Notes under the pieces: generated by a model
Databases searched by the model: none
Seen by the model: the letters and a program-made list of their open reading frames with translations, nothing else
Told to the model about the DNA's origin: nothing
Made by a program: the position numbers and the translations under genes
Origin: an uncultured bacterium
GTDB lineage: Bacteria > Verrucomicrobiota > Kiritimatiellia > RFP12 > UBA1067
DNA length: 64,000 nt
Direction of reading: 5' to 3'
Assembly: GCA_902800055.1 (NCBI GenBank)
Contig: CADCCW010000005.1
Location: 27,217-91,216 of the forward strand
In this document: piece by piece, positions 1 to 64,000 of the stretch
How positions within the stretch are numbered: position 1 is the first letter of the stretch
How the letters are laid out: the number at the start of each line of letters is the position of its first letter

Positions 1-849
1 AAACGCCCCGCTCGGCAGCTGCTTCGACGCAAGGAACTTAAGTCCGCGCTCAATCGACCGGTCGACGTCGTCCGCCTCCGGCGAGAACGTCGAGATGCCG
101 CCCACCGTGCGCCGCAGCCCGCCGCCGGCGTCGACCACCGCCGCGGCTGACGCCGCCACCGGAGCCTCGTCCCCGGATCGGAGCACGGCGACCGTGCCCG
201 CGGCAAGCGTGGCGAGCGAGAGAAACGCGGCGAAGCAGGCGGTCCAGCTGTGGCGGAAGAGCCACGAGTTGCGCGGACGCGTCGCCCGCACCAGGCGGTC
301 GGCGAAGTCCGGCGACAGCTCGGTGCCGCAGAGCATGTCGTAGAGCGCGTCCTTCGCGTAGTGGAGGCGGCTGCGGACCGTGCCCTCGGGGATGCCGACG
401 ATCTTGGCGATCTCCGGCGTCGAGAGGTCTTCGAAATAGCGCAGCACCACGACCTCGCGGTAGTTTTCGGGCAGCTTCCTCACCGCCGTGCGCACCGCCT
501 CGGCGCTGCCGCGGAAGGCGAACTCCTCGAGCGGATTCGGCGACTTGTCCTCAACCTCGGGCAGCTCGTCGTTCGGGACTACGGTCTCCTTCCTCGCAGC
601 GCGTCGGCGCAGGTCCATGCGGTGGAAGTTGAGGAGGATGGTGTAGACCCAGTAGTAGAACGAGCCGGTGGGACGGAAGTCGTCAATCCGCTCGATGGCG
701 CGCTCGAAGGCACGGAACACGAGGTCCTCGGCCTCGTGGGCGTCCTGGCAGAGCATCCTGGCGGCGGCCTCGAGGCGCGGACGGTACTCCGCCACCAGGC
801 GCCTGGCGCCCAGCTCGCGGTCTGCCCGAATCTCTTCGTATATTTCCAT
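1..849 (-). CDS. ECF (sigma-70 family) RNA polymerase sigma factor with C-terminal TM helix and start of a prenyltransferase/squalene-oxidase-repeat-like domain; runs off the left edge
   Basis: Manual translation from ATG 849 (absent from the ORF track because there is no stop in the window): MEIYEEIRADRELG...AEDLVFRAF...FYYWVYTILLNFHRMDLRR (region 2), LPENYREVVVLRYFEDLSTPEIAKIVGIPEGTVRSRLHYAKDAL (region 4), hydrophobic WTACFAAFLSLATLAAGTVAVL, then IERGLKFLASKQLPSGAF. Open for 283 codons to position 1. Confidence 0.85.
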   Translation of the reverse strand, partial: MEIYEEIRADRELGARRLVAEYRPRLEAAARMLCQDAHEAEDLVFRAFERAIERIDDFRPTGSFYYWVYTILLNFHRMDLRRRAARKETVVPNDELPEVEDKSPNPLEEFAFRGSAEAVRTAVRKLPENYREVVVLRYFEDLSTPEIAKIVGIPEGTVRSRLHYAKDALYDMLCGTELSPDFADRLVRATRPRNSWLFRHSWTACFAAFLSLATLAAGTVAVLRSGDEAPVAASAAAVVDAGGGLRRTVGGISTFSPEADDVDRSIERGLKFLASKQLPSGAF

Positions 850-909
850 CTCCAATCTACACAATGCACGCCGCGCCAAAAACGTTCAACCGCCAATCGT
901 CGTTAGCGG

Positions 910-2670
910 CTATGGGGACGGGGGCTTGTACTTGAGCGCCGTGCCGCCGGCGGCGGCGGTCTTGTAGGACTGCGTGCGCGGGTCGAAGTAGACCACTTTG
1001 ACCAACGGCGTCTTCGGCGCGCCGTCAGCCACGAAGAACCGGCGGTACTCGATGGTGCTGCCGTTCTCGTTGCGCGACAGCTCGAATGCCGATCCGGGCG
1101 GCATGTACGACCGCGGCACATAGCCGTTCGTCGGGTACATCCGGTAGGTGATGCAGACGACGTCGTTCGTCTCCACCGTCAGGATGTCGCAGAGCTCGTG
1201 GATACGCAGGCCCTCCGAGACGACGCCAGCGTAGCCGTCGGGCCGCCCGGCCGACGGCGGCGGCGCGATCTCCAGCGCGATCGCCGGCGCGTCGGCGTGG
1301 AACGAGCGGGAGAACGACATCGAGAAGCGCCCGCCGCGCGCAACGCGCCCCGCGGCCATGCCGTCCACGCCGAACGAGACGCGCCCGCGGAAAGGAACGT
1401 CGTACCTCACCGGTATCGCCAGGCGCTTGACGACGTTGGAGGGATTGGCGCTCTTGGCATCCGTGAGCACGCGCACCTTGCCAGTCACCTTGATCCCGAA
1501 CGACTCCGACGGCGAGACGCGCACGTTCGAGAGCGTCACCGTTGCGGGCGCGTCCAGCGAAACGATGAACTCGAACGACTCGCCGACCGTCGGGCGGGCC
1601 TTGCTGGCCGAGACCGAGGCGACCACCCGCACCGGTTCCACCTCCTCCTTCTCGAAGAGCCCCAGTCCGCCGAAGCCAGCGCGCATCTGGCGCATCCGCT
1701 CCTCCATCTCGCGGATCTGCCGATCCATTTGCTCGAAGACGTCCCCGGCACGGGACTGCGCGGGGACGAGCAGCGCGGCAAGGAGCGCCACGCACGCGAG
1801 CGCGCGGACGATGCGCCCGAAAAGCCAGAAGGCGAACGCGAGCGCGGCAAGCACGCCGGCGACGACGGCGAGGCGGCCTGCCCAGGCGTACCTGAGAAGC
1901 GGACGCAGCACCTGGCGCCAGACCGGCAGCTCCACGGCCGGATTCTCGTACCTGACCGCGAGCGCGGCGACGATGTCCCGCTCCACCTCCGGCGTCTGGC
2001 CAATGCGCCACTCGAGCGAGCGCAGCACCGAAAGCGCGCGCGACCATTCGCCGGCGAGGATGGCGCAGCGCGCCTCGTTGAGACGCGCCTCGGGGAAGTC
2101 GAACTCCCTGAAGGCGTCCGCCGTCGGCTTTGTGCACGCCTTGCGCCAGGCGAAGAGGGCGTCCTCGCCAACTGCCGCGGCATCCGTTCCCCACGGCACC
2201 GATCCGAGCTCGGTCACCAGCTCCGCCGGCCGCGGCATTTCATTGAAGTCCTCGCCCATTCCCACCACCACCACCTCGGCGCCGCGCTTCGCGTGCACGG
2301 GGATCTCGTTCGAGCGCACCATCCGCTCGGAGCCGTCCGTTCCGCGATAGGAGAACTCCAGTCCCGGGAACCAGAGCACGCCCTCGCGCATCGGCCGCAC
2401 CCGGTAGGTTAGCCGCCGCGCGTCGCGGTAGGTGTCGGTCTTGGCGCTCACGTCGTCCAGCTTCCAGTCCTTCGGCGAGACCGCCTTGGAGAGCGCCGGC
2501 GGATGCAGGTTGCGGAAGTCGGCCTCGCCGATGAAGTCGACGGTAAGGACGAGCGGATCCCCTACCTTCACGTTGTTGGCGTCGAAGAACGCGCGCGCCC
2601 GCAATTCGCCGCCCGTGACCCCGGTCAGTTCAATCGCCGCCAGCAGAAAACATCCCGCGAAATTCATCAT
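910..2670 (-). CDS. BatD-like exported protein
   Basis: 586 aa ORF with signal-like N-terminus, BatD-type beta segments (VKVGDPLVLTVDF; LTYRVRPMREGVLWFPGLEFSY), central TM segment and a second similar domain. Confidence 0.6.
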   Translation of the reverse strand: MMNFAGCFLLAAIELTGVTGGELRARAFFDANNVKVGDPLVLTVDFIGEADFRNLHPPALSKAVSPKDWKLDDVSAKTDTYRDARRLTYRVRPMREGVLWFPGLEFSYRGTDGSERMVRSNEIPVHAKRGAEVVVVGMGEDFNEMPRPAELVTELGSVPWGTDAAAVGEDALFAWRKACTKPTADAFREFDFPEARLNEARCAILAGEWSRALSVLRSLEWRIGQTPEVERDIVAALAVRYENPAVELPVWRQVLRPLLRYAWAGRLAVVAGVLAALAFAFWLFGRIVRALACVALLAALLVPAQSRAGDVFEQMDRQIREMEERMRQMRAGFGGLGLFEKEEVEPVRVVASVSASKARPTVGESFEFIVSLDAPATVTLSNVRVSPSESFGIKVTGKVRVLTDAKSANPSNVVKRLAIPVRYDVPFRGRVSFGVDGMAAGRVARGGRFSMSFSRSFHADAPAIALEIAPPPSAGRPDGYAGVVSEGLRIHELCDILTVETNDVVCITYRMYPTNGYVPRSYMPPGSAFELSRNENGSTIEYRRFFVADGAPKTPLVKVVYFDPRTQSYKTAAAGGTALKYKPPSP

Positions 2671-2685
2671 ACCTCCATCGCGTCA

Positions 2686-3558
2686 TCAATGCGGCTTGAC
2701 CGTAAACTGCACCGGCACGCCGTTCTTGCGGTATTTCTCGATGAACTCCGGTGCCAACGCCGGTATCGCACCGACGCGCTCGGCGGCGGCCTTGAGCGAC
2801 TGGTCCGCCCGGATGTCGCCAGAGCTCTTCTCGATCTTGTGGGCGACAATTCTGCCGCCGCCGCCGAACCACACCCGGATAGTCATCGGCTTCAAGGTGT
2901 CGGTCCACGGCGGAACATCCCACTTCCGCTCAAACGCCTCCTTGATCAGAGAATAGGCCAGCTGCTCGGCATTGGAGGCGAGATTGGTCGACTTGCCCGG
3001 CTTGTATCCCTGGTTGAGCAGCTTGGCGATTTCGGCGTCGGAAAGTGTCTTCTTGTCAGTGCGGCCATTCGGCTGCGGCTTGGTCGGCTCCTTGACGATG
3101 GTCGTCTTGTCGACCACCTTAGCCCTTTCGCGCATCTGCTTTATCCGCTCCTCGCGCAGCTCCTTCGCCGTCTTCTCCGGCTTCTCCGGCTTCTTGGGCT
3201 CCTCTTTCTTCTTCTCGGCCTTCGCCACCACGTTGGTGACGATTTTCTCGAGCTCCTTCGGCGGATCAGGTTTCTTGACCGCCGGTTTCGGCTTGGGCTT
3301 GGGCTTCGGCGGGGGCGGCGGCTCCGGTTTCTTCAGCGGCGGAGGTTCGTCCTCCTTGCCGTCGAGGTTCTCGACCACCACCACGGTCAGGTCGATGGGG
3401 ATGATTTCCTCCTCCTTGTCGAAGAGACCATGGAAGACCGCGAAGACCCAGAAGCCGGCGAAGAGCGCCACGTGCAGCGCGACCGCGATGCACAAGTTGG
3501 CGGCGCCCAGCACCTTGGGCTCGTTCTGTCCGCAGCTCTCTGGCCTCCAAAGTTCCAT
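2686..3558 (-). CDS. TolA/TonB-family energy transducer
   Basis: N-terminal TM (IAVALHVALFAGFWVF), Pro/Lys-rich linker (PPPPPKPKPKPKP), C-terminal TonB_2-like domain (SSGDIRADQSLKAAAE); follows tolQ/tolR-type genes. Confidence 0.8.
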   Translation of the reverse strand: MELWRPESCGQNEPKVLGAANLCIAVALHVALFAGFWVFAVFHGLFDKEEEIIPIDLTVVVVENLDGKEDEPPPLKKPEPPPPPKPKPKPKPAVKKPDPPKELEKIVTNVVAKAEKKKEEPKKPEKPEKTAKELREERIKQMRERAKVVDKTTIVKEPTKPQPNGRTDKKTLSDAEIAKLLNQGYKPGKSTNLASNAEQLAYSLIKEAFERKWDVPPWTDTLKPMTIRVWFGGGGRIVAHKIEKSSGDIRADQSLKAAAERVGAIPALAPEFIEKYRKNGVPVQFTVKPH

Positions 3559-3572
3559 CGTCCGGCTGGTCC

Positions 3573-3989
3573 TCAGTTCTCCTTGCTGACGAGGCCGAGG
3601 TGGCGCACGTTCGCGTCCTTCGCCACCTTGACCACCTCGTAGACGTCACCGTAGCCGACGCGGACGTCGCCGCGAACCAGCACGCTGACGTCGGGATCGT
3701 CGGCGACCGCCTTCGCAAGCCGCGCCTTGAGGTCTTCCATCGTGACCGGCGCCTCGCCGATGAAGAGCTTGCCGACGGAATCGACGGTGATGGAGAAGTT
3801 CTTCTTCTTGTCGTTCTGCGCCTTCTCGGTCTTGCCGACCGGCAGCAGCACGTGGATCGACTGCTCCAGCGTCGGCAGCGTGACGATGAACACCACCAGC
3901 AGGATGAAGGTGAGGTCGATGAGCGAGTTCATGTTGATCTCGGCCTTCGACCCCTCGCGCCTTGCGCGAGCTCTGCGCCGCATCGACAT
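3573..3989 (-). CDS. ExbD/TolR family protein
   Basis: EINMNSLIDLTFILLVVFIVT TM motif and VLVRGDVRVGYGDVYEVV; start placed at ATG 3989, just after the upstream stop at 3994. Confidence 0.85.
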   Translation of the reverse strand: MSMRRRARARREGSKAEINMNSLIDLTFILLVVFIVTLPTLEQSIHVLLPVGKTEKAQNDKKKNFSITVDSVGKLFIGEAPVTMEDLKARLAKAVADDPDVSVLVRGDVRVGYGDVYEVVKVAKDANVRHLGLVSKEN

Positions 3990-3993
3990 CGCC

Positions 3994-4713
3994 TCAAGCC
4001 CCCCTTCCCTGGAACTCGCAGGCAATGCGCCCGATGAGCTCGTCGGCGAAGCCCTCCATGTCGGCGCTGATGGCGCGGATCAGGGCGTTCAGGCGGGTGA
4101 ACGCCGCCATGCCGGGGATGGCGACGAGCAGGCCGACCACCGTCGTCACCAGCGCGGCGGAAATCGACGGCGCGATTGTCGCGAGGTTGGCGCTGCCGGC
4201 GGCGCCCATCTCCGCGAACGCGTCGAGTACGCCCCACACCGTGCCGAGCAGGCCCAGCATCGGCGCGAGCGCAACAACGGTGGAGATGAGCCCCATTCCG
4301 TATCCGATCCTGATCTCCTCCTCGTCGAGCACGTGCTCGCAGGTGCCGCGCACCAGCTCGATCTCGCGCGCCGTGAGCGCCGCCGCGCCCTCAGACTGGC
4401 GGCCGACGAGCAGCGAGCGGACGTCGGGCGTGAGCAGCTTGAGGAGCCGCTCGCACGTCTCCTTGTAGATGCCCTCGACGCCGGTGCGGACGTTCGGACG
4501 CCGCTGCAGGTAGTATTCGAGCACATCGCCGCAGGTGGAGAAGTCGCGCAGGAACCGCCGCGTCGCGTGCGCGTACGCGAGCAAGGTCCTCCACTTGCCG
4601 ATCACGGCGGCCACCATCAGGACCGACCCCGCGAGCTGCGCGAGCACGATGCCCTGCCCCATGAAGTTCGACTTCGCGAACCCGTCTATCAGCGAACTTG
4701 CCAAGAGTGCCAT
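3994..4713 (-). CDS. MotA/TolQ/ExbB proton channel protein
   Basis: APMLGLLGTVWGVLDAF and ISAALVTTVVGLLVAIP signature helices. Confidence 0.9.
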   Translation of the reverse strand: MALLASSLIDGFAKSNFMGQGIVLAQLAGSVLMVAAVIGKWRTLLAYAHATRRFLRDFSTCGDVLEYYLQRRPNVRTGVEGIYKETCERLLKLLTPDVRSLLVGRQSEGAAALTAREIELVRGTCEHVLDEEEIRIGYGMGLISTVVALAPMLGLLGTVWGVLDAFAEMGAAGSANLATIAPSISAALVTTVVGLLVAIPGMAAFTRLNALIRAISADMEGFADELIGRIACEFQGRGA

Positions 4714-5445
4714 TTACTGCTGCTCCTTCCGTTGTTTGCGTTGGTTGTCGTTTGAAGCCATTTCTTCCCGCTCCGCGCGCGGCGCGCGCCTCGCCACCCC
4801 TTCGCGCGGCTCCGCCTCCAGCGGCACCGTGAGCGGCTCAAGCGGCGCGTCGTCGCCGGCGAGCGCCTCCCACGCGGCGGCGTGGATCGGCAGCCCCTGC
4901 TCGCGGAACATCTCCTCGAACTCCGTCCACACCTCCTTCGGCCGCGGCATCGGATCGACGCGCCTGAAGCGCGCGTCCGCGGCGAATCCGTCGCACACCT
5001 CGCCGAAGTACTCTTCGTGGTCGGTCGCGAACTCGATCTTCCCGCCGGTCTCGAGGCGCTTCCACAGCGCGTTGCGGAAGAGCGGACCGAAGAGCCGGTG
5101 CGAATGGTGCTTCTTCTTCGGCCACGGGTCGGGGAAGAACACGTAGACGCGGCGGATGTGGTGGGCGGGCAGCAGGTAGTGGAAGGTGTAGAGCGCCTCG
5201 AGCCGCAGCACCGCCGCGTTGTCCACGTGCCCGCGCCGGCACTTGCCGTCGAAGAGCCGCACGCGCTCGAGCATTCGCTCGATGCCGAGGAAGTCGCAGT
5301 CCGGGTTGGCCGCTGCGCGCGCGACGAGGAACCGGCCCTTGCCGCAGCCGACCTCCACCTCCAGCGGACGCGAAAGGTCGAACTCGATGGGCCGCGTGAT
5401 GTCCTTGTGGTGCAACACGTGGCTGTCTGGAGTTACCCCGACCAT
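4714..5445 (-). CDS. trmB: tRNA (guanine-N7)-methyltransferase
   Basis: EVEVGCGKGRF (SAM motif), GIE, FFPDPWPKKKHHSHRL, FATDHEEY. Start uncertain; the ORF-track start at 5622 lies upstream of the promoter motif. Confidence 0.88.
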   Translation of the reverse strand: MVGVTPDSHVLHHKDITRPIEFDLSRPLEVEVGCGKGRFLVARAAANPDCDFLGIERMLERVRLFDGKCRRGHVDNAAVLRLEALYTFHYLLPAHHIRRVYVFFPDPWPKKKHHSHRLFGPLFRNALWKRLETGGKIEFATDHEEYFGEVCDGFAADARFRRVDPMPRPKEVWTEFEEMFREQGLPIHAAAWEALAGDDAPLEPLTVPLEAEPREGVARRAPRAEREEMASNDNQRKQRKEQQ

Positions 5446-5524
5446 CAGCTTTTGTCCAACCTCTCTCCCCTTGATTTGCCCTTTGCCGCCGGGACGGCGC
5501 CGCGCCGTTCCGTTTAATACGCGC

Positions 5525-5533
5525 ATTATACCA
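5525..5533 (-). promoter_or_regulatory. Extended -10 promoter TGGTATAAT (trmB-tolQRA-batD operon)
   Basis: Plus-strand ATTATACCA in the intergenic region, back-to-back with the aspS promoter. Confidence 0.75.
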
Positions 5534-5592
5534 AAAATCTCCGCCCCGCGAATATGGAATGTCGCTTTCGGCGACGCTAAGCGATGGCGAAA

Positions 5593-5603
5593 TGTGGTAT
5601 AAT
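5593..5603 (+). promoter_or_regulatory. Extended -10 promoter TGTGGTATAAT (aspS)
   Basis: Exact TRTGnTATAAT 36 nt before the aspS ATG; AGGAG SD at about 5622-5626. Confidence 0.8.
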
Positions 5604-5639
5604 ACGCGCTTGTAAAGTTCACAGGAGAAAGACAATCCC

Positions 5640-7451
5640 ATGCATCCGTATCGCACCCATACCTGCAACGAGCTCCGCGCCAGCGACGCGGGCAAAACCG
5701 TTAGGCTTTCCGGCTGGATGTTCCGCCTCAGAGACCACGGCGGCATCCTCTTCGTCGACCTTCGCGACCACTACGGCCTCACGCAGATCGTCGTCCATCC
5801 GTCCAGAAGCTTCTTCGGCCTCGTCGAGAAGGCGCACCTGGAGTCGGTCATCACCGTGACCGGTGAGGTGAAGCTGAGGACGCCCGACACGATCAACCCC
5901 GAGCTCCCGACCGGCGAGATCGAGATCGAGGCGAACGAGCTCGTGATGGAGTCCGCCTCGCAGGTCACTCCCCTCTACATCCCAGACGAGAAGGCCGACG
6001 AGTCGGAGGACGTGCGCCTCCAGTACCGCTTCCTCGACCTCCGCCGCGAGAAGCTGCACAAGAACATCATCCTCAGGAGCGACGTCATCCGCTTCCTCCG
6101 GGAGAAGATGTGGGAAAAGGGATTCCACGAGTTCCAGACGCCGATCCTCACCGCCTCATCGCCCGAGGGCGCGCGCGACTACCTGGTGCCGAGCCGCATC
6201 CACCGCGGCATGTTCTATGCCCTTCCGCAGGCGCCGCAGATGTTCAAGCAGCTCCTGATGGTGTCTGGCTTCGACAAGTACTTCCAGATCGCGCCGTGCT
6301 TCCGCGACGAAGCCGCGCGCGCCGACCGCTCGCCCGGCGAGTTCTACCAGATGGACATCGAGATGTCATACGTGACGCAGGACGAGATCTTCGCCGTCGT
6401 CGAGGACGTGGTGAGCGCGACGTTCAGGAAGTTCTCGACCTGGGCGTGCAACGAGGCGCCCTGGCCTAGGATCAAGTACCGCGACGCAATGATGACCTAC
6501 GGCTCGGACAAGCCGGACCTCAGGAACCCCCTCAAGTGGATCGACATGTCCGACTTCTTCGCGAAGGCCGACTTCAAGGCGTTCGCCGCGTGCGTCAAGA
6601 ACGGCGGGCTCGTCAAGGGCCTGCTCGTCAAGGGAATCGTCGGCGTCGAGACCCGCACCTGGTTCGACAAGCGCGAGGCGTTCGTCAAGGAGAACGGCGG
6701 CAAGGGCCTCGGCTACATCAGCTGGACCAAGGAAGGCGAGCTCAAGGGGCCGATCGCGAAGTTCCTCTCCGCCGAGCAGCTCGAGGAGATGAAGAAGCTC
6801 GCGGGCATGGAGCCGACCGACGCGCTCTTCTTCATGGCCGCCGACGTCGACGAGTGCAACCGCCTCTCCGGCCTCGTCCGCACCGACATCGCCGACCACA
6901 TGACGAACGACATCCGCGAGAAGAACTGCTACAAGTTCTGCTGGATCGTCGACTTCCCGTTCTTCGAGAAGGACCCCGAGACCGGCAAGATCATCTTCTC
7001 GCACAACCCCTTCTCGATGCCGCAGGGCGGGCTCGAGGCGCTGAACACCAAGGACCCGCTCTCCATCGAGGCGTACCAGTACGACGTCGTCTGCAACGGC
7101 ATCGAGCTCTCGTCGGGCGCGATCCGCAACCACCAGGTCGAGGTGATGTACAAGGCGTTCGAGATCGCGGGCTACACCAAGGACGACGTCGTGAAGAAGT
7201 TCGGCGCCCTCCACCGCGCGTTCCAGTTCGGCGCGCCGCCGCACGGCGGCATCGCCCCGGGCGTGGACCGCATGGTGATGCTCCTCACCGATACGCCGAA
7301 CATCCGCGAGGTGATCGCCTTCCCGATGAACCAGAAGGCGCAGGACCTCCTGATGGGCGCACCGAACTACGTGACCGAGCAGCAGCTCCGCGAGCTCCAC
7401 ATCAAGATCCGCGGCACCGGCGCCGAGGCGGCCCAGGCGTCCAACGCCTGA
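5640..7451 (+). CDS. aspS: Aspartyl-tRNA synthetase
   Basis: [22 protein letters not shown], motif 1 [55 protein letters not shown]. Confidence 0.98.
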
Positions 7452-7471
7452 CGCCGAACGTCTAGCGCGTA

Positions 7472-8266
7472 TTATTCGGCGATAAGGTCGAGGGTGTCGA
7501 GGTCGATGACACCCTCGAAGACCTTCTTTACCGGGCCGGTCAGGGTGACGGACGAGAATTTCGACCCGTCGAACTCGCCGTCCACCACCAGCTCATATCC
7601 CTCGGAGGTGGACACCTGCACCGGAAAGGACAGCCCGTGGCCCGCCACGCCGACGCAGGCGACCGCCACCGCGCCGGTGCCGCACGCGCCGGTCTCCGCC
7701 TCCACCCCGCGCTCGTAGGTGCGCACCGAGACCCGGTGCGGCGGACGGTAGACGACGAAGTCCACGTTCGTCCCGTGCGGCGCAAACCGCTCCGAAAGCC
7801 GGATCCTGCGCCCCTCGCCGTCGACGTCGACCTTGGCGAGGCTCTTCACCGGCACGATGAAGTGCGGGACGCCGGAGTTCACGAAGTCTCCGTCGAGGCC
7901 CTTCGGGTCCGGCATCCACACCTTGACCTGGCTCTCGTCGAGGATTTCCGCGTCCACCAGACCCGCGGCGGTCTCGAAGCACATCACCTTGCCCTTCGCC
8001 GCGCCGATTTCGCGGGCGAAGGCGGCGACGCACCGCGCGCCGTTGCCGCAGAGCTCCGCCTCGGAGCCGTCGGGGTTGAAGAACCTCATCGAGAAGTCGG
8101 CGCGGGACGACTTGCCGACCAGGATCACCCCCTCGCAGCCGACGCCGATCCGCCGCGCCGCCATCGCGGCGATCCGCCGGCCGTCGCAGGGAAACTCGCC
8201 GTCGCGGTCGTCGACCATTATGAAGTCGTTGCCCGCGCCATGCATCTTGGTGAACTTCATCTTCAT
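7472..8266 (-). CDS. dapF: Diaminopimelate epimerase
   Basis: FTKMHGAGNDF, ELCGNGARC, NSGVPHF, GTNVDF, RTYERGVEAETGACGTGAVA; ATG overlaps the upstream TGA. Confidence 0.96.
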   Translation of the reverse strand: MKMKFTKMHGAGNDFIMVDDRDGEFPCDGRRIAAMAARRIGVGCEGVILVGKSSRADFSMRFFNPDGSEAELCGNGARCVAAFAREIGAAKGKVMCFETAAGLVDAEILDESQVKVWMPDPKGLDGDFVNSGVPHFIVPVKSLAKVDVDGEGRRIRLSERFAPHGTNVDFVVYRPPHRVSVRTYERGVEAETGACGTGAVAVACVGVAGHGLSFPVQVSTSEGYELVVDGEFDGSKFSSVTLTGPVKKVFEGVIDLDTLDLIAE

Positions 8267-10461
8267 CAGAACCACCATCCTTTCGGGATCGGGAGCTCCT
8301 CGCCGTGCGTCATGCGCACGATGTCGGAGAGCACGTTGAAAGCCTCGTCGAGCACCACGTCGTCGCGCGAGCGCTCGTTGCGGCGGCGCCGCAGGGGCGG
8401 GAGGTCGGCGTCCTCCTCGTCGTCTCCTCCGTCCACGCCGTCGTCCTCTTCGTCGCCGTCGTCAAGCTCGCGGAGCGCGCGGTCGGCCGCGGCGAGATCT
8501 CTGCGCTCGGCATACCCGAGCGGAACCTCCTCGCGGTCGGCGAGGTCCTTCATCCCCTTCACGTTCGCCATGTGGCGCGAGTAGCGCTCGTTGCCCGAAA
8601 GCCGCGCGTCGGAAAGCCGCTTGAGGTCGGGAACGAGGGCGTGCATGTTCCAGCACAGGCGGTAGTCGGCGGGCGCGATGCGCGAGAACGGCAGCGCGTA
8701 GGTGAGCTTGTCCTCGCCGATGTCGAGCGAGTCGAGCAGCGACGGCAGGTGGATGTCGGCGGCCACGCCCTCGAGCTGGGTGGAGCGGCCGTCAATGCGG
8801 TAGAAGCGCGCGGTCGTGACCTTGCAGGAGCCGTACTTGTCGGGTCCAAGCCCCATCACCGTCTGCACCGTGCCCTTGCCGTGGGTACGCGCGTCTCCGA
8901 CCACCACCGCGCGGCCGGTGTCCTGCAAGTGGCCGGCCACGATCTCCGACGCGCTCGCGCTCGCGCGGTCGACCAGCACCACCAGCGGGCGGCGAAACGC
9001 CACCGGGTTGCCGGCGGGGATCGGCAGGCAGCCCGTCTGGCGGATGTCCTGTATCTGCACCACCGGGCCGGACTGCACGAAGAGCGCGGATAGCATCACC
9101 GCCTCGCGCAGCGAGCCGCCGCCGTTGCCCCTGAGGTCAAGGACAAGACCCGACACCCCCTCGGCGTTGAAGTCGGCGATCAGCTTGGCGACGTCCATTG
9201 CGCAACTGCGGTAGCCCTCGTCGAACGGACGCCGGTCCATAGTGCCGTAGAACCCGGGCAGGTTGACGTAGCCGAAGCGGTTGGTGACGCCGTCGAGGGC
9301 GACCGTCTCAACCCTGCCGGTGGCGGCCTGGTCCTCGAGCTTGATCTCGTCGCGGACGAGCTCGATCAGCTTCTTCGTAGCGCCGGTAGGATCGGAGCGG
9401 GGGACGATCTCGAGGGTGACGCGCGTCCCCTTGGGCCCGCGGATTTTCCTGATCGACTTCTTCATCGGCTGCCACATGACGTCTTCCATCTCGCCGTCCT
9501 GCTGCTGCACGCCGATGATCTTGTCGCCGCGCTTGATGCGCCCGTCGCGGTCGCAGGGGCTGCCGGGCAGCACCTCAACGACCTTCAGCGCCCCGTCGTC
9601 CATCGACAGCGTCGCCCCGATGCCGCAGAGGGTGAGGTTCATCTCCATGTCGAAGTCCTCGCGGGTGGTCGGGCTCATATAGTCGGAGTGCGGGTCGTAG
9701 GCGCGGCAGAACGCGGAGAGGTAGCGCTGAAGCACCGCCTCCTCGTCAGGCTCGGCCATCACCACCGCATACTGGCGGTACTTCTTGACCAGGTCGGCGG
9801 CAATCGTGCGGACGCGGTTGGTGGCGGTGTTGGCGGCGACGGCGGCGGAGTTCGTGGAGACGACGGCGACGTCATTCGTGGCGACGACGACGTTTGTGAC
9901 GGCGACAGCGTTGGTGGCGGACGCGGAATTCTCCACGTCGAGATCCTGGTTCACGAGGATCGACAGCACCTCGTTCTTCATCCGGCGGCGCCAGTGGTCC
10001 TCGGCCTCGGCCACGGTCTTCGGCCAGGGAGCGTCCTTGCGGCGCACGCGGTACGTCTCGTTGGTGGAGAAGTCGAACTCGGCCGTCATCAGCAGGTTAG
10101 TGGCGAACGCGAGCCGCTCGTCGAGGCGGCGGACATAGAGGTTGTACACCTCGAAGCCGAAGTCGACGTTGCCAGACTTGAGCTCGTCGTCAATTGAATC
10201 CATCCGCCCCGAAAGCCGGTCGAGGTCCTCCTGGAGGAACACGGAGTGGTCGAAGTCGTAGTAGGAGACGAGGTTCGTCCATGCCCGACGCGAGATCTCG
10301 TCGTCGGCGACGCGCTGCAGCACATGCGCCTTCTGCATCGTGTTCACCAGCCGCTCCGCGATGCGCCCGTCGTAGTTGCGCGGCTCGAGGTCGGTGGCCG
10401 CCGCAGCGGCCGCCGCCATACACGCAACCGCGAAAATCGTTGCCGTAGCCTTCGTCTCCAT
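8266..10461 (-). CDS. prc: Tail-specific (carboxy-terminal processing) protease, S41A, with PDZ
   Basis: Signal peptide METKATATIFAVACMAAAAAA, YDPHSDYM, GIGATL (PDZ), LVLDLRGNGGGSL, ASASEIVAG (catalytic Ser), THGKGTVQ (Lys). True start is 10461; the ORF-track extension overlaps the NERD gene. Confidence 0.92.
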   Translation of the reverse strand: METKATATIFAVACMAAAAAAATDLEPRNYDGRIAERLVNTMQKAHVLQRVADDEISRRAWTNLVSYYDFDHSVFLQEDLDRLSGRMDSIDDELKSGNVDFGFEVYNLYVRRLDERLAFATNLLMTAEFDFSTNETYRVRRKDAPWPKTVAEAEDHWRRRMKNEVLSILVNQDLDVENSASATNAVAVTNVVVATNDVAVVSTNSAAVAANTATNRVRTIAADLVKKYRQYAVVMAEPDEEAVLQRYLSAFCRAYDPHSDYMSPTTREDFDMEMNLTLCGIGATLSMDDGALKVVEVLPGSPCDRDGRIKRGDKIIGVQQQDGEMEDVMWQPMKKSIRKIRGPKGTRVTLEIVPRSDPTGATKKLIELVRDEIKLEDQAATGRVETVALDGVTNRFGYVNLPGFYGTMDRRPFDEGYRSCAMDVAKLIADFNAEGVSGLVLDLRGNGGGSLREAVMLSALFVQSGPVVQIQDIRQTGCLPIPAGNPVAFRRPLVVLVDRASASASEIVAGHLQDTGRAVVVGDARTHGKGTVQTVMGLGPDKYGSCKVTTARFYRIDGRSTQLEGVAADIHLPSLLDSLDIGEDKLTYALPFSRIAPADYRLCWNMHALVPDLKRLSDARLSGNERYSRHMANVKGMKDLADREEVPLGYAERRDLAAADRALRELDDGDEEDDGVDGGDDEEDADLPPLRRRRNERSRDDVVLDEAFNVLSDIVRMTHGEELPIPKGWWF

Positions 10462-11132
10462 CAGCCGTTCTCCATCAACCGCACCAGCCGGTCGAGCTCC
10501 GCCGGCGGCAGCACCGTCCGCACGGACGAGAAGCTGCTCTCGAGGAAGTTCGAGTTGATTATCACCACGCCGTTCGACTCGGCGACCTTGGCCTCGAAGG
10601 TGTCGGACGCGAAGGCGAGGACCGGCGTCACCTCGCCCTTCCAGCCGCGCTTGGCGAGCTCGTTCTTCACCGCCTCCGCCTCCTTCAGCACCTGCTTGAG
10701 CGGCGGGCGGTCGGTAAGCTGGCCGTCGAGCAGGATGTGCCCGTCGTCGAGGGTGACGCGCCCGTTCCAGAACTTGGTCTCGATCGCGAAGACGCCGGCC
10801 GGCCCCACCACCACGTGGTCGACGTGGCGGCCGCAGGCGACGAAGTCGTTGAAGACATGGTAGCCGTCGGGCAGCTTCTGGAGGATGCCGGCGACGCGCT
10901 CCTCGCCGCGCGCGCCCTTGAAGTAGCGCTCCACGTGGCGGAGCCCGCGCGCCAGCGTCACCGCGCACCAGACCGCCGCGACCACGAAGAGCGCGCACCC
11001 TACGACCGGGTAGCGGAGCGCCAGCGCCGCCGAGTAGCCGGCGACGAACACCCCGGCGAAAAGCGGCCACAGCCCGAACACCGTTCCCTTTACCCGGGCC
11101 CACTCGCCCGCCACTCCGTGGATTCCTGCCAT
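10461..11132 (-). CDS. NERD (nuclease-related domain) membrane protein
   Basis: Two TM helices, then GARGEERVAGIL...VDHVVVGPAGVFAIETKFWNG typical of NERD. Confidence 0.8.
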   Translation of the reverse strand: MAGIHGVAGEWARVKGTVFGLWPLFAGVFVAGYSAALALRYPVVGCALFVVAAVWCAVTLARGLRHVERYFKGARGEERVAGILQKLPDGYHVFNDFVACGRHVDHVVVGPAGVFAIETKFWNGRVTLDDGHILLDGQLTDRPPLKQVLKEAEAVKNELAKRGWKGEVTPVLAFASDTFEAKVAESNGVVIINSNFLESSFSSVRTVLPPAELDRLVRLMENG

Positions 11133-11157
11133 TTCCCTATTTCCCCTTTCCCCTTTC
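11132..11157. repeat. Degenerate heptamer tandem repeat (TTTCCCY), about 3.5 units, spanning the dxs stop and NERD start
   Basis: tttccct-a-tttcccc-tttcccc-tttc; encodes the dxs C-terminal ERGKGK. Confidence 0.5.
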
Positions 11158-12855
11158 GGCAACCAGCGCGGCGGCGATGGCTCCGGCGTCGAGCGAGAAC
11201 CTGCGCTCAAGCTCGTCCACCCGCCCGTGCGGGACAAACTCGTCCGGCCAGCCGAAGCGGAGGTCGGCGCCAATCGCCTCGCCGAAGCCGCCGGCGAGCG
11301 CGCAGTTCTCGATCGAGACGATTTTCATCCCCGCCGCGCGCTGCCGCGCAAGCCGCTCCGCGTCAAAGGGCTTGAGCGTGCGTGCGTGCACGACCTCGCA
11401 GCCGCCGACTTCCCCGGCGACGGCAATCGCCTTGGCAAGCGCGTCGCCCGGCGCCCAGATGGCGAAATCAGCCTTGTCCGGCGGCGACGGAACCTCCAGC
11501 TCGGCCGGCGCGGCGCCGCGCGGATACCGGATCACCGTCGGCCCGCCGCGGTCAAGCGCCTCGCCGAGCGCGGCGACGAGGTCTGGCGCGTCCTTCGGCT
11601 GCACGATCTCGAGGTTAGGCAAGCACCGGAGCATCGCGTAGTCGTAGAGTCCCTGGTGGGTCGTGCCGTCCGCGCCCACGATTCCCGCGCGGTCCACGCA
11701 GAGGACGACCGGCAGACGCGATATGCACACGTCGTGCATCACCTGGTCGACCGCGCGCTGCAGGAAAGTGGAGTAGACGGCAACGAAAGGACGGAGCCCG
11801 CCGGCGGCGAGCCCGGCGGCGAAGGCGACGAGGTGGCCCTCGGCGATGCCGACGTCGAAGAAGCGGTCCGGGAACTCACGTGCGAAGCCGGCAAGCCCGG
11901 TGCCGTCGCGCATGCCGGCGGTGAGCGCGACTACCCGCTCGTCCTTGCGCGCCAGCTCCGAAAGCGCCGCGCCGAACTCCTCCGACCAAGACTTCGCCCG
12001 CACGCCGAGGGTGACAGGCGCGACCGGCGAGACGCCGTGGTACTTCACCGGATCCTGCTCGGCCGGGGCGTATCCCTTGCCCTTGCGGGTGACGACATGC
12101 ACCAGCACCGAGCGCGGCTCGGCCTTCGCCGCGGCCAGCGCCGAGCGGAGCGCGGCGAGGTCGTGTCCGTCCACCGGCCCCAGGTAGTGGAGTCCGAACT
12201 GCTCGGACCAGACGTCGCCGAGCACCATCGACTTGAGGATGCGCTTGAACCAGTGGACCGGTCGGTAGAGGAACGAGAGCCGCAGCGCCCGCCCCGCCGC
12301 CTTGACCGCGTTCTTCGCCCGGTTGTAGCGGACGCCCGAGGTAAGCCGCGCGAGGACGCGCGAGAGGCTGCCGACGGAGCGGGAGATGGACATCTCGTTG
12401 TCGTTCAGCACCACGATCAGCTTCTTCGTCTCGGCGGCACAGTTGTTCAGTGCCTCGAACGAATGGCCGTTGGCCATCGACGCGTCGCCGACCACCGCCA
12501 CCACGTGCTCGCTGCCGCCGCGGCGGTCGCGCGCGGCGGCGAGACCGAGCGCCACCGAGAGCGCCGAGCCGGCGTGGCCGGCGACCGCCGCGTCGGCCGG
12601 GCTTTCCCTCGGGTCCAGAAACGGCGAAAGCCCGCCGAGGGTACGGATGGTGCCGAACTCGGCTCCGCGCCCGGTCAGGATCTTCCAGGCATATGCCTGG
12701 TGGCCGACATCCCACACGACGCGGTCACGGACAGGGTCGAACTCCTCGGCAAGCGCCATCGAAAGCTCCACCGCCCCGAGCGACGAGGCGAGGTGGCCGC
12801 CGTTGCGCAGCACGGTGGCGACGATCTGCTCGCGAATCTCCGCGGCCGATTGCAT
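11137..12855 (-). CDS. dxs: 1-deoxy-D-xylulose-5-phosphate synthase
   Basis: GGHLASSLGAVEL, WDVGHQAY, GHAGSALS, VVGDASM...LNDNEMSI, GPVDGHDL, KGKGY, FDVGIAE, DRAGIVGADGTTHQG. Confidence 0.95.
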   Translation of the reverse strand: MQSAAEIREQIVATVLRNGGHLASSLGAVELSMALAEEFDPVRDRVVWDVGHQAYAWKILTGRGAEFGTIRTLGGLSPFLDPRESPADAAVAGHAGSALSVALGLAAARDRRGGSEHVVAVVGDASMANGHSFEALNNCAAETKKLIVVLNDNEMSISRSVGSLSRVLARLTSGVRYNRAKNAVKAAGRALRLSFLYRPVHWFKRILKSMVLGDVWSEQFGLHYLGPVDGHDLAALRSALAAAKAEPRSVLVHVVTRKGKGYAPAEQDPVKYHGVSPVAPVTLGVRAKSWSEEFGAALSELARKDERVVALTAGMRDGTGLAGFAREFPDRFFDVGIAEGHLVAFAAGLAAGGLRPFVAVYSTFLQRAVDQVMHDVCISRLPVVLCVDRAGIVGADGTTHQGLYDYAMLRCLPNLEIVQPKDAPDLVAALGEALDRGGPTVIRYPRGAAPAELEVPSPPDKADFAIWAPGDALAKAIAVAGEVGGCEVVHARTLKPFDAERLARQRAAGMKIVSIENCALAGGFGEAIGADLRFGWPDEFVPHGRVDELERRFSLDAGAIAAALVAERGKGK

Positions 12856-12856
12856 C

Positions 12857-14431
12857 CTAAGGCGTCCCCCTTCCCGCCCCGGCCGCCTTGCGCCGCAGTA
12901 CCAGGAGCGTGGTGGCATTCTGCCCAAATGCCTCCTCGCGGTCGACCAGCTCGTAGTTGCGCTTTAGCATCTCCCAGTACTCGATCTGGCGCTCGACCGG
13001 ACGCTCGTCGCACTTCGGCGGATCGATGGCGAAGGCGTAGCCGGAGAACGCGGCGATTTCGCAGGGAGCTGACGAGAGGAGTTCATGCCATCGCTCGTCA
13101 CTGAGCATCGAGAACGGCCCCATCTCCAGCCCAGCCGGCACCTTGCGCCCAGTCTCGACGGCGAGGTAGAGGTCCTGGGTGAAGAGCTCGCTGCCGCCGG
13201 GATCGAGCGCCTCAATCCGCCGAGCGACATCTCTGAGCTGCTTCAATTCGGTCGCGCTCTTCTTGAGCGACCAGAAGCGGTCCTGTCCGTTCGTCGACCA
13301 GCGCTCCAAGAGCGGCGAGCCGAACGTCGACGCCCACGCAAGCCCAAGTACCAGCACCAGTCGCAGTCCTGCGGCCGCGGCGGCGCCGCGCGCAAACAAC
13401 GCCGCGGCGCATACGGTCAGCACCCCCATGACCGGCACCTGGTAGTCCTCGTATGGGAACGGGGCAAGCATCTGCACCGCAAAGACGGCGAGGAACGAGA
13501 CCGCCAGGAGCGGCAGCAGCGCGCGCGGCGCGGCTACGCGCAGCGGTTCGACGCCACCTCGGCGGGCGTTCAGCGCAAACACCACCCCCATGCCGAGGAC
13601 GACGAACATCGGCAGATACCAGCGCACGAGGCGCGAGACGCTGCCCACCGTCCAGACCGGATCAAAGCCGCCGCGCGCAGCATGGTAGCGTTGCGCGGCG
13701 ACGAGCCCGGCAAAGGCGTCGGCGTCCAGGAGGAACGGACCATAGACGAGCGCGAGCCCGCCGAAGCCGCCGATGCAAAAGGCGGCAAGCTCGCACCAGC
13801 GCCGGGAGACAAGCAGCCAGGTGCCTACGGTGCAGAGGAGGATGCCCAGCGAGATGCGCGTCCCCGCCGCGAACGCGAGGCTCAGCCCCGCGCCGATGCC
13901 AAAGGCGAAGACGGCCAGGCGCGATTTGCGCGCGCCGGACTCCGCCGGCAGGAATGATACGAGGAAGAACCCGACCGCAACGAAGAGCGAGGCGAGCGCG
14001 TAGGTCTTGGGAATGGCGATGTAGTAGAGGTGATAGAGGTTGGAGCCGAGCAGCATCGCCGTCGCCAGCGCGGCAAACGACCTGCCATCCCTCGGCGCCA
14101 GCCGCCGGGCGAGCGCGATGGCGAAGACGATGCCGACAAGGCCGATCGACAGGGTGAAGACTCGCGCGCCAAGGAGCCCGAAGCCGTTCCAGACCGCAGT
14201 GAAGGCGGAGTAAACAATCGGCATCAGCGGGCCCTGGGTGTAGAAGAAGTCGCGGTAGAGCATCTTCCCCTCCGCGACCAGGTTCGCCGCGTAGAGATAC
14301 CAGCCCTCGTCCTGGTTGAGCCCGCCCATCCAGACCGCGGCGAACGACAGCACCGCCGTGGCGAACACCGCGAGCGCCGCGAAGGCAACCGCCCCGAACG
14401 AACCTATCGGCCTCTCCTCTCCGTCAGACAT
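12857..14431 (-). CDS. Polytopic membrane protein, GT-C-type (ArnT/PMT-like) glycosyltransferase candidate
   Basis: About 12 TM helices; NQDEGWY acidic motif after TM1 followed by LYRDFFYTQGPL. Confidence 0.6.
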   Translation of the reverse strand: MSDGEERPIGSFGAVAFAALAVFATAVLSFAAVWMGGLNQDEGWYLYAANLVAEGKMLYRDFFYTQGPLMPIVYSAFTAVWNGFGLLGARVFTLSIGLVGIVFAIALARRLAPRDGRSFAALATAMLLGSNLYHLYYIAIPKTYALASLFVAVGFFLVSFLPAESGARKSRLAVFAFGIGAGLSLAFAAGTRISLGILLCTVGTWLLVSRRWCELAAFCIGGFGGLALVYGPFLLDADAFAGLVAAQRYHAARGGFDPVWTVGSVSRLVRWYLPMFVVLGMGVVFALNARRGGVEPLRVAAPRALLPLLAVSFLAVFAVQMLAPFPYEDYQVPVMGVLTVCAAALFARGAAAAAGLRLVLVLGLAWASTFGSPLLERWSTNGQDRFWSLKKSATELKQLRDVARRIEALDPGGSELFTQDLYLAVETGRKVPAGLEMGPFSMLSDERWHELLSSAPCEIAAFSGYAFAIDPPKCDERPVERQIEYWEMLKRNYELVDREEAFGQNATTLLVLRRKAAGAGRGTP

Positions 14432-15560
14432 CTCGACTCTCCTTTCCCGCGTCGCCGACTTCAAGCGACGGCTCGGCATCCATCCGCATCGCCTCATCAC
14501 CTTCGACGCGGCGACGCAGGCAGGCGAGGCCGGCGACCATCGCGCCATTGTCGCCAGTGTATTTCGGCAGCGCCGTCAGCATCGGCACCCCGGCCGCGCG
14601 GCACTCCTCCGCCAGCGTCTCGCGGATGCGCGAATTGAGCGAAACCCCGCCGCCAAGCACGAATGCGGAATAGCGCCTCCGCCGCAGCGCCGCGCGCACG
14701 CGCTCCGCAATCGCCGCGGCGATCGCCTCCTGGTAGCTGGCGACGACATGCGCAATCGCCGGAGTCGTCTCGTAGCCGCCCCAATCGCGCGTGCCGGAGC
14801 GGTCGTCGACGATCTCTGGGTGGCGCTGGACATGGCGCAGGAGCGCGGTCTTCAGCCCCGAAAAGGAAACGCACAGCTCCGCCGGCAGCCCCGAGAGCGC
14901 CGCCACGCCTTCGCGCGGACGCCCCTTCGGAAACGGCACCAGCGCGGCGGACGGATTCTCGCGGAGATAAGCGGCGGCGATGCGGTCGATCTTGAGCCCG
15001 CCGGGATAGCCAAGCCCCAGGAGCTTCGCCGCCTTGTCGAACGCCTCGCCGGCGGCGTCGTCCAGCGTCTCTCCGATGGTCTCGTAGCGTCCGTATTCCG
15101 GCATATCGACAAGCAGGGTATTGCCGCCCGAAACCACGAGACCAAGCGCGTGGCCGAGCTTGCGCGGGTCCGGCGCGGCGTAGGTGGCGTCAGCCGGCGA
15201 ATCAAAGAGGAACGGGGAATGGAGGTGTGCCTCGATGTGGTTGACGCCAACAAGCGGCACGCCAAGCGAAAGCGCAAGCCCCTTCGCAAAGTTGACGCCA
15301 ACGATGAGCGCCGGCGCGAGGCCGGGGCCGTAGGTGACCGCAACCGCGTCCACCTTGCCGCCCGCCGCGTCGATCGCGGAGCCAACCACCTGGCCGATCT
15401 TCTCGACGTGGGCGCGAGAGGCGATCTCCGGCACCACCCCGCCATAGGGGCTGTGGAGCGGGATCTGGGTGTAGACCACGCTGGAGACGACCTCGCGAGC
15501 GTCCCTCACCACCGCCGCCGCGGTTTCGTCGCAACTCGTCTCTATGCCGAGAACCGTCAA
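14424..15560 (-). CDS. tsaD: tRNA N6-adenosine threonylcarbamoyltransferase
   Basis: LGIETSCDETAAA, GGVVPEIASRAH, GPGL, NHIEAHL, VSGGNT, DDAAGEAFDK, SFSGLKT, GDNGAMVA; TTG start. Confidence 0.96.
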   Translation of the reverse strand: MTVLGIETSCDETAAAVVRDAREVVSSVVYTQIPLHSPYGGVVPEIASRAHVEKIGQVVGSAIDAAGGKVDAVAVTYGPGLAPALIVGVNFAKGLALSLGVPLVGVNHIEAHLHSPFLFDSPADATYAAPDPRKLGHALGLVVSGGNTLLVDMPEYGRYETIGETLDDAAGEAFDKAAKLLGLGYPGGLKIDRIAAAYLRENPSAALVPFPKGRPREGVAALSGLPAELCVSFSGLKTALLRHVQRHPEIVDDRSGTRDWGGYETTPAIAHVVASYQEAIAAAIAERVRAALRRRRYSAFVLGGGVSLNSRIRETLAEECRAAGVPMLTALPKYTGDNGAMVAGLACLRRRVEGDEAMRMDAEPSLEVGDAGKESRDV

Positions 15561-15578
15561 CGCCCAAATCCCCCTTCG

Positions 15579-16457
15579 CTACCAGAACTTCCACCATGGG
15601 TTCTGCTTCGGCTTCACCCCACCCTCGCGGTAGAGCTCGCGCACGCTCTGCGTGCCAGCCGTCGCCGGGTCGAGCACCGCGCTGCGGCCGCGGAACTCGA
15701 GCGCGTCCGGCAGCGACCAGAACTCGCTGCGCACGAACTGGTCCTGGTTGAGCCGGTGCAGGACGAAGACCTTGCCGTCGCCGCAGACGCTGATCGTCGG
15801 CCGGTCGATGCGGAGGATGGGCCCCAGGTCGGAGGTGCGCCATCGCCGCCCGTTCGAGTCCTTCGCCTTCAGGAAGACGTGCTCGCTGCGGCCGCGCGAC
15901 CAGTAGACCAGGGAGAACTCGCGCTGAAGCGAGCCGCGCGAAGCGAACATCTGCATCGCGCTGGCGGCGCGCACGCCCTCAACGATGTCGAACACGCGCG
16001 GCTGCCCCTCGTAGCGCACGCCGGCATGCACCAGGACCGGCTTGGCCATATAGCGGTTGGGCTCGATGAGCGGGAAGTGGTCGCCGAGGAAGGTCTCGAG
16101 CTTCTGCCCCTCGCCGGTCGCCGCCGCGAAGTCGGCGACGAACGCACCCTTGGAGATCTTCTGGAGCTGGTGCATGTCGCCGGTACGGTAGACCTCGATG
16201 AAGAACCGGTCGTTGACGTTGTACTCGCCGCGGACGACGCGGTTGGTTTCGTCCCCACCCCACACGCGCACCCTGCCGCCGATGCCAATCGTATCAGGCG
16301 ACGAGTTGGCGATGTCCACCACCGCCCGCACGCGCTCGCCCGAGACGTAGTCGGAGGCGTCCATTCGGAGATTGACCGTGATTTCGCTGATCGCCGCGGC
16401 AAACGCCGCGGGCAAAGCCGCCACCGCGACCAGCAGAGAAAACATGGGCTTCCTCAT
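15579..16457 (-). CDS. Hypothetical exported protein
   Basis: 292 aa with signal peptide MRKPMFSLLVAVAALPAAFAA; codon usage like its neighbours; coupled (ATGA) to the upstream gene. Confidence 0.7.
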   Translation of the reverse strand: MRKPMFSLLVAVAALPAAFAAAISEITVNLRMDASDYVSGERVRAVVDIANSSPDTIGIGGRVRVWGGDETNRVVRGEYNVNDRFFIEVYRTGDMHQLQKISKGAFVADFAAATGEGQKLETFLGDHFPLIEPNRYMAKPVLVHAGVRYEGQPRVFDIVEGVRAASAMQMFASRGSLQREFSLVYWSRGRSEHVFLKAKDSNGRRWRTSDLGPILRIDRPTISVCGDGKVFVLHRLNQDQFVRSEFWSLPDALEFRGRSAVLDPATAGTQSVRELYREGGVKPKQNPWWKFW

Positions 16458-17344
16458 CCGAGACCTCCCTTCGTCAACTTGATTTCCAGCCCGTCGTACG
16501 CCGGCTCCGCGCAGGTACCCTTAAGGCGCAAAAGCCAGTCGGCGTGCGAAATGTCGTGGCACATATGGACAAGATACGCCTTCTTCGGTGCAATGGCCTG
16601 AAGATAGCCGAGCGCCCGTTCGAGGCTCAGGTGCGTCGGGTGCTCGCGCTCCCGAAGGCAGTTGAGGACCATGACATCGACGCCCTTCACACGCTCCACC
16701 GTCGCGTCCGGGAGACCGTGACAGTCGCTAATGTACGCAATCGACCGTTCACCATCCCCCATTCCCTGTTCCCCGTTCCCCGTTCCCCATTCCCTAAACA
16801 AATATCCACAGCATGGAAATCCGTGCTCGACCTTGAGCCGTTCGACGCGGACAGTGCCGATCGAGAACGTCTCGGCGGAGTCGAACTCGATCTGGGGTCG
16901 GAAGAGCCCGTTCGCGCCGCCCTTCCCGCTGATGTACGGGAAGATCCGGTGCATCTGCTCGATTGTCTCCTCCATCGCGTAGCAGGGCATCGGCTTGCCG
17001 ACAATGCGGTAGGGAAGCCCGCGGTAGAGCGGATCGCCCGGCTCGCACGGCACTTTCTCGCCGTTCAGCGTGTTGAAGCGGCGGAGGTCGTCGAACCCGG
17101 CCACATGGTCCATGTGCGCATGGGTGAGGACAACCGCGTCGACCTTGGAGACACCCAGCTCCACGCACGCGAGCCGAAGCTCGGGCGGGGTGTCAATGAG
17201 GAACGCCGCGCCGTCCGCCGCGGTCACGTACGCGCCGCAGCGCCGACGCCGGTCGCGCGGATCGAGCGAGGTGCAGACCGGGCACTTGCACCCGATCTGC
17301 GGCACGCCGACCGAAGTCCCCGTCCCTAGAAAGCGAAACGTCAA
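16454..17344 (-). CDS. MBL-fold metallo-hydrolase (PhnP/YycJ-like)
   Basis: FLGTGTSVGVP, LIDTPPELR, LTHAHMDHVAG, SDC, HPTHLS, HMCHD; contains a microsatellite-encoded insert. Confidence 0.88.
   Translation of the reverse strand: MTFRFLGTGTSVGVPQIGCKCPVCTSLDPRDRRRRCGAYVTAADGAAFLIDTPPELRLACVELGVSKVDAVVLTHAHMDHVAGFDDLRRFNTLNGEKVPCEPGDPLYRGLPYRIVGKPMPCYAMEETIEQMHRIFPYISGKGGANGLFRPQIEFDSAETFSIGTVRVERLKVEHGFPCCGYLFREWGTGNGEQGMGDGERSIAYISDCHGLPDATVERVKGVDVMVLNCLREREHPTHLSLERALGYLQAIAPKKAYLVHMCHDISHADWLLRLKGTCAEPAYDGLEIKLTKGGLG
16748..16796. repeat. Heptamer tandem repeat (TTCCCCR-like) x7, in-frame inside the MBL hydrolase
   Basis: ttcacca tccccca ttccctg ttccccg ttccccg ttcccca ttcccta; encodes REWGTGNGEQGMGDGE. 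Confidence 0.85.
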
Positions 17345-17349
17345 CTCCG

Positions 17350-17377
17350 TTCCCCGTTACCCGTTCCCCACTCTCCG
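17350..17377. repeat. Heptamer tandem repeat (TTCCCCR-like) x4, filling the intergenic gap
   Basis: ttccccg ttacccg ttcccca ctctccg between the MFS stop (17378) and the MBL start (17344). Confidence 0.75.
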
Positions 17378-18904
17378 CTACTTCTTCTCCGGCATCTTGC
17401 CGGTGGTGAAGTACTGCTCCACCTCCTCCAGGGTGCGGCCCTTGGTCTCAGGCAGGAAGAACGCGGCGGTTATGAAGTAGATCACCGTGAAGCCGGCCAG
17501 CACGAAGAACACCGTGCCGTTGTCATTCGTCGCCGCGCACCACTTCGGGAAGACAGTCGCGATTCCGGCCGAGACGCCCTGGTTGATGATCATCGCGATC
17601 GCCATGCCGTTGGCGCGGATGCGCGTGGGCATCAGCTCCGTCAGCGCCAGCCACACGCACACGCCCGGGCCGACGGCGTAGAAGCCGATGAACATGAAGA
17701 AGAACACCGTCGCAAGGACACCCGTCACCATCGACGGCGCGACCCACGCCTTCGAAATGGCGAGAAAGATCGTGCCCACGCCGCAGAGGCCCACGATAAT
17801 GCCGCCGGTGCCGAGCTTGAGGAGGAACTTGCGTCCCTTCTTGTCCACCAGCGCGCAGGCGACGACCGTCATCACGCAGTTCATGATCTTGATCGCAACG
17901 TCCGACACGTTCGCGAACGCGCCCTGCATGCCGGTCTTCTGGAAGATCGTCACCGTGTAGTTCAGGACCGAGTTGATGCCAGTCGTCTGGTTGCAGGCGA
18001 GGATCACCACCGCGAGGATGAACGGGATGACGTACTTCTTCTGGAGGAGCGAGTCCGTCGCCGCGGCGTTCTTCGCCTTCTCTGCCGCCGCCGCCTCGTC
18101 CGCGGCGATCATCTCGGCGAGGATCTCCTTTGCCTTCTCCTCGCCGTTGTTCGCGGCGAGCGAGGCGAGCGCCTCGTCCTTGCGGCCCTTCCGATAGAGC
18201 CAGCGCGACGATTCCTTAAGCTTGAATGCGCCAAGGAAAAGCACGATTCCGGGGATGCACGAGAAGAGGAAGATCATCTGCCAGGCATGGACCCACGAAG
18301 TGATCTGCGCGGGATCGACCCAGCCCTTGATCATCGCGAAGTCGACCTTCGAAAGCTCGGTCACACCGTTCGCCGCGGCCTTCTCAGCGACGACCTTGGC
18401 GGCGTCGCCGGCGAAGGAGGCAACGCAGAACCCGATTACCGCCACGAACACGAGGCCGATCGTGAGCAGCAGCTGGAACATGCCCGTACCCTTGCCGCGC
18501 GAGTCGGCGTCGAGGCACTCGGCGAGGTACATCGGCACGATCACCCCGAAGAGGCCGGCCGCGGCGCCCTGCATCGCGCGCCCGCCCACCATCATCCAGA
18601 AGTTGCCGCCCTCGAAGAAGCCCGAGGCGCAGATGACCGGAATCGACACGAGGAACAGGAGCGCCGAGGCGACGATCATCTTCTTGCGCCCAAACCACTC
18701 GGCCAAGAGGCCGGCGACGAGCGACGATGGCAACGACCCCCAGAGCGCCATTCCGACGATCCAGCCGATTTCGTTCTGGCTGAACGTCGAGGTCCTTTCG
18801 ATGTACGGCAGCGCCGCGGCGATCACGCCGACGTCGACGCCGTAGAGCAGCCCTCCGAGCCCCGCCATGATGAGCAGGAACTTCGCATATCCCTTTACCG
18901 TCAT
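17378..18904 (-). CDS. MFS sugar porter (GalP/XylE family)
   Basis: GLGGLLYGVDVGVIAA, EWFGRKK, PMYLAE...RGKG, ESSRWL, NQTTGINSVLNY, VDKKGRK, PETKGRTLEE. Confidence 0.93.
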   Translation of the reverse strand: MTVKGYAKFLLIMAGLGGLLYGVDVGVIAAALPYIERTSTFSQNEIGWIVGMALWGSLPSSLVAGLLAEWFGRKKMIVASALLFLVSIPVICASGFFEGGNFWMMVGGRAMQGAAAGLFGVIVPMYLAECLDADSRGKGTGMFQLLLTIGLVFVAVIGFCVASFAGDAAKVVAEKAAANGVTELSKVDFAMIKGWVDPAQITSWVHAWQMIFLFSCIPGIVLFLGAFKLKESSRWLYRKGRKDEALASLAANNGEEKAKEILAEMIAADEAAAAEKAKNAAATDSLLQKKYVIPFILAVVILACNQTTGINSVLNYTVTIFQKTGMQGAFANVSDVAIKIMNCVMTVVACALVDKKGRKFLLKLGTGGIIVGLCGVGTIFLAISKAWVAPSMVTGVLATVFFFMFIGFYAVGPGVCVWLALTELMPTRIRANGMAIAMIINQGVSAGIATVFPKWCAATNDNGTVFFVLAGFTVIYFITAAFFLPETKGRTLEEVEQYFTTGKMPEKK

Positions 18905-18935
18905 TTCGATTCTCCTTTCAAGGCGATGCCCTGGG

Positions 18936-20342
18936 TTATTTCTTCCTGCGGATGACCGGAATCTGCGCGGCGGCCACGGACTGGCCGAGCCGGCGCGCCT
19001 TCTCGTCGGGCATGAAGAGGTCGATCTTCTCCGCCCACTCCGGATAGACGTCCGCGAGGATCCGCTTCGCGGTCTCGAGGATGATCTCGCCGCCCAGCCC
19101 GGAGGTGACGCGCCCGAGGATCATCATGTTCTCGTAGTCGAAGAACTCGTTGTACCACGGCATCGCGTGGGCGAGGAAGCGGCCGATCTCGAGGTAGACC
19201 TTGAGCGCCTTCGCGTCGCCCTTCTCCATCGCCGCCTGCACCACCTTGAGCCGCTCCGGGAGCTTCATCGCCTTCGGGAACTTGAAGCCGTACTTCTCGG
19301 CGAGCCAGTTGACCGCCTGCTGCGAGAACGCCATCGCGCCCACGCCGTAGTCGCCGGACCACTCGTCCTTCGGCGCGCACGGGTTGAAGTCCACCGGCGC
19401 GAACGCGAGCTCGCAGATGCGGCCGGTCATCCGGCGCTTCGGGTCGACGTAGCCGACCGCCTCCGAGGACCCCATCGCCACGCCGAGGATGCCGTTCTTG
19501 CCCATCGAGATCATGCCCGCGAGCGCCGTCACGTCGCCGTCGTTGTAGACGGCGAATGGAACGCCCCAGTCCTTCTCGATGCGGTAGAACATGTTCTGCG
19601 CCTCGGGGAACTTCGCGGGGTTCTTCTCCTTCACCGCGCGGAAGAGCGAGGCGAGCCCCATCTTCTGGCCCACCAGCACGCCGGCGGTGGACCCGCCGAT
19701 CGCGTCGACGCGCGGCAGCGCCGCCGCGGCCTCCTTGAGCCCCGCGGTCAGCTTGGAGTAGTGGTACTCCGGGTCGGCGTTGTTCCTGGGGTCCCAGGGG
19801 AACTCCTTGGAGAAGACGACCTTGCCGTTCCTGAGCGCGGAGATCTTGAAGTCGCTCGCGCCGAGGTCGAAGCCGATGCGGCAGCCGTCCGCCACCGTCT
19901 TCACCTGGTTGAGCTTCTCGGAGAACTCCGGCATCTTGCCCTGCGGCACCACCACGGCCTCGACCGGGCGCCCGTAGATGGACGAGAAGAAGTCGAAGTC
20001 GAACGCGCGCGCGCCCTTCTTGGTGTATGCCTTCGCGATGGGCTTCACCACCGCGTCGGGCCCGGAAAGGTAGAGCTTCCAGCCGCCGGCCGCCCAGAGC
20101 GTGAACTTGGCGATGCGCTCGACGACGTGCGAGACGAACTTCGCGGCCGCGGGGTCGAGCCGCTTCGGCACCGGCAGGTCGTAGCGGAAGACCTTGCCCT
20201 CCTCTCGCTCCCACGCCACGGAGACGATGTCCGCAGACGCCTTGGAGGCGATTCCGTCGTATATCTGCCACAACGCCGCCATCGGCGCGCAGAACCCGCT
20301 GTCGCACGCGCGGCAGCCCTTCTTATCGCAAGCACAAGCCAT
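18936..20342 (-). CDS. ROK-family sugar kinase-like protein with N-terminal extension
   Basis: RIGFDLGASDFK, IGGSTAG, VYNDGDVTALAG, GVAMGSSEAVGY; SD GGGGG before the ATG. Confidence 0.75.
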   Translation of the reverse strand: MACACDKKGCRACDSGFCAPMAALWQIYDGIASKASADIVSVAWEREEGKVFRYDLPVPKRLDPAAAKFVSHVVERIAKFTLWAAGGWKLYLSGPDAVVKPIAKAYTKKGARAFDFDFFSSIYGRPVEAVVVPQGKMPEFSEKLNQVKTVADGCRIGFDLGASDFKISALRNGKVVFSKEFPWDPRNNADPEYHYSKLTAGLKEAAAALPRVDAIGGSTAGVLVGQKMGLASLFRAVKEKNPAKFPEAQNMFYRIEKDWGVPFAVYNDGDVTALAGMISMGKNGILGVAMGSSEAVGYVDPKRRMTGRICELAFAPVDFNPCAPKDEWSGDYGVGAMAFSQQAVNWLAEKYGFKFPKAMKLPERLKVVQAAMEKGDAKALKVYLEIGRFLAHAMPWYNEFFDYENMMILGRVTSGLGGEIILETAKRILADVYPEWAEKIDLFMPDEKARRLGQSVAAAQIPVIRRKK

Positions 20343-20384
20343 GCTTACCCCCTATACCTTTGTAGTGGAAAAGACATAGTGCGA

Positions 20385-20393
20385 ATTATACCC
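20385..20393 (-). promoter_or_regulatory. -10 element variant GGGTATAAT (ROK operon)
   Basis: ATTATACCC on the plus strand, 42 nt upstream of the ROK start. Confidence 0.55.
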
Positions 20394-20489
20394 TTATTTC
20401 TTGATTTTGGCAACCACCCGCGGCGGAGTTTTTGCAATAAGGCGCTCGCTGCCAGAGCGCTGCTCCGGCATGACGACAGAAAAGCGCGA

Positions 20490-20512
20490 GAACGCCGGAG
20501 GTTCCGGCGTTC
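20490..20512 (-). terminator. Hairpin downstream of acpP, probable intrinsic terminator
   Basis: GAACGCCGGA-ggt-TCCGGCGTTC perfect 10-bp stem; a short T run (CTTTTC) follows a few nt later on the minus strand. Confidence 0.6.
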
Positions 20513-20552
20513 CCATGCCTTTGCCCGGGCTCGTCCCGGACTTGAAACCGGC

Positions 20553-20816
20553 TTACTGGGCCGACGCGGCGTCGTCCCCGTAGCCTTTCGACTTCAGGTA
20601 ATCGACGACCTTGCCGACGGTGGTGAGCTTCTCCGCGTCCTCCTCGGGGATGGCCGCGCCGAACTCCTCCTCGAACGCCATGATGAGCTCGACGCTGTCC
20701 AGCGAGTCCGCACCCAGGTCGTCGATGAACGACGCCTCGGTCGTGACCTGCTCGGCATTGACGCCCAGCTGCTCAACGATAATGTCTTTTACGCGATCTT
20801 CAAGCTTTCCTGCCAT
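20553..20816 (-). CDS. acpP: Acyl carrier protein
   Basis: [10 protein letters not shown]...[23 protein letters not shown] (phosphopantetheine Ser); SD AAGGAG. Confidence 0.98.
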
Positions 20817-20851
20817 GGTTTTCCAACTCCTTAGTGTGGTTGATGGGTCGT

Positions 20852-20860
20852 ATTATACTA
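20852..20860 (-). promoter_or_regulatory. -10 element variant TAGTATAAT (acpP)
   Basis: ATTATACTA on the plus strand, 35 nt upstream of the acpP ATG. Confidence 0.55.
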
Positions 20861-20889
20861 TATTTTAGGTCACTTGCGCAAGGGGGTAT

Positions 20890-21471
20890 TTACAGCCACG
20901 CCGGAAGCGCGGCATGGAGGCGGGAAAGCGCAAACTCGAGGTTCTGCTTGTACTGGCCGGTCATCGCCCCCTTGCCGTGGACGTCGCTCACCGCCTTGAG
21001 CATCCTGCATTTCATCCCGTTGCGCTCGCAGACGTGGGCAATCGCCGCGCCCTCCATGTCCTTGATCGTCGCGCCGAGCGCGAGCGGATTCTCGACGTCC
21101 CTCTCGTCGTTGGTGAAGCGGTCGCCGGAGGCGAGGATGCGCGCGGGATACGCCCCCTTCGTCTCGCAGTCGAAGTACGGCGTGTCGCGCTCGTTGTGCG
21201 TGCCGAGCTTCGTGCCGTTGATGAGCGTGAGGTCGAAGTCGTATTCGACCGCCTGCGAGACCTCGAATACGTCCCCGACCGACATCGCCGGGTCGAGCCC
21301 GCCCACGACGCCGCAGTTCAGGATCTCGTCCGCGCCGTCGTCGATCGCCTTCTGCGCCGCCGCCGCCGAGTTGACCTTGCCGATGCCGGCGACGACCACC
21401 ACGTCACCTTCGCCAAGATACGGCCTCACCGTCTCGGCCTCGCATTCCATCGCGATGATAAACGCCCTCAT
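20890..21471 (-). CDS. mtnN: 5'-methylthioadenosine/S-adenosylhomocysteine nucleosidase (short form)
   Basis: IIAMECE, GIGKVNSA, ILNCGVVGG, ASGDRF, DMEGAAIAHVC, KAVSD. Confidence 0.85.
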   Translation of the reverse strand: MRAFIIAMECEAETVRPYLGEGDVVVVAGIGKVNSAAAAQKAIDDGADEILNCGVVGGLDPAMSVGDVFEVSQAVEYDFDLTLINGTKLGTHNERDTPYFDCETKGAYPARILASGDRFTNDERDVENPLALGATIKDMEGAAIAHVCERNGMKCRMLKAVSDVHGKGAMTGQYKQNLEFALSRLHAALPAWL

Positions 21472-21492
21472 GCATTCCTCCTTTTACTCCTT

Positions 21493-22155
21493 TTATGTTT
21501 CAGATTTGCCCTCAACCGCGCCCAGCAGGTCGCCAAAGCGCGCAAGCCTTGCCGTGCACGGCGCGTCGTCGAGGCGGCCGAAGCCGAACTCGCAGAAGGC
21601 GCCGTTGACGCCCGCGGCCTCGGCGCAGCGCATGTCAGTCCAGCTGTCGCCGACCATCCAGTCGCGCGCGGAAAGACTCCAGCCGCCGAGCCGGGCGGCG
21701 CACTCGCGGATCGACGCGGGATCGGGCTTGAGCGGCACGCCGTCACCTCCCGCCACCACCGCCGCGCCGAAGAGCCGCTCGAGCCCGAACTTCGCGAGGA
21801 TGAGCTTCACCGCGAAGTTCGGCTTGTTGGTGTTCACGCCGAGCCGCCAGCCGGCGGTGGCGAGCGCGTCCAGGGTCTCAATGACGCCGTGGTATGGCAC
21901 GAGCTTCTCGCAGCAGTGCTCGGCGTAGTGGCCGATGAAGATGCGCCAGAGGTCGTCGTAGGGACGGTCGGCCTCTGCGATTGCGTGCTCGAGCAGATAG
22001 CGCGCGCCGCGGCCGACGTGCACAATCACCTCGTCGGCGGGCAGATCGGCGAGCCCCAGGTCGCGGCGGGTGTGGTTCACCGTGGCGGCGAGGTCGGCGC
22101 GGGTGTCGAAAAGCGTGCCGTCGAGGTCAAAGAAGATCGCGCCCCTCGCCATCAT
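21493..22155 (-). CDS. gph: HAD-family hydrolase, phosphoglycolate phosphatase-like
   Basis: FFDLDGTLFDT (motif I), VNTNK, LKPDP, MVGDSWTD. Confidence 0.8.
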   Translation of the reverse strand: MMARGAIFFDLDGTLFDTRADLAATVNHTRRDLGLADLPADEVIVHVGRGARYLLEHAIAEADRPYDDLWRIFIGHYAEHCCEKLVPYHGVIETLDALATAGWRLGVNTNKPNFAVKLILAKFGLERLFGAAVVAGGDGVPLKPDPASIRECAARLGGWSLSARDWMVGDSWTDMRCAEAAGVNGAFCEFGFGRLDDAPCTARLARFGDLLGAVEGKSET

Positions 22156-22853
22156 GTCCCGGACTCCTTCCCGCCCGCGGCAATTGCGCGGATGCACTCC
22201 GCCGCAAGGCACATCCCGAAGGTGGCGGTCACGGTCATCAGGCTGCCGCGCGCGCCGGCGGCGGACTCCGCCGCGGGCGCCTCGCGCGACCACACGCAGC
22301 CGAAGCGCGCGGAGGGGAAACGCCCCAGCTCGCGGAAGCGGCGACGCAGCGCGCGGGCGAGTCCGTCGCCCTCCACCTTTTCGAACCGCGTCACCCTTAC
22401 CGCCGTCGGATCCATGCGCAGCGCAGCGCCCATCGAGGAGACGAGCGGCACGCCCGCCGCGGTCGCGGCGAGGATCAGCTCCGCCTTGGCGCCGACGCTG
22501 TCGATCGCGTCCGCCGCGGCAGCGTAGCGCGAGAAGTCGCCACCGGCGGCGTAGCGCTCGCACCTTGCCTCCACTTCGCAGGCGGGATTGACGGCGAGGA
22601 TGCGCTCGCGCATCGCCTCCACCTTCGGCCGCCCGATTGCCGCGGCGGTAGCAGGACACTGGCGGTTGAGATTCGAGGGCTGCACCACGTCGTCGTCGAC
22701 GAGCGTGAGCGCGCCGACGCCGGTCCGCGCCAGCGCCTCGGCGCACCAGCTGCCGACGCCGCCGACGCCGACCACGAGCACGCGCGCGGCGGCGAGGCGC
22801 GCCATCGCCTCCTCGCCGAGCAGTGCCCCGGAGCGCTCGAAGAATGGATTCAC
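22152..22853 (-). CDS. tcdA: tRNA threonylcarbamoyladenosine dehydratase (ThiF family)
   Basis: VLVVGVGGVGSWCAEALARTG, VDDDVVQPSNLNRQ, DAIDSV, SSMGAA, GSLMTVTATFG. Confidence 0.85.
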   Translation of the reverse strand: MNPFFERSGALLGEEAMARLAAARVLVVGVGGVGSWCAEALARTGVGALTLVDDDVVQPSNLNRQCPATAAAIGRPKVEAMRERILAVNPACEVEARCERYAAGGDFSRYAAAADAIDSVGAKAELILAATAAGVPLVSSMGAALRMDPTAVRVTRFEKVEGDGLARALRRRFRELGRFPSARFGCVWSREAPAAESAAGARGSLMTVTATFGMCLAAECIRAIAAGGKESGT

Positions 22854-23491
22854 GGCTTGCGGTAGAGGCGGCAGTGGCAGAGGCCGTGGAACCCGGGGTC
22901 GGCGAGCTGATCGCGGAACTCGCGGCAGGGGCAGAAAAACTCGGGGTTCTTCGGCAAGCGGCAGGGGCAGAAGCCGTTCTTCCGCTTCACCCCCTCCTCG
23001 ACCGCGGCGGCGAGGCGAGCGTCGTCGTTGAGCGCGACGTGGTTCTCGTCAAAGAGACGGCGGATCTCGGTGGAAGATTCCTCGGTGCGGGGATAGGAGA
23101 CGAACTCGACGAGCTTCACGAGCTCGGAGTAGTCCTTCCAGCGCTCGAGCCCGGCGAGCGAGTCCTCGCCGACGACGAAGTAGAGCTTGGGCGACTCCGC
23201 GGCGAAGCGCGCGGCGATCTCGCGCACGGTGTCGATGGCGTATGACACTCCGCCGCGCTCGATCTCGACGAGGCTCACTTCGGCCTTCTCGACGCCAGCA
23301 AATGCGGCCTGGACGCGGCCGACGCGGTCCCAGAGCGGTGACTCGGAGAACGAGCCGGTCTTGAACGGACTCACGTTCGCCGGCACCACGATGAGCCGGT
23401 CGAGCCCGAGGTCGGCGATCGCGCGCCGCGCGAGGTTAACGTGCCCGAAGTGGACCGGGTTGAAGGTTCCGCCGTAGATGCCGAGCTTCAT
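22850..23491 (-). CDS. nadD: Nicotinate-nucleotide adenylyltransferase fused to a C-terminal ferredoxin:thioredoxin-reductase catalytic-type domain
   Basis: GIYGGTFNPVHFGH, PANVSPFK, EIERGGVSYAIDTV, FVVGEDS, SSTEIR; then in frame GFCPCR...FFCPCREF...GLCHCRLY. Confidence 0.88.
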   Translation of the reverse strand: MKLGIYGGTFNPVHFGHVNLARRAIADLGLDRLIVVPANVSPFKTGSFSESPLWDRVGRVQAAFAGVEKAEVSLVEIERGGVSYAIDTVREIAARFAAESPKLYFVVGEDSLAGLERWKDYSELVKLVEFVSYPRTEESSTEIRRLFDENHVALNDDARLAAAVEEGVKRKNGFCPCRLPKNPEFFCPCREFRDQLADPGFHGLCHCRLYRKP

Positions 23492-23511
23492 CGAGCCCTC
23501 CGCCCCGGCGT

Positions 23512-24294
23512 TCACGCGAGTTCGCGCGACCTCTTCGCGGCGGCGGCGAGCGTCGCGGCGACGATCTGCTTGAACTTGGGGACGTCCAGCTTCTCCATGC
23601 CCGCCGCAGTCGTGCCGCCCTTGGTGCAGACCCCTTCGATGAACGGCCTTAAGTCCATACCGCTCTCCCTGAGGAACTTGGCGGTTCCGTACATCGTCTG
23701 CTCCGCCAGGAGCCGCGCCACCTTGGGCTTGAGCCCGAGCTTCACGCCGCCTTCGACCATCGCCTCCTCCATATAGGCGAAGTAGGCGGGACCGGAGCCG
23801 GAGAGCGCCGTCACCGCGTCGAAGTCCTTTTCCTTGAGGACAACCGTCGCGCCGGCGCCGCCGAGGATCTTCTCGACCAGCTTCACGTCCTTGGCCGGGG
23901 TCTTCGCGGCCTGGCAGATCGCGCACATGCCGGCGTTCGCGCGCAAGGCGAGGTTGGGCATGACCCTGACGAGGTTCGCCTTGGCGCCGAACGCCTTCCT
24001 GAGCTTCGCGAGCGTCTTGCCGGCAACGATCGAAACCAGCGTGTGCTTCTCGGTGAGAATCGGCTTCACCGCCGCCGCGACCGCGTCGACGTCCTGCGGA
24101 CGGACGGCGAGGAAGAAGAACTTCGCCTTCTTCGCGACCTCCCGCACGTCACCGGTCGTCGCCACGCCGTATTTGCGCGACATTTCCGCCGCGCGCTCGG
24201 CGACCTTCTCGGCCATGACGACGTTTTTCCTGTCTTCGATCGCGGAAAGGATGCCCTCCGCCATCTTGCCCGCGCCGAGAAATCCAATCGTCAT
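23512..24294 (-). CDS. proC: Pyrroline-5-carboxylate reductase
   Basis: IGFLGAGKMAE, LAVRPQ, VRVMPN, TALSGSGPAY, VCTKGGTTAAG. Confidence 0.95.
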   Translation of the reverse strand: MTIGFLGAGKMAEGILSAIEDRKNVVMAEKVAERAAEMSRKYGVATTGDVREVAKKAKFFFLAVRPQDVDAVAAAVKPILTEKHTLVSIVAGKTLAKLRKAFGAKANLVRVMPNLALRANAGMCAICQAAKTPAKDVKLVEKILGGAGATVVLKEKDFDAVTALSGSGPAYFAYMEEAMVEGGVKLGLKPKVARLLAEQTMYGTAKFLRESGMDLRPFIEGVCTKGGTTAAGMEKLDVPKFKQIVAATLAAAAKRSRELA

Positions 24295-24305
24295 CTCCGC
24301 CCTCC

Positions 24306-25949
24306 TCAGAACTCGAGCGCCTCGTACATCATGGCGAGGAACTCGCCGTAGGACATGCGACGCTGCTCCATCGAGTCGCGCTCGCGCACGGTGAAGGTGC
24401 CGTCCTTCGTCGACTGCTCGTCGACGGTGATGCACCAGGGCGTGCCCGCCTCGTCCTGCCGGCGGTAGCGGCGTCCGATGGCGCCGGAGACGTCCCACTG
24501 GCAGTTGACCTTCTTCTGGAGCTTCGTGAAGATGTCGCGCGCGAGCTTGTACTGCGCCTCGTCCTTCTTGATGAGCGGGAAGATGGCGACCTTGACCGGA
24601 GCGACCTTCGGGTTGAAGTGGAGCACCGTGCGGATGTCCTCCTTGCCCTTCTCGTCGGTGAGCTTCTGCTCCTCGTACGCCTCGCAGAGGAGGGCGAGCA
24701 TCAGGCGGTCGACGCCGGCGGACGGCTCGATCACGTGCGGCACGTACTTGCCGTCGAAGAGGTTCTCGCAGAATACCTTCGCCTTCGCGGCGATGTCCGC
24801 CTTCTCCTCGTCGGAGAAGACGACCTCCTTGCCGGCCTTGGCGGAGGCGGCCTTCTGCTTCCGGTCGAGCCACTCGGCCTGGGTCTTGGCGATGAACGCG
24901 GCCTTGTCGTCGTCCGTAAGCTTCTTGCACGCCTGCTTGAGCGGGTCGTCGAAGACGGTCTGCGGCACCTTGGAGTGGAGCTGGTGCTGGGAAAGGTCGA
25001 AGTCGCTCCTGGCGGCGATGCCCTCGAGCTCCTGGCGGCCGAACGGGAAGTCGTACTCGATGTCCACGCAGGCGCGAGCGTAGTGCGCGAGCTCGTCCGG
25101 CTTCTGCCAGTACTCGACGAACTTCTCGGTCGGCAGCCCGACGGCGTTGAGGAACTTCTTGCGCTGCTCGACCCAGTACTTGTGCCAGACCTCCCAGCCC
25201 CAGTCGTCCTGGACCGGGCCGTTCAGGTCGGGGTTGTCGGCGAGCGTCACCACGTGGCCGTACTGGAGCTCCACCGCCTCGTCGGGCCGGATGAAGAACT
25301 CGAGCTCCATCTGCTCGAACTCGCGCGAGCGGAAGGTGTAGTTGCGCGGCGTCACCTCGTTGCGGAAGCTCTTGCCCATCTGGGCGATGCCGTAGGGGAC
25401 GGCCATGCGCGAGGTGGCGGTGACGTTCAGAAACTGCGCGAAGATCGCCTGCGCCGTCTCTGGGCGGAGGTAGGCAACGTTCGACGGGTCGTCGATCGGG
25501 CCGACGACCGTCTTGAACATGAGGTTGAACGGCTTTGGCTCGGTGAGCTCGCCGCCGCAGTAGGGGCAGAAGAAGTCGGCGCCGGCGACCTTGGGCTGTG
25601 GCTTCTTCTTCTGGTCGGCGTAGATGTCCTTCACCTGGTCGGCGCGCATGAGCTTCTTGCAGTCCTTGCACATCGTCATCGGGTCGGCGAAGGTGTCGAG
25701 GTGGCCGGACGCCTTCCAGATCTTCGGGTGCATGATGATGGTCGCGTCAAGGCCGGCGACGTCCTCGCGGCCGCGGACGGTGAACTGCCACCACGCCTGC
25801 TTGACGTTGGCCTTGAGCTCGCAGCCGAGCGGACCGTAGTCCCAGAATCCGGGCATACCGCCGTAGATCTCGGAGGAGTGGTAGATGAAGCCGCGGCGCT
25901 TGCACAGCGCCGACAGCGCGTCGAGACTGGATTTGCTTTCTTCTGCCAT
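24306..25949 (-). CDS. glyQS: Glycyl-tRNA synthetase, homodimeric (alpha2) type
   Basis: RRGFIYHSSEIYGG..GFWDYGPLG, YLRPETAQAIF, GKSFRNE..PRNYTFRSREFEQMELE, ELEGIAARSDFDL, PHVIEPSAGVDR, IGRRYRRQDEAGTP. Confidence 0.96.
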   Translation of the reverse strand: MAEESKSSLDALSALCKRRGFIYHSSEIYGGMPGFWDYGPLGCELKANVKQAWWQFTVRGREDVAGLDATIIMHPKIWKASGHLDTFADPMTMCKDCKKLMRADQVKDIYADQKKKPQPKVAGADFFCPYCGGELTEPKPFNLMFKTVVGPIDDPSNVAYLRPETAQAIFAQFLNVTATSRMAVPYGIAQMGKSFRNEVTPRNYTFRSREFEQMELEFFIRPDEAVELQYGHVVTLADNPDLNGPVQDDWGWEVWHKYWVEQRKKFLNAVGLPTEKFVEYWQKPDELAHYARACVDIEYDFPFGRQELEGIAARSDFDLSQHQLHSKVPQTVFDDPLKQACKKLTDDDKAAFIAKTQAEWLDRKQKAASAKAGKEVVFSDEEKADIAAKAKVFCENLFDGKYVPHVIEPSAGVDRLMLALLCEAYEEQKLTDEKGKEDIRTVLHFNPKVAPVKVAIFPLIKKDEAQYKLARDIFTKLQKKVNCQWDVSGAIGRRYRRQDEAGTPWCITVDEQSTKDGTFTVRERDSMEQRRMSYGEFLAMMYEALEF

Positions 25950-25959
25950 AATGAGGCGT

Positions 25960-25968
25960 ATTATACCA
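25960..25968 (-). promoter_or_regulatory. Extended -10 promoter TGGTATAAT (glyQS operon)
   Basis: ATTATACCA; 10 nt to the ATG, no SD in between. Confidence 0.75.
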
Positions 25969-25972
25969 AAAT

Positions 25973-26905
25973 TTAGTCGCCGGCGAAGAGCGGGGTGGAG
26001 AAATAGCGCTCCGCGGTGTCGGGCAGAACCGTAACAACGGTCTTGCCGGGGCCGAGCTTCCGCGCGAGCTGCAGCGCCGCGTAGACGTTCGTGCCGGACG
26101 ATATCCCGGCGAGGAGCCCCTCGCGGCGCGCGAGGTCGCGGGCGGTCTCGAGCGCGTCGCGGTCGGACACGATGCAGATGTGCGAGTAGATCTTCGTGTT
26201 CAGGTTGTCGGGGATGAGCCCGTCGCCGATGCCCATCTGCAGGTGGGTGCCCACGGTGCCGCCGGCGAGGATCGCGGCGTTCTCCGGCTCGACGGCCCAG
26301 ATCTCGATGTCAGGGTTCTGCGCCTTCAGCACCTCGCCGATGCCGCTCAGGGTGCCGCCGGTGCCGATGCCGGAGCAGAAGCCGTGGATCGGGCGCGCCG
26401 CCTGCTCCATGATCTCGAGAGCAGTGTGGAGCTTGTGCGCGGCCGGGTTGGCCGGGTTCGAGAACTGCTGCGGCACGTACACGCGCGGGTCGGCGCGGCG
26501 CATCTCCTCGGCGCGGCGCACGCACTCGGCGATGGCGTCGCCGATGTTGCCGGCGTCGTGCACAAGCACCACCTCGGCGCCGTAGTGGCGCATCAGCTTG
26601 CGCCGCTCCTCGGAGACGGAGTCCGGCATGATGATGACCGTGCGGTAGCCGCGCACCGCACCGACGAGCGCGAGGCCTATGCCCTGGTTGCCGCTGGTCG
26701 GCTCCACAATCACGGAGTCGGGCCCAATGAGCCCCTTCGCCTCCGCGTCGCAGATCATGTTCCACGCCGTGCGCGTCTTGATGGACCCGCCGACGTTGAG
26801 CGCCTCGAACTTCACCAACACCTCGGCCGAGCCCGGCTCCACCATCCGGTGCAGCCTCACGAGCGGCGTGTGCCCGATCGCATCCAGTATCGTGTCAGAA
26901 ATCAT
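25973..26905 (-). CDS. cysK: Cysteine synthase A
   Basis: IGHTPLV, KFEALNVGGSIKTR (PLP Lys), EPTSGNQGIGLA, QQFSNPAN, GIGTGGT, QMGIGDG, GISSG, PDTAERY. Confidence 0.94.
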   Translation of the reverse strand: MISDTILDAIGHTPLVRLHRMVEPGSAEVLVKFEALNVGGSIKTRTAWNMICDAEAKGLIGPDSVIVEPTSGNQGIGLALVGAVRGYRTVIIMPDSVSEERRKLMRHYGAEVVLVHDAGNIGDAIAECVRRAEEMRRADPRVYVPQQFSNPANPAAHKLHTALEIMEQAARPIHGFCSGIGTGGTLSGIGEVLKAQNPDIEIWAVEPENAAILAGGTVGTHLQMGIGDGLIPDNLNTKIYSHICIVSDRDALETARDLARREGLLAGISSGTNVYAALQLARKLGPGKTVVTVLPDTAERYFSTPLFAGD

Positions 26906-26912
26906 GTAGTGT

Positions 26913-26921
26913 ATTATACCA
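26913..26921 (-). promoter_or_regulatory. Extended -10 promoter TGGTATAAT, 7 nt before the cysK ATG (leaderless geometry)
   Basis: TATAAT-acactac-ATG. Confidence 0.8.
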
Positions 26922-27094
26922 AATCCGCCGCGGGAAGTGCCGCGGCTCAGCGGGGGAGAAATGCACCTGCGCCGAAGGCGCATCCCCTCCCAGCTTCGCC
27001 GCCCACTTTGCATACCTTGCGTCATAAGGCAAAGCACCGCAACATAGACATAACTGCCACGCCGAGATTACCACCGACAGCCAAACACCTCAGC

Positions 27095-28873
27095 TCACAA
27101 AGCCCCCTTGCCGTGGCATACTGGGCACTCTACATCGCGCTCGATTCGAATGCGGCCTCGCCTTTTACATTTGGGGCAATCAAAGCCAGCCTTGGATTTT
27201 TTGGTTCTCGATCTATCACCAACATGGTGACTGTTCTCTAATTCAATTTCGTGCGTAATTACTCCTTGTCCACCACACCCATCACACGGCTCGAGAACTG
27301 CCGTTTTCACCGAGCCCTGCCCACGGCATTTGTAACACTTTACCGGACCGCTGGTCTTTTGACCTGTCTGCCCGCCTCTTTTTATTTTCTTCTCGGCAGA
27401 TTTTTTCTTGCCTCTTTCAACAATCAACTCGCAATCTGCAAGATACTTGTCAACTGCGGATTCTTCCACCACCTCCATGTTCATTTCCCTCGCCTTACGC
27501 TCAAACTCCTTCTGAGCAAAGCTATTCTCAGCCGCAATCTTTAGTTCTTCCTCATCCTCCAGCACGGCAATATCACGAAGCCGTTCCCAATCCTCCCGCG
27601 CCCTTTGACGAACTTCGTAATTGATGTTGCCATGATAATGATACTGGAATTCCCGCGGTATATGAATAAGGCCGCTTATGTCTTTCTTTGTTATGCCCCC
27701 ATCATAGAACACGACTGTGCGTCGCATCTTTTTGGGAACCGGCGGTTTTATTGCCTTGGCGCTACGCTTTAATCTTCTTTCCAAAACATCTCTGACCGGA
27801 GCCTCTATGCTTTCCCACGAGACAACATCATCTGCGCTACAAATTCCAAGATCACAAACCCGCTCCCCGTTTTTCTTCTGCAATGTGACATGATATCTCT
27901 TGTCTGGAGTATTGATTCCTAACGCAAGCGTGATGTCCAAGAGCTTTCCAAGATCCGCCTCGTAAGGGACAAAAGCCTTCCCGCGATCTGGCACAGGGTA
28001 TCTCCCTGTATTCCTTGCGACACCACAGATTATCACCTTGCCACCCTTTACGAGAAGCCCCGCCCTTGATTCTGGTGAAGGTATGGCAAATCCGTCAGGA
28101 GCCTTTTCAGGCAATTTGTCTGGATATATAACCCATACTTCGACACCATTCTTGATTTCATAAATTCTACCATCACGGCTAAAGGACTCATCAACATAAC
28201 AAACAACACCAGTCGCATTCCCAGAAGAACTGTCCTTCATGACATCAAGATAAAAATATGTCGTCGCCAATCCGAATGCTTCACGCACTCGACGATAATT
28301 CTCCTGTGCGGCTGAAATCTTTTCAATCTCGCGTCTTTTCGCCTCGCTTTCCTCGCGCGCTCTCCGACGCTCTTCCAGGCGCTCTTGCTCCAACCTCGCA
28401 TCCTCTGCCTCGCGCTCACGCCGAAGCCTCTGCTCCCGCTCTTCCGCCTCTTTGCGTTCATGTTCCAATTCCGCCGCCCTTTCCGCTGCCGCTCTCGCCG
28501 CCTCGGCGCGTTCCCTGTCCATTCGCAATTGGTCTTCATACGCCTGCCTCCGTTCGAATTTTCTATACTGAACAAGGCCAAACACAACTGCCGCGGCTAA
28601 CACCGCCGCGACTATGATATTGCGCACTGTTCCCGATTTGTCATTTGATGCTACCATATCGGAATCCAATCTCCTAATCGACCCAATGTTATTCTTTTTA
28701 AAATGAATCTTAGTGTTCGGAGAAACGCCCGATGCCTTTGGTGGATTTTGCATATTCCGTTCCTTGGTGTATGAAAACTTACAATTGCAGTATGGACATA
28801 TGATGTGCTGACCATCTGAGATCTCGTCTGGCACTTCTAACTGCGCCTTGCAAGAACGGCATTCTATTATCAT
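27095..28873 (-). CDS. Hypothetical membrane protein: N-terminal zinc ribbon, TM, coiled coil, C-terminal DnaJ-type CxxCxGxG zinc finger
   Basis: MIIECRSCKAQL...ICPYCNCKF; TM IIVAAVLAAAVVFGLV; E/R-rich coil; CYKCRGQG, CDGCGGQG, CPKCKRRG, CPVCHGKG; ATGA overlap with the upstream gene. Confidence 0.75.
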   Translation of the reverse strand: MIIECRSCKAQLEVPDEISDGQHIICPYCNCKFSYTKERNMQNPPKASGVSPNTKIHFKKNNIGSIRRLDSDMVASNDKSGTVRNIIVAAVLAAAVVFGLVQYRKFERRQAYEDQLRMDRERAEAARAAAERAAELEHERKEAEEREQRLRREREAEDARLEQERLEERRRAREESEAKRREIEKISAAQENYRRVREAFGLATTYFYLDVMKDSSSGNATGVVCYVDESFSRDGRIYEIKNGVEVWVIYPDKLPEKAPDGFAIPSPESRAGLLVKGGKVIICGVARNTGRYPVPDRGKAFVPYEADLGKLLDITLALGINTPDKRYHVTLQKKNGERVCDLGICSADDVVSWESIEAPVRDVLERRLKRSAKAIKPPVPKKMRRTVVFYDGGITKKDISGLIHIPREFQYHYHGNINYEVRQRAREDWERLRDIAVLEDEEELKIAAENSFAQKEFERKAREMNMEVVEESAVDKYLADCELIVERGKKKSAEKKIKRGGQTGQKTSGPVKCYKCRGQGSVKTAVLEPCDGCGGQGVITHEIELENSHHVGDRSRTKKSKAGFDCPKCKRRGRIRIERDVECPVCHGKGAL

Positions 28874-30159
28874 TCTCTTACTCCTTTCTCGTATTTTCCA
28901 GCGCGCTTCATCACTACACGCACCTCTTTCGTGCCTCGCCAATCATATCGACATTTCAATTCCCCCCTCCACCTCCACTCGTCATCGTCGTATTCCAACA
29001 CCGCTTCAACTGGGAAACCACGCTTCTCAAGGCCACCATACAACCGCGCAGCTTTGCCACATTCAACATAATCCTCCTTGAAGCCGCATATTGGCTTCAC
29101 CCTAGCCTTAACATCTTGATTGTCAGCTTCTGCAATCAGCACAATATGAAGCCCCAGCTCTTCTCTCGCAACATCATTCCATTCTCGGACATCCCCTACC
29201 TCTCCACACTCGCTGATGATCCAGTCGGTTATCTCCATTAGATCTTTCCACTCCTTGCGCAGCATACATAATCGAGCATTAAGCATGGCCTTACGAATTC
29301 GCACATCGTTTTCACGTTTGTTGACATCAGCTGCATCCACGGAAGTCCTATCCATTCGTTCTGCAGCCCCCTCGCCATAATTTAGTACAAGGACAAGTGC
29401 CTCCGAGGCGTTTGAGACAACTTTCTCTGCGCGCAATGTTCGCCCAGGGATCCCGTTAACACATTTCACGTCCTTAGGCATAAACTCACGAACGGTCTTC
29501 ATGTTAATTGCATAGTTAGCTCCAATGCTTGCCCCATGCGCCGATGCGACAATTACTCCAACCATATGCCCATACTCGTCAACGACTGGCCCGCCCGAGC
29601 AACCGCCAGCGATAGTGGCATCCATCTGGAAGTTGTCCTTTTGTCCTTTGTAGCCAGTTAAGCTGCTGACGATTCCCTTTGTTGCCTTAGGCTCAAAACC
29701 CAGCACATTCGGATTGGGGAAACCGACCGCATACACCGTCTGCCCAATTGAGCAACCAGATGACAACGGAAGAAATGACACTTTCGGAACACTGCATTCT
29801 GTTAGATTATAGACGCCATTTGTCATCCGTGGGAATAGATTGACCTTCATAAGCGCAAGATCGCGCTTCTTGTTCTTGGAAACAATAATTGCACGATAAG
29901 CCACATCGCCGTGCACAACGACGACTTCCGAGCTGTTCTCGACAACATGATGATTTGTCAGTATATAACCATCCTCCGTGATGAAGAACCCGGAACCATA
30001 CGCCGACAAGTGCGTTTTGCCTCTCTTGGCTTTCTCGGTAAGTCTTTCAAAGTCCTTTGGCTTTACTCCATCACGAATGAAGGAGTCAATAACCATCTTG
30101 TCGGACGACGGTCCGACAATCATCCAATTGGCAAGAAGGCATGCGGCGAATACACTCAT
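28870..30159 (-). CDS. Trypsin-like (S1C/HtrA-like) serine protease without PDZ
   Basis: GSGFFITEDGYILTNHHVV (His), RDLALMK (Asp), AVGFP, KGIVSS, QMDATIAGGCSGGPVV (Ser). Confidence 0.88.
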   Translation of the reverse strand: MSVFAACLLANWMIVGPSSDKMVIDSFIRDGVKPKDFERLTEKAKRGKTHLSAYGSGFFITEDGYILTNHHVVENSSEVVVVHGDVAYRAIIVSKNKKRDLALMKVNLFPRMTNGVYNLTECSVPKVSFLPLSSGCSIGQTVYAVGFPNPNVLGFEPKATKGIVSSLTGYKGQKDNFQMDATIAGGCSGGPVVDEYGHMVGVIVASAHGASIGANYAINMKTVREFMPKDVKCVNGIPGRTLRAEKVVSNASEALVLVLNYGEGAAERMDRTSVDAADVNKRENDVRIRKAMLNARLCMLRKEWKDLMEITDWIISECGEVGDVREWNDVAREELGLHIVLIAEADNQDVKARVKPICGFKEDYVECGKAARLYGGLEKRGFPVEAVLEYDDDEWRWRGELKCRYDWRGTKEVRVVMKRAGKYEKGVRE

Positions 30160-31373
30160 TTCCCCGCCTCCACTTCGTTTATGGATTTTGCTATGCTGTT
30201 TGCGATCTCCTTACGCAGCGCCTCTAGCTCCTCTGCGTTAAGAAAATCTATATTAACAGCCTTCTGCTTCAAATAATCTAGGTGGCGCTTCGCGGTCGTC
30301 AGCACCTCACCTCGAAATTTGCGCGCAGCCATGATTGCTTCGCTAATCCTCAGCAGCGACATCGCCTCGAATTCCCTCGCACGATTGTATATGTCCTGTT
30401 CGTGATCGCGCTCCAAAAGGGCGAGGTCATTCTCCAACGTCAGCGTCTTGCCTGCTTTGTCAAAAGCCCGTCTAGCCTCTGTTTCAGCCTCTGTCGCATC
30501 CATGTGAAGAAGATTTGCTCCAGCCAAACCAGTAATGTCCTCAAGCTGGCTCAACTGATTCTGCAATAATGAATTTGTAGTTTCCAGTTCTTTAATTCTT
30601 CGTTTGTGCCACGGCGACTTCGACTTGTTCGCCAACAACCTTTCGAGCTCCTTATCATTGTCAGCTAATTGCTTCTTGATCTTTTCTATCCGTTTTGGAT
30701 CGGCATTCTTCTGATACGAAGCATACTTGTCGCGCGCTGCTTTGAGTCGCCGGTTTACCTTCTCATCAGCCCCATTTACAGTTTCGTCATATTTTGCAAC
30801 ATTTGAGCGAATTCGCTTCTGGTAACGTTCGTCAACATCCTTTATCTTCTGCATTTCCGCCTCAAATTCAGATCGCAACGCCGATAGATCACTGCCACAA
30901 TATATGCGAGCCAAACGATTCATGACAACTGACGAAAGAATAGCCCGCACTCGCTCGATCTTGTCCCTATGTATATCTCCTCGCTTCTCGGCGCTCGCCA
31001 CCCTTGCCGAATTTGCGTTCTCAATTGCCCGCAGTTCACCTTCCAGAGCCTCTTGATCTATATCAATCTTTTGAAGATTGATCTCAGCTGTCTCCACTTC
31101 CACCCGAAGACGCTCTTCTTCCCGATCAACATACCGGATAAACATACGCATTGCGTCATCCTTGGCAAGAGCCTCCGACCGCTCCTTGCGGACGCGCTCG
31201 TCCTCTGCCTTTTTCTTTTCCTCATATTCACGCTCTCGCGCTTCAGACTCTTTCCTCTGCTCCAGACTGCGAATGTACGCACGCTCTCTGTCAGCACGAT
31301 CATTTTCTGTAACGTACCAGAAAACTGCCGCAGTCAACGTCGATATGAACATTATCAATACGACAACCTTCAC
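30156..31373 (-). CDS. Hypothetical membrane-anchored coiled-coil protein
   Basis: N-terminal TM (VVVLIMFISTLTAAVFWYV), then about 380 aa of E/K/R/A-rich helical sequence; GTG start with AAGGGGG SD. Confidence 0.75.
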   Translation of the reverse strand: MKVVVLIMFISTLTAAVFWYVTENDRADRERAYIRSLEQRKESEAREREYEEKKKAEDERVRKERSEALAKDDAMRMFIRYVDREEERLRVEVETAEINLQKIDIDQEALEGELRAIENANSARVASAEKRGDIHRDKIERVRAILSSVVMNRLARIYCGSDLSALRSEFEAEMQKIKDVDERYQKRIRSNVAKYDETVNGADEKVNRRLKAARDKYASYQKNADPKRIEKIKKQLADNDKELERLLANKSKSPWHKRRIKELETTNSLLQNQLSQLEDITGLAGANLLHMDATEAETEARRAFDKAGKTLTLENDLALLERDHEQDIYNRAREFEAMSLLRISEAIMAARKFRGEVLTTAKRHLDYLKQKAVNIDFLNAEELEALRKEIANSIAKSINEVEAGK

Positions 31374-31454
31374 TTCCGCCCCCTTTCTTGCCGCTGTTGT
31401 TCATTGGGAAAACGCCGGCGGCAAAAGAGCGGCGCACTCCCGAAATTCACATCT

Positions 31455-31575
31455 CAGTAGAGGCACCGCTAAGAGCCTGTTTGGAAATATGAACGAAGAA
31501 GTGCGCCGCGTGATTGTCACGCAACGCACAGCCCGTATTTCACTTCCAAACTGAAAAATTAGCGGTTTTCCACTG
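31455..31575. repeat. Long imperfect palindrome (about 120 nt rod hairpin)
   Basis: Nested arms: CAGT/ACTG, ACCGCTAA(31465-72)/TTAGCGGT(31559-66), GTTTGGAA(31479-86)/TTCCAAAC(31544-51), GTGCG/CGCAC, GCGTGA-ttg-TCACGC. Confidence 0.7.
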
Positions 31576-31804
31576 AAGCTACTTTACGTACTGCTGCGTA
31601 CGTCTCCTCCTTGTGGCGAGACTCCTTCACGCTATGCTTGGGCAGGACGCCGACTTTGGAGGATTTGCCGCGGGCGTCAATTGCGTTTCCGCGGCTCTGC
31701 GATGACGGAACTACTGCAGGCTTGCTCCGCCGTTGGGAAAGAGCGTTCGTCGCTCTCGCGATATAGCCGTAGACGCCAGCCCGTCAGCGGCTGAAAGTGT
31801 TCGT

Positions 31805-31815
31805 ATTATACCATA
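31805..31815 (-). promoter_or_regulatory. Extended -10 promoter TATGGTATAAT with no adjacent ORF
   Basis: ATTATACCATA on the plus strand; the nearest downstream start is 430 nt away (31373). Confidence 0.7.
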
Positions 31816-32064
31816 TTCTATGCATGTTGTGGTGAAAACTGCCGCGGAGTCCCCAGCATCCACTAGTTAGCGGACGCGCTTGCGGTGCGGCGGAGGGCGG
31901 GGAGCCGGCCCGACGACGTGATTCGAGACCTAAGCGCCTTCGGAACGGATGCGAGTTCCGGTCAGTGTCGAGAATCCCGAGCTCGGCACGTTAGGAGGCC
32001 GAGCGTTCGGCGGGCCGAGCTCCACCGCCCGAAGCCGTGAAAGACGGACGTGTAGGCCGAACGC

Positions 32065-32865
32065 TTAGGCGTAGAAGTTGCCCAGGGCGCGGAGCTTCGA
32101 ATAGCGCTCTTCGACCAGCTGGTCGACGGGGACCTTCGCCAGTTCCTTGAGCGCCTTGAGCACGGCCTTCTTCACGTTTGCCGCGGCGGCGGCGTGGTTC
32201 GTCTGGGCGCCGCCGGCGGGCTCGGGCACGATCTCGTCGATCGCCTTGAGCCGCTTGAGATCGCGGGCGGTGATCTTGAGCGCCTTCGCGGCCTCAGGGG
32301 CCTTGGAGCCGTCGCGCCAGAGGATGCCGGCGCAGCCCTCGGGCGAGATCACCGAGTAGACGGCGTTCTCGAGCATCAGCACGCGGTCGCCGACGGCAAT
32401 CGCGAGCGCGCCGCCGGATCCGCCCTCGCCGGTGACGACGACCACCACCGGCGTGCGGAGACGGGCGAAGAACTCGAGCGACTTCGCGATCGCCTCGGCC
32501 TGGCCGCGCTCCTCGGCCTCGCGGCCGGGATAGGCGCCGGGGGTGTCGACGAAGGTGACGACCGGCAGGTGGAACTTCTCGGCGAGCTTCGCGAGCCGCA
32601 TCGCCTTGCGGTAGCCGTCGGGGTTGGCCATGCCGAAGTTGGCCTCCATGTTCTCCTCGACCGTCGCGCCCTTGTTGTGGCCGAGGACGAGGCACTTGAC
32701 GCCGCCGATCGTGGCGAAGCCGCCCACGAGGGCGCGGTCGTCGTTGACGAGCCGGTCGCCGTGGAGCTCCGTGAAGTCGGAGCAGATGCGCGCAATGAAG
32801 TCCTTGAGGTGCGGCCGCTTCGGGTCGCGCGCAAGCTTCACGCAGTCCATTGCACTCTTAGCCAT
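32065..32865 (-). CDS. accA: Acetyl-CoA carboxylase carboxyltransferase alpha
   Basis: ARDPKRP, ELHGDR, NFGMANPDGYRKAMRL, FVDTPGAYPG, GEGGSGGALA, YSVISPEGCA. Confidence 0.96.
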   Translation of the reverse strand: MAKSAMDCVKLARDPKRPHLKDFIARICSDFTELHGDRLVNDDRALVGGFATIGGVKCLVLGHNKGATVEENMEANFGMANPDGYRKAMRLAKLAEKFHLPVVTFVDTPGAYPGREAEERGQAEAIAKSLEFFARLRTPVVVVVTGEGGSGGALAIAVGDRVLMLENAVYSVISPEGCAGILWRDGSKAPEAAKALKITARDLKRLKAIDEIVPEPAGGAQTNHAAAAANVKKAVLKALKELAKVPVDQLVEERYSKLRALGNFYA

Positions 32866-32880
32866 GGTGAGATCTCCTAA

Positions 32881-33711
32881 CTAGAATCCCCAGTAGCCGA
32901 GCATCTTGGCGATGAAGCCCTTCATCTCCTTCCGCTCGACGATCTTGTCGATGAAGCCATGCTTCTCCAGGTACTCGGCGCTCTGGAAGTCGTCCGGCAG
33001 CTTCTGGTGGATGGTGTTCTCGATCACCCTGCGCCCGGCGAAGCCGATGAGCGCCCTGGGCTCGGTTATGTTGATGTCGCCGAGCATCGCGAACGAGGCG
33101 GAGACGCCGCCGGTGGTGGGGTCGGTGAGCACCGAGATGTAGGGGAGCCCCGCCTCCTTGAGCTTCGCGATCGCGGCGGAGGTCTTGGCCATCTGCATGA
33201 GCGAGAGGATGCCCTCCTGCATCCGCGCGCCGCCGGAGGCGCAGAACAGGACGAGCGGCAGCCGCTCCGCGACGGCGCGCTCGCAGGCGCGGGCAATGCG
33301 CTCGCCGGTGCCGGTGCCGAGCGACCCGCCCATGAACGCGAAATCCATCACTCCGAGCATCGCGGGGTGGCCGTCGATGCGGCAGACGCCCATCACCACC
33401 GACTCCGTCTCGCCGCTCTTGGCGATCGCGGCCTCGACCTTGTCGCGGTAGGAGCCGGACGCGTCGCGGAACTCGAGGTGGTCAGAGTAGCTCACCTCGC
33501 GGAACACCTCCTCGAACGAGCCTTCGTCGGCGACGAGCGCGATGCGCGCGCGCACCGGCAGCCGGCCGTGGTAGTTGCACTTGGGGCAGATTCCGCCGGC
33601 CTTCTTCCAGGCGGCCTTGCCAAAGTGGCTCTTGCACTTCGGGCACACCGCCCAGACCGCCTTCTCCGGCGGGATTGCGGGCTTCTCGGTCTTGGGAACA
33701 AACCAGGACAT
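32881..33711 (-). CDS. accD: Acetyl-CoA carboxylase carboxyltransferase beta
   Basis: Zn finger CPKC...CPKC, DFAFMGGSLG, SGGARMQEGILSLMQMAKT, PTTGGVSASFA, IGFAGRRVIE. Confidence 0.96.
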   Translation of the reverse strand: MSWFVPKTEKPAIPPEKAVWAVCPKCKSHFGKAAWKKAGGICPKCNYHGRLPVRARIALVADEGSFEEVFREVSYSDHLEFRDASGSYRDKVEAAIAKSGETESVVMGVCRIDGHPAMLGVMDFAFMGGSLGTGTGERIARACERAVAERLPLVLFCASGGARMQEGILSLMQMAKTSAAIAKLKEAGLPYISVLTDPTTGGVSASFAMLGDINITEPRALIGFAGRRVIENTIHQKLPDDFQSAEYLEKHGFIDKIVERKEMKGFIAKMLGYWGF

Positions 33712-33733
33712 CGCATTCCTCCTTGGGTTTAGA

Positions 33734-34030
33734 TCAGCTTTCGGCTCCCTCGACGATCTTGGGGAGCAGGAACTCGTCGCCAGTGCGCGCCGGCGCGTTG
33801 GCGAGCGCGGTCTCGGCGGGGAGAGACTCCCCGACCACGTCCTCGCGGAAGACGTTCACGAGCTCGCGCCCGTGCATCATCGGGGGGACGCCGTCGACGT
33901 CGACGGACGAAATCTTCTCCACATACTCGACAATGCTCTCGAGCTGCGGCTGGAAAGTCGCCTTCTCCTCCTCGGTGAGCTCCAGCCGCGCGAGCTCGGC
34001 AACATAGGAAACGTCGATCTTCATCGCCAT
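33734..34030 (-). CDS. gatC: Asp-tRNA(Asn)/Glu-tRNA(Gln) amidotransferase subunit C
   Basis: IDVSYVAELARLEL, NVFRED, ALANAP...FLLPKIVE; start could be 34024. Confidence 0.9.
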   Translation of the reverse strand: MAMKIDVSYVAELARLELTEEEKATFQPQLESIVEYVEKISSVDVDGVPPMMHGRELVNVFREDVVGESLPAETALANAPARTGDEFLLPKIVEGAES

Positions 34031-34034
34031 GCCC

Positions 34035-35186
34035 TCAGCGCTGCCACACCGGCGAGATGAAGTTGCCCTCCGCGCCGCCAAAGAGCTGGCGCGGCTTGTC
34101 GCCGTCCTTGAGCGTGTCGATGATGAAGACCGCGCGGTCGCGGCTGGCGGCGAGGTGGCGCATGTCGCGCGACCAGGTCGGATGCTCCCAGTTGCCCTCC
34201 GGGGTGACCAGCTCCGCCGTCGCGTCGCCCTCGGCCGAGTTCATCACCGCCACCTGCGCGCCGCCGCGCTTGGTGATGTAGGCGATGCGGCCGTCCGGGC
34301 CCCAGTCGGGGTCGACGTTCTCGCGTCCGCGCGAGGTCAGGCGGCGCTTCGCCTTCGTCTCGACGTCGACTACGTAGATCTGCGGGTTGCGCGCCTCGTT
34401 GGAGACGTAGGCGATCTTCTTGCCGTCGGGGCTCCACGCAGGCTGGCCCTCGCTCGCCAGCGGGGTATTGGTGAGCCGCTTGACGCGGTCGCCGCTGATG
34501 ACGTAGAGCTCGGGGTTGCCGTGGACGGAGAGGATCGCCGCCACCTTGGTGCCGTCGGGCGAAACCGCGATGCCGTCGGGCGAGCCCTTGAAGCTCCACT
34601 TCAGGCTGCGTTTGCCGGTGGCGGTGTTGAGCTCCCACACCTGCGGCGCGCCCTTGAGGTCGCTGATGTAAACGACCGAATCGCGGTCCTTCCAGCGCTG
34701 GAAGATCGTCATCCGCCCGTCGCTCGTCAGCTGCCTCACGTCGTAGCCGTCGGGATAGCTGACGCACATCTCGCTAGGCCGCACCTGTCCGCGGCCGGCC
34801 GACTTGCCGCGGTTGAGGAAGAGCAGCCGATCGAGCGCAAAGCCCTTCTGGTTGCCGAACGCCTCGCACATCGCGTCGGCGAAGCGGCGCGCGGCCATGC
34901 GGGCGGACTTGTCGTCGGAGAACGCCTCGGCCGACGAGACCACCTTGCCGCGGCCCTCCGCCTTCACCGCGCCGGAGCCGCCGCTGACCTTGATCGTGCC
35001 GTCGCTGCGGACGGTGAAAAGCCCCGAGATCTCGAGGTTCTTCGCCAGGCACTTCGAATACGCGCCGTTGGCGACTTGGATCGACACCGTGAACTTCTGG
35101 GCGCCGACACCGGAGATGTTTACAACCGTCTCTGCCGTCGCGGCGAGACCGAAGGCCATTGCAGCCAGGAAACAGATTCTTTTCAT
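34035..35186 (-). CDS. tolB: TolB-like periplasmic beta-propeller (PD40 repeats)
   Basis: Signal peptide MKRICFLAAMAFGLAATA; repeats SPDGTKVA, PAWSPDGKKIAYVS, PDWGPDGRIAY, PTWSRD. Confidence 0.85.
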   Translation of the reverse strand: MKRICFLAAMAFGLAATAETVVNISGVGAQKFTVSIQVANGAYSKCLAKNLEISGLFTVRSDGTIKVSGGSGAVKAEGRGKVVSSAEAFSDDKSARMAARRFADAMCEAFGNQKGFALDRLLFLNRGKSAGRGQVRPSEMCVSYPDGYDVRQLTSDGRMTIFQRWKDRDSVVYISDLKGAPQVWELNTATGKRSLKWSFKGSPDGIAVSPDGTKVAAILSVHGNPELYVISGDRVKRLTNTPLASEGQPAWSPDGKKIAYVSNEARNPQIYVVDVETKAKRRLTSRGRENVDPDWGPDGRIAYITKRGGAQVAVMNSAEGDATAELVTPEGNWEHPTWSRDMRHLAASRDRAVFIIDTLKDGDKPRQLFGGAEGNFISPVWQR

Positions 35187-35193
35187 GGAGTGT

Positions 35194-35204
35194 ATTATAC
35201 CATA
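35194..35204 (-). promoter_or_regulatory. Extended -10 promoter TATGGTATAAT, 7 nt before the tolB ATG (leaderless geometry)
   Basis: TATAAT-acactcc-ATG. Confidence 0.8.
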
Positions 35205-35221
35205 TCCCATGGCTCTCTGTC

Positions 35222-36457
35222 CTAGTGCTTCAGCGCACGGAACCTCAGGAGCGCCTCGAGGAAGTAGTAGTCGCCGTAGTCGAGGGGAACGTCAATTTCG
35301 CTGTTGCCCGGCTTGTGCCCGACGCCGTGCTTCAGCAGCCAGCCGCCGTTCTCGCCCGGCTTTGCGAAATAGTCGTCGGAGCAGAGCCAGATGAGCTGAT
35401 GCACCGCGAACGCGCGATACCGCTCGCCATCCTCGCCAGGAACGAACGTTGAAAGTTCCAAGAGGGCCGACGCCATGACGGCCGCGGCGGACGAGTCGCG
35501 CTCCTCGCCGGGAGCGCCGTAGTCCCAGTACGGGATGCCGTCGGCGGGCATATTCGGGTTGTTCATGGCATAGTCCGCGAGCTTCTGCGCGAATTCGAGG
35601 TAGCGCCGCTCCTTCGTGAAGCGGTACATCATCGTATAGCCATAGATGCCCCAGCTCTGCCCACGGCTCCAAGCCGTCTCGCACGAAAGGCCCTGTCCGC
35701 GGCGAAACTCCTGCACCTGCCCGAGGAAACCAGGCCGCTGGTCGTAGTTGAGTACGTGGTAGCAGCCGCCGTCTGCGCGGAAGTGGTGCTTCATCGTGAC
35801 GTCCGCATGCGAACGTGCGATTTTGTCAAACCGTTCCCCGTTCCCCATTCCCCGTTCCCCGTTCCCCGTTCCCCATTCCCCATTCTTCGCCACCGCCTCG
35901 AGCAGTTCGAGGTTCATCAAGTTGTCAGGGATGACGAGGAAGTCGTTCTTGCCGTCAAGCGCGCCCCAGCTCCTTATGAGCCCGAGACTGGGGTTGAACC
36001 GCTTCGAGAGCGACGCCGCCGTCTCGCGCAGCAGGTCATCGTACTTGTCGGTCTTGAGTATCCGCCGCGCGTTCCCGTACGAGCAGTTCATGATGAAGCC
36101 GACGTCGTGGTTGTCGGTCACCTTGGAATTTGGCGCGAGCATCTCCGTCCACACGGTCGCCCGCTCCTTGAAGAACTCGTCGCCGGTCGCCTCGTAGAGA
36201 TACCAGAGCGAGCCAGGGAAATGGCCCGAGGTCCACCAGTAGATGGAGCGCATGTCGAGCCTGCCGGTCTTGGCGCTCCAGCTGTGCGGAACCTTCCCCT
36301 TCGCATCACCAGCCTCCATGAGCGGCGTCGCCGCCGCATCCAGCGCTTTATAGTGGACTGCGGACCTGGCGAAGACCTCCGGCAGACGCTTTACGAGAAG
36401 ATCCTCATGTTGATTCGCCGCGACCGCGGCAGCGGCAAGCAGAGTTGCGATAAACAT
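35222..36457 (-). CDS. ugl: Unsaturated glucuronyl hydrolase (GH88)
   Basis: WWTSGHFPGSLW, NHDVGF, IPDNLMNLELL, HADVTMKHHFRADG, WSRGQSWGIYG, PYWDY, RDSSAAA, YGDYYFLEAL. Confidence 0.9.
   Translation of the reverse strand: MFIATLLAAAAVAANQHEDLLVKRLPEVFARSAVHYKALDAAATPLMEAGDAKGKVPHSWSAKTGRLDMRSIYWWTSGHFPGSLWYLYEATGDEFFKERATVWTEMLAPNSKVTDNHDVGFIMNCSYGNARRILKTDKYDDLLRETAASLSKRFNPSLGLIRSWGALDGKNDFLVIPDNLMNLELLEAVAKNGEWGTGNGERGMGNGERFDKIARSHADVTMKHHFRADGGCYHVLNYDQRPGFLGQVQEFRRGQGLSCETAWSRGQSWGIYGYTMMYRFTKERRYLEFAQKLADYAMNNPNMPADGIPYWDYGAPGEERDSSAAAVMASALLELSTFVPGEDGERYRAFAVHQLIWLCSDDYFAKPGENGGWLLKHGVGHKPGNSEIDVPLDYGDYYFLEALLRFRALKH
35834..35882. repeat. Heptamer tandem repeat (TTCCCCR)x7, in-frame inside GH88
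   Basis: ttccccg ttcccca ttccccg ttccccg ttccccg ttcccca ttcccca; encodes NGEWGTGNGERGMGNGE. Confidence 0.92.
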
Positions 36458-36475
36458 GTCGTTCCCCCTTTCAGC

Positions 36476-37168
36476 CTACCGTGCCAGCCAACCGCCGTCG
36501 ACCGGCAGAATCGCGCCGTGAATGTAGGCCGCCGCGGGCGAACAAAGGAACACGCATGCGCCAGCGATGTCCGCGGCCTCGCCCCAGCGCCCCGCCGGAA
36601 TGCGCTCGAGGATCTGGCGCGAGCGGACCGGGTCGGCCCGGAGCGCGGCGGTGTTGTCAGTCGCGATGTAGCCGGGCGCGATGCCGTTCACGTTCACCCC
36701 CTTCGGCGCCCACTCGTTCGCAAGCGCCTTCACGAGCTGGCCGACCGCGCCCTTCGACGCCGCGTAGCCCGGCACGGTGATCCCGCCCTGAAAGGTTAGG
36801 AGCGAGCAGGTGAAGACGATCTTGCCCCAGCCGCGCGCCACCATGTCCTTGCCGAACTCGCGGGCGAGGATGAACTGCGAGTCGAGGTTGACGGACATCA
36901 CCTTGTCCCACCACTCGTCCGGATGCTCGGCGGCAGGCTTCCTCAGGATCATCCCCGCGTTGTTCACGAGGATGTCGATCTGGTGCTCCTTCTTGACGCG
37001 CTCGATGAACGCATAGACCGCCTTGCGGTCGGAGAGGTCGCAGTCCTTCGACGATGTGCGCACCACCTGCGCGCCGGCCGCCTCGAGCGCGTCGGCCATC
37101 GCCTTGCCGATGCCGCGGTTGGAGCCGGTCACGAGCGCCGTTTTCCCCGTTAGATCGTAAGTTATCAT
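36476..37168 (-). CDS. kduD: 2-dehydro-3-deoxy-D-gluconate 5-dehydrogenase (SDR)
   Basis: TGSNRGIG, NNAGMILRKPA, GYAASKGAVGQL..ALANEWA, APGYIATDNT..LRAD; adjacent to kduI. Confidence 0.9.
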   Translation of the reverse strand: MITYDLTGKTALVTGSNRGIGKAMADALEAAGAQVVRTSSKDCDLSDRKAVYAFIERVKKEHQIDILVNNAGMILRKPAAEHPDEWWDKVMSVNLDSQFILAREFGKDMVARGWGKIVFTCSLLTFQGGITVPGYAASKGAVGQLVKALANEWAPKGVNVNGIAPGYIATDNTAALRADPVRSRQILERIPAGRWGEAADIAGACVFLCSPAAAYIHGAILPVDGGWLAR

Positions 37169-37177
37169 GTTTCCTCC

Positions 37178-38002
37178 TTATTTCATTTCCGTCACGGATA
37201 CTTTGTCCATGTCGCCGTAGTTGAGGTTCTCGCCGCCCATGCCCCAGATGAACATGTAGTTCGAGGTTCCCGCGGCGGAATGGACGCTCCACTCTGGCGC
37301 GGTGATCGCCTGCTCGTTGTGGAGCCACACGAGCCGTTGCTCCTGCGGACGGCCCATCTGGTGGCAGATTGCCTGGCCTTCGGGGACGTTGAAGTAGAAA
37401 TACGCCTCCATGCGCCGGTTGTGGGTGTGCTGGGGCATCGTGTTCCAGACGCTTCCGGGCTTGAGCTCCGTGAGCCCCATCTGAAGCTGGTTGCAGCCGC
37501 CGCCAGGAGTCTTCGTCAAGACCGGCGAGACGATGAGTTGGTTGATTACGCGGTCGTTCGACTCCTCCATCTTGCCGGCCTTGATGTAGTTGCCGATCGT
37601 GTAGCCCGGCTTCTTGCAGTTCTGGTCGCTCGTGATGCGCTGCGTGCAGCCGACGTAGAGCGCCTCCTTGAACTCAAGCTCATACTTCTCGCCATCGACA
37701 GTGACGACTCCCTTGCCGCCGACGTTGATGACGCCGAGCTCGCGGCGGTCGAGGAAATGCTCGGCCTTGAGCTCCTCGAACGTGTCGAGCGTCAGCTCCT
37801 TCTCCACCGGCATCGCGCCGCCGTAGACGAGGCGGTCGTACATCGTGTAGGTGACATTGATCTCGTCGGGGGCCATCACCTTCTCCATCACGAAGCGCTC
37901 GCGCGTCTTCGCGGTGTCGTACAACTTGAAGTCGTCGGGGTGCACCGCGGTCTGAACGGTGAAGTTCACCGTAGTAGCCAGCATTATCGCAATCATGTTC
38001 AT
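37178..38002 (-). CDS. kduI: 5-dehydro-4-deoxy-D-glucuronate isomerase
   Basis: [59 protein letters not shown]-like [32 protein letters not shown]. Confidence 0.92.
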
Positions 38003-38033
38003 TTGTCTTTCCTTTCCAGTTATTCGCTTGTCG

Positions 38034-39401
38034 TCATTTCATCGCCCTTATCCGCACGAAGTTGACCACGCACATCCCAAGCGCGAGAAGCCCCGCGAGA
38101 GCGGCGCCAATCCACTTGAGCGTGACCGTGAGGTGGTAGATCGCCCAGCACCAGAGCGCCGAGGCAAAGTCCAAGGCCGCGCCGCCCTCGAAGCCCTCTG
38201 GCACGGCGATGCCGTCGCAGTTCGCCGCCGCAATCGCCTTGGTGAAGGCGGGGGTTAAGTTCGTGACGAAAAAGAGCCCCGCCACAAGCGCGACAAGCCC
38301 GATGACAAAAGTCTTCGACACATTGCCCTTCGTAATCGGCAGCACGCACGGAAAGAGATAGAACATCCCCGCGAGCGACGCGAGCGGCAGAAACTTGTTG
38401 CCCGGCAGGAAGACCGACAAAAAGAGAATCACCGGAATCAGCAGGATCGAGACGACGAGCGTCGTCGGGTGGCCGATCACGAGCGCGGGGCTCATGCCGA
38501 TTGAAAGGCCCTTGAGGCCGGAGAAGCGCTTTTCGACAAAGCTCCTCGTCTGTTCGCAGATGGGCCTGAGGCCCTCGATGAAAAGCGAGGTGATGCGCGG
38601 GATAAGCTCCATCACCGCGCCGACAGTGACGCCAAGCTTCAGGATCGACGGAATAGAATCGACGACGCCCTTCCACGAGTCGCACCGCAAGGCACCGATG
38701 CCGCAGCCGATGAGAAGCCCGAGGAAAAGCGGCTCGCCAAGAAGCCCGAACTTCCTCTTCATTCCCTCTGCATCGATGTCGAGCTTCGAGAAACCGGGGA
38801 TGCGGTCGAGGAGCCAGCCAATCGCCACCGCGAACGGCGTGAAGCTCTGGCAGAACGGCTGGGGGATGGAGATGCCGTCCATGTCCTTGTAGTAGGACTG
38901 AAAGCCCTTAGCGGTGAAGTCCGCCATACAAAGCGTAATGATGTAAAGGACAATCGCCGCATAGAACGCCCAGCCAAGCGAACCGGTCGCAAAGAACACC
39001 ATCGCGCCGAGAAACGCGAAATGCCAGTAGTTCCAGAGGTCGATGTTCACCGTGCGCGTCGTCTTCGTCAGCAGCATCACGACGTTGACGCCGAGGCAGA
39101 CAGGAATGATGAACGCGCCGACCGCGCACGAGTACGCAACCGCCGCGGCGGCTGGCCAGCCGAGGTCGAAGAACGGAAGGTTCAGGTGGTAGAGGTCGGT
39201 CATGCCCTTCAGCGCCGGACCGAGGCTCGTGGTGAGGAGCGCCGTGACGACGCCGAGGCCCACGAAACCGACGCCGACGAGCAGCCCCGACTTCAGCGCC
39301 TTGGCGGGCTTGATTCCGATCAGCACCCCGAGCACGGTGAAGATGACCGGCATCATCACCGCCGCGCCGAGCCCGATTATGTAGGCAAAGACTTCCTGCA
39401 T
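38034..39401 (-). CDS. PTS galactitol-type IIC-like permease, with no IIA/IIB in the window
   Basis: [84 protein letters not shown]. Confidence 0.88.
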
Positions 39402-39428
39402 GGTCTTGCTCCCGCAAAAGCCCGGCCG

Positions 39429-40151
39429 CTATTCCACGACCGAAAAGATATCCACCAGCTTGACGGTCATCGACCGGTCGTCGCGGCCAAAATACTTCAC
39501 CTTGCCCGCCTTGTCCACCAGGTAGAACACCGGCCCCTTGCCGACAGAACGCGGTTCCGCCGGATGTCCGCCCCCCTCGCAGCAGGGCAGGTCGGAAACC
39601 GCCTTGCTGAGGATCTTCTTCGCGCTCTCGGCGTCGCCGCCGCGGTGCGAGGCGAAAACGACCATCGGCTTGCCGTGGAAGCCGTCCAATATCCGCTGGG
39701 CGGCGGCGAGCATGTTAAGGCTCTCGGCGTCTTCTGAATTCCAGACGCAAACGACCACTGCCTTGCCGCGGAAGTCGCGCTCCGACACGCGCCGGCGGGT
39801 AAGCCACTTCGCCTCGTTGAGCGACAGCCGCTCGATGCGCTTGTCCTCGGTGCCCTCCATGAGCGAGTTCTCGACCGCGCGCTTGGAGAGCGGCTTCGCA
39901 AACGGATCGGCGGACGGCTCGGCGGATTCGGTTTCCTCCGCGGCAGACGCCTCCGTCTCCGCTTCTCCCTTCTCGCCGCGGCAGCGGTCGACGAGTGCAA
40001 GCGTCCAGTCACGGGCGACGAAGTAGTAGTCGCGGCAGTAGGGGTCGATGAACTTCGCCGCGGCAGAATCGGGGAAGAGCTCGTAGATCACCGCGACCGC
40101 GGCGGCGGCCAGCACGGCCAGGAACACTATCAGCTTGATCAGTCGTTTCAT
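39429..40151 (-). CDS. Membrane-anchored thioredoxin-like (TlpA-fold) protein lacking CxxC
   Basis: N-terminal TM; RGKAVVVCVWNSEDAES in place of GK-VL-NFWAxWCxxC; PVFYLVDKAGKV. Confidence 0.55.
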   Translation of the reverse strand: MKRLIKLIVFLAVLAAAAVAVIYELFPDSAAAKFIDPYCRDYYFVARDWTLALVDRCRGEKGEAETEASAAEETESAEPSADPFAKPLSKRAVENSLMEGTEDKRIERLSLNEAKWLTRRRVSERDFRGKAVVVCVWNSEDAESLNMLAAAQRILDGFHGKPMVVFASHRGGDAESAKKILSKAVSDLPCCEGGGHPAEPRSVGKGPVFYLVDKAGKVKYFGRDDRSMTVKLVDIFSVVE

Positions 40152-40171
40152 GTTTCCTCCTTGTCCAGTTT

Positions 40172-40588
40172 CTACTCCCAGAAGGCGGCGTCGCCGGTGC
40201 GGCGGAAGAGGCTGAGGGTGAAGGGATGGCACCTCGCCCCCTTGCCGGTGCGGCAGTGGCGGCAGAAGAATCGGATGGTGGAAGGACCGTCGTAGCCGCG
40301 ATGGATGCGGACGCGCACGTTGGCGCGGCGGGCAAACCCGTCGTCGGGGCCTCCACGCTCGTGGTCGATTGTCACCTCCACGTCGCCGTCGTCGCAGGTG
40401 TAGTCCCATCGGCAGAGAGGACCGGACTCGTCAAGGGCGAAATACCATCGGTCGCCGCTCTGCACGCGCAGCACCTGGCTTTCGCCGGGGCGCGGCAGCA
40501 GACGCCGGTCGACGCCCTGGCAGCCGACGGCGAAGAGCAGCGCCGCCGCGACCGGCAGAAGCAACTGCGCTGGACTCGGGCACCTCAT
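40172..40588 (-). CDS. Hypothetical lipoprotein
   Basis: Lipobox-like LFAVGC after a hydrophobic leader; about 138 aa, beta-rich. Confidence 0.6.
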   Translation of the reverse strand: MRCPSPAQLLLPVAAALLFAVGCQGVDRRLLPRPGESQVLRVQSGDRWYFALDESGPLCRWDYTCDDGDVEVTIDHERGGPDDGFARRANVRVRIHRGYDGPSTIRFFCRHCRTGKGARCHPFTLSLFRRTGDAAFWE

Positions 40589-40590
40589 CT

Positions 40591-41286
40591 TCAGAGAAAC
40601 GCCAGCAGGACTGGTGGCGCGATGAGCAAAGAGTCGATCATGTCGAGGATGCCGCCAAGGCCGTTGGTCATCTTCATCGCCGACGAGTCCTTCACGCCGA
40701 CCCAGCGCTTGAACTTCGACTCCACCAGGTCGCCGGCGGTGCCGAGCAGCGCCGCGGCGGCGCCCAGGGCAAGCGACTTCCCCCAGCCGAAGCCGGTGGC
40801 GCCCATGAAGAGGCAGGAGACGAGCGAGGAGACCGCCACCGAACCGAACAGCCCTTCCCAGCTCTTGTTCGGCGAGATCGTGGGGCAGAGCTTGTGGTTG
40901 CCGCCCTTCATCAGCTTCGCGGAGGTGAGCCCGAACGCGAACCCGCCGACGTCGGAGAACTTGACGATCGCGATCACGTAGAGAAGCATCACGTTGCCGA
41001 GCCGGAACGGACCGCACATCTCGCTTTCGCCGTAGCGGAGCGGGACCGACGCAAGCGACAGGAGCCCGTAGCCGATCAGCAGCACGCCGGCGAGGAACAC
41101 GACGGCGTGGACCGCGCCGGGACGCGGCGCCTTCAACTTCATCAAAAGCGCGAACTCGACCATGGCGAGCACCGCGAGGACCATCACCACCGTGACGATG
41201 GCGCCCGGCGGCGCCAGGAGCGACGCGGCGATCACCGCCCCTCCGACCGCGAGTCCGGTCAGCGTCCGCTTCAATACCGGGTTCAC
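40591..41286 (-). CDS. cdsA: Phosphatidate cytidylyltransferase
   Basis: KFSDVGGF, HKLCPTISPNKSWEG, GDLVESKFKR..GVKDS, GGILDMIDS. Confidence 0.93.
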   Translation of the reverse strand: MNPVLKRTLTGLAVGGAVIAASLLAPPGAIVTVVMVLAVLAMVEFALLMKLKAPRPGAVHAVVFLAGVLLIGYGLLSLASVPLRYGESEMCGPFRLGNVMLLYVIAIVKFSDVGGFAFGLTSAKLMKGGNHKLCPTISPNKSWEGLFGSVAVSSLVSCLFMGATGFGWGKSLALGAAAALLGTAGDLVESKFKRWVGVKDSSAMKMTNGLGGILDMIDSLLIAPPVLLAFL

Positions 41287-42560
41287 ACGCCGATCCTCAA
41301 GGTGGTTTCGCGCGCCGGGCCGACGGAGAGGACGCCGAGCTTGCCGCCGACGAGCTCGAGGACCCGCTCCACATACTTCCGCGCGTTCTCGGGCAGGTCC
41401 TCGTAGCGGGTCACGTGCGAGGTCTCGCACTTCCAACCAGGCAGCTCCTCGTAGACCGGCTCGCAGCGGTCAAGCACGGCGAGGTCGGCCGGGAAAGTCT
41501 GGTAGACGAAGCCGTCGTCGCGCCGATAGCCGGTGCAGATCTTCACCGTCTCGAACTCGTCCAGCACGTCGAGCTTGGTCATCGCCCAGAAGTCCACGCC
41601 GTTGACGCGCTGGGCGTAGCGGGCGACGACGGCGTCGAACCAGCCGCAGCGCCGCGGGCGCCCGGTGGTGGCGCCGAACTCGCCGCCGCGGCGGCGCAGG
41701 GTCTCGCCGTCCGCGTCCTTAAGCTCGGTCGGGAACGGCCCCTCGCCGACGCGGGTGGTGTAGAGCTTGAGGACGCCGATCACGCGGTCGATCGCACGCG
41801 GAGAGACGCCCGAGCCGGTGCAGGCGCCGCCGGCGGTCGGGTTGGACGAGGTGACGAAGGGATAGGTGCCGAAGTCGACGTCGAGCATCGTAGCCTGCGC
41901 GCCCTCGAAGAGCACCGACTTGCCGGCTTCGAGGCTCTCGTGCATGAACTGGATGGTGTCCGTGACGTAGGGCATGAGCGCCGCGACCATCGGCGTGTAG
42001 AGCTTCACCATCTCCTCGGCGTCGAGCGGATGCGCGCCGAGCGCCTCGAGGGCGCGGTTGGCTTCCTCGACCTGGGCGCGCACGACGTCCAGGAAGTTTG
42101 GCTTGAGGATGTCGCCGACGCGCATCCCGTAGCGGCCGACCTTGGCGGCGTAGGCCGGGCCGATGCCACGGCCGGTGGTGCCGATCTTGCGCCCCGCCGG
42201 TCTCGCAGCCTCCTCGGCGCGGTCGATCGCGCGGTGCCACTGCATCACCATGTGCGCGCGCTCGGAGATGTGGAACCGTCCCTTGAGCTCGAAGCCCCAG
42301 CTTTCCACCTGCTCGAGCTCCTTCATGAGGTCGAACGGGTCCATCACCACGCCGTTGCCGATCACGCAGTGCTTGCCTTCGTGCAGCACTCCGCTCGGCA
42401 CGAGGTGGAGGACGTACTTCTTGTCGCCCACCACCACGGTGTGGCCCGCGTTTGACCCGCCCTGGAAGCGCACCACCACGTCCGCCTCCTCGGTCAGGAA
42501 GTCGATTACCTTGCCCTTGCCCTCATCGCCCCACTGGGCGCCGACTAGTACTGTGTTCAT
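41283..42560 (-). CDS. purA: Adenylosuccinate synthetase
   Basis: GAQWGDEGKGK, QGGSNAGHT, IGTTGRGIGPAY, EGAQATMLDVDFGTYPFVTSS, EFGATTGRPRRCGWFD. Confidence 0.98.
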   Translation of the reverse strand: MNTVLVGAQWGDEGKGKVIDFLTEEADVVVRFQGGSNAGHTVVVGDKKYVLHLVPSGVLHEGKHCVIGNGVVMDPFDLMKELEQVESWGFELKGRFHISERAHMVMQWHRAIDRAEEAARPAGRKIGTTGRGIGPAYAAKVGRYGMRVGDILKPNFLDVVRAQVEEANRALEALGAHPLDAEEMVKLYTPMVAALMPYVTDTIQFMHESLEAGKSVLFEGAQATMLDVDFGTYPFVTSSNPTAGGACTGSGVSPRAIDRVIGVLKLYTTRVGEGPFPTELKDADGETLRRRGGEFGATTGRPRRCGWFDAVVARYAQRVNGVDFWAMTKLDVLDEFETVKICTGYRRDDGFVYQTFPADLAVLDRCEPVYEELPGWKCETSHVTRYEDLPENARKYVERVLELVGGKLGVLSVGPARETTLRIGV

Positions 42561-42587
42561 TTTTCTTTCTTGCCCTGCCTTGAGAAA

Positions 42588-43115
42588 TCACTTGCCGGGA
42601 TATTTTACCAGCGACGCGACATCGTAGTCTTTGAGCAGCCCTGCGCGCGCGCCGAAGCCCTCCAGTTCGATCGGAAACACCATCTTCGCGACCTCGCCGC
42701 CGAGCCGCTCCACCATCTTCGCCGCTGCCATGGCGGTGCCGCCGGTGGCTAGGAGGTCGTCGACTATCACCACCCGCTGGCCCGGTTTCACCGCGTCGGT
42801 GTGCATATGCAGCGTCGCCCGCCCGTATTCGAGCTCGTACGTCTCGGATATGGTCTCGCGCGGCAGCTTACCCGGTTTGCGGATCGGCACGAAGGCCGTC
42901 CGGAACCGGTCGGCGAGCGCCGCGCCGAAGATGAACCCGCGCGACTCCGGCGCCGCCACGAGGTCGAACTCGACGTCGGCGAGGAGGCCTACCGTCGAGT
43001 CCAGCGCAAGCTGGAAGCCCTCGGGAGACTCGAGGATCCCGGTGACGTCGCGGAAGAGCACTCCCTCCTTCGGGAAGTCGGGTATGGCCTTTACGTAGTT
43101 CTCCAGGTGCTTCAT
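42588..43115 (-). CDS. apt: Adenine phosphoribosyltransferase
   Basis: IPDFPKEGVLFRDVT, ESRGFIFG, RKPGKLP, YELEYG, VIVDDLLATGGT. Confidence 0.97.
   Translation of the reverse strand: MKHLENYVKAIPDFPKEGVLFRDVTGILESPEGFQLALDSTVGLLADVEFDLVAAPESRGFIFGAALADRFRTAFVPIRKPGKLPRETISETYELEYGRATLHMHTDAVKPGQRVVIVDDLLATGGTAMAAAKMVERLGGEVAKMVFPIELEGFGARAGLLKDYDVASLVKYPGK
42602..42610 (-). promoter_or_regulatory. Extended -10 variant TGGTAAAAT inside the apt 3' end (purA)
   Basis: ATTTTACCA on the plus strand, 41 nt upstream of the purA ATG. Confidence 0.45.
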
Positions 43116-43121
43116 GCCGCT

Positions 43122-43132
43122 ATTATACCATA
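43122..43132 (-). promoter_or_regulatory. Extended -10 promoter TATGGTATAAT, 6 nt before the apt ATG (leaderless geometry)
   Basis: TATAAT-agcggc-ATG; its TAA is also the stop codon of the upstream ABC ATPase. Confidence 0.8.
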
Positions 43133-43989
43133 TTTCGCAGCGCTCTGCATCTCGGTTCCCCCTCCGCGCAGGCGGGGACCGCCTTCGGGCAGCGCGGATG
43201 GAACGCGCAGCCACTCGGCCAGTCCCACGGCGGCGGCACCGTGCCCGGGATGTCCGCGAGCGGCGCGTCGCGCGGCGCATCGAGCCGCGGCACCGCGGCA
43301 AGCAGCCCCTGGGTGTAGGGGTGCAGCGGGTTGGCGAGCACTTCCGCGACCGGGCCCGCCTCGACCACCTCGCCGGCGTACATCACGTAGACCACGTCCG
43401 AATAGGCGGCGACCAGCCCGAGGTTGTGGGTGATGAGCAATACCGCCATCTTCCTCTCGTCGGCAATCCGCCCGACGAGGTCGAGCACCTCCTTTTGGGT
43501 CGTCACGTCCAGCGCCGTCGTCGGCTCGTCCGCCACCATCAGCTCCGGATCCTGTGCGAGCGCCGAGGCGATCATCACCCGCTGCTGCTGACCGCCGGAA
43601 AGCTCGCAGGGGTACTTGCGCGCCGCGTCCGCCGGCAGCCCCACCGACTCCAGCAGCTCCACGACGCGGCGGCGGCGCTCCTCGCGCGACGGGCGTCCGC
43701 GCATGCCCTCCTCGATCTGCGCGCCGACCTTCATCACCGGGTCGAGCGACTGCATCGGGTTCTGGAACACATACGCGATCCGGGGCCGGCCGACGATCTC
43801 CCCGGTGATGCGAGCGCGGTCGACGAGTCCGCCGAGCGCCAGCGAGGTAAGCGACTTGCCGCATCCGGACTCGCCCACCAGCGCGACACGCCCGTTCTCC
43901 GGCACCTTGAACGAGACGCCCCTGACCGGCACCGAGACGCGGCCCTCAAACGCAAACTCGATGCGCAGGTTCTTTACCTCAACCAGCAC
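43123..43989 (-). CDS. Peptide/nickel ABC transporter ATP-binding protein (OppD/DppD-like)
   Basis: GESGCGKS, FQNPMQSLDP, YPCELSGGQQQRVMIA, ADEPTTALDVT, ITHNLG, HPYTQGLL, GCAFHPRCP. Confidence 0.92.
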   Translation of the reverse strand: MLVEVKNLRIEFAFEGRVSVPVRGVSFKVPENGRVALVGESGCGKSLTSLALGGLVDRARITGEIVGRPRIAYVFQNPMQSLDPVMKVGAQIEEGMRGRPSREERRRRVVELLESVGLPADAARKYPCELSGGQQQRVMIASALAQDPELMVADEPTTALDVTTQKEVLDLVGRIADERKMAVLLITHNLGLVAAYSDVVYVMYAGEVVEAGPVAEVLANPLHPYTQGLLAAVPRLDAPRDAPLADIPGTVPPPWDWPSGCAFHPRCPKAVPACAEGEPRCRALRNMV

Positions 43990-44623
43990 CGCCGCGCCCC
44001 TCCTCGGCACCGCCCGCCGCCGGCCAGGCGACGAGGCAGAACTTCCTTTCGCCGCTCGGCGGAGCCTCCACCTTGAGCGACTTCGCGTCGAGGTCCAGCT
44101 CCGCCATCTCCACGAGGTCGAGCACCGCCACCCTGCCGTCAAGCCCCAGCGCTGCGAAGGGAATGTCGAAGCCGACCGGCTTCTCGCCGCCGTTGCGGAG
44201 CACAAGGAACACGGCACCGCCGCCGCCCGCCGCCCTGCGGAAGCGCGCGACCGCGTTCGTGGACGGCCGCGACGCCTCCCGCCATTCGCCCACCCCGCAG
44301 AGCCGCGGAGCTTCGGCAAGCGCCTTTGCCGCGGCGGCGTCCTCCCCCGCGCCCTCCGCCGCCAGTGCGCGCGCGGCGTCGTCGGCCAGCCTGAGGACGG
44401 CAAAGGCGCGCGAGGCGACGGCTGCGCGGTCCGCCGCGCCCACACGGCTCGAGTTCACGAAGGCGATCGACGCCTCGGGCGAGACGCGAATCCGCATCTC
44501 GCAGGTCGGGCATTCGCGGAAGCGCACCCTGAACTTCCCCTCGCGCAGTTCCTCCGCCGCGCCTTCCACGACGAACGCGGCAAGCGCAACCGCCAGCGAG
44601 AGCCATGGAATTCCTGATTTCAT
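43979..44623 (-). CDS. Hypothetical exported protein with C-terminal alpha-galactosidase-C-like beta-sandwich
   Basis: Signal-like N-terminus; C-terminal AVFLVLRNGGEKPVGFDIPFAALGLDGRVAVLDL resembles Melibiase_C (judged by eye). Confidence 0.5.
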   Translation of the reverse strand: MKSGIPWLSLAVALAAFVVEGAAEELREGKFRVRFRECPTCEMRIRVSPEASIAFVNSSRVGAADRAAVASRAFAVLRLADDAARALAAEGAGEDAAAAKALAEAPRLCGVGEWREASRPSTNAVARFRRAAGGGGAVFLVLRNGGEKPVGFDIPFAALGLDGRVAVLDLVEMAELDLDAKSLKVEAPPSGERKFCLVAWPAAGGAEEGRGGAG

Positions 44624-44633
44624 TTCCGCTGCA

Positions 44634-45869
44634 TTACTTCGGGACGACGCGGCTGACGGAGCGGAGGCCGGGGTCGAGGATGTCGTTGGCGACGGCGAGG
44701 ACGTCGTCCGCCGTCACCGCCGCGACGCCGCGCACCTGCTCCTCGGGCTCGACCGCCCGGCCGAAGGCGAGGAGAGTCTGGCCGTAGAAATGGAGCTTCG
44801 CCGTAACCCGCTCGTGCGCAAGGCGGAAGTTCCCGAGCATGAAGTCCTTCACGCGCTTCAGCTCCGCCGCGCCGACGCGCCGCTCGCGGATGCGCCTGAG
44901 CTCTCGGTCGACCGTCTCCAGCGCCGCCTCCTCCTTCGCCGGCTCCACCCCCGCCGCGACCGTCCACATCCCGGCGTCGGAGAAGAACTGCATCCGCGAC
45001 GAAATGTCGTAGCTCAGGCCGCGCTTCTCCCGCACCTCCTGGAAGAGCCGCGAGGACATGCCGCGCCCGAGGATGGCGTCGAACACCGCCGCGGCGTACA
45101 TGCGGCGGTCGGTGAGCCCGAAGGTGCGGTAGCCGACGGCGATGCGCGTCTGCTGCACTTCCTTCGCCTTCATGACCGACGGGACGACGCGTCCGTATCT
45201 GGCCGCGCGGCCGCAGGGGGCCTTCGGCGCCCGACCTTCCGCGCGGCCGCCGAAGCGGCCGAGCCGCGAGGCCACGGACTTGAGCGCCGCGTCGCGGTCA
45301 AAGCGGCCGACGACCACGGCATATGTACGCGAAGGCAGATAGCGCTCGCGCACGTAGCGCCGCAAGTCAGCCGGGCGGAGCGGCAGGAGCGTCTTTTCGC
45401 TGCCGGCGACAGGGCGCCCCAGCGACGACTTCGGGAAAAGCGCTCGCTGCAGGTTCTCGAGCGCCACCGAGTCGGGGTCGTCCTCGTACATGCGGATTTC
45501 CTCGAGCACCACCCGCTTCTCGCGGTCGAACTCGTCCTTCGCCATCGCCGCGTGGAGGAACATGTCCGAGAGGATGTCCACCGCCTCGTCGAGATACTCC
45601 CAGGGCAGATGCGCAAAATACGCTGTCGCCTCCTCGCCGGTGCAGGCGTTGAACATACCGCCGCGGCCCTCGATGGCGCGGGAGATGTCGAGCGGCGTGC
45701 GCGTCGGCGTGCCCTTGAAGAGCATATGCTCGATGAAGTGGGAGATGCCGGCAAGCTCCGCCGGTTCATGGCGGGAACCGGCGGCGACAAAGAGCCCGAA
45801 GGCCGCCGACTCCGCCTCGCACGGGGCGAGCGCCACCCGAAGCCCGTTGCCGAGGGCGACCAGCTCCAT
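44634..45869 (-). CDS. M16 family zinc peptidase
   Basis: LGNGLRV, AGSRHE, GISHFIEHMLFKGT (HxxEH), NACTGEE, REKRVVLEE, SSRLFQEVREKRGLSY. Confidence 0.93.
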   Translation of the reverse strand: MELVALGNGLRVALAPCEAESAAFGLFVAAGSRHEPAELAGISHFIEHMLFKGTPTRTPLDISRAIEGRGGMFNACTGEEATAYFAHLPWEYLDEAVDILSDMFLHAAMAKDEFDREKRVVLEEIRMYEDDPDSVALENLQRALFPKSSLGRPVAGSEKTLLPLRPADLRRYVRERYLPSRTYAVVVGRFDRDAALKSVASRLGRFGGRAEGRAPKAPCGRAARYGRVVPSVMKAKEVQQTRIAVGYRTFGLTDRRMYAAAVFDAILGRGMSSRLFQEVREKRGLSYDISSRMQFFSDAGMWTVAAGVEPAKEEAALETVDRELRRIRERRVGAAELKRVKDFMLGNFRLAHERVTAKLHFYGQTLLAFGRAVEPEEQVRGVAAVTADDVLAVANDILDPGLRSVSRVVPK

Positions 45870-47812
45870 CAACCCCGCCCCTTCATGCTCGCAAGCAGCC
45901 CGCCGCCGAGGACGATGCGCTTCTCGCGCTCCGAGAGCGAAGTCCTGACCCTGAACGAGCCCTTCCTCCCTTTCACCTCCAGGACGCCGTCGCCGGCCAC
46001 CGCCGCGCGGATGCCCTTCAGCTCCAGCGCGTCGCCGGCGGCGACCCTGTCGTAGTCCTTCGGGTTCTCGAAGATGAACGGCACGATGCCGAAGTTGACG
46101 AGGTTGGCGCGGTGGATGCGCTCGATCGACTTCGCGATCACCGCCTTGACGCCCAGGTACATGGGGCAGAGCGCCGCGTGCTCGCGGCTCGAGCCCTGGC
46201 CGTAGCTCTCGCCCGCGACGATGACGTTGGCGAGTCCCTTCTCCTTGTTCGCAAGGCACTTGTCGTGGAAAGCAGGGTCGCACGGCTCGAAGACGAACTT
46301 CGCGTACTCGGGGATGTTCGAGCGGAACTTGAGCCGCGCGCCAGCTGGCATGATGTGGTCGGTCGTGATCTTGTCGCCGACCTTGATCGCGGCAATGCCC
46401 TTCAGGTCATTTGCGAGCGGCACGCCCTTCGGGACGGGCGCGATGTTCGGCCCGCGCACGATCTCCGCGCCCTTCACGCCCTTGCCGGCGGTCGCGCGGT
46501 AGAGGAACATGGAGTCGTCGATCGGGAACTTCCTTGGAGACGGAACCGCCGCGACCGGCTTCTTCGTCGGGAGCTCGACCTTGCCGGTGAGCGCTGACGC
46601 GGCGGCCGTCTCTGGCGAGACGAGGTAGACCTGCGCGGACTTCGTTCCCGAGCGGCCCTCGAAGTTGCGGTTGTTGGTGCGGAGCGACACCGCGCCGGTC
46701 CTCGGGCTCATGTGCGCGCCGATGCAGAACCCGCACGCGTTCTCGAGCATGCGGCAGCCGGCGGAATGGAGGATCGCCAAGGAGCCGTCCTTCGCGAGCA
46801 TGTTGATGACCTGCCGCGAGCCGCATGCGATGCCGACCTCGACGTCGTCCGCGACGTGTTTGCCCTTGAGGTAAAGCGCGACTGTCCTGATGTCGCGGTA
46901 GGACGAGTTGGTGCACGAGCCGATCATGATCTGGTTGACCTTCGTGCCCTGCCTCGACTTCACGGTCACGACGTTGCCGGGGCTGTGGGGAGCGGCCATC
47001 ATCGGCTCGACCTTGGCGAGGTCGACGACAAACTCGTCGTCGTACTTCGCGCCCTTGTCGGCGACGATCTTGACGAAGTCCTTCGCGCGCCCCTGCGCGG
47101 CAAGGAACTGCCGGGTGACCGCGTCGGACGGGAAGACGCTCGTCGTCACGCCCAGCTCCGCGCCCATGTTGGTGATTGTCGCGCGCGAGGGGACGTCGAG
47201 CGTCGCGACGCCGGGGCCGGTGTACTCGAAGATCCAGCCGACGTTGCCCTTGGTGCCGAACTTCTCGAGCACCTTGAGGATCACGTCCTTGGCCGAGACG
47301 CCCTTCCTGAGCCTGCCCTTGAGGACGATTGCGCGCACCTTGGGGGTCGGGATGTGGAACGCGCCGCCGGCCATCGCGACCGCGATGTCGATGCCGCCCG
47401 CGCCGATCGCGATCTGGCCGATGCCGCCGCCGGTCGGGGTGTGCGAGTCGCTGCCGAGCAGCGTGGTGCCGGGCTTGCCGAAGCGCTCGAGGTGGAGCTG
47501 GTGGCAGATGCCGTTGCCGCACTTGGAGTAGACGATGCCGTACTTCTTCGCGACGGACTGGAGGAAGTCGTGGTCGTCGGCGTTCTCGAAGCCGATCTGC
47601 ACGGTGTTGTGGTCGACGTAGCTCACCGAGAGGTCGGTCTTGACGCGCGGCACGTCCATCGACTCGAACTGGAGATACGCCATCGTGCCAGTCGCATCCT
47701 GGGTGAGCGTCTGGTCGATGCGGATGCCGATTTCCGCGTCCCGGGAGGGGTCGCCCTCAACGAGATGGGCCGAGAGGATCTTCCCGACCACGTTCAGCGG
47801 ATTTCCCTTCAT
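45869..47812 (-). CDS. acn: Aconitate hydratase (short, about 650 aa type)
   Basis: DQTLTQDATG, GNGICHQ, GSDSHT, IGSCTNSS, CGFCIG, TNNRNFEGR, DKITTDHI, YGQGSSREHA. Confidence 0.9.
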   Translation of the reverse strand: MKGNPLNVVGKILSAHLVEGDPSRDAEIGIRIDQTLTQDATGTMAYLQFESMDVPRVKTDLSVSYVDHNTVQIGFENADDHDFLQSVAKKYGIVYSKCGNGICHQLHLERFGKPGTTLLGSDSHTPTGGGIGQIAIGAGGIDIAVAMAGGAFHIPTPKVRAIVLKGRLRKGVSAKDVILKVLEKFGTKGNVGWIFEYTGPGVATLDVPSRATITNMGAELGVTTSVFPSDAVTRQFLAAQGRAKDFVKIVADKGAKYDDEFVVDLAKVEPMMAAPHSPGNVVTVKSRQGTKVNQIMIGSCTNSSYRDIRTVALYLKGKHVADDVEVGIACGSRQVINMLAKDGSLAILHSAGCRMLENACGFCIGAHMSPRTGAVSLRTNNRNFEGRSGTKSAQVYLVSPETAAASALTGKVELPTKKPVAAVPSPRKFPIDDSMFLYRATAGKGVKGAEIVRGPNIAPVPKGVPLANDLKGIAAIKVGDKITTDHIMPAGARLKFRSNIPEYAKFVFEPCDPAFHDKCLANKEKGLANVIVAGESYGQGSSREHAALCPMYLGVKAVIAKSIERIHRANLVNFGIVPFIFENPKDYDRVAAGDALELKGIRAAVAGDGVLEVKGRKGSFRVRTSLSEREKRIVLGGGLLASMKGRG

Positions 47813-47833
47813 TTGCTGCTTTCCTCCTGACGA

Positions 47834-48583
47834 TTACGAAATGGACTTGATGACCGGCGCAGGCGGCTTGTTGTAGACGCGCGAATTCGGCGGCACCGAC
47901 TCGATCAGCCACACGCTGCCGCCGATTTCGGAGTCGTGGCCGATGACGGTGTCGCCGCCGAGGATGGTGGCCCCGGCGTAGATGACGACGTTGTCCTCCA
48001 CGTTCGGATGGCGCTTGACCCCCTTCACCAGCGCGCCGGTCACGGGGTCCTTGTCGAACGACTTCGCGCCGAGCGTCACGCCCTGGTAGAGCTTGACGTT
48101 CCGGCCGATCACCGTGGTCTCGCCGATGACGACGCCGGTGCCGTGGTCGATGAAAAACCTCTCGCCGATGGTCGCGCCAGGATGGATGTCGATGCCGGTG
48201 CGGGAGTGTGCGAGCTCGCTCATGATGCGAGGGATGATCGGCACCCCGAGCCTGTATAGCTCATGCGCGAGTCGGTGCACCGTCACCGCGTAGAGCCCGG
48301 GATAGGCCATCACCACCTCCATCGGGCTCGTCGCCGCCGGGTCGCCCTCGTAGGCCGCCTGCACGTCCGTCGCCACAAGGCGCTTCACCTCGGGTAGCGC
48401 GGCCATGAACCGCGCCGCGACGCCGTCCGCGTCGAGCCTGGGCGCCAAAAGCGCGATTTCCTTCGCCAGGGCGGACGCGATCCACTCCTGAGAGCCCTTG
48501 GCCGACAGCTCTCCGTAGGCACACGGATGCAGCAACGCGAGCAGCTTTCGGACTATGGCGGCGATTCTCTGTGTCAGTGTCAT
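47834..48583 (-). CDS. cysE: Serine O-acetyltransferase
   Basis: [13 protein letters not shown]...[43 protein letters not shown]. Confidence 0.92.
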
Positions 48584-48589
48584 GTGCGT

Positions 48590-48600
48590 ATTATACCATA
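48590..48600 (-). promoter_or_regulatory. Extended -10 promoter TATGGTATAAT, 6 nt before the cysE ATG (leaderless geometry)
   Basis: TATAAT-acgcac-ATG. Confidence 0.8.
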
Positions 48601-48667
48601 TGCGGCAACCAGCTGGTGCCCTCCATGCTCCCGCGCCCTTCTGCCCACCCGCAGCAGCCAGGGCGCG

Positions 48668-49432
48668 CTACGGCGTCGGCACCCTGCGTTCAAGGTACCA
48701 TTGCGTAAGCGCCTGAAGTTCCTCATAGCCGAAAGTGCTCTCCTTCGTCCACTTCGCCAGGAAGGCGCCTAGCCACCACGCCTCGCCGGAGCCTTCGCCC
48801 CACGAGGCGTCTTCGATCCACTTCTCGAACTTCCGCTTGAGGCGTCGCTGGTCCTTGAGGTGCGGGGAACGCCAGCAGGAACGGAAGAACTCGACCGAGC
48901 TTTCCTTCGGCGCCAGGATCCTGGCGTCGAACATGTCGGATCCCTCGTGCGCCAGCAGCGAAACCTTGTTGCCGAGCCCGCCGCCGTAGCCCGTGAGGCC
49001 GTTGTCCGCGCCGACAACGCGATGGCACGGGATTATTATGCAGATCGGGTTCCATCCCACCGCGCCGCCGACCGCGCGCGCCGAGACCTTGGCTCCGCCG
49101 TGCCGCTTCGAGATCGCCTTGGCGATGTCGCCATACGACACCGTGGCGCCGAAGGGAATCCGCCTGAGTTCGTCGATCACTTCCGAGCGGAACTCGGTCA
49201 GGTCGTCGATGCGGTAGTGGGGCGTAAAGCCGGGGTCGCGCCCGGCGAAATACTCGTCCAGCCAGCGGCAGGTCTCGCGGAACACCGGCGTCTCGTGCGA
49301 TTCGCCGGCTTCCCCACGCCGCGCAGCGTCGCGCGGGCCCGCGAACCTAAGCCCGGTCAGGGCCTCGTCGTCCCCGCTCATCACAAGGTCGTCGAACCCT
49401 TCCGGCGTAATGTATTTCCAGACGTACTTCAT
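48668..49432 (-). CDS. ogt: Methylated-DNA--protein-cysteine methyltransferase with about 90 aa C-terminal extension
   Basis: IPFGATVSYGDIA, ARAVGGAVGWNP, IIIPCHRVVG (active Cys), LTGYGGG...K..LL.HEG; continues in frame with an unrecognised Trp-rich domain. Confidence 0.88.
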   Translation of the reverse strand: MKYVWKYITPEGFDDLVMSGDDEALTGLRFAGPRDAARRGEAGESHETPVFRETCRWLDEYFAGRDPGFTPHYRIDDLTEFRSEVIDELRRIPFGATVSYGDIAKAISKRHGGAKVSARAVGGAVGWNPICIIIPCHRVVGADNGLTGYGGGLGNKVSLLAHEGSDMFDARILAPKESSVEFFRSCWRSPHLKDQRRLKRKFEKWIEDASWGEGSGEAWWLGAFLAKWTKESTFGYEELQALTQWYLERRVPTP

Positions 49433-50334
49433 TTTGCCTTGGTCTTCTCCAAAACCTTGTCCGCCAGGTCGCTGCGGCCAATGCACCGAAGGCAGGCGGC
49501 GAAATTGGCGATGGCCTCCTCGTCTCTCGGCCGCACCGCGATGACGGTCTCGTAGCACTTCATCGCCTGCTGGAACTTGCCCAGGCGGAAAAACGTCTCG
49601 CCGTTGCGCGAAAGCCGATCCAGCCGATCCAGAAGCATCGGATCGCGGGGATTGCGCTTCGCCGCGCGCACCCAGCAGTCGACCGCGTCGTCCAGCGCCT
49701 TCTCGTCGTCTGCCTTCGCCGCGGCGATGTTGCCCTCCAGCACCAGCCGCCGAACGACCTGCATGGAGCGGATCTCCGCGCGCGTCTCCGCGGCAATGTC
49801 CTCGTCGATGCCATCGTAGTCGAGCCATTCGACGCGCGGCACCTCGCGCGTCACGAACCACTGCGGCACCACCTTGCCCTCCAGCTTCTCCTCGAACGCC
49901 GGCATCACCTCCTCGCGCGAGCCGGCGTAGCTCGCGAACGCGCCGACCAGCGAGCCGAGCCCGGCGTCGGCGGCGAAGCGCTCCAGCGACTTCGCGAGCG
50001 GCAGCTTTTCGTCCCGCCGGCCGACGAGCAGCCAGTGGCGCTCGCCCGGCATCCAGAGCCGCACGCACTTGCCAGGAAACGACTCGAGCCGCCGCCGGAA
50101 CTCCGCGGCGGCCATCTCGCCCACGTCGACGAGCTCGGCTATCTCGCCCTCGACGCGGCCGGACGGAAACTCCAGCGCCTCGATGTCCGCCGCGGCAGCC
50201 TTCACCGCAGCGCCCGGCGGCTGCGGCGGCGCGACAACCGTCCTGACACGGAACTGTCGCCAGACGAACACACCCGCCGCGGCCACAAGGACAAGCGCGA
50301 GCAGGGAAAGCGAAATTCGAGCGCGGCGCGTCAT
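49429..50334 (-). CDS. Membrane-anchored protein with C-terminal TPR repeats
   Basis: TM ISLSLLALVLVAAAGVFVW; C-terminal ETFFRLGKFQQAMKCYETVIAVRPRDEEAIANFAACL. Confidence 0.65.
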   Translation of the reverse strand: MTRRARISLSLLALVLVAAAGVFVWRQFRVRTVVAPPQPPGAAVKAAAADIEALEFPSGRVEGEIAELVDVGEMAAAEFRRRLESFPGKCVRLWMPGERHWLLVGRRDEKLPLAKSLERFAADAGLGSLVGAFASYAGSREEVMPAFEEKLEGKVVPQWFVTREVPRVEWLDYDGIDEDIAAETRAEIRSMQVVRRLVLEGNIAAAKADDEKALDDAVDCWVRAAKRNPRDPMLLDRLDRLSRNGETFFRLGKFQQAMKCYETVIAVRPRDEEAIANFAACLRCIGRSDLADKVLEKTKAK

Positions 50335-51704
50335 TTCAGGCGCTCCCTGATTGCGGCGACGCACCGCTCCACCACGCCGCAGCGCGACTTCACCGCCGCC
50401 GCGGCGCGCTCGCCGAGCCGGACCGCGTCCTCGCCGCCCTCCATCAGCCTCGCGACCTCGGCCTCGAGCCGGACGGGCGAGTCGACCTGGACGATCGCGT
50501 CGGCGGCGAGGAGGTCGCTCATCACCGGACGGAAGTTCTCGGTGTAGGGCCCGACCACCGTGGGCTTGCCGCAGAGGCACGGCTCGATCATGTTCTGCGA
50601 TCCGTGCGCGCAGAGCGACTTGCCGACGAACACCACGTCCGCGAGCGCATACAGCCCCATCAGCTCGCCGGTCGTGTCCGCGAGCAGCACCGGCGGCGCG
50701 CCGTCCGCAGCAGTCGCGGGCGCGGCGTCGCCACGCGAGCGGCGCACGCACTTGAAGCCGGCGCTGCGGATGTTCGCCTCCACCGCGTCCGCCTTCTCGA
50801 AGTGCCGCGGTGCGATCACCAGCACCGGCGCCGGACCTTCCGCGCCCTTCGCGCGCCGCGCCTCCAGGAGCCGCCGGTAGATGCCCAAAAGCGCCTCGTC
50901 CTCGCCCGGCCAGGTGGAGCCGCCGAGCAGGATGCGCCCGCGCTTCCCGACCGGACCGACCGCCGCGGCGATCCACTCCCCGAGCTCCGCCTCCTTGGCG
51001 GGATTGCGGCGGGCGACGTCGAACTTGAACGAGCCGGAAACCTCCACGCGGTCCGCCGGCGCGCCGGCAGCGACGAGGCGGGCGCGGTCGAGCGCGCTCT
51101 GCGCGAAGATCGCGGCAAAGCAGTGGAAGACGTCCTTGAACAGCCACCGCGCGGCGCGGTAGCGTGGCGCGCTGCGGTCGGAGACGCGGGCGTTGACGAG
51201 GAAGACGGGCACGCCGTGCTTGGCGGCGCGGCGGATGAAGTTGGGCCAGATCTCCGACTCCACCAACACCACCGCGCGCGGACGCACCGTCTGAAGCGCG
51301 GCGCGGACGAAGGTCGGGAAGTCGAGCGGGTTGTAGATAAGGACGTCCCCTTCGCCGACTTCGCGCTCGGCCATCTTCCAGCCGGTCGACGAGGTGGTGG
51401 AGAAGCAGAAGCGCACCCCGGGCTCCACCCGCCGCCACTCGCGCATCAGCTGGCCGGCGACCTGGACTTCGCCGACGGAGACGGCATGGATCCAGACAAA
51501 GGCGGAAGCACGGGCGAGCGGGTCGTGGGAGTCGGATAGCGCGTTGCGCCGGCCAAGCGCCTTCATCACCGACTCCGGATAGAGCGCAAAGCGGTCGCCG
51601 AAGCGCGCAGCGTAGCCGCCGCGGCGGAGCATCCGCACCAGAAACCCCGGCAGCAGAAAAGGATAGACGAGCAGGAAGAGGATGTTGTAGACCGCCCACT
51701 TCAT
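50331..51704 (-). CDS. waaA: 3-deoxy-D-manno-octulosonic acid transferase
   Basis: WIHAVSVGEV, LVESEIWPN, LVNARVSDRS, GSFKFD, GGSTWPGE, IAPRH, DTTGELM..Y, GKSL..HGSQNMIEP. Confidence 0.95.
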   Translation of the reverse strand: MKWAVYNILFLLVYPFLLPGFLVRMLRRGGYAARFGDRFALYPESVMKALGRRNALSDSHDPLARASAFVWIHAVSVGEVQVAGQLMREWRRVEPGVRFCFSTTSSTGWKMAEREVGEGDVLIYNPLDFPTFVRAALQTVRPRAVVLVESEIWPNFIRRAAKHGVPVFLVNARVSDRSAPRYRAARWLFKDVFHCFAAIFAQSALDRARLVAAGAPADRVEVSGSFKFDVARRNPAKEAELGEWIAAAVGPVGKRGRILLGGSTWPGEDEALLGIYRRLLEARRAKGAEGPAPVLVIAPRHFEKADAVEANIRSAGFKCVRRSRGDAAPATAADGAPPVLLADTTGELMGLYALADVVFVGKSLCAHGSQNMIEPCLCGKPTVVGPYTENFRPVMSDLLAADAIVQVDSPVRLEAEVARLMEGGEDAVRLGERAAAAVKSRCGVVERCVAAIRERLK

Positions 51705-51717
51705 CGCCGCCGCCCTC

Positions 51718-53406
51718 CTATTTCCTGAGCAGGGACAACGAGAGCATCTTCACGGTCTCGCGCGGGATGGTGAAGATCGCGTCGGCCGAGCCGACGGTGG
51801 CGTAGCGTCCGCCGTCCGGCGCCTTGCCGCCGACGAGGACGTTGCGGCGGACCATTCCCTCGCCGCCGCGGTCGACGGCAAGCGTGAGCGCGGGACGGTC
51901 GAGTCCATAGCGGCCGAGGTCGGCGGCGGACGCCTTGAGCGCCACGACGCCGGAGGCGCGGAGCGGGTTGAGCGCGGCGAGCACCTTGGCGATGGCCGAC
52001 TCGTCGGCAACCGCGTTGCCTTCGGCGGACTCGGGGCTCCACGCCGTGCGTTCGCGGGAGTAGACGACGGACACCGGCTTCTGTCCGGCCGATATCGCGA
52101 CGAGGCGCGTCACGAGCGCTGGGTCGACTGCAATCACCTCGCGCGAACGGAGGTCCTCGAGCCGCATGGTCCCGAGCAGCCGCCGGCGGGACACCACCAC
52201 CGCCTCGGAGTTGGTGCCGACTGAGACCGAGACCGCGTCACCTCCGTCGCCGGCGTCGGCGGCGGAGAGCGCGAGGATCCGGAGGAGCAGCGCCTCGGCG
52301 GCCTTGGCGTCGGCGGGCGCGGCGACCGGCGACTCGAGCCGCCAGGCGCCGTCCTGCTCGCGCGCCAGTGCGCAGGTGACGTCGCCGTCGGCGACGGCGA
52401 AGGCGGTGACCGCCGATGCCTCGAGCGGGAAGGGACGGGAGTCGGAAAGCTTGGCCGGCACCTGGAGGACGGCGTCGCGGAGCGCGGCGTCGACGGTGAC
52501 CACGGCACCGCCGTTCTGGACGAGGGCGTAGACGCTGTCGTCGTCCGCCGCCGCGCCGACGGAGACGCGGCGGTCCTCGCCGTCGCCGCAGCGCAGCGAG
52601 ACGGTGATCGCGGAGTCGGGGTCGAGCCCGTAGCCCGAAAGCAGCGAGGCGGAGACGCTCGTCGCCTCGTTGGAGGAGCCGACGGGCCAGACGAAGGACT
52701 TTGCCTCTGCCGCGGAGAGGAGCGCGAGGAACGCGTCGACCTTGTCCGCGGCGGACTGCCCTTCCTGGGTCTTCCAGCCGCTGCCGCCGCGCTCGAACGA
52801 AAGCGGCTGCTCGCCCGGACGCTTCACGTCGAAGGAGGCGACCGACTCGGCGCCGAGCGGAAAGACGGCGCGGGCGCGGAACGCCGCGGCGGAGAGGTCG
52901 GCCGCGGCGAACACCGCGGCAGGCACGACGCAGACGGAGCCGGAGCCCTCGACGACGGCGTAGACGCCGTTGGAGGACGGGGTGTCGATGCCGAAGGAGA
53001 CTGACACGGGATCGGAGCCGTCGCCGGCGCCGCCGAGCATCACCACGAGGCGCGGCGTCTCGAGTCCGAAATCGGAGCGCTCGCGGCCGAGCTTCAGGAG
53101 CTCCGCCTCGGAGATCACGTCCTCCGGCTCGGCGAAGGACACGGCGTCCACAAGCCGGAGCACGGTCTGGGCGTCGGCGCGCGCAGCATATGGGGAGACG
53201 ATGCGCCATTCGGCGTCGCGCTCGAGCACGGTGGCGGGCTCGCCGACGCGCGAGACGACGAGCCGGGCGGGGTCGGCCGGGAAGGCGGCGAGGCGTCCGT
53301 CGGCCTGGACGCGCGCCTCGGGAGCGTAGACGCCGACGACGAAGTATGCCACCACCGCGGCTATCGACCCGATAAGGAGCCAGACTATGGCGCGCGCGTT
53401 GCTCAT
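51718..53406 (-). CDS. DUF4340-domain membrane-anchored protein (multi-repeat)
   Basis: N-terminal TM; three repeats of W-R/K-I/L-x-x-P...AD...V..LL..L and FGLE/YGLD-P motifs; follows the GldG-type gene. Confidence 0.75.
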   Translation of the reverse strand: MSNARAIVWLLIGSIAAVVAYFVVGVYAPEARVQADGRLAAFPADPARLVVSRVGEPATVLERDAEWRIVSPYAARADAQTVLRLVDAVSFAEPEDVISEAELLKLGRERSDFGLETPRLVVMLGGAGDGSDPVSVSFGIDTPSSNGVYAVVEGSGSVCVVPAAVFAAADLSAAAFRARAVFPLGAESVASFDVKRPGEQPLSFERGGSGWKTQEGQSAADKVDAFLALLSAAEAKSFVWPVGSSNEATSVSASLLSGYGLDPDSAITVSLRCGDGEDRRVSVGAAADDDSVYALVQNGGAVVTVDAALRDAVLQVPAKLSDSRPFPLEASAVTAFAVADGDVTCALAREQDGAWRLESPVAAPADAKAAEALLLRILALSAADAGDGGDAVSVSVGTNSEAVVVSRRRLLGTMRLEDLRSREVIAVDPALVTRLVAISAGQKPVSVVYSRERTAWSPESAEGNAVADESAIAKVLAALNPLRASGVVALKASAADLGRYGLDRPALTLAVDRGGEGMVRRNVLVGGKAPDGGRYATVGSADAIFTIPRETVKMLSLSLLRK

Positions 53407-55466
53407 CGCCGGACCCTCCTGCGGAAGACTACTGCCGAAAGGACGAGAAACACCAGGAGCGGCGCCAGCGCCGCGGAGGCGAGGGTAAGCTTGAGGCGCG
53501 AGGCGCGGTCAAGTCCGGTGGAGAGAACCGCGGGGTCGGCGCTCGACGCGCCGGTGAAGTCGGTGCCGGAGAGGTAGGCGACCGCGTTGAGGAAGAAGTC
53601 GCGGTTGGCGCTGGCGCGCGCGGCGAGGGCGGCGTTGGAGACGAACGCCGCGTCGCCGACGGCTACGATGCGCGCCGGGCGGATGGCGAGGTCGCTGCCG
53701 GCGCCGGCGCCGCGCTCTGCCGCCGCCACGACGGCGGCTCCGCCGGCGCGGGCGAGGGGCAGGAACTCGATGCGGTCGGCCCCGGCGCCGCTCTCGGCCG
53801 CCGCGGAAAGCTCGAAGGAGAGCGGACGGTCGAGGACGATGCGCGAACCGGCGAGGGCGGAGGAGACCGGATGGTCGGCGAAGTCGGAGACGATGACGTC
53901 GGTGCCGGAGATGGTCTTCTGGTCCTTGAGCGGCTTCACCACCGGGCGCATTCCCCAGGCCGGCAGCAGCGGCGCCACGCCGCCGGTGCCGGGGCGCCCG
54001 AGCATCACCAGCAGCCGTCCGCCGTCGCGCAGAAACGCCTCGATGCGCCCGAGCTCGGCGCGCGAGAAATCGTCCTTCGCGCCGGCGACCACGAGGAGCG
54101 CGCAGTCGGCGGGGATCGGCGACTCGGCGGCGAGGTCGACGGCGACGTTGCGGTAGCCCTCGCGGGCGATGTCGCGGGCGATGTCGCTCAGACCCCAGGA
54201 GCCGTAGTCGTCGAAACGGGCCTCGCCGTGCCCGACGGCCCAGCAGACGTCGCGGTGCTGGGGCGGGCTCACGAGGCTGCGGAGCGCGGGCGCGAGGTCG
54301 TTCCAGCCCGCGCCGTCGGCGAGGTCGAGGATTGCGGTGCGCCGCCCCTTCTCGAAGACGATGCTGCCCTCGCGGGCGCCGAGGCGCGCCAGGCGCCCGG
54401 CGGAGCCGATGTCCCAGCGCGGGTCGACGTAGCGCACCTCGAGGCGCAGCCCGCCGAGCGAGTCGGCGGCGCGGCGCAGCGCGCGCAGGCGCCGCGCGAC
54501 CTCGCGGAAGCGCGGGTCGCGGCGCGAGAGGAAGGCGGTGGCGGAGACGGAGCCGGAGGTCTCGGAGATCGTGCGGCGGAGGCGCGGCGAGAAGTCCCCG
54601 CCGCCGCCGGAGGTGAACTCGAACGAGACGTCGAGCCGCGCCGCGAGCGCCGTGACCGCGACGGCGAAGAAGGCGGCGAGCGCCAGCGCGAGCGCGGTGG
54701 ATGCGCGGAGCATGCGCGAGCCGCGGCCGACGAGCCGCAGCGACGAGACCGACTTCGAGGCGACGAACAGGGCGAGGACGGTGAAGACGACGTAGGCGAC
54801 GGCGGTGCCGAGCGTCACCGAGCCGGACACCATGTCGGCGACGTGGGCGTCGAACGGGAAGTCGCCGAACACGGTGCGCCCGGCGGCGGAGAACGACAGC
54901 AGCGCCTGCCAGACGCCGCGGGGCAGCGCGGCGAAGAGGATAATCGAGGTGCAGAAGGACGCGGCCGAGTTCGCGAACGCGGCGCTCACGGCCGAGGCGG
55001 CGGCGCACCAGAGCGCGCCCTGCGCGGCCAGCGCGGCGAACGCGGCGATCACCTCGCTCCAGTCGGCGCCGGCGAGCGCGGCGGGGGCGAAGGCGGCGAG
55101 CGCCAGCCCGCACGAGGCGAGGGAAAGCGCCACGACGAGCAGCAGGGCGAACCACACGCCGACGAACTTGCCGACCACGAAGTCGCGCTCGCGCACGGCG
55201 ACGGAGAGCAGCAGGTCGGTGCGGCCGGTGCGGCGCTCGTCGCTCCACACGTCCATCGCGAGGAAAGCCGCCGCGACCGGCAGCAGCGCCGAGGCCGAAA
55301 GCGCCCAGAGCGCGACGACCGACGCGCTCGTCCCCTCGGCCGCCTCGAGCCGCAGCGAGAAGATCGCCGCGACGGCGGCCATGAACAGCCCCGCCGCCAG
55401 CGCGGTCGGGAACTGGCTGCGCAGCCGGCCGACGGTGCGCCGGAAGGTCACCGCGACCGGGCTCAC
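53403..55466 (-). CDS. ABC-2 permease fused to GldG-like periplasmic domain
   Basis: Six TM with DERRTGRTDLLLSVAVRERDFVVGKF (EAA-like), then YVDP, CWAVGHGE, LVVAGAKDDFSRAE...FLRDGGRLLV, IVAVGDAAF..N...NRDFFLNAVAYL. Confidence 0.85.
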   Translation of the reverse strand: MSPVAVTFRRTVGRLRSQFPTALAAGLFMAAVAAIFSLRLEAAEGTSASVVALWALSASALLPVAAAFLAMDVWSDERRTGRTDLLLSVAVRERDFVVGKFVGVWFALLLVVALSLASCGLALAAFAPAALAGADWSEVIAAFAALAAQGALWCAAASAVSAAFANSAASFCTSIILFAALPRGVWQALLSFSAAGRTVFGDFPFDAHVADMVSGSVTLGTAVAYVVFTVLALFVASKSVSSLRLVGRGSRMLRASTALALALAAFFAVAVTALAARLDVSFEFTSGGGGDFSPRLRRTISETSGSVSATAFLSRRDPRFREVARRLRALRRAADSLGGLRLEVRYVDPRWDIGSAGRLARLGAREGSIVFEKGRRTAILDLADGAGWNDLAPALRSLVSPPQHRDVCWAVGHGEARFDDYGSWGLSDIARDIAREGYRNVAVDLAAESPIPADCALLVVAGAKDDFSRAELGRIEAFLRDGGRLLVMLGRPGTGGVAPLLPAWGMRPVVKPLKDQKTISGTDVIVSDFADHPVSSALAGSRIVLDRPLSFELSAAAESGAGADRIEFLPLARAGGAAVVAAAERGAGAGSDLAIRPARIVAVGDAAFVSNAALAARASANRDFFLNAVAYLSGTDFTGASSADPAVLSTGLDRASRLKLTLASAALAPLLVFLVLSAVVFRRRVRR

Positions 55467-56173
55467 GGCTCCACCTCCCCCAGCGCCGCGGCGACGCGTT
55501 CGCAGAGCACCGCGCGGTCGGTCCCGGAAGCCGGCACCGACGCCGACACGATCCCGTTCCTGAGCACGAGGAAGCGCGTGGTCCACTTCGCGAAGTCGGC
55601 GATCTCGTGGCCGGTGACGATGACGGACGAGAACGCCGCCGCGTCGGAGAGGATGTCGCCCGCCGCCTCGCGCATGGTGCGGTCGAGCCCGGCGAGGAAG
55701 TCGTCCAGCAGCAGCACGCGCGGGCGCAGCAGCAGCGCGTCCGCGAGCGCCACCCGGCGGCGCATCCCGGCGGAGAGCCGGCGCACCGGCTCGCGCATAA
55801 GGTCGTCGACGCGGCAGAGCTCCGCCGCCTCGCCGACGCGGCGCCGCACGCGCTTCGACGGCTCGCCCTTGAGCCGCGCGCGGTAGTTGAGGTACTCCTT
55901 CACCGTCATGTCGTCGTAGAGCGCCGGGCTCTCCGGCAGGTAGCCGAGCTGGCGCCGGTAGCGGAGCGGGCGCGCGAAGGCGTCCGCGCCGTCCGCCAGC
56001 ACCGCGCCGGAGTCCGGCGCCATCAGCGTGGCGAGGATCTTCAAAAGCGTCGTCTTGCCCGCGCCGTTCTCCCCCACCACGCTCACGATCTCGCCGGGCG
56101 AGACCACGAACGACACGTCCCTGAGGACGGTCTTGCGCGCGTAGGAGAAGGCGAGGTTGCGGACGTCGAGCAT
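55463..56173 (-). CDS. ABC transporter ATP-binding protein (GldA-like)
   Basis: GENGAGKTT, GYLPESPALYDDMTVKEYL, LSAGMRRRVALA, Walker B LLLDDF. Confidence 0.88.
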   Translation of the reverse strand: MLDVRNLAFSYARKTVLRDVSFVVSPGEIVSVVGENGAGKTTLLKILATLMAPDSGAVLADGADAFARPLRYRRQLGYLPESPALYDDMTVKEYLNYRARLKGEPSKRVRRRVGEAAELCRVDDLMREPVRRLSAGMRRRVALADALLLRPRVLLLDDFLAGLDRTMREAAGDILSDAAAFSSVIVTGHEIADFAKWTTRFLVLRNGIVSASVPASGTDRAVLCERVAAALGEVEP

Positions 56174-57384
56174 CAGTCGATTTCCACTATCTGCCCGCCG
56201 GCGAGGCGGCTGCGCTCCGCCGCGAAGCAGATGAGGTGGCTCTGGAGCGCCTGCTCGGTGGTCTCGCGGATCTCGTCGGGGTCGCCGCGGCGGAGGATTC
56301 GGATCGTCTCGGAGACGAGGTTGAAGTCCCCGCCGCCGTGGCGCGAGCGGTTGGGCAGGCGGTAGTTCAGCGGCACCCCGGTTTCGACCGGGTTGTCGTC
56401 GAAGCGGCAGATGTCGAGGTTTTCGCCGTCGCCCACGATCTCGCCGCGGGTGAGCGCGATGCGGGTGGTGCGGATGTTCTTCGCGGTGAAGCCGGTCATC
56501 ACGTGGCTCACCGTGGCGCCGCCCTCGAACTCCATCGTCACCGTCTGGTGGTCCGGGACGTCGTTGTCGCTCTGGTAGACGCACTTGCCGTACTCGGTCT
56601 CCTCGATCAGCTTCTGCATCGCGGCGTCGGAGTTGTCGGCGAAGAGGTACTTGAGCTCGTCGTGGTCGACGTACATGTTCTGCGCGCTCCACACGCAGCG
56701 GCGCTCGATCGCCGGCGGGCAGTCGACGCACCGCAGGGCCGCGCCGCGCGGCATCATCTCGCGGCGGAAGAGCTTGATCGAGCCGAAGGACGACACCTTG
56801 AGGCACTTCTTGCCGATCCACCAGACGAAGAGGTCGAAGTCGTGCGAGCACTTCGCGAGGATGATCGGCGAGCTCTTCTTCGAGTTCGCCCAGTTGCCGC
56901 GCACGTAGGAGTGGGCCACCTTCCAGAACCCGGCCGACTCCTGGTGCGCGATCGACACCACCTCGCCGAGCTCGCCGGAGTCGATGAGCGCCTTGATGTG
57001 GGCGAAGTAGCGCGTGTAGCGCAGCACGTGGCCCACCACCACCAGCCGCTTCTCGGCGAGCGCGCACTCGATCACCTCGCGGCACTCCGCCTCGGTCGGC
57101 GAGATCGGCTTCTCGAGGATGATGTGGTAGCCGGACTTCAGCGCCACCAGCGCAGGCTCGTGGTGGAGCGCGTCGGGCATGGTGATCATCACCAGGTCCG
57201 CCTCGGGCTTCTCGTCCAGGCACTCGCGCCAGTCGTTCCAGTACTTCTTGGCCGGGATGGACTTGGCCTGCACCGGGTCGGCCACGCCGACGATCTCGAG
57301 CTGGTCCGGGTGTTCCTTCGCGTATTCAGCGTAGGCGCGGCCGCGGTATCCCGCGCCGAGCACGATGGCCTTGAGCTTCTTCAT
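56173..57384 (-). CDS. Gfo/Idh/MocA family oxidoreductase
   Basis: IVLGAGYRG, ITMPDALH, LEKPIS, GHVLRYT, SYVRGNW, KCSHDFD, HGGGD. Confidence 0.9.
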   Translation of the reverse strand: MKKLKAIVLGAGYRGRAYAEYAKEHPDQLEIVGVADPVQAKSIPAKKYWNDWRECLDEKPEADLVMITMPDALHHEPALVALKSGYHIILEKPISPTEAECREVIECALAEKRLVVVGHVLRYTRYFAHIKALIDSGELGEVVSIAHQESAGFWKVAHSYVRGNWANSKKSSPIILAKCSHDFDLFVWWIGKKCLKVSSFGSIKLFRREMMPRGAALRCVDCPPAIERRCVWSAQNMYVDHDELKYLFADNSDAAMQKLIEETEYGKCVYQSDNDVPDHQTVTMEFEGGATVSHVMTGFTAKNIRTTRIALTRGEIVGDGENLDICRFDDNPVETGVPLNYRLPNRSRHGGGDFNLVSETIRILRRGDPDEIRETTEQALQSHLICFAAERSRLAGGQIVEID

Positions 57385-58313
57385 TTTCCTGTCAGCGCTC
57401 CTATCGCTATGCGGATGTCCTCGGCGCGGCGGTCGCCGCCCTCGCGCTCGACCACGTAGTTGCCGCGGTAGCCGAGCGCCTCGAGCCGGCGCACGAACTC
57501 CGCGCCGCCGACCTCGCCCTCGCCCCACGGAACCTCGGTCCCCCAGGTGCCGGGATCCTTGGTCTCGCACGCGTCCTTCACGTGCACCGAGCGGATCCAC
57601 GGATAAAGCGTCCTGAGCGCCTCCAGCGGCCGCCCCTTCGCGTAGAGGATCATGTTCGCGGGGTCGAAGTTGATGCCCACGCCCGGCACCGCCGCCATGA
57701 ACTTGGCGAGGTCCGCCGCGGTCTCCTGGCCCGACTCGAGGATCAGCACCACGTCGTTCTTCGCGCACTCGTCGCGCATCCACTTCACCCGCTCGACGAA
57801 CTTGGCGAACGCCTTCGGGTCGGACTCGTCCAGGAAGCCGGCGTGCGTCGACATGTAGCGGCAGCCGAGCTCCTTGGTCATCGCCGCGCCGCGCGAGACG
57901 ATCCGCTTGTTCGCCTCCCAGGTCGCGTCCGGCACGATGCCGCCGGTGGCGCGGATGGAGTCGAGCGTCGAGTAGTCCTCGCCCACCATGCCGACCATCG
58001 TCGCCATCACGTTCCACTCGCCCGACGCCACCTTGTCCTTGACGAACTGCCAGGTCGACGGCGGCTCTGCCGCGCCGTGGCGCTCGTCCGGCGCGATGAA
58101 CGGCCCGAGCGCGAGGTGGATCCCCTTCACGCCCGACTTCTCCATCTGGACCGCGACGCCGGAAAGCGGCTCGCGCCAGCTCCAGCTGCACACGCCCACG
58201 CGCGCAGGGTCGATCGCCGCGGAAGGCGCAGTGGAGCGGCAGCCGGCGGCGACGAGCGCGACTGCGGCAAACGCCGCGGCCCGACGGAAAAGCGCAGATC
58301 TGGAAATTGCCAT
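57381..58313 (-). CDS. Sugar-phosphate isomerase/epimerase-like TIM barrel (AP_endonuc_2), predicted lipoprotein
   Basis: Lipobox VAAGC; STHAGF, LESGQE, INFDPANM, VHVKDA, VPWGEGEV, VVERE metal ligands. Confidence 0.8.
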   Translation of the reverse strand: MAISRSALFRRAAAFAAVALVAAGCRSTAPSAAIDPARVGVCSWSWREPLSGVAVQMEKSGVKGIHLALGPFIAPDERHGAAEPPSTWQFVKDKVASGEWNVMATMVGMVGEDYSTLDSIRATGGIVPDATWEANKRIVSRGAAMTKELGCRYMSTHAGFLDESDPKAFAKFVERVKWMRDECAKNDVVLILESGQETAADLAKFMAAVPGVGINFDPANMILYAKGRPLEALRTLYPWIRSVHVKDACETKDPGTWGTEVPWGEGEVGGAEFVRRLEALGYRGNYVVEREGGDRRAEDIRIAIGALTGK

Positions 58314-58325
58314 CTTCAGCCCCCG

Positions 58326-59525
58326 TTATTCGCCATAGACGCTGCCGAGCGCGTCCGAGATCATGTCGACGACGTCCTCGAGGTCGTCCTCGCCGAGCGT
58401 CAGCGGCGGCAGGAACCTCACGACGTGCGCGCCGGCGGTGAGCGTCAGGAGCCCCTGCCCCTTGAACGCCTCGACGAGCTCCTTCGCCTCGCCCTCGCAG
58501 ACGAGCCCCAGCATCAGCCCCTTGCCGCGCACCTCGAGGAGCGCGTCGTACTGGTCGACGAACCCCTGCAGCGCCTCGCGCAGCAGCTCGCCAACCTTGA
58601 CCGCGTTCTCGAGGAGCCCCTCGGACTCGATCGTGTCCAGCACCGCGAGCGCCGCCGCCGCGGCGACCGGGTTGCCGCCGAAGGTCGAGGCATGCGAGGA
58701 GGCCGTGAAGACGTCCGCCAGCTTCGCGTTGGAGACAAGCGCGCCCATCGGCAGGCCGCCGGCGAGCGCCTTCGCGCAGGTGAAGAGGTCGGGCTTCACG
58801 TCGTAGCCCTGCCAGGCAAACCAGGTGCCGGTGCGGCCGATGCCGGACTGCACCTCGTCGACGATCATCAGGAGGTTCTTCTCGTCGCAGAGCTCGCGGA
58901 CGCCGCGCATGAACTCCTCCGTCGCCGGCGTCACCCCGCCCTCGCCCTGCACCGCCTCGAGCATCACCGCGACCGTCTTGTCGCCAATCGCCGCCTTGAC
59001 GCTCTCGAGGTCGTTGTAGTCGGCGTAGGCGAAGCCCACCGGCAGCGGGTCGTAGCCCTCCTGGCACCACGCCTGCGCCGTCGCCGCCACCGTGGCGAGC
59101 GTGCGCCCGTGGAAGCCCTGGCGGAAGGTGACCACCTCGTAGCGGCCGCCGTTCGCCGCGCCCCAGCGCCGCGCAAGCTTGATCGCCGCCTCGTTGGCCT
59201 CCGCGCCGGAGTTGCAGAAGAACACCTTGCCGCCGAGCCCCGAGAGCTCCACCAGCCGCTCCGCGAGCCTGATCGCCGGCACGTTGGCGTAGAGGTTGGA
59301 GCAGTGGGTGAACACCGACGCCTGCTTCTGGATCGCCTCCACCACCTTCTTGCAGCCGTAGCCCACCGACTGCACGCCGATGCCGCTGGTAAAGTCGTAG
59401 TACATCATCCCGTCGGCGTCGCGCACCGTCAGCCCCTTGCCCGAGGCGATTACCGTCGATGGCACATACGTCGGCATCATCACCGCGCGGTAGCGCTCCA
59501 GCAGTTCCTGTGTCTTGTCACTCAT
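58326..59525 (-). CDS. argD: Acetylornithine aminotransferase
   Basis: DFTSGIGV, FFCNSGAEANEAAIK, FHGRT, EAVQGEGGV, DEVQSGIGRTG, AKALAGG, HASTFGGNP. Confidence 0.95.
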   Translation of the reverse strand: MSDKTQELLERYRAVMMPTYVPSTVIASGKGLTVRDADGMMYYDFTSGIGVQSVGYGCKKVVEAIQKQASVFTHCSNLYANVPAIRLAERLVELSGLGGKVFFCNSGAEANEAAIKLARRWGAANGGRYEVVTFRQGFHGRTLATVAATAQAWCQEGYDPLPVGFAYADYNDLESVKAAIGDKTVAVMLEAVQGEGGVTPATEEFMRGVRELCDEKNLLMIVDEVQSGIGRTGTWFAWQGYDVKPDLFTCAKALAGGLPMGALVSNAKLADVFTASSHASTFGGNPVAAAAALAVLDTIESEGLLENAVKVGELLREALQGFVDQYDALLEVRGKGLMLGLVCEGEAKELVEAFKGQGLLTLTAGAHVVRFLPPLTLGEDDLEDVVDMISDALGSVYGE

Positions 59526-60382
59526 TGGGTTATCTCCGTTCCCACGCCCTGTCGCGTGAATATTTCCAGTAAAAGTGAATGGTCCATGCGCCCGTCCACC
59601 AGGTGCACCTTGCGCACGCCCTCGCGGATCGCCGCCTCGCAGCTCTCGATCTTCGGCAGCATCCCGCCCGAGATCGTGCCGTCCGCCTTGAGGACCTCGG
59701 TCTGGGCGAGGCTTAAGGTGGAGAAGAGCGTCGAGGGGTCGTCCGGGTCCTTCATGAGCCCCGGGACGTCCGACACCAGCACGAACTTCCGCACCTTCAG
59801 CGACCGCGCGAGCGCCGCCGCCGCGATGTCGGCGTTGACGTTGTAGAGGTGGCCGTCGGCGACGCCGGTCGCGACCGGAGTCACCACCGGGACGATCCCT
59901 GCGTCGAGCATCTCTCGGACTGCGCGGGTCGAGACCTCGACCACCTCGCCCACGTAGCCGCGGTCGGGGCGCTCGATCTTCATCGCGCCGAAGATCCAGT
60001 TGCCGTGGAGGGGCTTGGCGTTCGCGCCCAGCCGGCCGAGCCGGCCGACGATGTCGGGGTTGACCACGTTGTTGAGGGTGCGCCGAACGATCTCCATCGT
60101 CTCTTCGTCGGTCACGCGCTGGCCCTCGACGAACGCCGGCTCGTGGCCGGAGTCCCTGATGGCGCGGGAAATCGCCTTGCCGCCGCCGTGTACCAGCACC
60201 ACCTTGATGCCGACGGCGTTGAGGAAGGCGAGGTCGCCGGAGATGGACTCGAGCTTCTCGTCGAACTCCATCACCGACCCGCCGAGCTTCACGAGCACCA
60301 CCGAGCCCTTGAAGTCCTGAATGTACGGCAATGCCTCCGTAAGCACCGCCGCCTTCGCCTGCGCTGTATCCAGTCTATCCAT
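59522..60382 (-). CDS. argB: Acetylglutamate kinase
   Basis: EALPYI, VKLGGS, VHGGGKAI, GQRVTD, YNVNAD, SDVPG, GGMLPKIESC, HSLLLEIFT..GVGT. Confidence 0.96.
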   Translation of the reverse strand: MDRLDTAQAKAAVLTEALPYIQDFKGSVVLVKLGGSVMEFDEKLESISGDLAFLNAVGIKVVLVHGGGKAISRAIRDSGHEPAFVEGQRVTDEETMEIVRRTLNNVVNPDIVGRLGRLGANAKPLHGNWIFGAMKIERPDRGYVGEVVEVSTRAVREMLDAGIVPVVTPVATGVADGHLYNVNADIAAAALARSLKVRKFVLVSDVPGLMKDPDDPSTLFSTLSLAQTEVLKADGTISGGMLPKIESCEAAIREGVRKVHLVDGRMDHSLLLEIFTRQGVGTEITQ

Positions 60383-60393
60383 AAATTTGGCAT

Positions 60394-60404
60394 ATTATAC
60401 CATA
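60394..60404 (-). promoter_or_regulatory. Extended -10 promoter TATGGTATAAT (argBD operon)
   Basis: 11 nt to the ATG, no SD in between. Confidence 0.78.
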
Positions 60405-60463
60405 TTTTTTCGCTTCAATGGGCACCGCCGCTGAATTTTCTCCACCGCGCAAGCACATACGCA

Positions 60464-60510
60464 ATTTGTAATTTGGCAGATTTGGCTTCTAATTATTTGT
60501 AATTCGGCGG
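60464..60510. promoter_or_regulatory. Tandem direct repeat ATTTGTAATTYGGCRG x2, 31 bp apart; candidate activator sites
   Basis: atttgtaatttggcag at 60464 and atttgtaattcggcgg at 60495. Confidence 0.5.
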
Positions 60511-60556
60511 CAGACGCCGCGGGGAAAATCTGGACATTCTGCAAAATAGACAGCCT

Positions 60557-60573
60557 TTGGCATATTTTCTGCT
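60557..60573 (+). promoter_or_regulatory. Sigma54-type promoter (-24 GG / -12 GC) for gdhA
   Basis: TTGGCATATTTTCTGCT: GG-N10-GC, 47 nt upstream of the ATG. Confidence 0.6.
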
Positions 60574-60620
60574 ATATTTGGTTAAAAAGGCAAAGTCCTT
60601 CACAAGGAGAAAACAAAAAA

Positions 60621-61991
60621 ATGAACAAGTACATTGCTAACGTCCTCGCCGATGTCAAGGCGAAGAACGCAGACCAGCCGGAGTTCCTCCAGGCGGTCGA
60701 GGAAGTCCTCACTACCCTCGCGCCGGTCATCGAGGCGAATCCGGCCTACCAGGCCAACGCCATCCTCGAGCGCATCGTCGAGCCGGAGCGGACGATCATC
60801 TTCCGCGTGCCGTGGATCGACGACAAGGGCATCGTGCGGGTGAACCGCGGCTACCGCGTGCAGTTCAACTCGGCGATCGGCCCCTACAAGGGCGGCCTCC
60901 GGTTCGATCCGTCGGTCAACCTGTCGGTGCTCAAGTTCCTCGGCTTCGAGCAGGTGTTCAAGAACTCGCTCACCACGCTGCCAATGGGCGGCGGCAAGGG
61001 CGGATCGGACTTCAACCCCAAGGTGAGCCCCCACACCCCCGGCAAGCGCTGCAGCGACCGCGAGGTGATGCGCTTCTGCCAGAGCTTCATGACCGAGCTC
61101 TTCCGCCACATCGGCGCGGACACCGACGTCCCGGCCGGCGACATGAACGTGGGCGGACGCGAGATCGGCTACCTCTTCGGCCAGTACCGCAAGATCGCCA
61201 ACGAGTTCACCGGCGTGCTGACCGGCAAGGGCCTCTCCTTCGGCGGCTCGCTGGTCCGCCCCGAGGCGACCGGCTACGGCGACGTCTACTTCGCCGCGAA
61301 CATGCTGGCGATGCGCGGCGACACGCTTGAGGGCAAGCGCTGCGTGGTCTCCGGTTCCGGCAACGTCGCCACCTACGCGGCCGAGAAGCTGATGCAGCTC
61401 GGCGCCAAGGTGCTCACGCTCTCCGACCGCTCGGGCGCGATCTACGCGAAGGACGGCATCACCCCGAAGATGCTCAAGGACGTGATGCGCCTCAAGACCG
61501 TCACCCGCGGCGAGCTCGCCGACTTCGCCAAGAAGACGAAGGCCGTCAAGTTCTTCAAGGGCGCCAACAGCTGGCAGCTCGCGGACAAGGTGGACTGCGC
61601 CTTCCCGTGCGCGCGCCAGAACGAGCTCAACGGCAAGGACGCGGCCTACCTGCTCAAGCACGGCTGCGTGCTCGTCGGCGAGGGCGCCAACATGCCTTCC
61701 ACGCCGGACGCGATCGCCGCGTTCGCCAAGGCGAAGATCATGTTCTCGCCCGGCAAGGCGTCGAACGCCGGCGGCGTCGCCACCTCGGGCCTCGAGATGT
61801 CCCAGAACTCGGAGCGCCTCTCCTGGACTGCCGAGGAGGTCGACACCAAGCTCAAGGGCATCATGAAGGCCATCCACGACAACGCCTGGAACGCCGCCGA
61901 GAAGTACGGCCACAAGGGCGACTACGTGATGGGCGCGAACATCGCCGGCTTCACCAAGGTCGCCGACGCGATGCTCGCCCAGGGCATCTAA
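60621..61991 (+). CDS. gdhA: NADP-specific glutamate dehydrogenase
   Basis: QPEFLQAVEEV, NRGYRVQFNSAIGPYKGGLRF, LPMGGGKGGSDF, DVPAGD, RPEATGYG, SGSGNVA, PGKASNAGGVATSGLEM; SD AAGGAG. Confidence 0.98.
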   Translation: MNKYIANVLADVKAKNADQPEFLQAVEEVLTTLAPVIEANPAYQANAILERIVEPERTIIFRVPWIDDKGIVRVNRGYRVQFNSAIGPYKGGLRFDPSVNLSVLKFLGFEQVFKNSLTTLPMGGGKGGSDFNPKVSPHTPGKRCSDREVMRFCQSFMTELFRHIGADTDVPAGDMNVGGREIGYLFGQYRKIANEFTGVLTGKGLSFGGSLVRPEATGYGDVYFAANMLAMRGDTLEGKRCVVSGSGNVATYAAEKLMQLGAKVLTLSDRSGAIYAKDGITPKMLKDVMRLKTVTRGELADFAKKTKAVKFFKGANSWQLADKVDCAFPCARQNELNGKDAAYLLKHGCVLVGEGANMPSTPDAIAAFAKAKIMFSPGKASNAGGVATSGLEMSQNSERLSWTAEEVDTKLKGIMKAIHDNAWNAAEKYGHKGDYVMGANIAGFTKVADAMLAQGI

Positions 61992-62020
61992 GCCGACAGC
62001 GGCAAAGAACCAAGACAACG

Positions 62021-62058
62021 GCGGGACCGGTCACACGACCGGCCCCGCTCTGTTTTTG
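62021..62058 (+). terminator. Intrinsic terminator after gdhA
   Basis: GCGGG-a-CCGGTC-acac-GACCGG-c-CCCGC stem followed by TCTGTTTTT. Confidence 0.75.
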
Positions 62059-62077
62059 CACGGACGCGGCTGCGCGG

Positions 62078-63244
62078 TCAGCTCCGCACGGGACGATGAC
62101 CGGAGGAAAGTGCCGCGCGCCAAAGGGACATGGTGGTTCCGTAGCGCTGGCGGAAGGTGCGCTTCAGGTGGGCGGGCGACTTCCAGCCGCACAGGTTCGC
62201 CACCGGCTCGATCTGCTGGTGGCGGTTCCTGAGCAGCCGCTCCACCTCCTCGAAGCGCACGTCGAGCAGCGCATCGTGGATGGTGCGGCCGAACTCCCGC
62301 AGGAACGTCTTTTCGCAGGTCCTGCGGGAGACGTCCTCCGCGGCGCAGATCGCGGCGACACCGTCCCCGGTCAGCGCGCGGGCGCGAATCCGCTCGAGAA
62401 TCCGCCGCGTCCGCGGCGAGAGTCCCTTGCGCGCCACGCGCGAGCTTTCCCGGCGCTGGAGTCCGCGCGGCGCGGCGAACGCGACCGCAGGTGCGCGGTC
62501 GCCGTCCATCACCCTGCCGAGCATTTCCGCCGCGGCGTAGCCGGCGGCGTGGAAGTCCTGCTCCACGCTGGAAAGCGTCGGCGAGATGTTCTCGCAGCGG
62601 AATGCGTCGTTGTCGACCGAAACGAGCAGGTAGTCCTCTCCGCAGACCAGCCCCTCGCCGTCGGCGCGGTGCACGAATCCGGCGGCGGTCCGGTCGTTGA
62701 CGGCGAAAACGCCCACCGGCCTGGACATGGCGGCGAAGGCGCTGCGCAGCCTGCCGCCGCGCCCGCCAGCCGCGCCTCCGTCCTCGGCGAGCGTCACCGT
62801 CTTCGCCCTCAGGCCGTCCGCCGCCGCATGGCGCAGGAAGTGCATCCGGCGACTGCGCGACCATTCCGCGTCCGGAAACATGGTCACGAAGACAAAATCC
62901 CCGCAACCGCCCCGGCGCAGCTCGTCGAACGCGATACGGGCGATGGCGTCCGGGTCGCTCGCCACCCGCCATTTCATGAACGGCAGCACCTTGCCCGGAT
63001 CGAGCCACACCGTCGGACAGGCGCCAAATGCCGCGCGCAACCTCCCCGCTTCGTAGAGCGGCCCTTCGTGGATGATTCCGTCGGGATGGTAGGGCGCGAT
63101 CGCCGCGTTAAGTCCGCGCCCGAGGCTGGCCGTCTCGACGATGCTGCACCGCCAGCCCATCCCCTTGGCGTAGGAGTAGACCCCGGCGAACTTCTCCACC
63201 GCGTGCGGAAGCGCGGCGTGGGTGACTATGAGCGTGTTCCTCAC
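62078..63244 (-). CDS. XylR-type regulator (LacI-like sensor domain + AraC HTH)
   Basis: GVYSYAKGMGW, PVGVFAVNDRTA, LVSVDND...CE...PTLSSV, VSRRTCEKTF...FGRT...VRFEEVERLL, CGWKSPAHLKRTFRQRYG. Confidence 0.9.
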   Translation of the reverse strand: MRNTLIVTHAALPHAVEKFAGVYSYAKGMGWRCSIVETASLGRGLNAAIAPYHPDGIIHEGPLYEAGRLRAAFGACPTVWLDPGKVLPFMKWRVASDPDAIARIAFDELRRGGCGDFVFVTMFPDAEWSRSRRMHFLRHAAADGLRAKTVTLAEDGGAAGGRGGRLRSAFAAMSRPVGVFAVNDRTAAGFVHRADGEGLVCGEDYLLVSVDNDAFRCENISPTLSSVEQDFHAAGYAAAEMLGRVMDGDRAPAVAFAAPRGLQRRESSRVARKGLSPRTRRILERIRARALTGDGVAAICAAEDVSRRTCEKTFLREFGRTIHDALLDVRFEEVERLLRNRHQQIEPVANLCGWKSPAHLKRTFRQRYGTTMSLWRAALSSGHRPVRS

Positions 63245-63253
63245 TGCGCGTGT

Positions 63254-63262
63254 AGTATATCA
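63254..63262 (-). promoter_or_regulatory. Extended -10 variant TGATATACT (XylR-type regulator)
   Basis: 9 nt upstream of the GTG start. Confidence 0.5.
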
Positions 63263-63271
63263 CGGATGGTT

Positions 63272-63306
63272 CGCAAAACGCAACAGCAAATGTTGCGCAT
63301 TTTACG
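63272..63306. promoter_or_regulatory. Inverted repeat, candidate operator
   Basis: CGCAACA-gcaaa-TGTTGCG perfect core with flanking AAAA/TTTT arms, between the divergent promoters. Confidence 0.55.
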
Positions 63307-63326
63307 ATATGCCGCATGGCCGGTAT

Positions 63327-63335
63327 TGGTAGAAT
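63327..63335 (+). promoter_or_regulatory. Extended -10 variant TGGTAGAAT
   Basis: 53 nt upstream of ATG 63389; SD AAGGAG at about 63378-63383. Confidence 0.55.
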
Positions 63336-63388
63336 ACGCATTATACAACATGGACGAACAGTCGCCCTGAACCCTAAAAGGAGTTCTC

Positions 63389-64000
63389 ATGAAGATCAGA
63401 TCCATCGCGATTGCCTTTGCCGCGCTCTGCGCGGCGTCGGTTCCGGCCGCCGTGTTCGCCTACACGCTGCCCGCCGGCTACACCGAGCTCGAGTACATCC
63501 AGTCCGCCGGCGGCAGCGTCAACTCCGCCTACGCCGACACGCTCTACACGCCGACTTCGGACAGCGTCGGCTTCTACTTCGATTTCACCTATCGCGGCCA
63601 GGTGGGGACGAGCGGCACGCGCATTATGGGCAGCTCGTACCGCAACGGCAACAACGACTGCGGGCTTTTTCTCGGCGGTTGGAGCAACACGAGCCGGCAA
63701 GGACAGTTTGTCTTCGGTTCCAGCGGCACGGGCACAGGTTCGCTCGGGCTTGTGTACGACCCCGGGCTTGTCTCCGGGTCGAGGATGCAGATCGAGGTGA
63801 AGAACCGCCATTTCAGCTCTTCGCAAGGGAGCGACTTTGACTTGACCAAGCCGACCGTGTTCCAGGCCAACGGCAACATCTACGTCGGCAATGTCAACAT
63901 GCCGACTATGAGCAGCGGCTCCTCGCTTTGCATCTACCGGTTCAAGATCTACGACGGGGACAGCGTCGTCTCCGACTTTGTTCCCGTCCAGAATCCAAAC
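63389..64000 (+). CDS. Secreted protein, beta-rich (LamG/lectin-like) N-terminal domain; runs off the right edge
   Basis: Manual translation (absent from the ORF track): MKIRSIAIAFAALCAASVPAAVFA signal, YTLPAGYTELEYIQS...IYRFKIYDGDSVVSDFVPV; open for 204 codons. Confidence 0.8.
   Translation, partial: MKIRSIAIAFAALCAASVPAAVFAYTLPAGYTELEYIQSAGGSVNSAYADTLYTPTSDSVGFYFDFTYRGQVGTSGTRIMGSSYRNGNNDCGLFLGGWSNTSRQGQFVFGSSGTGTGSLGLVYDPGLVSGSRMQIEVKNRHFSSSQGSDFDLTKPTVFQANGNIYVGNVNMPTMSSGSSLCIYRFKIYDGDSVVSDFVPVQNPN

Follow-up and report, generated by a model that had tools for sequence, protein, structure and literature searches.

A conserved fusion of an ECF sigma factor, a transmembrane helix and a predicted terpene-cyclase-fold toroid at the head of a MoxR-DUF58-BatA operon

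How is an ECF sigma factor controlled when it is built into one polypeptide with a membrane helix and a large extracytoplasmic domain? The question is raised by the gene lying at the start of the window (the whole stretch of 64,000 nucleotides analyzed here, G000:C5:27217-91216), where positions 1..849 of the minus strand hold the first 283 codons of a 592-aa CDS that is open at the window edge. We favor, with a probability of roughly 0.6, an autoregulated, membrane-sequestered single-chain ECF sigma factor that is freed by regulated proteolysis, a step that we infer. The organisms with this sigma-TM-toroid architecture are uncultured rumen Kiritimatiellia-type bacteria. As for database names, one partial homologous entry is called "terpene cyclase/mutase family protein [Kiritimatiellae]" and the others are unnamed.

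The minus-strand ORF (1..879) lacks a closing stop inside the window, and the sole reason for its absence from the ORF track is that the frame leaves the window. The CDS runs 929 bases past the window start and ends at G000:C5:26287. Retrieval of this full-length CDS, together with Pfam, TIGR02937, AlphaFold2 and Foldseek, bore out the sequence-only reading, in which an ECF sigma factor continued without a stop into a linker, a TM helix and a toroid; the peptide quoted there, DVDRSIERGLKFLASKQLPSGAF, corresponds to residues 261-283 (window 69-1). Translation starts at the ATG at window 849-847. A TTG at window 879 was rejected as the start because it sits within a conserved promoter and because every orthologue has an N terminus of the form MEI/MEL-YEE (MEI/LYEE).

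Since the organism is known from metagenome-assembled genomes only and some relatives carry split versions, two genes could in principle have been joined by an error in sequencing or assembly, or in a pseudogene. An independent study supplied a 7.6-kb contig that spans the CDS from end to end and differs by 40 substitutions, with 0 gaps; indels were likewise absent from contigs of independent runs belonging to at least four studies, including bovine and goat assemblies. Full-length homologues of 585 to 607 aa were found in ~95 protein clusters and in 7 genomes from two genera, all in the same frame at 55-96% identity, with protein-level conservation across the joint region; the fused architecture is kept in at least 70 of the clusters in our alignment. 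A stop or frameshift concealed near window 300-330, raised earlier as a way in which the fusion might fail, was rejected given these indel-free contigs and the frame kept in 7 genomes. The related objection that homologues might be two separate genes holds for a minority (P0102 and P0103), in which sequencing error is not involved, and these split homologues throw light on how the fusion arose and do not refute it. The fusion is real and conserved, and the artefact explanation, to which we give next to no weight, is effectively refuted by the existing evidence.

The sigma part comprises residues 1-175 and aligns end to end with split sigma factors of 175 to 195 aa. Region 2 (residues 18-84; 598..798, minus strand) matches Pfam PF04542 Sigma70_r2 at 41.6-43 bits against a cut-off of 24 and was modeled by AlphaFold2 with a pLDDT of 70-85. 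Region 4 (residues 117-169; 343..501, minus strand) matches PF08281 Sigma70_r4_2 at 63.7-65.4 bits (cut-off, 25.7) as well as PF04545, and with the NCBIfam model TIGR02937 (sigma70-ECF; cut-off, 42.9) the protein reaches 98.7 bits. There were 0 Pfam matches to sigma region 3 or region 1 in the 592-aa protein. Having regions 2 and 4 and neither 1.1 nor 3, this part is an ECF (group 4) sigma-70 factor, with SigE, SigW, AlgU and RpoE as its nearest relatives by Foldseek and phmmer. The NCBIfam equivalog and subfamily models all scored far under their cut-offs for it.

Between sigma region 4 and the membrane there is a spacer of ~24 residues that forms one helix and contains no anti-sigma domain. 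This conserved juxtamembrane helix on the cytoplasmic side (residues 176-194, TELSPDFADRLVRATRPRN; 268..324, minus strand) was delimited from column identity in the alignment, where its mean over 70 fused proteins is 0.77, on par with the sigma domains, and it also occurs N-terminally in the split partners P0102 and P0103. Its placement in the AlphaFold2 model is of low confidence (pLDDT of 48-62). Residues 176-198 (TELSPDFADRLVRATRPRNSWLF) have neither a Cys/His motif nor a zf-HC2 match, and searching the protein at E values up to 1 matched no Pfam family of anti-sigma factors, FecR included. A single transmembrane helix follows (residues ~199-221; 187..255, minus strand), corresponding to the sole hydropathy peak (residues ~199-224, KD 2.1) and placed by AlphaFold2 at 195-216. 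Beyond it, a variable linker (residues 222-256; 82..186, minus strand) is predicted to be disordered and periplasmic (pLDDT of <50, conservation of 0.42) and is a candidate site-1 cleavage region.

The remainder of the protein is predicted to be a single 12-helix (alpha/alpha)6 toroid (residues 257-577, pLDDT of >90 in AlphaFold2), of which the window contains residues 257-283 (1..81, minus strand) with the QW-like repeat RGLKFLASKQLPSGAF, as delimited by AlphaFold2, Foldseek and profiles. The best Foldseek matches were 8PAK and 8PAJ (single-domain SHC-like structures for which we found no literature description), 1SQC, SsDMS and MstE. Identity to the superfamily structures is just 12-17%, and detecting homology to PDB entries required a profile; a search of PDB with the single protein sequence was discarded, since it gave P450 matches only, which are spurious. 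The profile matched the repeats of SsDMS (drimenyl-diphosphate synthase), squalene-hopene cyclase and lanosterol synthase at E values from 8e-6 to 3e-3, in agreement with the earlier proposal of repeats of the prenyltransferase/squalene-cyclase type. In a check with PF00432/PF13243, suggested at the same time, 13/21 toroid homologues matched PF13243 at E values up to 0.01 and 4/21 matched PF00432, and the protein itself scored 24.6 bits, under the gathering cut-off of 26.1. Judging from model and profiles, the domain belongs to the terpene-cyclase/prenyltransferase alpha/alpha-toroid superfamily. Its extracytoplasmic location, also proposed before, is supported because close homologues bear a cleavable-looking signal peptide in place of the sigma-TM part.

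This fold raises the possibility that the toroid has enzymatic activity, as a class II terpene cyclase or a prenyltransferase, and produces or modifies an isoprenoid of the envelope, with the fusion to sigma incidental. In favor of this, the domain resembles squalene-hopene cyclase, MstE and drimenyl-diphosphate synthase in fold and repeats, and its motif DSDLSCSGW contains the invariant D411; H351, H482 and E477 are also invariant, with C479 and C414 nearly so. The Asp, Cys and His residues among these are of the types that make up the prenyltransferase Zn site. However, the last Asp of the DxDD acid motif is missing (D409-S-D411-L412), the Pfam scores do not rise above the gathering cut-off, and GH76 and GH8 glycoside hydrolase toroids fit the fold as well (TM-scores of ~0.6, against 0.62 for 8PAK). 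A periplasmic domain would also be remote from the cytoplasmic prenyl diphosphates, and a conserved fusion with more than one origin is not incidental. We consider this explanation very unlikely.

The sigma-toroid gene is the first of an operon that continues with MoxR, DUF58, BatA-VWA and a 1,039-aa protein, and it is translationally coupled to moxR, its TGA overlapping the moxR ATG (ATGA). MoxR and DUF58 follow the fused gene in 7/7 fused genomes; MoxR (AAA_3), DUF58 and BatA-N/VWA lie on one strand, as they do at the split or secreted loci L006, L007 and L009. Upstream, at 60 nt from the sigma gene, is a gene for a 586-aa BatD-like protein (910..2670, minus strand; weak Pfam BatD match), preceded on the same strand by a run encoding TonB_2-like (2686-3558), ExbD (3573-4025), ExbB (3994-4713) and TrmB (4714-5622) proteins, from which aspS (5640-7451, plus strand) diverges. 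Assembled metatranscriptome contigs, which are possibly DNA contaminated, include the gene and the moxR junction, read through from the BatD-like gene. They run across the candidate promoter described below and show no transcript start at its motif. In the literature searched we found no Bat operon starting with a sigma factor or toroid gene.

Close homologues occur in three forms: fused; as a sigma and TM-toroid pair; and as a signal-peptide toroid without sigma. In the split forms P0102 and P0103, identity is 56-59% for the separate sigma factor (over residues 1-175) and ~58% for the TM-toroid partner, and the pair is placed as the fused gene is, ahead of MoxR-DUF58-BatA. Stand-alone toroids, at 60-70% identity, have N-terminal signal peptides. 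The fusion probably derives from a sigma and TM-toroid pair of the kind still present in relatives. Two distant sigma-TM-toroid fusions have unrelated sigma parts, and therefore the pairing of sigma and toroid arose more than once. No description of an ECF sigma factor paired with a toroid was found in the ECF classification paper and the reviews searched.

Secreted toroids are also found inside MoxR/BatA clusters without a nearby sigma gene (loci L006 and L075). Because secreted homologues occur in such sigma-less operons, the toroid is likely a working part of the MoxR/BatA system and probably not only a sensor; the sensor role first assigned to it is improbable as its sole function. These loci also bear on a variant in which the toroid, instead of sensing the environment, serves the MoxR/DUF58/BatA complex as a structural or enzymatic subunit, and degradation of unassembled copies frees sigma, so that expression rises until the complex is complete. 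Such feedback on assembly would fit the translational coupling to moxR, the lack of a second toroid copy in G000 and the equal conservation of the toroid in fused and unfused forms (58% mean column identity, with many invariant polar residues). On the other hand, 14 stand-alone toroid genes have no MoxR/DUF58 within 1.5 kb, and the scheme overlaps our main model, from which it is distinct solely in the nature of the signal. We regard it as unlikely.

A candidate promoter of the ECF type, TGAAC-N16-GCATT, lies 13 nt upstream of the ATG (863..888, minus strand) and is conserved between unalignable flanks. At 10/10 loci, 7 with a fused and 3 with a split sigma gene, its form TTGAAC-N16-GCATT is found 13 to 19 nt 5' of the sigma gene. 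The exact motif occurs once in the window and twice in G000, where ~1.6 would be expected from base composition; this count is near chance, and the support for a regulon therefore comes from position and cross-genome conservation. In 5/6 related genomes the motif beats its reversed control. It is also present ahead of a gene for a giant secreted protein and of an ExbBD-DUF4159 operon. Before the giant protein gene it is kept even in the orthologue of another genus, which is just 29% identical. In genome G372, one motif heads a giant-ExbB unit on a single strand, with ExbB after the giant gene and without its own promoter, while in G000 the two units are apart with one motif each. At the ExbB site the motif is conserved among near-identical genomes only: G403 has no clean motif 5' of ExbB, and no orthologue of the ExbB-DUF4159 operon was found in G434 and G360. 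The fused sigma probably activates its own operon and is thus autoregulated.

That a fused sigma factor can be released by proteolysis is, as a general principle, already established, and ECF sigma factors fused to their own TM sensor have been predicted in several groups. Applied to this protein, our main model would run as follows. The intact protein would hold sigma at the membrane in a largely inactive state, while the toroid would join in, or monitor, the MoxR/VWA/BatA envelope system from the periplasm. An altered state of the toroid might expose the linker to a site-1 protease, after which an RseP-type site-2 protease would cut the TM helix. The freed sigma would then switch on its own operon, the giant secreted protein and the ExbB-ExbD-DUF4159 operon. 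The genome encodes an RseP-type M50 protease and Prc; both are near-universal, and hence their presence is not specific evidence. A ClpXP-type step after site-2 cleavage could equally destroy sigma.

Alternatively, the uncleaved sigma could act in place, recruiting RNA polymerase at the membrane to the promoters of envelope operons in the manner of ToxR or CadC, with the toroid modulating it through conformation or oligomerization. TIGR02937 identifies 10 ECF-size sigma factors in the 2.3-Mb G000 genome, and 5 of these ~10 are TM fused, some with ~10 residues from sigma region 4 to the TM helix, which makes it plain that the lineage tolerates tethered sigma factors. The paralogues also show a second hydrophobic segment. 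An earlier figure of 5/6 fused ECFs was discarded, as the phmmer query behind it was too narrow. The lack of an anti-sigma domain between sigma region 4 and the TM helix and the fact that every predicted target codes for a membrane or secreted protein would also suit action from the membrane. Nevertheless, a tether of 10 to 24 residues would be expected to hamper the binding of sigma region 4 to the beta-flap and to -35 DNA so close to the membrane. Moreover, IutY requires proteolytic release (PMC8999054), and membrane sequestration is inhibitory for BldN-RsbN (PMC8103513). Tethered action is therefore improbable in our estimation. A bolder proposal, which we hold to be just as doubtful, is that tethered sigma factors are a main signaling mode in rumen Kiritimatiellia and act on envelope operons at the membrane without release, the toroid being both a MoxR/VWA/BatA subunit and a reporter through which the operon senses its own assembly. 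If this were true, the repeated ECF-toroid fusion would mark the toroid as a general periplasmic sigma-input module in PVC bacteria.

The same sigma factor, periplasmic domain and downstream operon in fused, split and sigma-less forms amount to an unusually clean natural experiment, and the conserved promoter and small predicted regulon make the effect of fusion on sigma/anti-sigma signaling testable in a heterologous host. The family also ties a regulator to the poorly understood MoxR-DUF58-BatA/VWA systems and to an uncharacterized periplasmic branch of the terpene-cyclase fold, and the two links taken together suggest what MoxR-DUF58-BatA operons respond to.

Among known systems, a single fused sigma factor is named as experimentally characterized in the review consulted (PMC8999054): the Pseudomonas putida hybrid IutY (ECF243, FecI-like), which combines sigma and anti-sigma and is activated through cleavage at site 1 by Prc and at site 2 by RseP. 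IutY shares with the sigma-TM-toroid protein an N-terminal ECF sigma, one TM helix, a periplasmic domain and the lack of a separate anti-sigma gene, but its anti-sigma/periplasmic module is of the FecR type and a TonB-dependent transducer signals to it, whereas the protein described here has no FecR, carries a toroid ectodomain after a ~24-residue spacer and heads a MoxR-DUF58-BatA operon. The actinobacterial ECF48, ECF52 and ECF53 fusions, which have long C-terminal extensions and are predicted to be activated by proteolysis, also combine sigma, TM and an extracytoplasmic domain, as in SCO4117, where sigma is fused to TM helices and a carbohydrate-binding extracytoplasmic domain (PMC8999054). 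These differ in phylum, ectodomain and genomic context and in having a zinc-finger anti-sigma segment (ZAS-like, HxxxCxxC) before the TM, of which the sigma-TM-toroid protein has none. The toroid resembles squalene-hopene cyclase, 8PAK/8PAJ and drimenyl-diphosphate synthase in its (alpha/alpha)6 fold and QW-like repeats, yet it departs from that superfamily in being single domain, periplasmic and incomplete in DxDD. The Bat/MoxR-VWA "aerotolerance" operons (MoxR, DUF58 and BatA-D) have the same downstream genes as the operon here, which has a BatD-like gene upstream. Finally, RpoE-RseA, SigW-RsiW and AlgU-MucA are pairs of an ECF sigma factor and a single-pass anti-sigma factor that is cleaved by DegS/Prc and RseP; they are alike in the sigma domain, and P0102 and P0103 share their two-gene layout. 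The cytoplasmic part of a class I anti-sigma factor has ~80 to 90 residues in four helices, against ~50 in the split partners and ~24 in the fused form, and what those systems divide between two proteins is here covalently joined.

The ORF read as a sigma factor at the left end of the window, on the minus strand, extends past the window start, and the neighbouring DNA (locus L004) completes it as a CDS of 592 aa from the ATG of MEIYEE (C5:26287-28065, minus strand; window -929..849). Its N-terminal part contains Sigma70_r2 (residues 18-84; Pfam, 42-43 bits, cut-off 24), Sigma70_r4_2 (residues 117-169; 64-65 bits, cut-off 25.7) and the sigma70-ECF family TIGR02937 (residues 16-171; NCBIfam, 98.7 bits, cut-off 42.9), and is nearest to Mtb SigE, B. 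subtilis SigW, AlgU and RpoE. Hydropathy gave a single TM segment at approximately residues 199-224, SQHop_cyclase_C at residues 355-456 stayed below its cut-off (Pfam, 24.6 bits against 26.1), and the Pfam search found no anti-sigma family in the protein at E values up to 1. AlphaFold2, run on an alignment of 95 sequences, modelled both sigma domains at pLDDT 70-89, a helix of low confidence at residues 180-189, the TM helix at residues 195-216, a disordered stretch at residues 217-255 and a 12-helix domain at residues 257-577 with pLDDT above 90. The sequence-only reading had placed an ECF sigma factor, a TM helix and a prenyltransferase-repeat-like domain in one frame; the analysis confirms this, and its interpretation is supported for both architecture and topology. 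A hidden stop or sequencing error had been a concern, but the fusion is real: no run showed an indel, and across the entire CDS a 7.6-kb contig from another, independent study differs by 40 substitutions without a single gap.

The source genome (G000) is a MAG of 2.29 Mb in 61 contigs, 90% complete, with rumen "RUG" MAGs as its nearest public relatives; many studies of bovine, goat and sheep gut metagenomes contained near-identical DNA, and one partial homologue carries the NCBI label Kiritimatiellae. A protein homologue search recovered about 95 clusters with full coverage; their members are 555-607 aa long and 55-96% identical. The full-length fusion was present in 7 of 151 genomes of the same family (five in genus g1, two in genus g5) and absent from a phylum-wide sample of 300 other genomes, where stand-alone toroid homologues (29-58% identity) are widespread. 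A library of 1.84 billion representatives at 50% identity contains just one for the fused family (P0010), plus the split form P0103.

Foldseek comparison with the PDB placed the C-terminal domain close to the single-domain squalene-hopene-cyclase-like structures 8PAK and 8PAJ (TM-score 0.60-0.62, 17% identity), with further matches to classical SHC, drimenyl-diphosphate synthase and MstE; other (alpha/alpha)6 toroids (GH76, GH8 and AprG) match about equally well. A profile of 21 stand-alone toroid homologues matched the repeats of SsDMS, SHC and lanosterol synthase at E values of 8e-6 to 3e-3, and 13 of the 21 matched PF13243 at E up to 0.01. The earlier assignment to prenyltransferase/squalene-cyclase repeats is thus right at the superfamily level. 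The class II DxDD position reads D409-S-D411-L412, and in the alignment H351, E477 and H482 are invariant and C479 nearly so. The toroid resembles terpene cyclases in fold and repeats; an enzymatic role is a candidate only. After the last toroid helix comes the motif VPYRxLPIYQRDETVD (residues 566-582; C5:26320-26370, outside the window), invariant or nearly so in fused, split and secreted homologues, and its YLPIFQR form persists in 35%-identical relatives. It might act as a plug, a partner site or a sorting signal.

The toroid occurs in three architectures. Besides the fused form, in which sigma, TM helix and toroid share one chain, there is a split form (P0102 in L007 and L008, P0103 in L009) with a separate ECF sigma of 175-195 aa, 56-59% identical to fusion residues 1-175, followed after 27-39 nt by a partner of 442-444 aa. 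The partner comprises about 50 cytoplasmic residues at its N-terminus, the juxtamembrane motif conserved in the fusion, a TM helix and the toroid; what the fusion does not have, compared with this arrangement, is a stop after the sigma, a spacer and roughly 24 codons from the partner's start. The third form (P0098, P0104, P0110 and others; 353-380 aa) has a signal-peptide-like N-terminal segment and no sigma nearby, and it is these signal peptides that speak most strongly for a periplasmic toroid. In a maximum-likelihood tree of the toroid domain (midpoint root only, moderate support), a secreted clade forms one side of the root, the split pair falls in the unresolved base of the clade with the fused forms, and a few secreted forms (P0098, P0099 and P0101) are nested within the fused clade. 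The putative order of events suggested by this layout is acquisition of the sigma/TM module first, fusion next and occasional secondary loss later.

The TGA of the fusion gene overlaps the moxR ATG (AAATGAACG), and MoxR (AAA_3) is followed by DUF58, a 1339-aa BatA-N/VWA protein and a 1039-aa protein without Pfam match, with overlaps at the DUF58-BatA and BatA-1039-aa junctions. On the other side, TrmB, ExbB, ExbD, TonB_2-like and BatD-like genes form one run (window 910-5622, minus strand) that begins divergently from aspS and stops 60 nt before the sigma gene, so that a Tol/Ton-type energiser is physically linked to the Bat/MoxR cluster. Metatranscriptome contigs (95-99% identity) span the fusion gene and its junctions with moxR and the BatD-like gene, running from the latter on into the sigma gene; this fits expression and co-transcription, as far as assembled contigs without 5' ends, which may include DNA, can be read. 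MoxR and DUF58 follow all seven fused genes. MoxR also follows the split genes, with DUF58 and BatA in L007, the other split loci being partial or divergent; one secreted toroid homologue likewise precedes MoxR, DUF58 and BatA, and 14 stand-alone toroid genes had no MoxR, DUF58 or sigma within 1.5 kb. A second Bat-type cluster (L075, G372:C124:15000-30533), in a genome that also has a fused gene, opens with a promoter motif, after which come BatA (1367 aa), a giant ORF of up to 2874 aa and, closing the cluster, a secreted toroid paralogue of 357 aa.

That promoter motif, TTGAAC-N16-GCATT, was found upstream of 10 of 10 sigma genes (seven fused, three split), in regions otherwise unalignable, ending 13-19 nt before the ATG. 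The leader would thus be very short, and a transcript of the window's gene from its site (window 863-888, minus strand) nearly leaderless. There (window 850-863, minus strand) the ATG follows the -10-like GCATT after only 13 nt, and GGAG directly abuts this start codon. Exact TGAAC-N16-GCATT matches numbered one in the window and two in its genome (~1.6 expected from base composition); in the relatives, with the reversed motif as control, there were 2 against 0 (G397), 3 against 1 (G423), 10 against 1 (G434), 17 against 2 (G372), 13 against 2 (G360) and 3 against 6 (G403). The second site in G000 (C17:11181, minus strand) is intergenic, 39 nt upstream of a second ExbB operon (C17:7523-11181, minus strand, L065; ExbB, ExbD, ExbD, a 152-aa protein and a 540-aa DUF4159 protein). 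Conservation of this site is confined to nearly identical genomes, and no clean motif precedes ExbB in G403. A CGAAC variant at C12:20408 precedes a secreted protein of 2571 aa (C12:20451-28166, plus strand; L064:152-7867) whose sole Pfam match is YfiO-like (residues 2382-2464); its g5 orthologue (29% identity, E 2e-45) has the exact motif upstream. The strongest comparative argument for one regulon is that in G372 the giant gene is directly followed, on the same strand and under a single motif, by an ExbB paralogue or orthologue, whereas in G000 the two are apart with a motif each. A BatA paralogue in G360 likewise has the motif upstream, and the L075 site upstream of BatA looks orthologous.

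The architecture, the split relatives and the similarity to envelope-stress sigmas controlled by regulated intramembrane proteolysis lead us to infer a membrane-sequestered sigma released by proteolysis, as the sequence-only reading had proposed. A site-1 cut in the variable periplasmic linker would be followed by a site-2 cut in the TM helix, freeing the sigma. The genome encodes an RseP-type M50 protease (C2:17078) and Prc (window 8266-10464), and the TM helix contains a highly conserved Gly. Conservation in the juxtamembrane helix (0.77) matches that of the sigma domains (0.80-0.82), unlike that of the TM helix (0.54) and the linker (0.42). The juxtamembrane helix seems similar to the final helix, just ahead of the TM helix, in class I anti-sigma domains such as that of RsiW. 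It might retain sigma binding, offer a site to a protease or adaptor, or serve as a spacer. Toroids are found without any sigma in Bat-type clusters, so this one probably does a job of its own in the periplasm and has its state reported; instead of an external ligand, the signal might then be assembly or occupancy.

Sigma70_r2/r4, hydrophobic segments and a homologous toroid are also combined in P0217 (660 aa; 33% identity, E 6e-42) and P0256 (640 aa), both of them distant proteins. Their sigma parts gave no BLASTP alignment with the window's sigma, so an ECF sigma has joined this toroid family at least twice. TM fusion is a habit of the lineage, since 5 of the 10 ECF-size sigmas of G000 that pass TIGR02937 are the N-terminal part of a long ORF with a TM helix (604, at least 469, 752, 1053 and 1138 aa). 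Besides the window's gene, four ECF sigmas of G000, all outside the window, are fused in one open frame each (C24:12164-15577, minus; C35:8834-11992, minus; C7:54288-56543, plus; C37:19699-21105, plus). A TM helix comes ~10 residues past sigma-4, then an acidic/Pro/Ala-rich linker of 80-110 residues, then an internal Met with a hydrophobic, signal-peptide-like segment after it, and finally a large domain that is beta-rich and weakly CBM35-like. In G397 and G423 the orthologous frames also stay open, over 1069-1076 aa. With two hydrophobic segments the topology is puzzling: the large domain may be cytoplasmic, the second segment may be something other than a TM helix, or translation from an internal start may give a separate secreted protein.

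A full-text literature search found no paper on the pairing of an ECF sigma with a toroid. Of the groups in the ECF reclassification, 19 have C-terminal extensions (PMC7826278); MoxR, a squalene/prenyl domain and Kiritimatiellae are absent from the main text of that paper and of PMC8999054. The nearest predicted systems are the actinobacterial sigma fusions ECF48, ECF52 and ECF53 (PMC8999054), and the nearest characterised one is IutY, the sigma/anti-sigma hybrid of Pseudomonas putida.

Follow-up and report, generated by a model that had tools for sequence, protein, structure and literature searches.

The segment between cysK and accA

Three genes, here named A, B and C, lie on the minus strand between cysK and accA in the 64-kb window (the whole stretch of DNA that was analysed, in which all coordinates are given), which originates from a rumen Kiritimatiellia bacterium. 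Gene A (30156..31373) encodes a membrane-anchored helical protein of 405 aa, gene B (28870..30159) an HtrA/DegS-like serine protease of 429 aa with a signal-like N-terminus, and gene C (27095..28873) a multidomain protein of 592 aa. They are preceded by a structured 5' leader and are translationally coupled: ATGA overlaps occur at 30159-30156 (A/B) and 28873-28870 (B/C), exactly at the originally predicted positions, and each has a Shine-Dalgarno-like purine run upstream.

The trio stands out by its composition. GC content was 0.45-0.55 over approximately 27000-31600 versus 0.61-0.75 in the rest of the window, with a mean of 0.49 for 27.0-31.6 kb against about 0.67 for the host, and no other kilobase of the 64 kb fell below 0.55. 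The difference was larger at third codon positions, where GC3 reached 0.48-0.52 in A, B and C versus 0.94-0.96 in glyQS, accA and accD, a gap of about 0.45. Both profiles confirmed the abrupt GC drop described in the original prediction, whose background value of about 72% has to be corrected to the host level given above.

The borders of the segment were provided by strain L037, which has an identical AccA and an empty site, its accA and cysK being only 26 nt apart. Blastn aligned positions 1398-4545 of L037 with 35205-32055 of the window and positions 4572-5506 with 26909-25975, so that the segment absent from L037 extends from 26910 to 32054 (about 5 kb) and is larger than the 4.5 kb initially estimated. 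This segment is therefore an insertion, and the site is a hypervariable hotspot. Strains with identical AccA displayed presence/absence polymorphism and alternative cargo at this site, including non-defence genes (an AraC regulator, a kinase and a sigma factor). Deviant composition and an empty site in a close relative, by which genomic islands are defined, were thus both found, and the three-gene segment was acquired horizontally, as had been proposed; the existence of the empty site also shows that the genes are not core and syntenic in all relatives. No tRNA was found in the window, no recombinase or integrase gene in the insert and no long direct repeat at its borders. The only repeat there, of 14 nt, corresponds to a general promoter motif, the extended -10 motif TGGTATAATA, of which one copy (26912..26921, minus strand) lies inside the right end of the insert, 6 nt before the cysK ATG, and is absent in the empty-site strain.

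Protein B, a protease with a new C-terminal domain

The protease domain of B (residues 27-226, nt 29482-30081, minus strand) matched Pfam family Trypsin_2 with an E value of 9e-26 (91.7 bits, cut-off 27.6). The best NCBIfam match was degP_htrA_DO (E 1e-28; 100.3 bits, family cut-off 416), and DegS was also among the best. The triad H71, D100 and S188 was invariant in 58 sequences. The AF2 model (pLDDT 86.9) had DegS delta-PDZ as top Foldseek match (E 1e-11), together with the protease domains of HhoA and HTRA1. Triad and predicted fold show B to be an HtrA-like protease, probably active. Its homologues have a short signal-like N-terminus in common, signal peptides being judged here by eye and without a trained predictor.

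The remainder of the protein is of a different nature. Residues 244-422 (nt 28894-29430, minus strand) were modelled as three helices followed by an all-beta part of eight strands. No PDZ domain was matched in Pfam, residues 337-422 of the model consisting of eight strands without helices, and the low-rmsd alignment with full-length DegS covered the protease domain only. This C-terminal domain had no sequence match in the PDB and, as modelled, is a new domain in the place of PDZ.

Proteins A and C

Gene A starts with GTG, and its length of 405 aa is backed by full-length homologues, while only 232 aa were called in the source annotation. A membrane anchor (residues 3-21) is followed by a conserved helical domain with 52 invariant columns across 28 homologues, and the protein contains only 2 Pro residues together with a heptad signal. 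The family is small: just 79 clusters matched among 1.84 billion representative proteins, none of them annotated, and no significant match was obtained in Pfam, PADLOC or PDB. More distant members have a lipoprotein signal peptide or are placed behind a zinc ribbon and a transmembrane (TM) segment.

Protein C was delineated with an AF2 model and a family alignment. From the N-terminus, it displays a zinc ribbon (residues 1-34, nt 28772-28873; C5, C8, C26 and C29, i.e. CXXC-X17-CXXC), a hydrophobic TM segment (residues 86-103, nt 28565-28618), a single-helix stalk rich in E, R and A (residues 104-202, nt 28268-28564; 26 E, 24 R and 17 A among the 95 residues 106-200), an alpha/beta head (residues 204-410, nt 27644-28264), a second helix (residues 419-479) and four CXXCXGXG repeats (residues 511-592, nt 27098-27343), all on the minus strand. 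Model confidence was uneven (pLDDT 67 overall, about 80 for the head and below 50 for the repeats). The repeats read CYKCRGQG, CDGCGGQG, CPKCKRRG and CPVCHGKG, and their DnaJ_CXXCXGXG Pfam score was 19.2 (cut-off 32.7). This finger is limited to the window's clade of C and was also seen on an unrelated cargo protein at locus L031. In Foldseek searches the zinc ribbon alone resembled known folds (ZitP, LysW); the top match was the ZitP finger 2nb9 (probability 1.00, target TM-score 0.62, E 0.29), and the head had no structural match. The zinc-ribbon region is also the least conserved part of C, with an amino acid identity of 0.43 over the first 60 residues.

The claim that all three proteins begin with a hydrophobic segment held for A and, as a signal-like sequence, for B; that of C comes at residues 86-103, after the zinc ribbon. 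The lipoprotein and zinc-ribbon-TM variants of A, the signal-like N-termini on B and the positive-inside charge pattern of C, observed in five homologues, place the module in the periplasm, and we strongly infer a periplasm-facing topology from these sequence features, in line with the envelope location proposed earlier. Elsewhere, an A-like lipoprotein has as its neighbour a separate CXXCXGXG-rich protein that bears a signal or lipobox sequence.

A structured leader upstream of the operon

The leader core of about 190 nt (31412..31603, minus strand) scored 187 bits with covariance model R1 and comprises three nested helices. The outer one, P1 (31465..31566), pairs ACCGCTAA (31566-31559) with TTAGCGGT (31472-31465) and is a putative antiterminator; 5 of its 8 pairs were changed on both sides. 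P2 (31480..31549) joins 31549-31540 with 31489-31480 by 10 pairs, 7 of which were changed on both sides, with up to 11 of the 17 sequences so changed at a single pair. The apical hairpin P3 (31501..31529; GTGCGTTGCGT...ACGCGGCGCAC), also picked up by the terminator scan, has 11 pairs (92.7% paired, 6 changed on both sides). Altogether, 18/29 pairs showed changes on both sides, and RNAalifold reported compensatory changes at 15/29. Paired cells amounted to 91.7-93.4% versus 31-51% in slid controls, the observed covariation score was reached by none of 500 shuffles, and the fold of the single leader sequence had a z value of -5.3. The structure of the leader and its covariation across homologous sequences are thereby shown.

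A terminator-like hairpin (31420..31470; 5' arm 31470-31460, 3' arm 31441-31428) followed by CTCTTTTGCC overlaps this structure. Its 5' arm and the 3' strand of P1 have 6 nt in common, and since these are used by both, P1 and the terminator are mutually exclusive. The MFE and centroid folds correspond to the two alternatives, both being present in the ensemble. The terminator helix was 81.7% paired with little covariation of its own, and a comparable hairpin with a U-rich tract was found in 12/14 leaders. The leader looks like an on/off transcription switch.

Another copy of TGGTATAATA (31804..31813, minus strand), a promoter motif of the host type, lies about 200 nt upstream of the leader core. 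The motif matched 12 times in the window versus 0.06 expected; six other copies stand 5-10 nt before an ATG, contrary to this one, which has no ORF start within 80 nt. A similar motif occurred 50-260 nt upstream of the leader in 10/17 loci.

The same leader precedes six different cassette architectures, all with exported proteins and including loci fetched after the model was built: for instance, L031 has a secreted beta-helix protein with a finger protein behind it, and L028 has pairs of lipoproteins. So far, it has been found in Kiritimatiellia only. Leader covariation, the overlap between terminator and P1 and the occurrence of one leader before six architectures suggest conditional expression of the cassette. 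The leader had escaped the original prediction; it is the most solid new element of the locus, and with it the picture becomes that of a regulated, swappable cassette.

Recurrence of the trio

The A-B-C order, with overlapping or adjacent starts, recurred at each of the 14 distinct loci that could accommodate three genes; these lie in unrelated gene neighbourhoods (about 10 independent contexts), and GC was low in 9/10 other loci. All reading frames were intact in every locus, and dN/dS values of 0.07, 0.11 and 0.16 for the three genes indicate purifying selection. Hence the genes do co-occur elsewhere, and the proposal of a co-functional module is upheld by this conserved order, the coupled starts and the selection; comparative sequence data support A, B and C as one functional unit. 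C is the most variable partner: its rate of evolution is about double that of A and B, domains have been gained and lost, and L005 contains extra paralogues of it. Two-gene variants without C also exist, in which the zinc ribbon moved onto A, and at L010 and L012 the ribbon is missing from both A and C. Every source with identifiable origin was a gut, rumen or digester metagenome.

Possible roles

The reading that we favour, tentatively, is that the trio monitors envelope proteins as an accessory module gated by a signal. The host-type promoter would drive a long 5' UTR whose 190-nt core forms either P1-P2-P3 or the terminator hairpin, and a signal (small molecule, ion or protein) would set whether transcription enters the operon. 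Of the proteins, A would be helical and anchored in the inner membrane, and B would be an exported HtrA/DegS-type serine protease with a helical and beta-sandwich domain instead of PDZ. C would be bitopic, with its zinc ribbon in the cytoplasm and a rigid E/R-rich helix of about 100 residues keeping the novel head off the membrane, to which a DnaJ/LQY1-type four-repeat zinc finger would be added in the window's clade. A and C may then be membrane-tethered adaptors standing in for PDZ domains: head and finger of C would capture misfolded or foreign envelope polypeptides, A would dock or restrain B at the membrane, and B would degrade the captured protein, overall an accessory, signal-gated surveillance of the DegP/DegS type. 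A chaperone-type element in C is proposed from the four CXXCXGXG repeats by analogy with LQY1. We only infer complex formation, substrates and signal, and the original proposal that coiled-coil partners hand the protease a substrate or signal is likewise conjectural. The adaptor model cannot be universal, because the two-gene variants do without C and L012 without the zinc ribbon. Core quality-control proteases seldom vary between strains, which counts against surveillance, and the patchy, low-GC, hotspot distribution with conflict-gene neighbours would be fitted at least as well by defence.

The main rival, anti-phage or anti-mobile-element defence at the envelope, is possible, if on the unlikely side. 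In the periplasm, an incoming phage component would be recognised or blocked by C (and A) and then destroyed by B; alternatively, B would attack a host envelope protein, resulting in superinfection exclusion or abortive infection. This agrees with the polymorphism among strains with identical AccA, with the low GC at other loci, with the fast evolution, domain turnover and paralogues of C, and with the likeness of the protease domain of B to modules of PADLOC systems RT-Protease_XI, LmuA, PDC-M35A and Avs1b. It is the gene neighbours that prompted the defence framing: in at least six of the about 10 independent contexts, as a raw count, transposases or conflict genes of the toxin-antitoxin, Abi, restriction or TOTE kind were adjacent (PIN, RelE/HTH, AbiEii-like pairs, AEP-TOTE helicase, AAA_14-DUF4143, NgoPII restriction-modification with Vsr, RhuM, DDE transposase and PRiA4). 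The hotspot also receives the regulator, kinase and sigma factor mentioned above, A and C matched no PADLOC model in six variants (the window and five loci), and a search of phage and viral collections found no relatives. Moreover, all parts face the periplasm, while the described protease-based defence effectors act, to our knowledge, in the cytoplasm, and defence genes rarely have, as far as we know, a terminator/antiterminator leader in common with non-protease cassettes. A more daring combination, which we regard as unlikely, is that the leader represents a new riboswitch class, answering an envelope-related or gut-derived signal and gating swappable exported-protein cassettes, and that the trio is a new periplasmic immune or exclusion system in which C, as stalked sensor, and A direct the PDZ-less B against phage components.

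Regulated intramembrane proteolysis of the DegS-RseA kind appears improbable. Here B would make the first cut in C on the periplasmic side, and the zinc ribbon of C, freed by a site-2 protease of the host, would act on a cytosolic partner, with A as an RseB-like protector. DegS indeed provided the closest solved structures to B, C is laid out like RseA, with a single TM between a small cytoplasmic N-terminal domain and a periplasmic domain, bitopic N-terminal zinc ribbons are known docking modules, as illustrated by the ZitP finger, and the ribbon moves onto A when C is missing. Yet neither A nor C has it in L010 and L012, it is the region of C that is least conserved, B has no PDZ sensor, and a sigma factor or regulator was linked in no locus. 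Equally improbable is signal-controlled surface remodelling or host interaction, in which exported proteins, a processing protease among them, would be turned on through the leader by a second messenger or a cue from the gut. Riboswitch-controlled proteases and adhesins exist in other gut bacteria, and both the unrelated exported cargo behind the leader (L031, L028) and the gut, rumen or digester sources would fit; against it, A and C are located in the inner membrane rather than displayed at the surface, the trio has no adhesin-type domains and the leader matches no known riboswitch class. Finally, the patchy distribution and the borders without integrase, tRNA or long direct repeat might recall decaying or selfish cargo without cellular role, such as the remnant of a larger mobile element. 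Intact frames in every locus, strong purifying selection, the invariant triad and a leader structure kept by compensatory changes already disfavour this, and we hold it to be very improbable.

The locus offers a candidate riboswitch or attenuator, from a phylum that has been little studied, together with a set of controlled genes that helps in guessing the signal. It also offers a cassette pairing a PDZ-less HtrA-type protease with dedicated membrane-tethered partners, and two of the protein families, A and the head of C, are without annotated or solved relatives. Cassettes with different cargo but identical flanks and leader are exchanged at one hotspot in a natural rumen population, which can help to trace the spread of accessory functions in envelope or defence among uncultured gut bacteria. 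Should the trio prove to be a defence system, it would be a rare case of periplasmic immunity.

Comparison with known systems

As anticipated, the protease was the only recognisable protein in Pfam, NCBIfam, PHROGs, PADLOC and PDB. Likewise, no described system with this gene set was found: PADLOC v2.0.0 returned no complete system and matched only the protease domain of B, with no match for A and C in the window and five variant loci, so that a match to a characterised system does not apply. The PADLOC protease systems (RT-Protease class XI, Lamassu LmuA-protease, PDC-M35A and Avs1b) have in common with the trio a trypsin-like domain (E 1e-17 to 1e-30) and a location in variable islands, but the trio contains no reverse transcriptase, SMC-like LmuB or STAND NTPase. 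As for trypsin-associated conflict systems (Trypco1/2, VMAP ternary; PMC7159879), no significant Pfam family was found on A and C, in a Pfam set that may not hold the Trypco models, and no vWA or MoxR genes were found among the neighbours of the trio.

B resembles HtrA proteases (DegP/DegQ/DegS, MEROPS S1C) by its Trypsin_2 domain, H-D-S triad, DegS/HhoA/HTRA1 folds and export-type N-terminus. It differs by the absence of PDZ, by NCBIfam scores that are all far below the family cut-offs (100 versus 416 bits) and by its genetic setting, a mobile cassette that also encodes two dedicated membrane proteins as partners. The E. coli DegS-RseA-RseB envelope-stress cascade similarly combines a DegS-like protease, a bitopic protein whose N-terminal domain is small and cytoplasmic, and a third periplasmic partner. 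However, the trio has no PDZ sensor and no sigma/anti-sigma pair (no such Pfam domain was found in or adjoining it in about 10 independent contexts), A and C are unlike RseB and RseA in sequence, and some variants do without the cytoplasmic domain.

Protein C has two partial counterparts. With its CXXC-X17-CXXC ribbon, followed by a linker, a single TM and a periplasmic part, it is organised like Caulobacter ZitP, whose N-terminal zinc ribbon binds PopZ (PMC5182063), and like other bitopic proteins with such a ribbon in the cytoplasm, but C has no DUF3426 in Pfam, an unrelated periplasmic part and no known link with PopZ or pili. Membrane-anchored DnaJ-like proteins of the LQY1/CYO1 type in plant thylakoids also combine a TM with four CXXCXGXG repeats, which in C would form a comparable C4 finger at the end of the protein. 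Disulfide-isomerase/renaturation activity is known for LQY1, whose loss lowers photosystem II efficiency and increases high-light sensitivity (PMC4754418). Here the similarity is limited to the repeat motif (Pfam 19 versus 32.7 bits), and the host of C is bacterial.

The leader is a member of none of the 4227 Rfam families (no match in the window at the gathering threshold and, at E up to 10, only two chance-level ones), and its restriction so far to Kiritimatiellia also sets it apart from known riboswitches. Yet its organization is that of a terminating riboswitch or attenuator: a multi-helix 5' UTR with conserved junction nucleotides, in which the outer helix and a terminator-like hairpin before the first gene compete.

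Organization and distribution of the gene set

Between cysK and accA, the minus strand carries genes A (30156-31373, 405 amino acids, GTG start), B (28870-30159, 429 amino acids) and C (27095-28873, 592 amino acids), coding for a membrane-anchored helical protein, a PDZ-less HtrA-like protease and a stalked zinc-finger membrane protein, respectively. Their translational coupling, put forward in the original prediction, was borne out by two ATGA stop/start overlaps (30156-30159 and 28870-28873), with a purine-rich ribosome-binding site before each overlap. Homologues back the 405-residue GTG-initiated frame of gene A, not the 232 residues (30676-31373, minus strand) annotated in the source record and likewise in that of strain L015. 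The 163-residue ORF annotated opposite gene A (30969-31460, plus strand) is spurious.

About 110 full-length B homologues were recovered, every one from gut, rumen or similar metagenomes. The gene set recurs in other genomes: the order A-B-C, with overlapping or adjacent starts, was observed in all 14 distinct loci with three-gene room, in otherwise unrelated neighbourhoods. Scans of GTDB and JGI with the A profile returned few loci (at least two and at least eight, respectively) because they used narrow exact-word patterns. Variants were also found. Some are devoid of C and associate A with a B protein of 634-641 residues bearing an extra degenerate protease domain (L010 and L040, the latter carrying the zinc ribbon on A), and a five-gene variant (L012) displays a short B and a C without ribbon. 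A and B are the invariant core of the cassette. Locus L005 contains two further stand-alone C paralogues (16354-17694 and 17811-19250), 4-8 kb downstream of its trio and without a copy of the RNA leader described below; between them and the trio lie a CesT-like chaperone gene and a gene for a 952-residue protein without Pfam domain (12105-15978).

Characteristics of the proteins

As originally proposed, only the protease is recognizable: searches of Pfam, NCBIfam, PHROGs and PADLOC with A, C and the C-terminal domain of B yielded chance or coiled-coil composition matches only. The protease domain of B matched Trypsin_2 (E 9e-26) and the degP_htrA_DO family (E 1e-28, yet far under the family cut-off), and residues H71, D100 and S188 were invariant. 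In the AF2 model (pLDDT 87), the position of the PDZ domain is occupied by three helices and an eight-strand beta domain, for which PDB profile and sequence searches found no solved relative. The top Foldseek matches were DegS delta-PDZ structures, in a search with whole B whose matches were dominated by the protease domain. B, initially labelled a PDZ-less trypsin protease, is an HtrA-type enzyme with a DegS-like fold; it probably functions as HtrA domains do, without being a canonical HtrA protease.

Protein A comprises a single N-terminal hydrophobic segment followed by about 380 residues with two prolines, a helical part with 42% E/K/R/D/Q and a heptad signal. Its conservation (52 invariant columns among 28 sequences) is far above that of a generic coiled coil. 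An exhaustive profile search of 1.84 billion representative proteins returned only 79 clusters of relatives, and profile and sequence searches of Pfam, PADLOC and PDB gave no significant match. Five A-family fusions (P0216, P0224, P0228, P0229 and P0233) share a cytoplasmic domain, conserved and about 100 residues long, between zinc ribbon and transmembrane segment (e.g. '...DDLRxAL..CRKDPE...YY.NAP.GARLYI.L.FYG.VFK...'), which is without Pfam match. The most distant A-like protein (E 8e-12), of ribbon-transmembrane-A architecture, occurs in L026/L027 without leader or protease after a cluster of exported-protein genes, including an LPP20-like protein and an 894-residue leucine-rich-repeat protein (region 773-9449), so that the A domain may have uses outside the cassette.

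Protein C opens with a CXXC...CXXC ribbon; past a linker comes a hydrophobic segment (residues 86-103), and then a stretch of 95 residues (26 E, 24 R and 17 A) that the model renders as a single continuous helix. An alpha/beta head, a conserved 'VVFYDG...VPRxF' motif, a second helix and a terminal finger of four CXXCXGXG repeats follow in this order, the four-repeat finger being specific to the clade of the window. Foldseek against PDB and BFVD matched the ribbon alone to known folds (ZitP and LysW) and gave no match for the head; PDB profile and sequence searches with C found nothing.

On sequence evidence, the trio probably lies outside the cytoplasm. In distant A-family members, what precedes the A domain is either a lipoprotein signal peptide (with LSGC, ITGC or CGC lipobox) or a zinc ribbon and transmembrane segment; nearly all B homologues begin with a hydrophobic, signal-like stretch of 12-18 residues; and C homologues concentrate K and R on the ribbon side of the transmembrane segment. 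In L028, an A-like lipoprotein is preceded by a 251-residue protein with ten CXXC motifs, several of CXXCXGXG type, and a signal-like or lipobox-like N-terminus. In these cassettes, then, the fingers appear to have a periplasmic site of action.

A conserved RNA leader

About 230 nt preceding gene A are common to the window and to the unrelated cargo of L031, and also precede trio loci whose A proteins share only 55-60% identity. Alignment of 14 leaders (core at 31412-31603, minus strand, in the window) revealed three nested helices with compensatory changes at 15 of 29 pairs. Pairing was possible in 91.7% of cells (31-51% with slid partners), and the covariation score of 0.46, against at most 0.15, was reached by none of 500 shuffles. 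The window leader folds with a z-score of -5.3. In its outer helix P1, the 3' strand (31472-31465) shares nucleotides with the 5' arm of a GC-rich hairpin that spans 31470-31428 and is followed by CTCTTTTGCC, and minimum-energy and centroid folds correspond to these two alternatives. A comparable hairpin with U-rich tract can be formed by 12 of the 14 leaders; independent covariation support for this terminator helix was sought and none was found, the helix by itself showing little covariation.

Searched with the covariance model, each locus contained a single copy, invariably 40-60 nt ahead of the first cargo gene; among them were loci outside the building set of the model (L012, L010 and L028) and others added after it was built (L040-42, 156 bits). 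With 17 sequences, 93.4% of cells were paired and 18 pairs displayed compensatory changes, in an alignment that was fitted to the model and hence leans towards structure. No Rfam family matched, even at E up to 10. As a new structured element, the leader RNA is well supported. A leader peptide was rejected because the sole conserved ATG of the leader reads ATA in the window.

Upstream of the leader, at a distance of 50-260 nt, 10 of 17 loci carry a host-type TGGTATAAT box (31804-31813 in the window, with no ORF following), and the region between promoter and leader core varied among loci. In L020, whose box precedes the leader core (9758) by 257 nt, an AT-rich palindromic insertion made of repeats of GAGAATGTAAAAT and their complement interrupts this region about 90-170 nt downstream of the box and resembles a miniature inverted-repeat element. 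Seven loci (L016, L017, L019, L005, L021, L024 and L039), but not the window, displayed recurrent motifs (TCTTTGACATA followed by a hairpin and GCCGGTCGCCAC; also GGCCAGAACCTCG) in GC-rich DNA upstream of the leader core, at a distance of 100-260 nt. These motifs may serve as an alternative promoter or as an additional regulatory element. In the window as a whole, motif TGGTATAATA was present in 12 copies (0.06 expected). Six of them, all on the minus strand (25959-25968, 26912-26921, 35193-35202, 43121-43130, 48589-48598 and 60393-60402), precede the ATG of long ORFs, among them glyQS, cysK and a TolB-like gene, by only 5-10 nt, a spacing that points to leaderless or near-leaderless mRNAs for many of the organism's genes.

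Insertion at a variable site and exchange of cargo

The abrupt GC drop reported initially was found again in the 400-nt profile (from 0.63-0.73 to 0.45-0.55 across about 27000-31600), and at 1-kb resolution this island is the sole stretch of the 64-kb window with GC below 0.55. Third-position GC likewise set the trio (0.52, 0.50 and 0.48) apart from glyQS, accA and accD (0.94-0.96), and trio GC was below that of the flanks in 9 of 10 other loci. The host is a Kiritimatiellia bacterium, this being the name borne by the 90% cluster of its glyQS. Over 15.7 kb, the window was 100% identical to a scaffold from a rumen metagenome (STEW19, SAMEA5384004).

Strains were collected by exact match to the AccA protein of the window and the DNA directly downstream of accA was compared. 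Presence of the trio at this locus proved variable. In L037, cysK follows accA after 26 nt, i.e. without insert, and the DNA inserted relative to it corresponds to window positions 26910-32054. Downstream of accA were found the trio (L035, L036 and the window), a metallophosphatase gene (L032 and L033), genes for an AraC regulator, a Laminin_G protein, a kinase and a sigma factor (L030 and L034) or another two-gene cargo (L031). This site is a recombination hotspot within a rumen population. At least five contents were recorded among L030-L037: empty, metallophosphatase, AraC-kinase-sigma block, beta-helix cassette and trio. Between the window and near-identical L015, host intergenic DNA diverges by several per cent, with indels; from about 31579 on, the island showed one difference in about 280 nt compared. 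Classical genomic-island borders were rejected, neither tRNA, integrase nor meaningful direct repeats being detected at the insert borders in the window. A phage or plasmid origin was also rejected: A had no relative in IMG/VR or PLSDB, phage matches of B involved the generic protease domain only and the leader had no exact match in viral sequences.

Six cargo layouts were seen behind the leader: A-B-C; Z-A-B-C-D; A with a long B; ribbon-A with a long B; a secreted beta-helix protein with a protein that has the four-repeat finger of C at its end; and a finger-rich lipoprotein with an A-like lipoprotein. Nearly all their proteins look as if they are exported or anchored in a membrane, the exceptions being the finger protein of L031 and the 62-residue D of L012, for which neither a signal nor a membrane segment was identified. 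The L031 cargo (10259-12605), at the same site and behind the same leader, encodes a 307-residue secreted right-handed beta-helix protein and a 409-residue protein whose last 70 residues correspond to the terminal four-repeat CXXCXGXG finger of C (40% identity to the C-terminal region of C). Sharing of leader and finger implies that cassettes were exchanged, one breakpoint falling in the leader and the other within or beyond the finger.

Possible function

The observations of the original prediction were confirmed. Its interpretation, an acquired and co-functional envelope module in which coiled-coil partners would present a substrate or signal to the protease, was supported in part. Our tentative preference, which falls short of a probable assignment, goes to an accessory module, gated by a signal, that would keep envelope proteins under surveillance. 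In this reading the leader would decide read-through, A and C would act as membrane-tethered adaptors replacing PDZ domains, the stalk of C would keep head and finger off the membrane to capture clients, and B would degrade them.

The main rival, an envelope-level phage defence or exclusion system, draws on genomic context. In various genomes, the trio neighbours PIN and RelE/HTH toxin-antitoxin genes, AbiEii-like pairs, an AEP-TOTE helicase-nuclease, AAA_14-DUF4143 ATPases, NgoPII restriction-modification with Vsr, RhuM, a DDE transposase or PRiA4, surroundings which, as a list of occurrences rather than an enrichment figure, have the flavour of variable 'conflict' islands. Periplasmic location, a riboregulator shared among cassettes and the lack of any defence-model match speak against it, and we consider it somewhat less likely than the surveillance module. 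Signalling by a DegS/RseA-like device is improbable, since variants without ribbon or without C exist, and a cassette for surface remodelling is given an equally small chance. Between the window and L039, dN/dS was 0.07 for A, 0.11 for B and 0.16 for C, the fastest-evolving of the three, with dS near saturation, indicating purifying selection on the trio; a functionless relic is the least credible reading, at the very bottom of the scale.

Comparison with known systems

The gene set is undescribed, as are two of its protein families. The PADLOC run matched no described system, models of protease-bearing defence systems recognizing the protease domain of the trio alone. Trypsin-linked conflict systems have been described by Kaur et al. 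(PMC7159879), but their partners differ from those of the trio; the Trypco/VMAP systems of the literature were rejected as not fitting. Resemblance to DegS-RseA-RseB is limited to topology, because the trio contains neither sigma nor anti-sigma partner. B shares the catalytic domain of HtrA proteases but differs from them by its missing PDZ domain and its curated family scores. C resembles ZitP at its N-terminus and LQY1 at its C-terminus. ZitP is bitopic and docks PopZ through its cytoplasmic ribbon (PMC5182063); LQY1 is a transmembrane protein that carries four CXXCXGXG repeats and acts as a disulfide isomerase (PMC4754418).

Follow-up and report, generated by a model that had tools for sequence, protein, structure and literature searches.

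What is transcribed from a promoter that no gene follows for several hundred nucleotides? This question is raised by a site in the genome (2.29 Mb, 64% GC, 90% complete) of an uncultured rumen/gut bacterium, placed in the Kiritimatiellia by relatives of its AccA and by the DNA runs in which the sequence occurs, of which a stretch of 64,000 nucleotides, hereafter the window, was analyzed. The window carries nine exact copies of the extended -10 promoter TGGTATAAT, against 0.01 expected from shuffles. At eight of these sites, the -10 element lies 6, 6, 7, 7, 10, 11, 36, and 79 nt from the first ORF (minimum length 60 or 100 aa), in agreement with a first-pass annotation of this DNA that had placed eight of the nine copies near a start codon. 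The ninth copy, on the minus strand (31805-31813, an exact match without a -35 element, with a predicted transcription start site at ~31798), is separated by 431 nt from the next start, a GTG at 31373; the 430 nt free of start codons reported earlier were thus correctly seen. Genome-wide, 302 TGGTATAAT sites are found, devoid of a -35 element and carrying a conserved ACRCRC just downstream. Their median distance to an ORF start is 12 nt, so that the organism appears to use mostly leaderless mRNAs transcribed from extended -10 promoters. Among them, the site at 31805-31813 belongs to the top 1-2% and is therefore an outlier.

This promoter lies between the stop codon of accA (32065) on one side and a 4.5-kb block of low GC content on the other. 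The block corresponds to a minus-strand operon (27095-31373), delineated from composition, ORFs, and Pfam matches, with 49% GC against ~66% around it. According to the ORFs and Pfam, it encodes a 405-aa coiled-coil membrane protein, a 429-aa Trypsin_2 protease, and a 615-aa protein harboring zinc ribbons and DnaJ-type CXXCXGXG fingers. PADLOC matched these three proteins via the trypsin domain only and assigned them to no known defense system. It is well supported that the promoter and the operon are connected by a leader of ~375 nt, which runs on the minus strand from ~31798 to 31423; 50 nt past its terminal U-tract, the first gene of the island displays an SD-like AAGGGGG followed by the GTG start at 31373 (31371-31385, minus strand). 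These three genes also stand together behind the leader in two other genomes (G006 and G220). The gene order downstream of accA is not constant between species, and the RNA is absent from all 42 accA loci examined in a synteny comparison.

Repeats are present on both sides of the locus. Between accA and the promoter, outside the transcript, lies a MITE-like repeat of 155 nt (31882-32037) with inverted ends of ~35 nt, of which the genome holds five further full copies at 88-95% identity (contigs C9, C16, C17, C1, and C15) as well as solo ends; contigs assembled from metagenomes are 5-10x deeper over this repeat than over its flanks. The distal end of the island carries a 70-nt repeat (26989-27062, minus strand) also encountered at the distal end of a second leader-headed island (C16:79385-79453) and at C32:6409-6474. 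Elsewhere, the 70-nt repeat runs on into a longer one of ~200 nt, which is present at least six times (C3, C49, and C23). It may represent a common 3' boundary, a terminator, or an anchor for the recombination of cargo genes.

Predicted fold and expression of the leader

The predicted transcript has a minimum free energy (MFE) of -161.5 kcal/mol, with a z-score of -5.25 relative to 100 shuffles, and all four hairpins named by the first-pass annotation exist in its MFE fold. The 5'-proximal hairpin, AGCCG...CGGCU (31765-31792, minus strand, as for all features of the leader), is found in both the MFE and the centroid folds and varies between copies of the element. The next one in the MFE fold, GAGAGCG-ACGAA-CGCUCUU (31734-31757), overlaps a boxA-like motif. 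It is followed by a variable middle domain (31605-31731) in which the MFE fold places three hairpins: GGCGGA...UCCGUC (31704-31731), GCCGCGG...CCGCGGC (31667-31695), and UCCUCC...GGAGGA (31605-31663), the last of which encloses an inner hairpin. The CGTAC-gcagca-GTACG palindrome had been likened to RPE1-type repeats, a likeness that has to be abandoned: it is actually the nearly invariant first helix, ACGUAC-GCAGCA-GUACGU (31586-31603), of a conserved RNA domain, and is 99.7% paired in 68 sequences.

In the orthologous leader of another genome, G019, the hairpin overlapping boxA is kept by a change from G-C to G-U, and pairs of the middle domain survive one-sided changes. Across the family, the region between boxA and the conserved core spans 45-290 nt, with hairpin modules that differ by subfamily. 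An alignment of the full-length 5' half yielded no single consensus structure, these modules being too different between subfamilies. One leader of G006 (L029, C48, ~2751-2938) has a TGGTATAAT promoter that abuts the conserved core directly, without boxA or middle domain. This natural minimal version could be useful for dissecting the function of the element.

Expression was examined over a 1.1-kb stretch in four rumen/gut metatranscriptomes, using assembled, unstranded, and shallow (2-5x) contigs from runs chosen because they hold the leader sequence. Contigs were recovered only within 31362-31779, and none from accA or the island genes in these four metatranscriptomes. Their ends on the promoter side lie at 31779, 31772, and 31752, a short distance past the promoter, and one of them reads past the GTG to 31362. 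Two paralogous leaders, on C15 and C6, had no coverage in the same four runs. The pattern at this locus is consistent with a leader that is abundant and in most cases terminated, a fraction of the transcripts reading through.

A structured RNA family and its predicted switch

The interval 31425-31604 has paralogues in the genome, where nhmmer identified six copies. All six carry the motif TG[GC]TATAAT, placed 188-239 nt ahead of the conserved domain. For the 190 conserved nt, a covariance model named R1 was built from 23 sequences and used at three taxonomic depths; relatives of the organism hold hundreds of copies. In the genus, R1 is detected in 97 of 117 genomes (31 of the 32 high-quality ones), with 1-19 copies per genome. 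In the order, it is present in 171 of 244 genomes and 31 of 47 genera. A sample of the phylum gave 55 of 301 genomes and 30 of 149 genera, at lower scores and with other classes included. Among the matching genomes is G458, a member of the class assembled as a single contig of 3.9 Mb (E = 1.6e-9). Every copy examined shows the same layout, consisting of a promoter, a hairpin, a motif resembling the boxA of rRNA (rrn) leaders, variable hairpins, the 190-nt rod, and a tail with its U-tract.

None of the known RNA classes that were searched corresponds to this element. At the gathering threshold, Rfam 15 has zero matches in the whole window, and the Rfam comparison proposed by the first-pass annotation, relaxed to E<=10 over 31200-32100, returned nothing relevant: its single match is a chance microRNA on the opposite strand (E = 0.53). 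ARAGORN detected neither a tRNA nor a tmRNA. To judge from titles and abstracts, none of the literature retrieved on Kiritimatiellae and noncoding RNA concerns an RNA of this group. A family of RNAs without Rfam match in Kiritimatiellia/Verrucomicrobiota, weaker across the phylum than in the order, is thus well supported. 6S RNA, which the first-pass annotation had not excluded, is single-copy, ~180 nt long, and independent of neighboring genes, with a central bubble; it was rejected in view of six cis-linked copies of ~375 nt and no Rfam 6S match.

The core of R1 beyond its first helix is a rod of four stacked helices (31453-31577, RNAalifold on 23 sequences). They are termed Pa (31569-31577 with 31453-31461), Pb (31559-31566 with 31465-31472), Pc (31544-31550 with 31480-31486), and Pd (31517-31529 with 31501-31513), and the internal loops of the rod are conserved (GAAGYGAAAUACGA, AGGCUC, and GCC). 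Fold and covariation were also analyzed with homologues, as had been proposed at first pass. In the consensus structure of 68 sense-strand members, 97.8% of the cells are paired against 85% in shuffles, and compensatory change affects 35 of 49 pairs, with up to five pair types at single positions. The compensated cells number 438, compared with 114+-10 in shuffles and 52-77 in slid controls. Covariance model scores reach at least 80 bits for the sense strand and at most 53 bits for the antisense strand. Together with the compensatory changes, this asymmetry shows that selection bears on the RNA of the minus strand.

These results also bear on the reading that the first-pass annotation had named as its own refutation, namely that the region is a MITE/REP element or what is left of a decayed CDS, without RNA function. 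The element is indeed multi-copy, and its long, palindrome-like rod sits at a GC boundary. Nevertheless, the orientation is fixed with respect to the promoter and the gene, the element itself lacks terminal inverted repeats, covariation is strand-specific and far above both controls, conservation extends across the order and beyond, no conserved reading frame was found within the family element, and the true MITE-like repeat is a separate entity (31882-32037). For the transcribed part of the locus, this reading can practically be discounted.

Downstream of the rod lies a putative terminator tail, GUGCGCCGC (31429-31437, minus strand), complementary to the Pd 3' strand GCGGCGCAC (31501-31509). 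It is directly followed by the U-tract UCUUUU (31423-31428), a U-rich tail being conserved in the alignment. By its complementarity, the tail rivals the Pd 5' strand for the Pd 3' strand. The alternative pairing is 98.0% paired, against 94.6+-0.3 in shuffles, and contains 23 compensated cells against 4.7+-1.7, a value reached by 0 of 500 shuffles. It is visible in raw sequences as well, for example in GUGGCGUGC / GCACGCCAC. The Pd helix is rich in G-U pairs, while the helix between the tail and the Pd 3' strand is of Watson-Crick type and adjoins the U-tract. Since the Pd 3' strand covaries both with the Pd 5' strand and with the tail, a single strand has two selected partners, which, at the level of sequence, is the classical signature of an antiterminator/terminator pair.

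Two other pairings at this end were considered and set aside. Pairing of the tail with the Pb/Pa 3' strand (AGCGGUGCCUCUC) looks good by eye and displays no covariation, so that pairing with the Pd 3' strand was preferred. A small 3' hairpin proposed by RNAalifold (helix 7) is weak, being 90% paired with few double changes. With ~65 nt, the loop enclosed by the predicted terminator stem would be unusual; since this length is far above the 8-nt limit of the simple terminator scanner, the stem was missed by it.

Cargo genes and their exchange

The relationship between the RNA and the genes behind it was examined at 60 loci fetched from other genomes, with ORF positions counted over 59 of them and GC content over 49. 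In 56 of the 59 loci, the first co-oriented ORF starts within ~100 nt of the end of the RNA model. This is too close for a separate promoter, which makes it well supported that the element is a cis-acting RNA leader. With the covarying 3' switch, the same count bears out one of the two proposals of the first-pass annotation, a regulatory 5' leader of the island operon. Its other proposal, a free sRNA, possibly 6S, is not supported, given six cis-linked copies, each tied to the following operon, and the lack of an Rfam match at E<=10.

A broader version of this second proposal deserves separate mention: a stable trans-acting RNA, released by termination and acting in a 6S-like manner or as a sponge for Nus factors or another protein, for which the link to downstream genes would be incidental. 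Such an RNA would account for a metatranscriptome assembly restricted to the leader interval, as well as for the strong promoter, the terminator-like end, and the long irregular hairpin. It would not account for the strict co-orientation seen in 56 of 59 loci, where fewer than 100 nt separate the RNA from the gene behind it, for up to 19 copies per genome with differing 5' halves, or for the RNA contig that enters the ORF, and neither 6S nor any other Rfam family matches. We thus consider it very unlikely.

As a cis-acting leader, the element heads a particular class of genes. Directly downstream of each of the six copies of the genome stands a co-oriented block of 1-8 genes with 40-56% GC, beyond which the GC content returns to 65-70%. 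The same trend is observed in the fetched loci, where the 2 kb downstream have a lower GC content than the upstream sequence in 44 of 49 cases (mean 6 points, p = 6e-11), with recovery 4.5-6.5 kb further downstream of the leader. The first genes are extremely diverse and encode surface proteins (BspA-type LRR and Listeria-Bacteroides-repeat proteins), restriction and modification enzymes, Z1, FGE-sulfatase domains, acyl- and glycosyltransferases, a kinase, proteases, GtrA, PrsW, and Sel1/ankyrin repeat proteins. The genes behind the leader are flexible genome rather than a metabolic regulon.

Comparison of closely related leaders revealed that this cargo is exchanged. In G019, the MITE, the promoter, and the leader are 89% identical to the window down to 31412. 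Beyond this point, G019 carries a single different gene of 735 aa, and similarity resumes at 27142-26989; this module occupies another genomic neighborhood. Contigs of three further public runs equal the window from accA through the leader to exactly 31412, past which they carry other cargo of the G019 type. Identity from accA to 31412 followed by different genes indicates two cargo alleles behind one leader at one locus. More generally, 18 of 22 pairs of leaders at least 85% identical carry unrelated cargo, the pairs being not all independent and representing at least seven leader lineages, and similarity ends between -20 and +95 nt from the model end. Cargo is thus swapped at the 3' end of the leader, between species and, at 31412, between strains. 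The 615-aa island protein and the 735-aa alternative cargo (L159, G019) share only a C-terminal DnaJ-type zinc-finger module, and the 3' recombination breakpoint falls inside this shared coding end.

The exchange brings forward a reading in which the leader is mainly a boundary at the DNA level, a recombination or landing site or a portable promoter end, whose conservation serves cargo exchange. Besides the swaps at the leader 3' end in 18 of 22 similar pairs and at the window locus, it can invoke the different genomic neighborhood of the G019 module and the other repeats on the island flanks (31882-32037, and 26989-27062 shared with the C16 island). Such a boundary, however, would not call for compensatory changes that include G-U pairs or for the strand asymmetry of the covariance model, both of which denote selection on RNA; breakpoints scatter from -20 to +95 nt rather than at a single site, and no integrase or transposase was found beside the family copies examined. 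As the main role of the element, this is distinctly unlikely, although a boundary role and a regulatory role are compatible and not mutually exclusive.

boxA, proposed mechanism, and known systems

How a cis-acting leader of flexible genes might work is suggested by a motif of its 5' half. In the 300 nt upstream of the core, G[ACT]TC[TC]TT is present in 53 of 59 leaders, against 110 of 1097 control windows. The family consensus, UUGAUCUUUGACAUA, stands 20-100 nt past the -10 element and precedes a G+C-rich hairpin. The window leader has a degenerate variant, GCUCUUUCCCA (31734-31744, minus strand), partly paired in the GAGCG/CGCUC hairpin, and this variant recurs in several other family members. 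The two 16S leaders of the genome (C21 and C14) display a promoter TGATATACT, a hairpin, and then (C/T)GCTCTTTGAA(A/T), and the core of the family motif is identical to this boxA. It also agrees, except at one position, with the gamma-proteobacterial boxA consensus GYTCTTTAANA (PMC5725501). From its match to both, the leader motif is, as judged by sequence, a boxA of rrn type. A third class of boxA-bearing leader was noticed, composed of GAGGTATAAT, a hairpin, and GTTCTTTGACAACTGGCAGG; it is identical at three contig ends (C7 in reverse complement, C18:43343, and C22:38622), its downstream part being lost in a collapsed assembly repeat.

Some of the factors relevant to boxA antitermination can be recognized in the genome. 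NusB (C9:4957-5376, 101 bits) and Rho (C4:70880-71098, 93 bits) are encoded, and S10 is a universal ribosomal protein. The only specialized elongation factor found in the genome is an orphan NusG paralogue of 170 aa (NGN + KOW; C6 ~55360-55870, minus strand), which is encoded beside a DEAD-box helicase gene and is widespread in the bacterial family. As a dedicated partner of the leader, this paralogue was rejected, since it does not co-occur with the RNA: it is present in 15 of 20 genomes without the RNA and in 13 of 25 genomes with it.

The favored reading, to which we assign a probability of about 0.6, is that the leader of the low-GC operon is of a nut/rrn-like kind, in which boxA-dependent Nus loading and the rod/tail switch together gate accessory operons. 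Action via boxA/Nus factors and a terminator switch is plausible, the share of the Nus factors being inferred by analogy. Acquired DNA of high AT content is silenced by Rho in the best-studied bacteria, and NusB/NusE, once bound to boxA, nucleate complexes protecting the polymerase against Rho (PMC12360218). As in rrn operons and at lambda nut, the nascent boxA would bring NusB/NusE to the polymerase, accompanied by NusA and NusG. The resulting complex would confer resistance to Rho while the poorly translated, AT-richer accessory genes are transcribed. Against this reading, complexes of rrn type are known mainly for countering Rho, rather than intrinsic terminators, and the boxA of the window leader is degenerate and partly paired. 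The rod/tail switch would add a checkpoint just ahead of the first gene. With the Pd 5' and 3' strands paired, the tail would be free and polymerase would read through; if the Pd 5' strand, rich in G-U pairs, is instead displaced by the perfectly complementary tail, a terminator stem would form beside the U-tract and transcription would stop, leaving an abundant short leader RNA. The switch might be set by the polymerase in its Nus-modified form, by a small signal molecule, or by a protein recognizing the conserved internal loops. In the LoaP-dependent dfn leader, too, a terminator located ahead of the first gene serves as a checkpoint (PMC12691694).

The switch could also operate without any Nus role. 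In that case, the leader would be a riboswitch-like or protein-binding attenuator, whose rod would be an aptamer or a protein site responsive to some global signal, such as an ion, a second messenger, or an RNA-binding protein dedicated to it, and the boxA-like motif would serve another purpose or none. Mutually exclusive terminator and antiterminator helices that both covary, invariant nucleotides in the internal loops, a gene directly downstream, and the degenerate boxA of the window leader are all in keeping with such an attenuator. Against it, the downstream genes share no pathway, unlike metabolite riboswitch regulons, boxA occurs in 90% of the leaders and matches the rrn boxA of the genome, and no known riboswitch class matches. 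On balance, an attenuator of this sort appears rather unlikely, and the combination of boxA/Nus loading with the switch remains the preferred reading.

A wider proposition, tentative and more easily doubted than the mechanism itself, is that Verrucomicrobiota, and above all Kiritimatiellia, license their flexible genes by RNA, a portable nut-like leader of ~375 nt gating most low-GC cassettes of defense, surface, and glycan genes. New cargo arriving behind a resident leader might then escape silencing by Rho and come under a shared control signal, the leader providing the anchor of homology for cargo exchange. If true, a phylum common in rumen and gut would handle its flexible genome via one recognizable RNA element, and the R1 model would be a sequence marker for the starts of accessory islands in MAGs. 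boxA/Nus control would no longer be confined to rRNA, phage, and some housekeeping genes but would reach dozens of acquired operons in each genome, and a testable link would be established between xenogeneic silencing through Rho and the manner in which high-GC hosts come to express new genes. A large structured family with very clear covariation would join the short list of long bacterial leader RNAs. The covarying three-strand switch is also a clean system in which to examine how strand displacement controls termination.

Several known systems share part of these features. The boxA leaders of rrn operons, lambda nut, and suhB have in common with the family a promoter-proximal hairpin and a boxA in the nascent RNA, and rrn and nut leaders likewise head long transcription units expected to be Rho-sensitive. 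By contrast, the family has two elements absent from rrn and nut leaders, namely the conserved 190-nt rod and the predicted terminator switch, and occurs in 6 to 19 copies per genome before protein-coding accessory operons. It is not known to have an N-like factor.

LoaP (dfn, mln) and RfaH/ops (JUMPStart) systems also rely on long 5' leaders of horizontally exchanged accessory operons, which direct polyketide synthesis for LoaP, and LPS, capsule, and pilus formation for RfaH/ops. JUMPStart, too, marks the conserved 5' boundary of loci that exchange their contents. However, LoaP and RfaH systems require a NusG paralogue, which a small hairpin or a DNA element recruits, whereas the conserved RNA of the family is much larger and the NusG paralogue does not co-occur with it. 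HK022 put and the Bacillus EAR element are cis-acting structured RNAs in leaders of long operons that, as the family could do, act on the transcribing polymerase. They are 70-120 nt in length and are not known to contain a boxA or a built-in terminator switch, and no Rfam family, EAR included, matches the leader.

Terminator/antiterminator riboswitches and T-box leaders resemble the family in having two exclusive helices on one strand, a U-tract, and a gene directly downstream. They differ from it in that no known aptamer class matches the leader, its regulon is functionally heterogeneous, and the 5' strand of its predicted terminator is ~65 nt from the 3' strand. Finally, the integron platform (Pc + attI) is comparable as one promoter-bearing platform with diverse, exchangeable, promoterless cargo. 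The leader differs by having no integrase, attC-like sites, or breakpoints at a fixed base, and its platform is a structured RNA leader. If the licensing of flexible genes by RNA proves true, the part played by RfaH/ops leaders and that played by the integron platform would be combined in a single element made of RNA.
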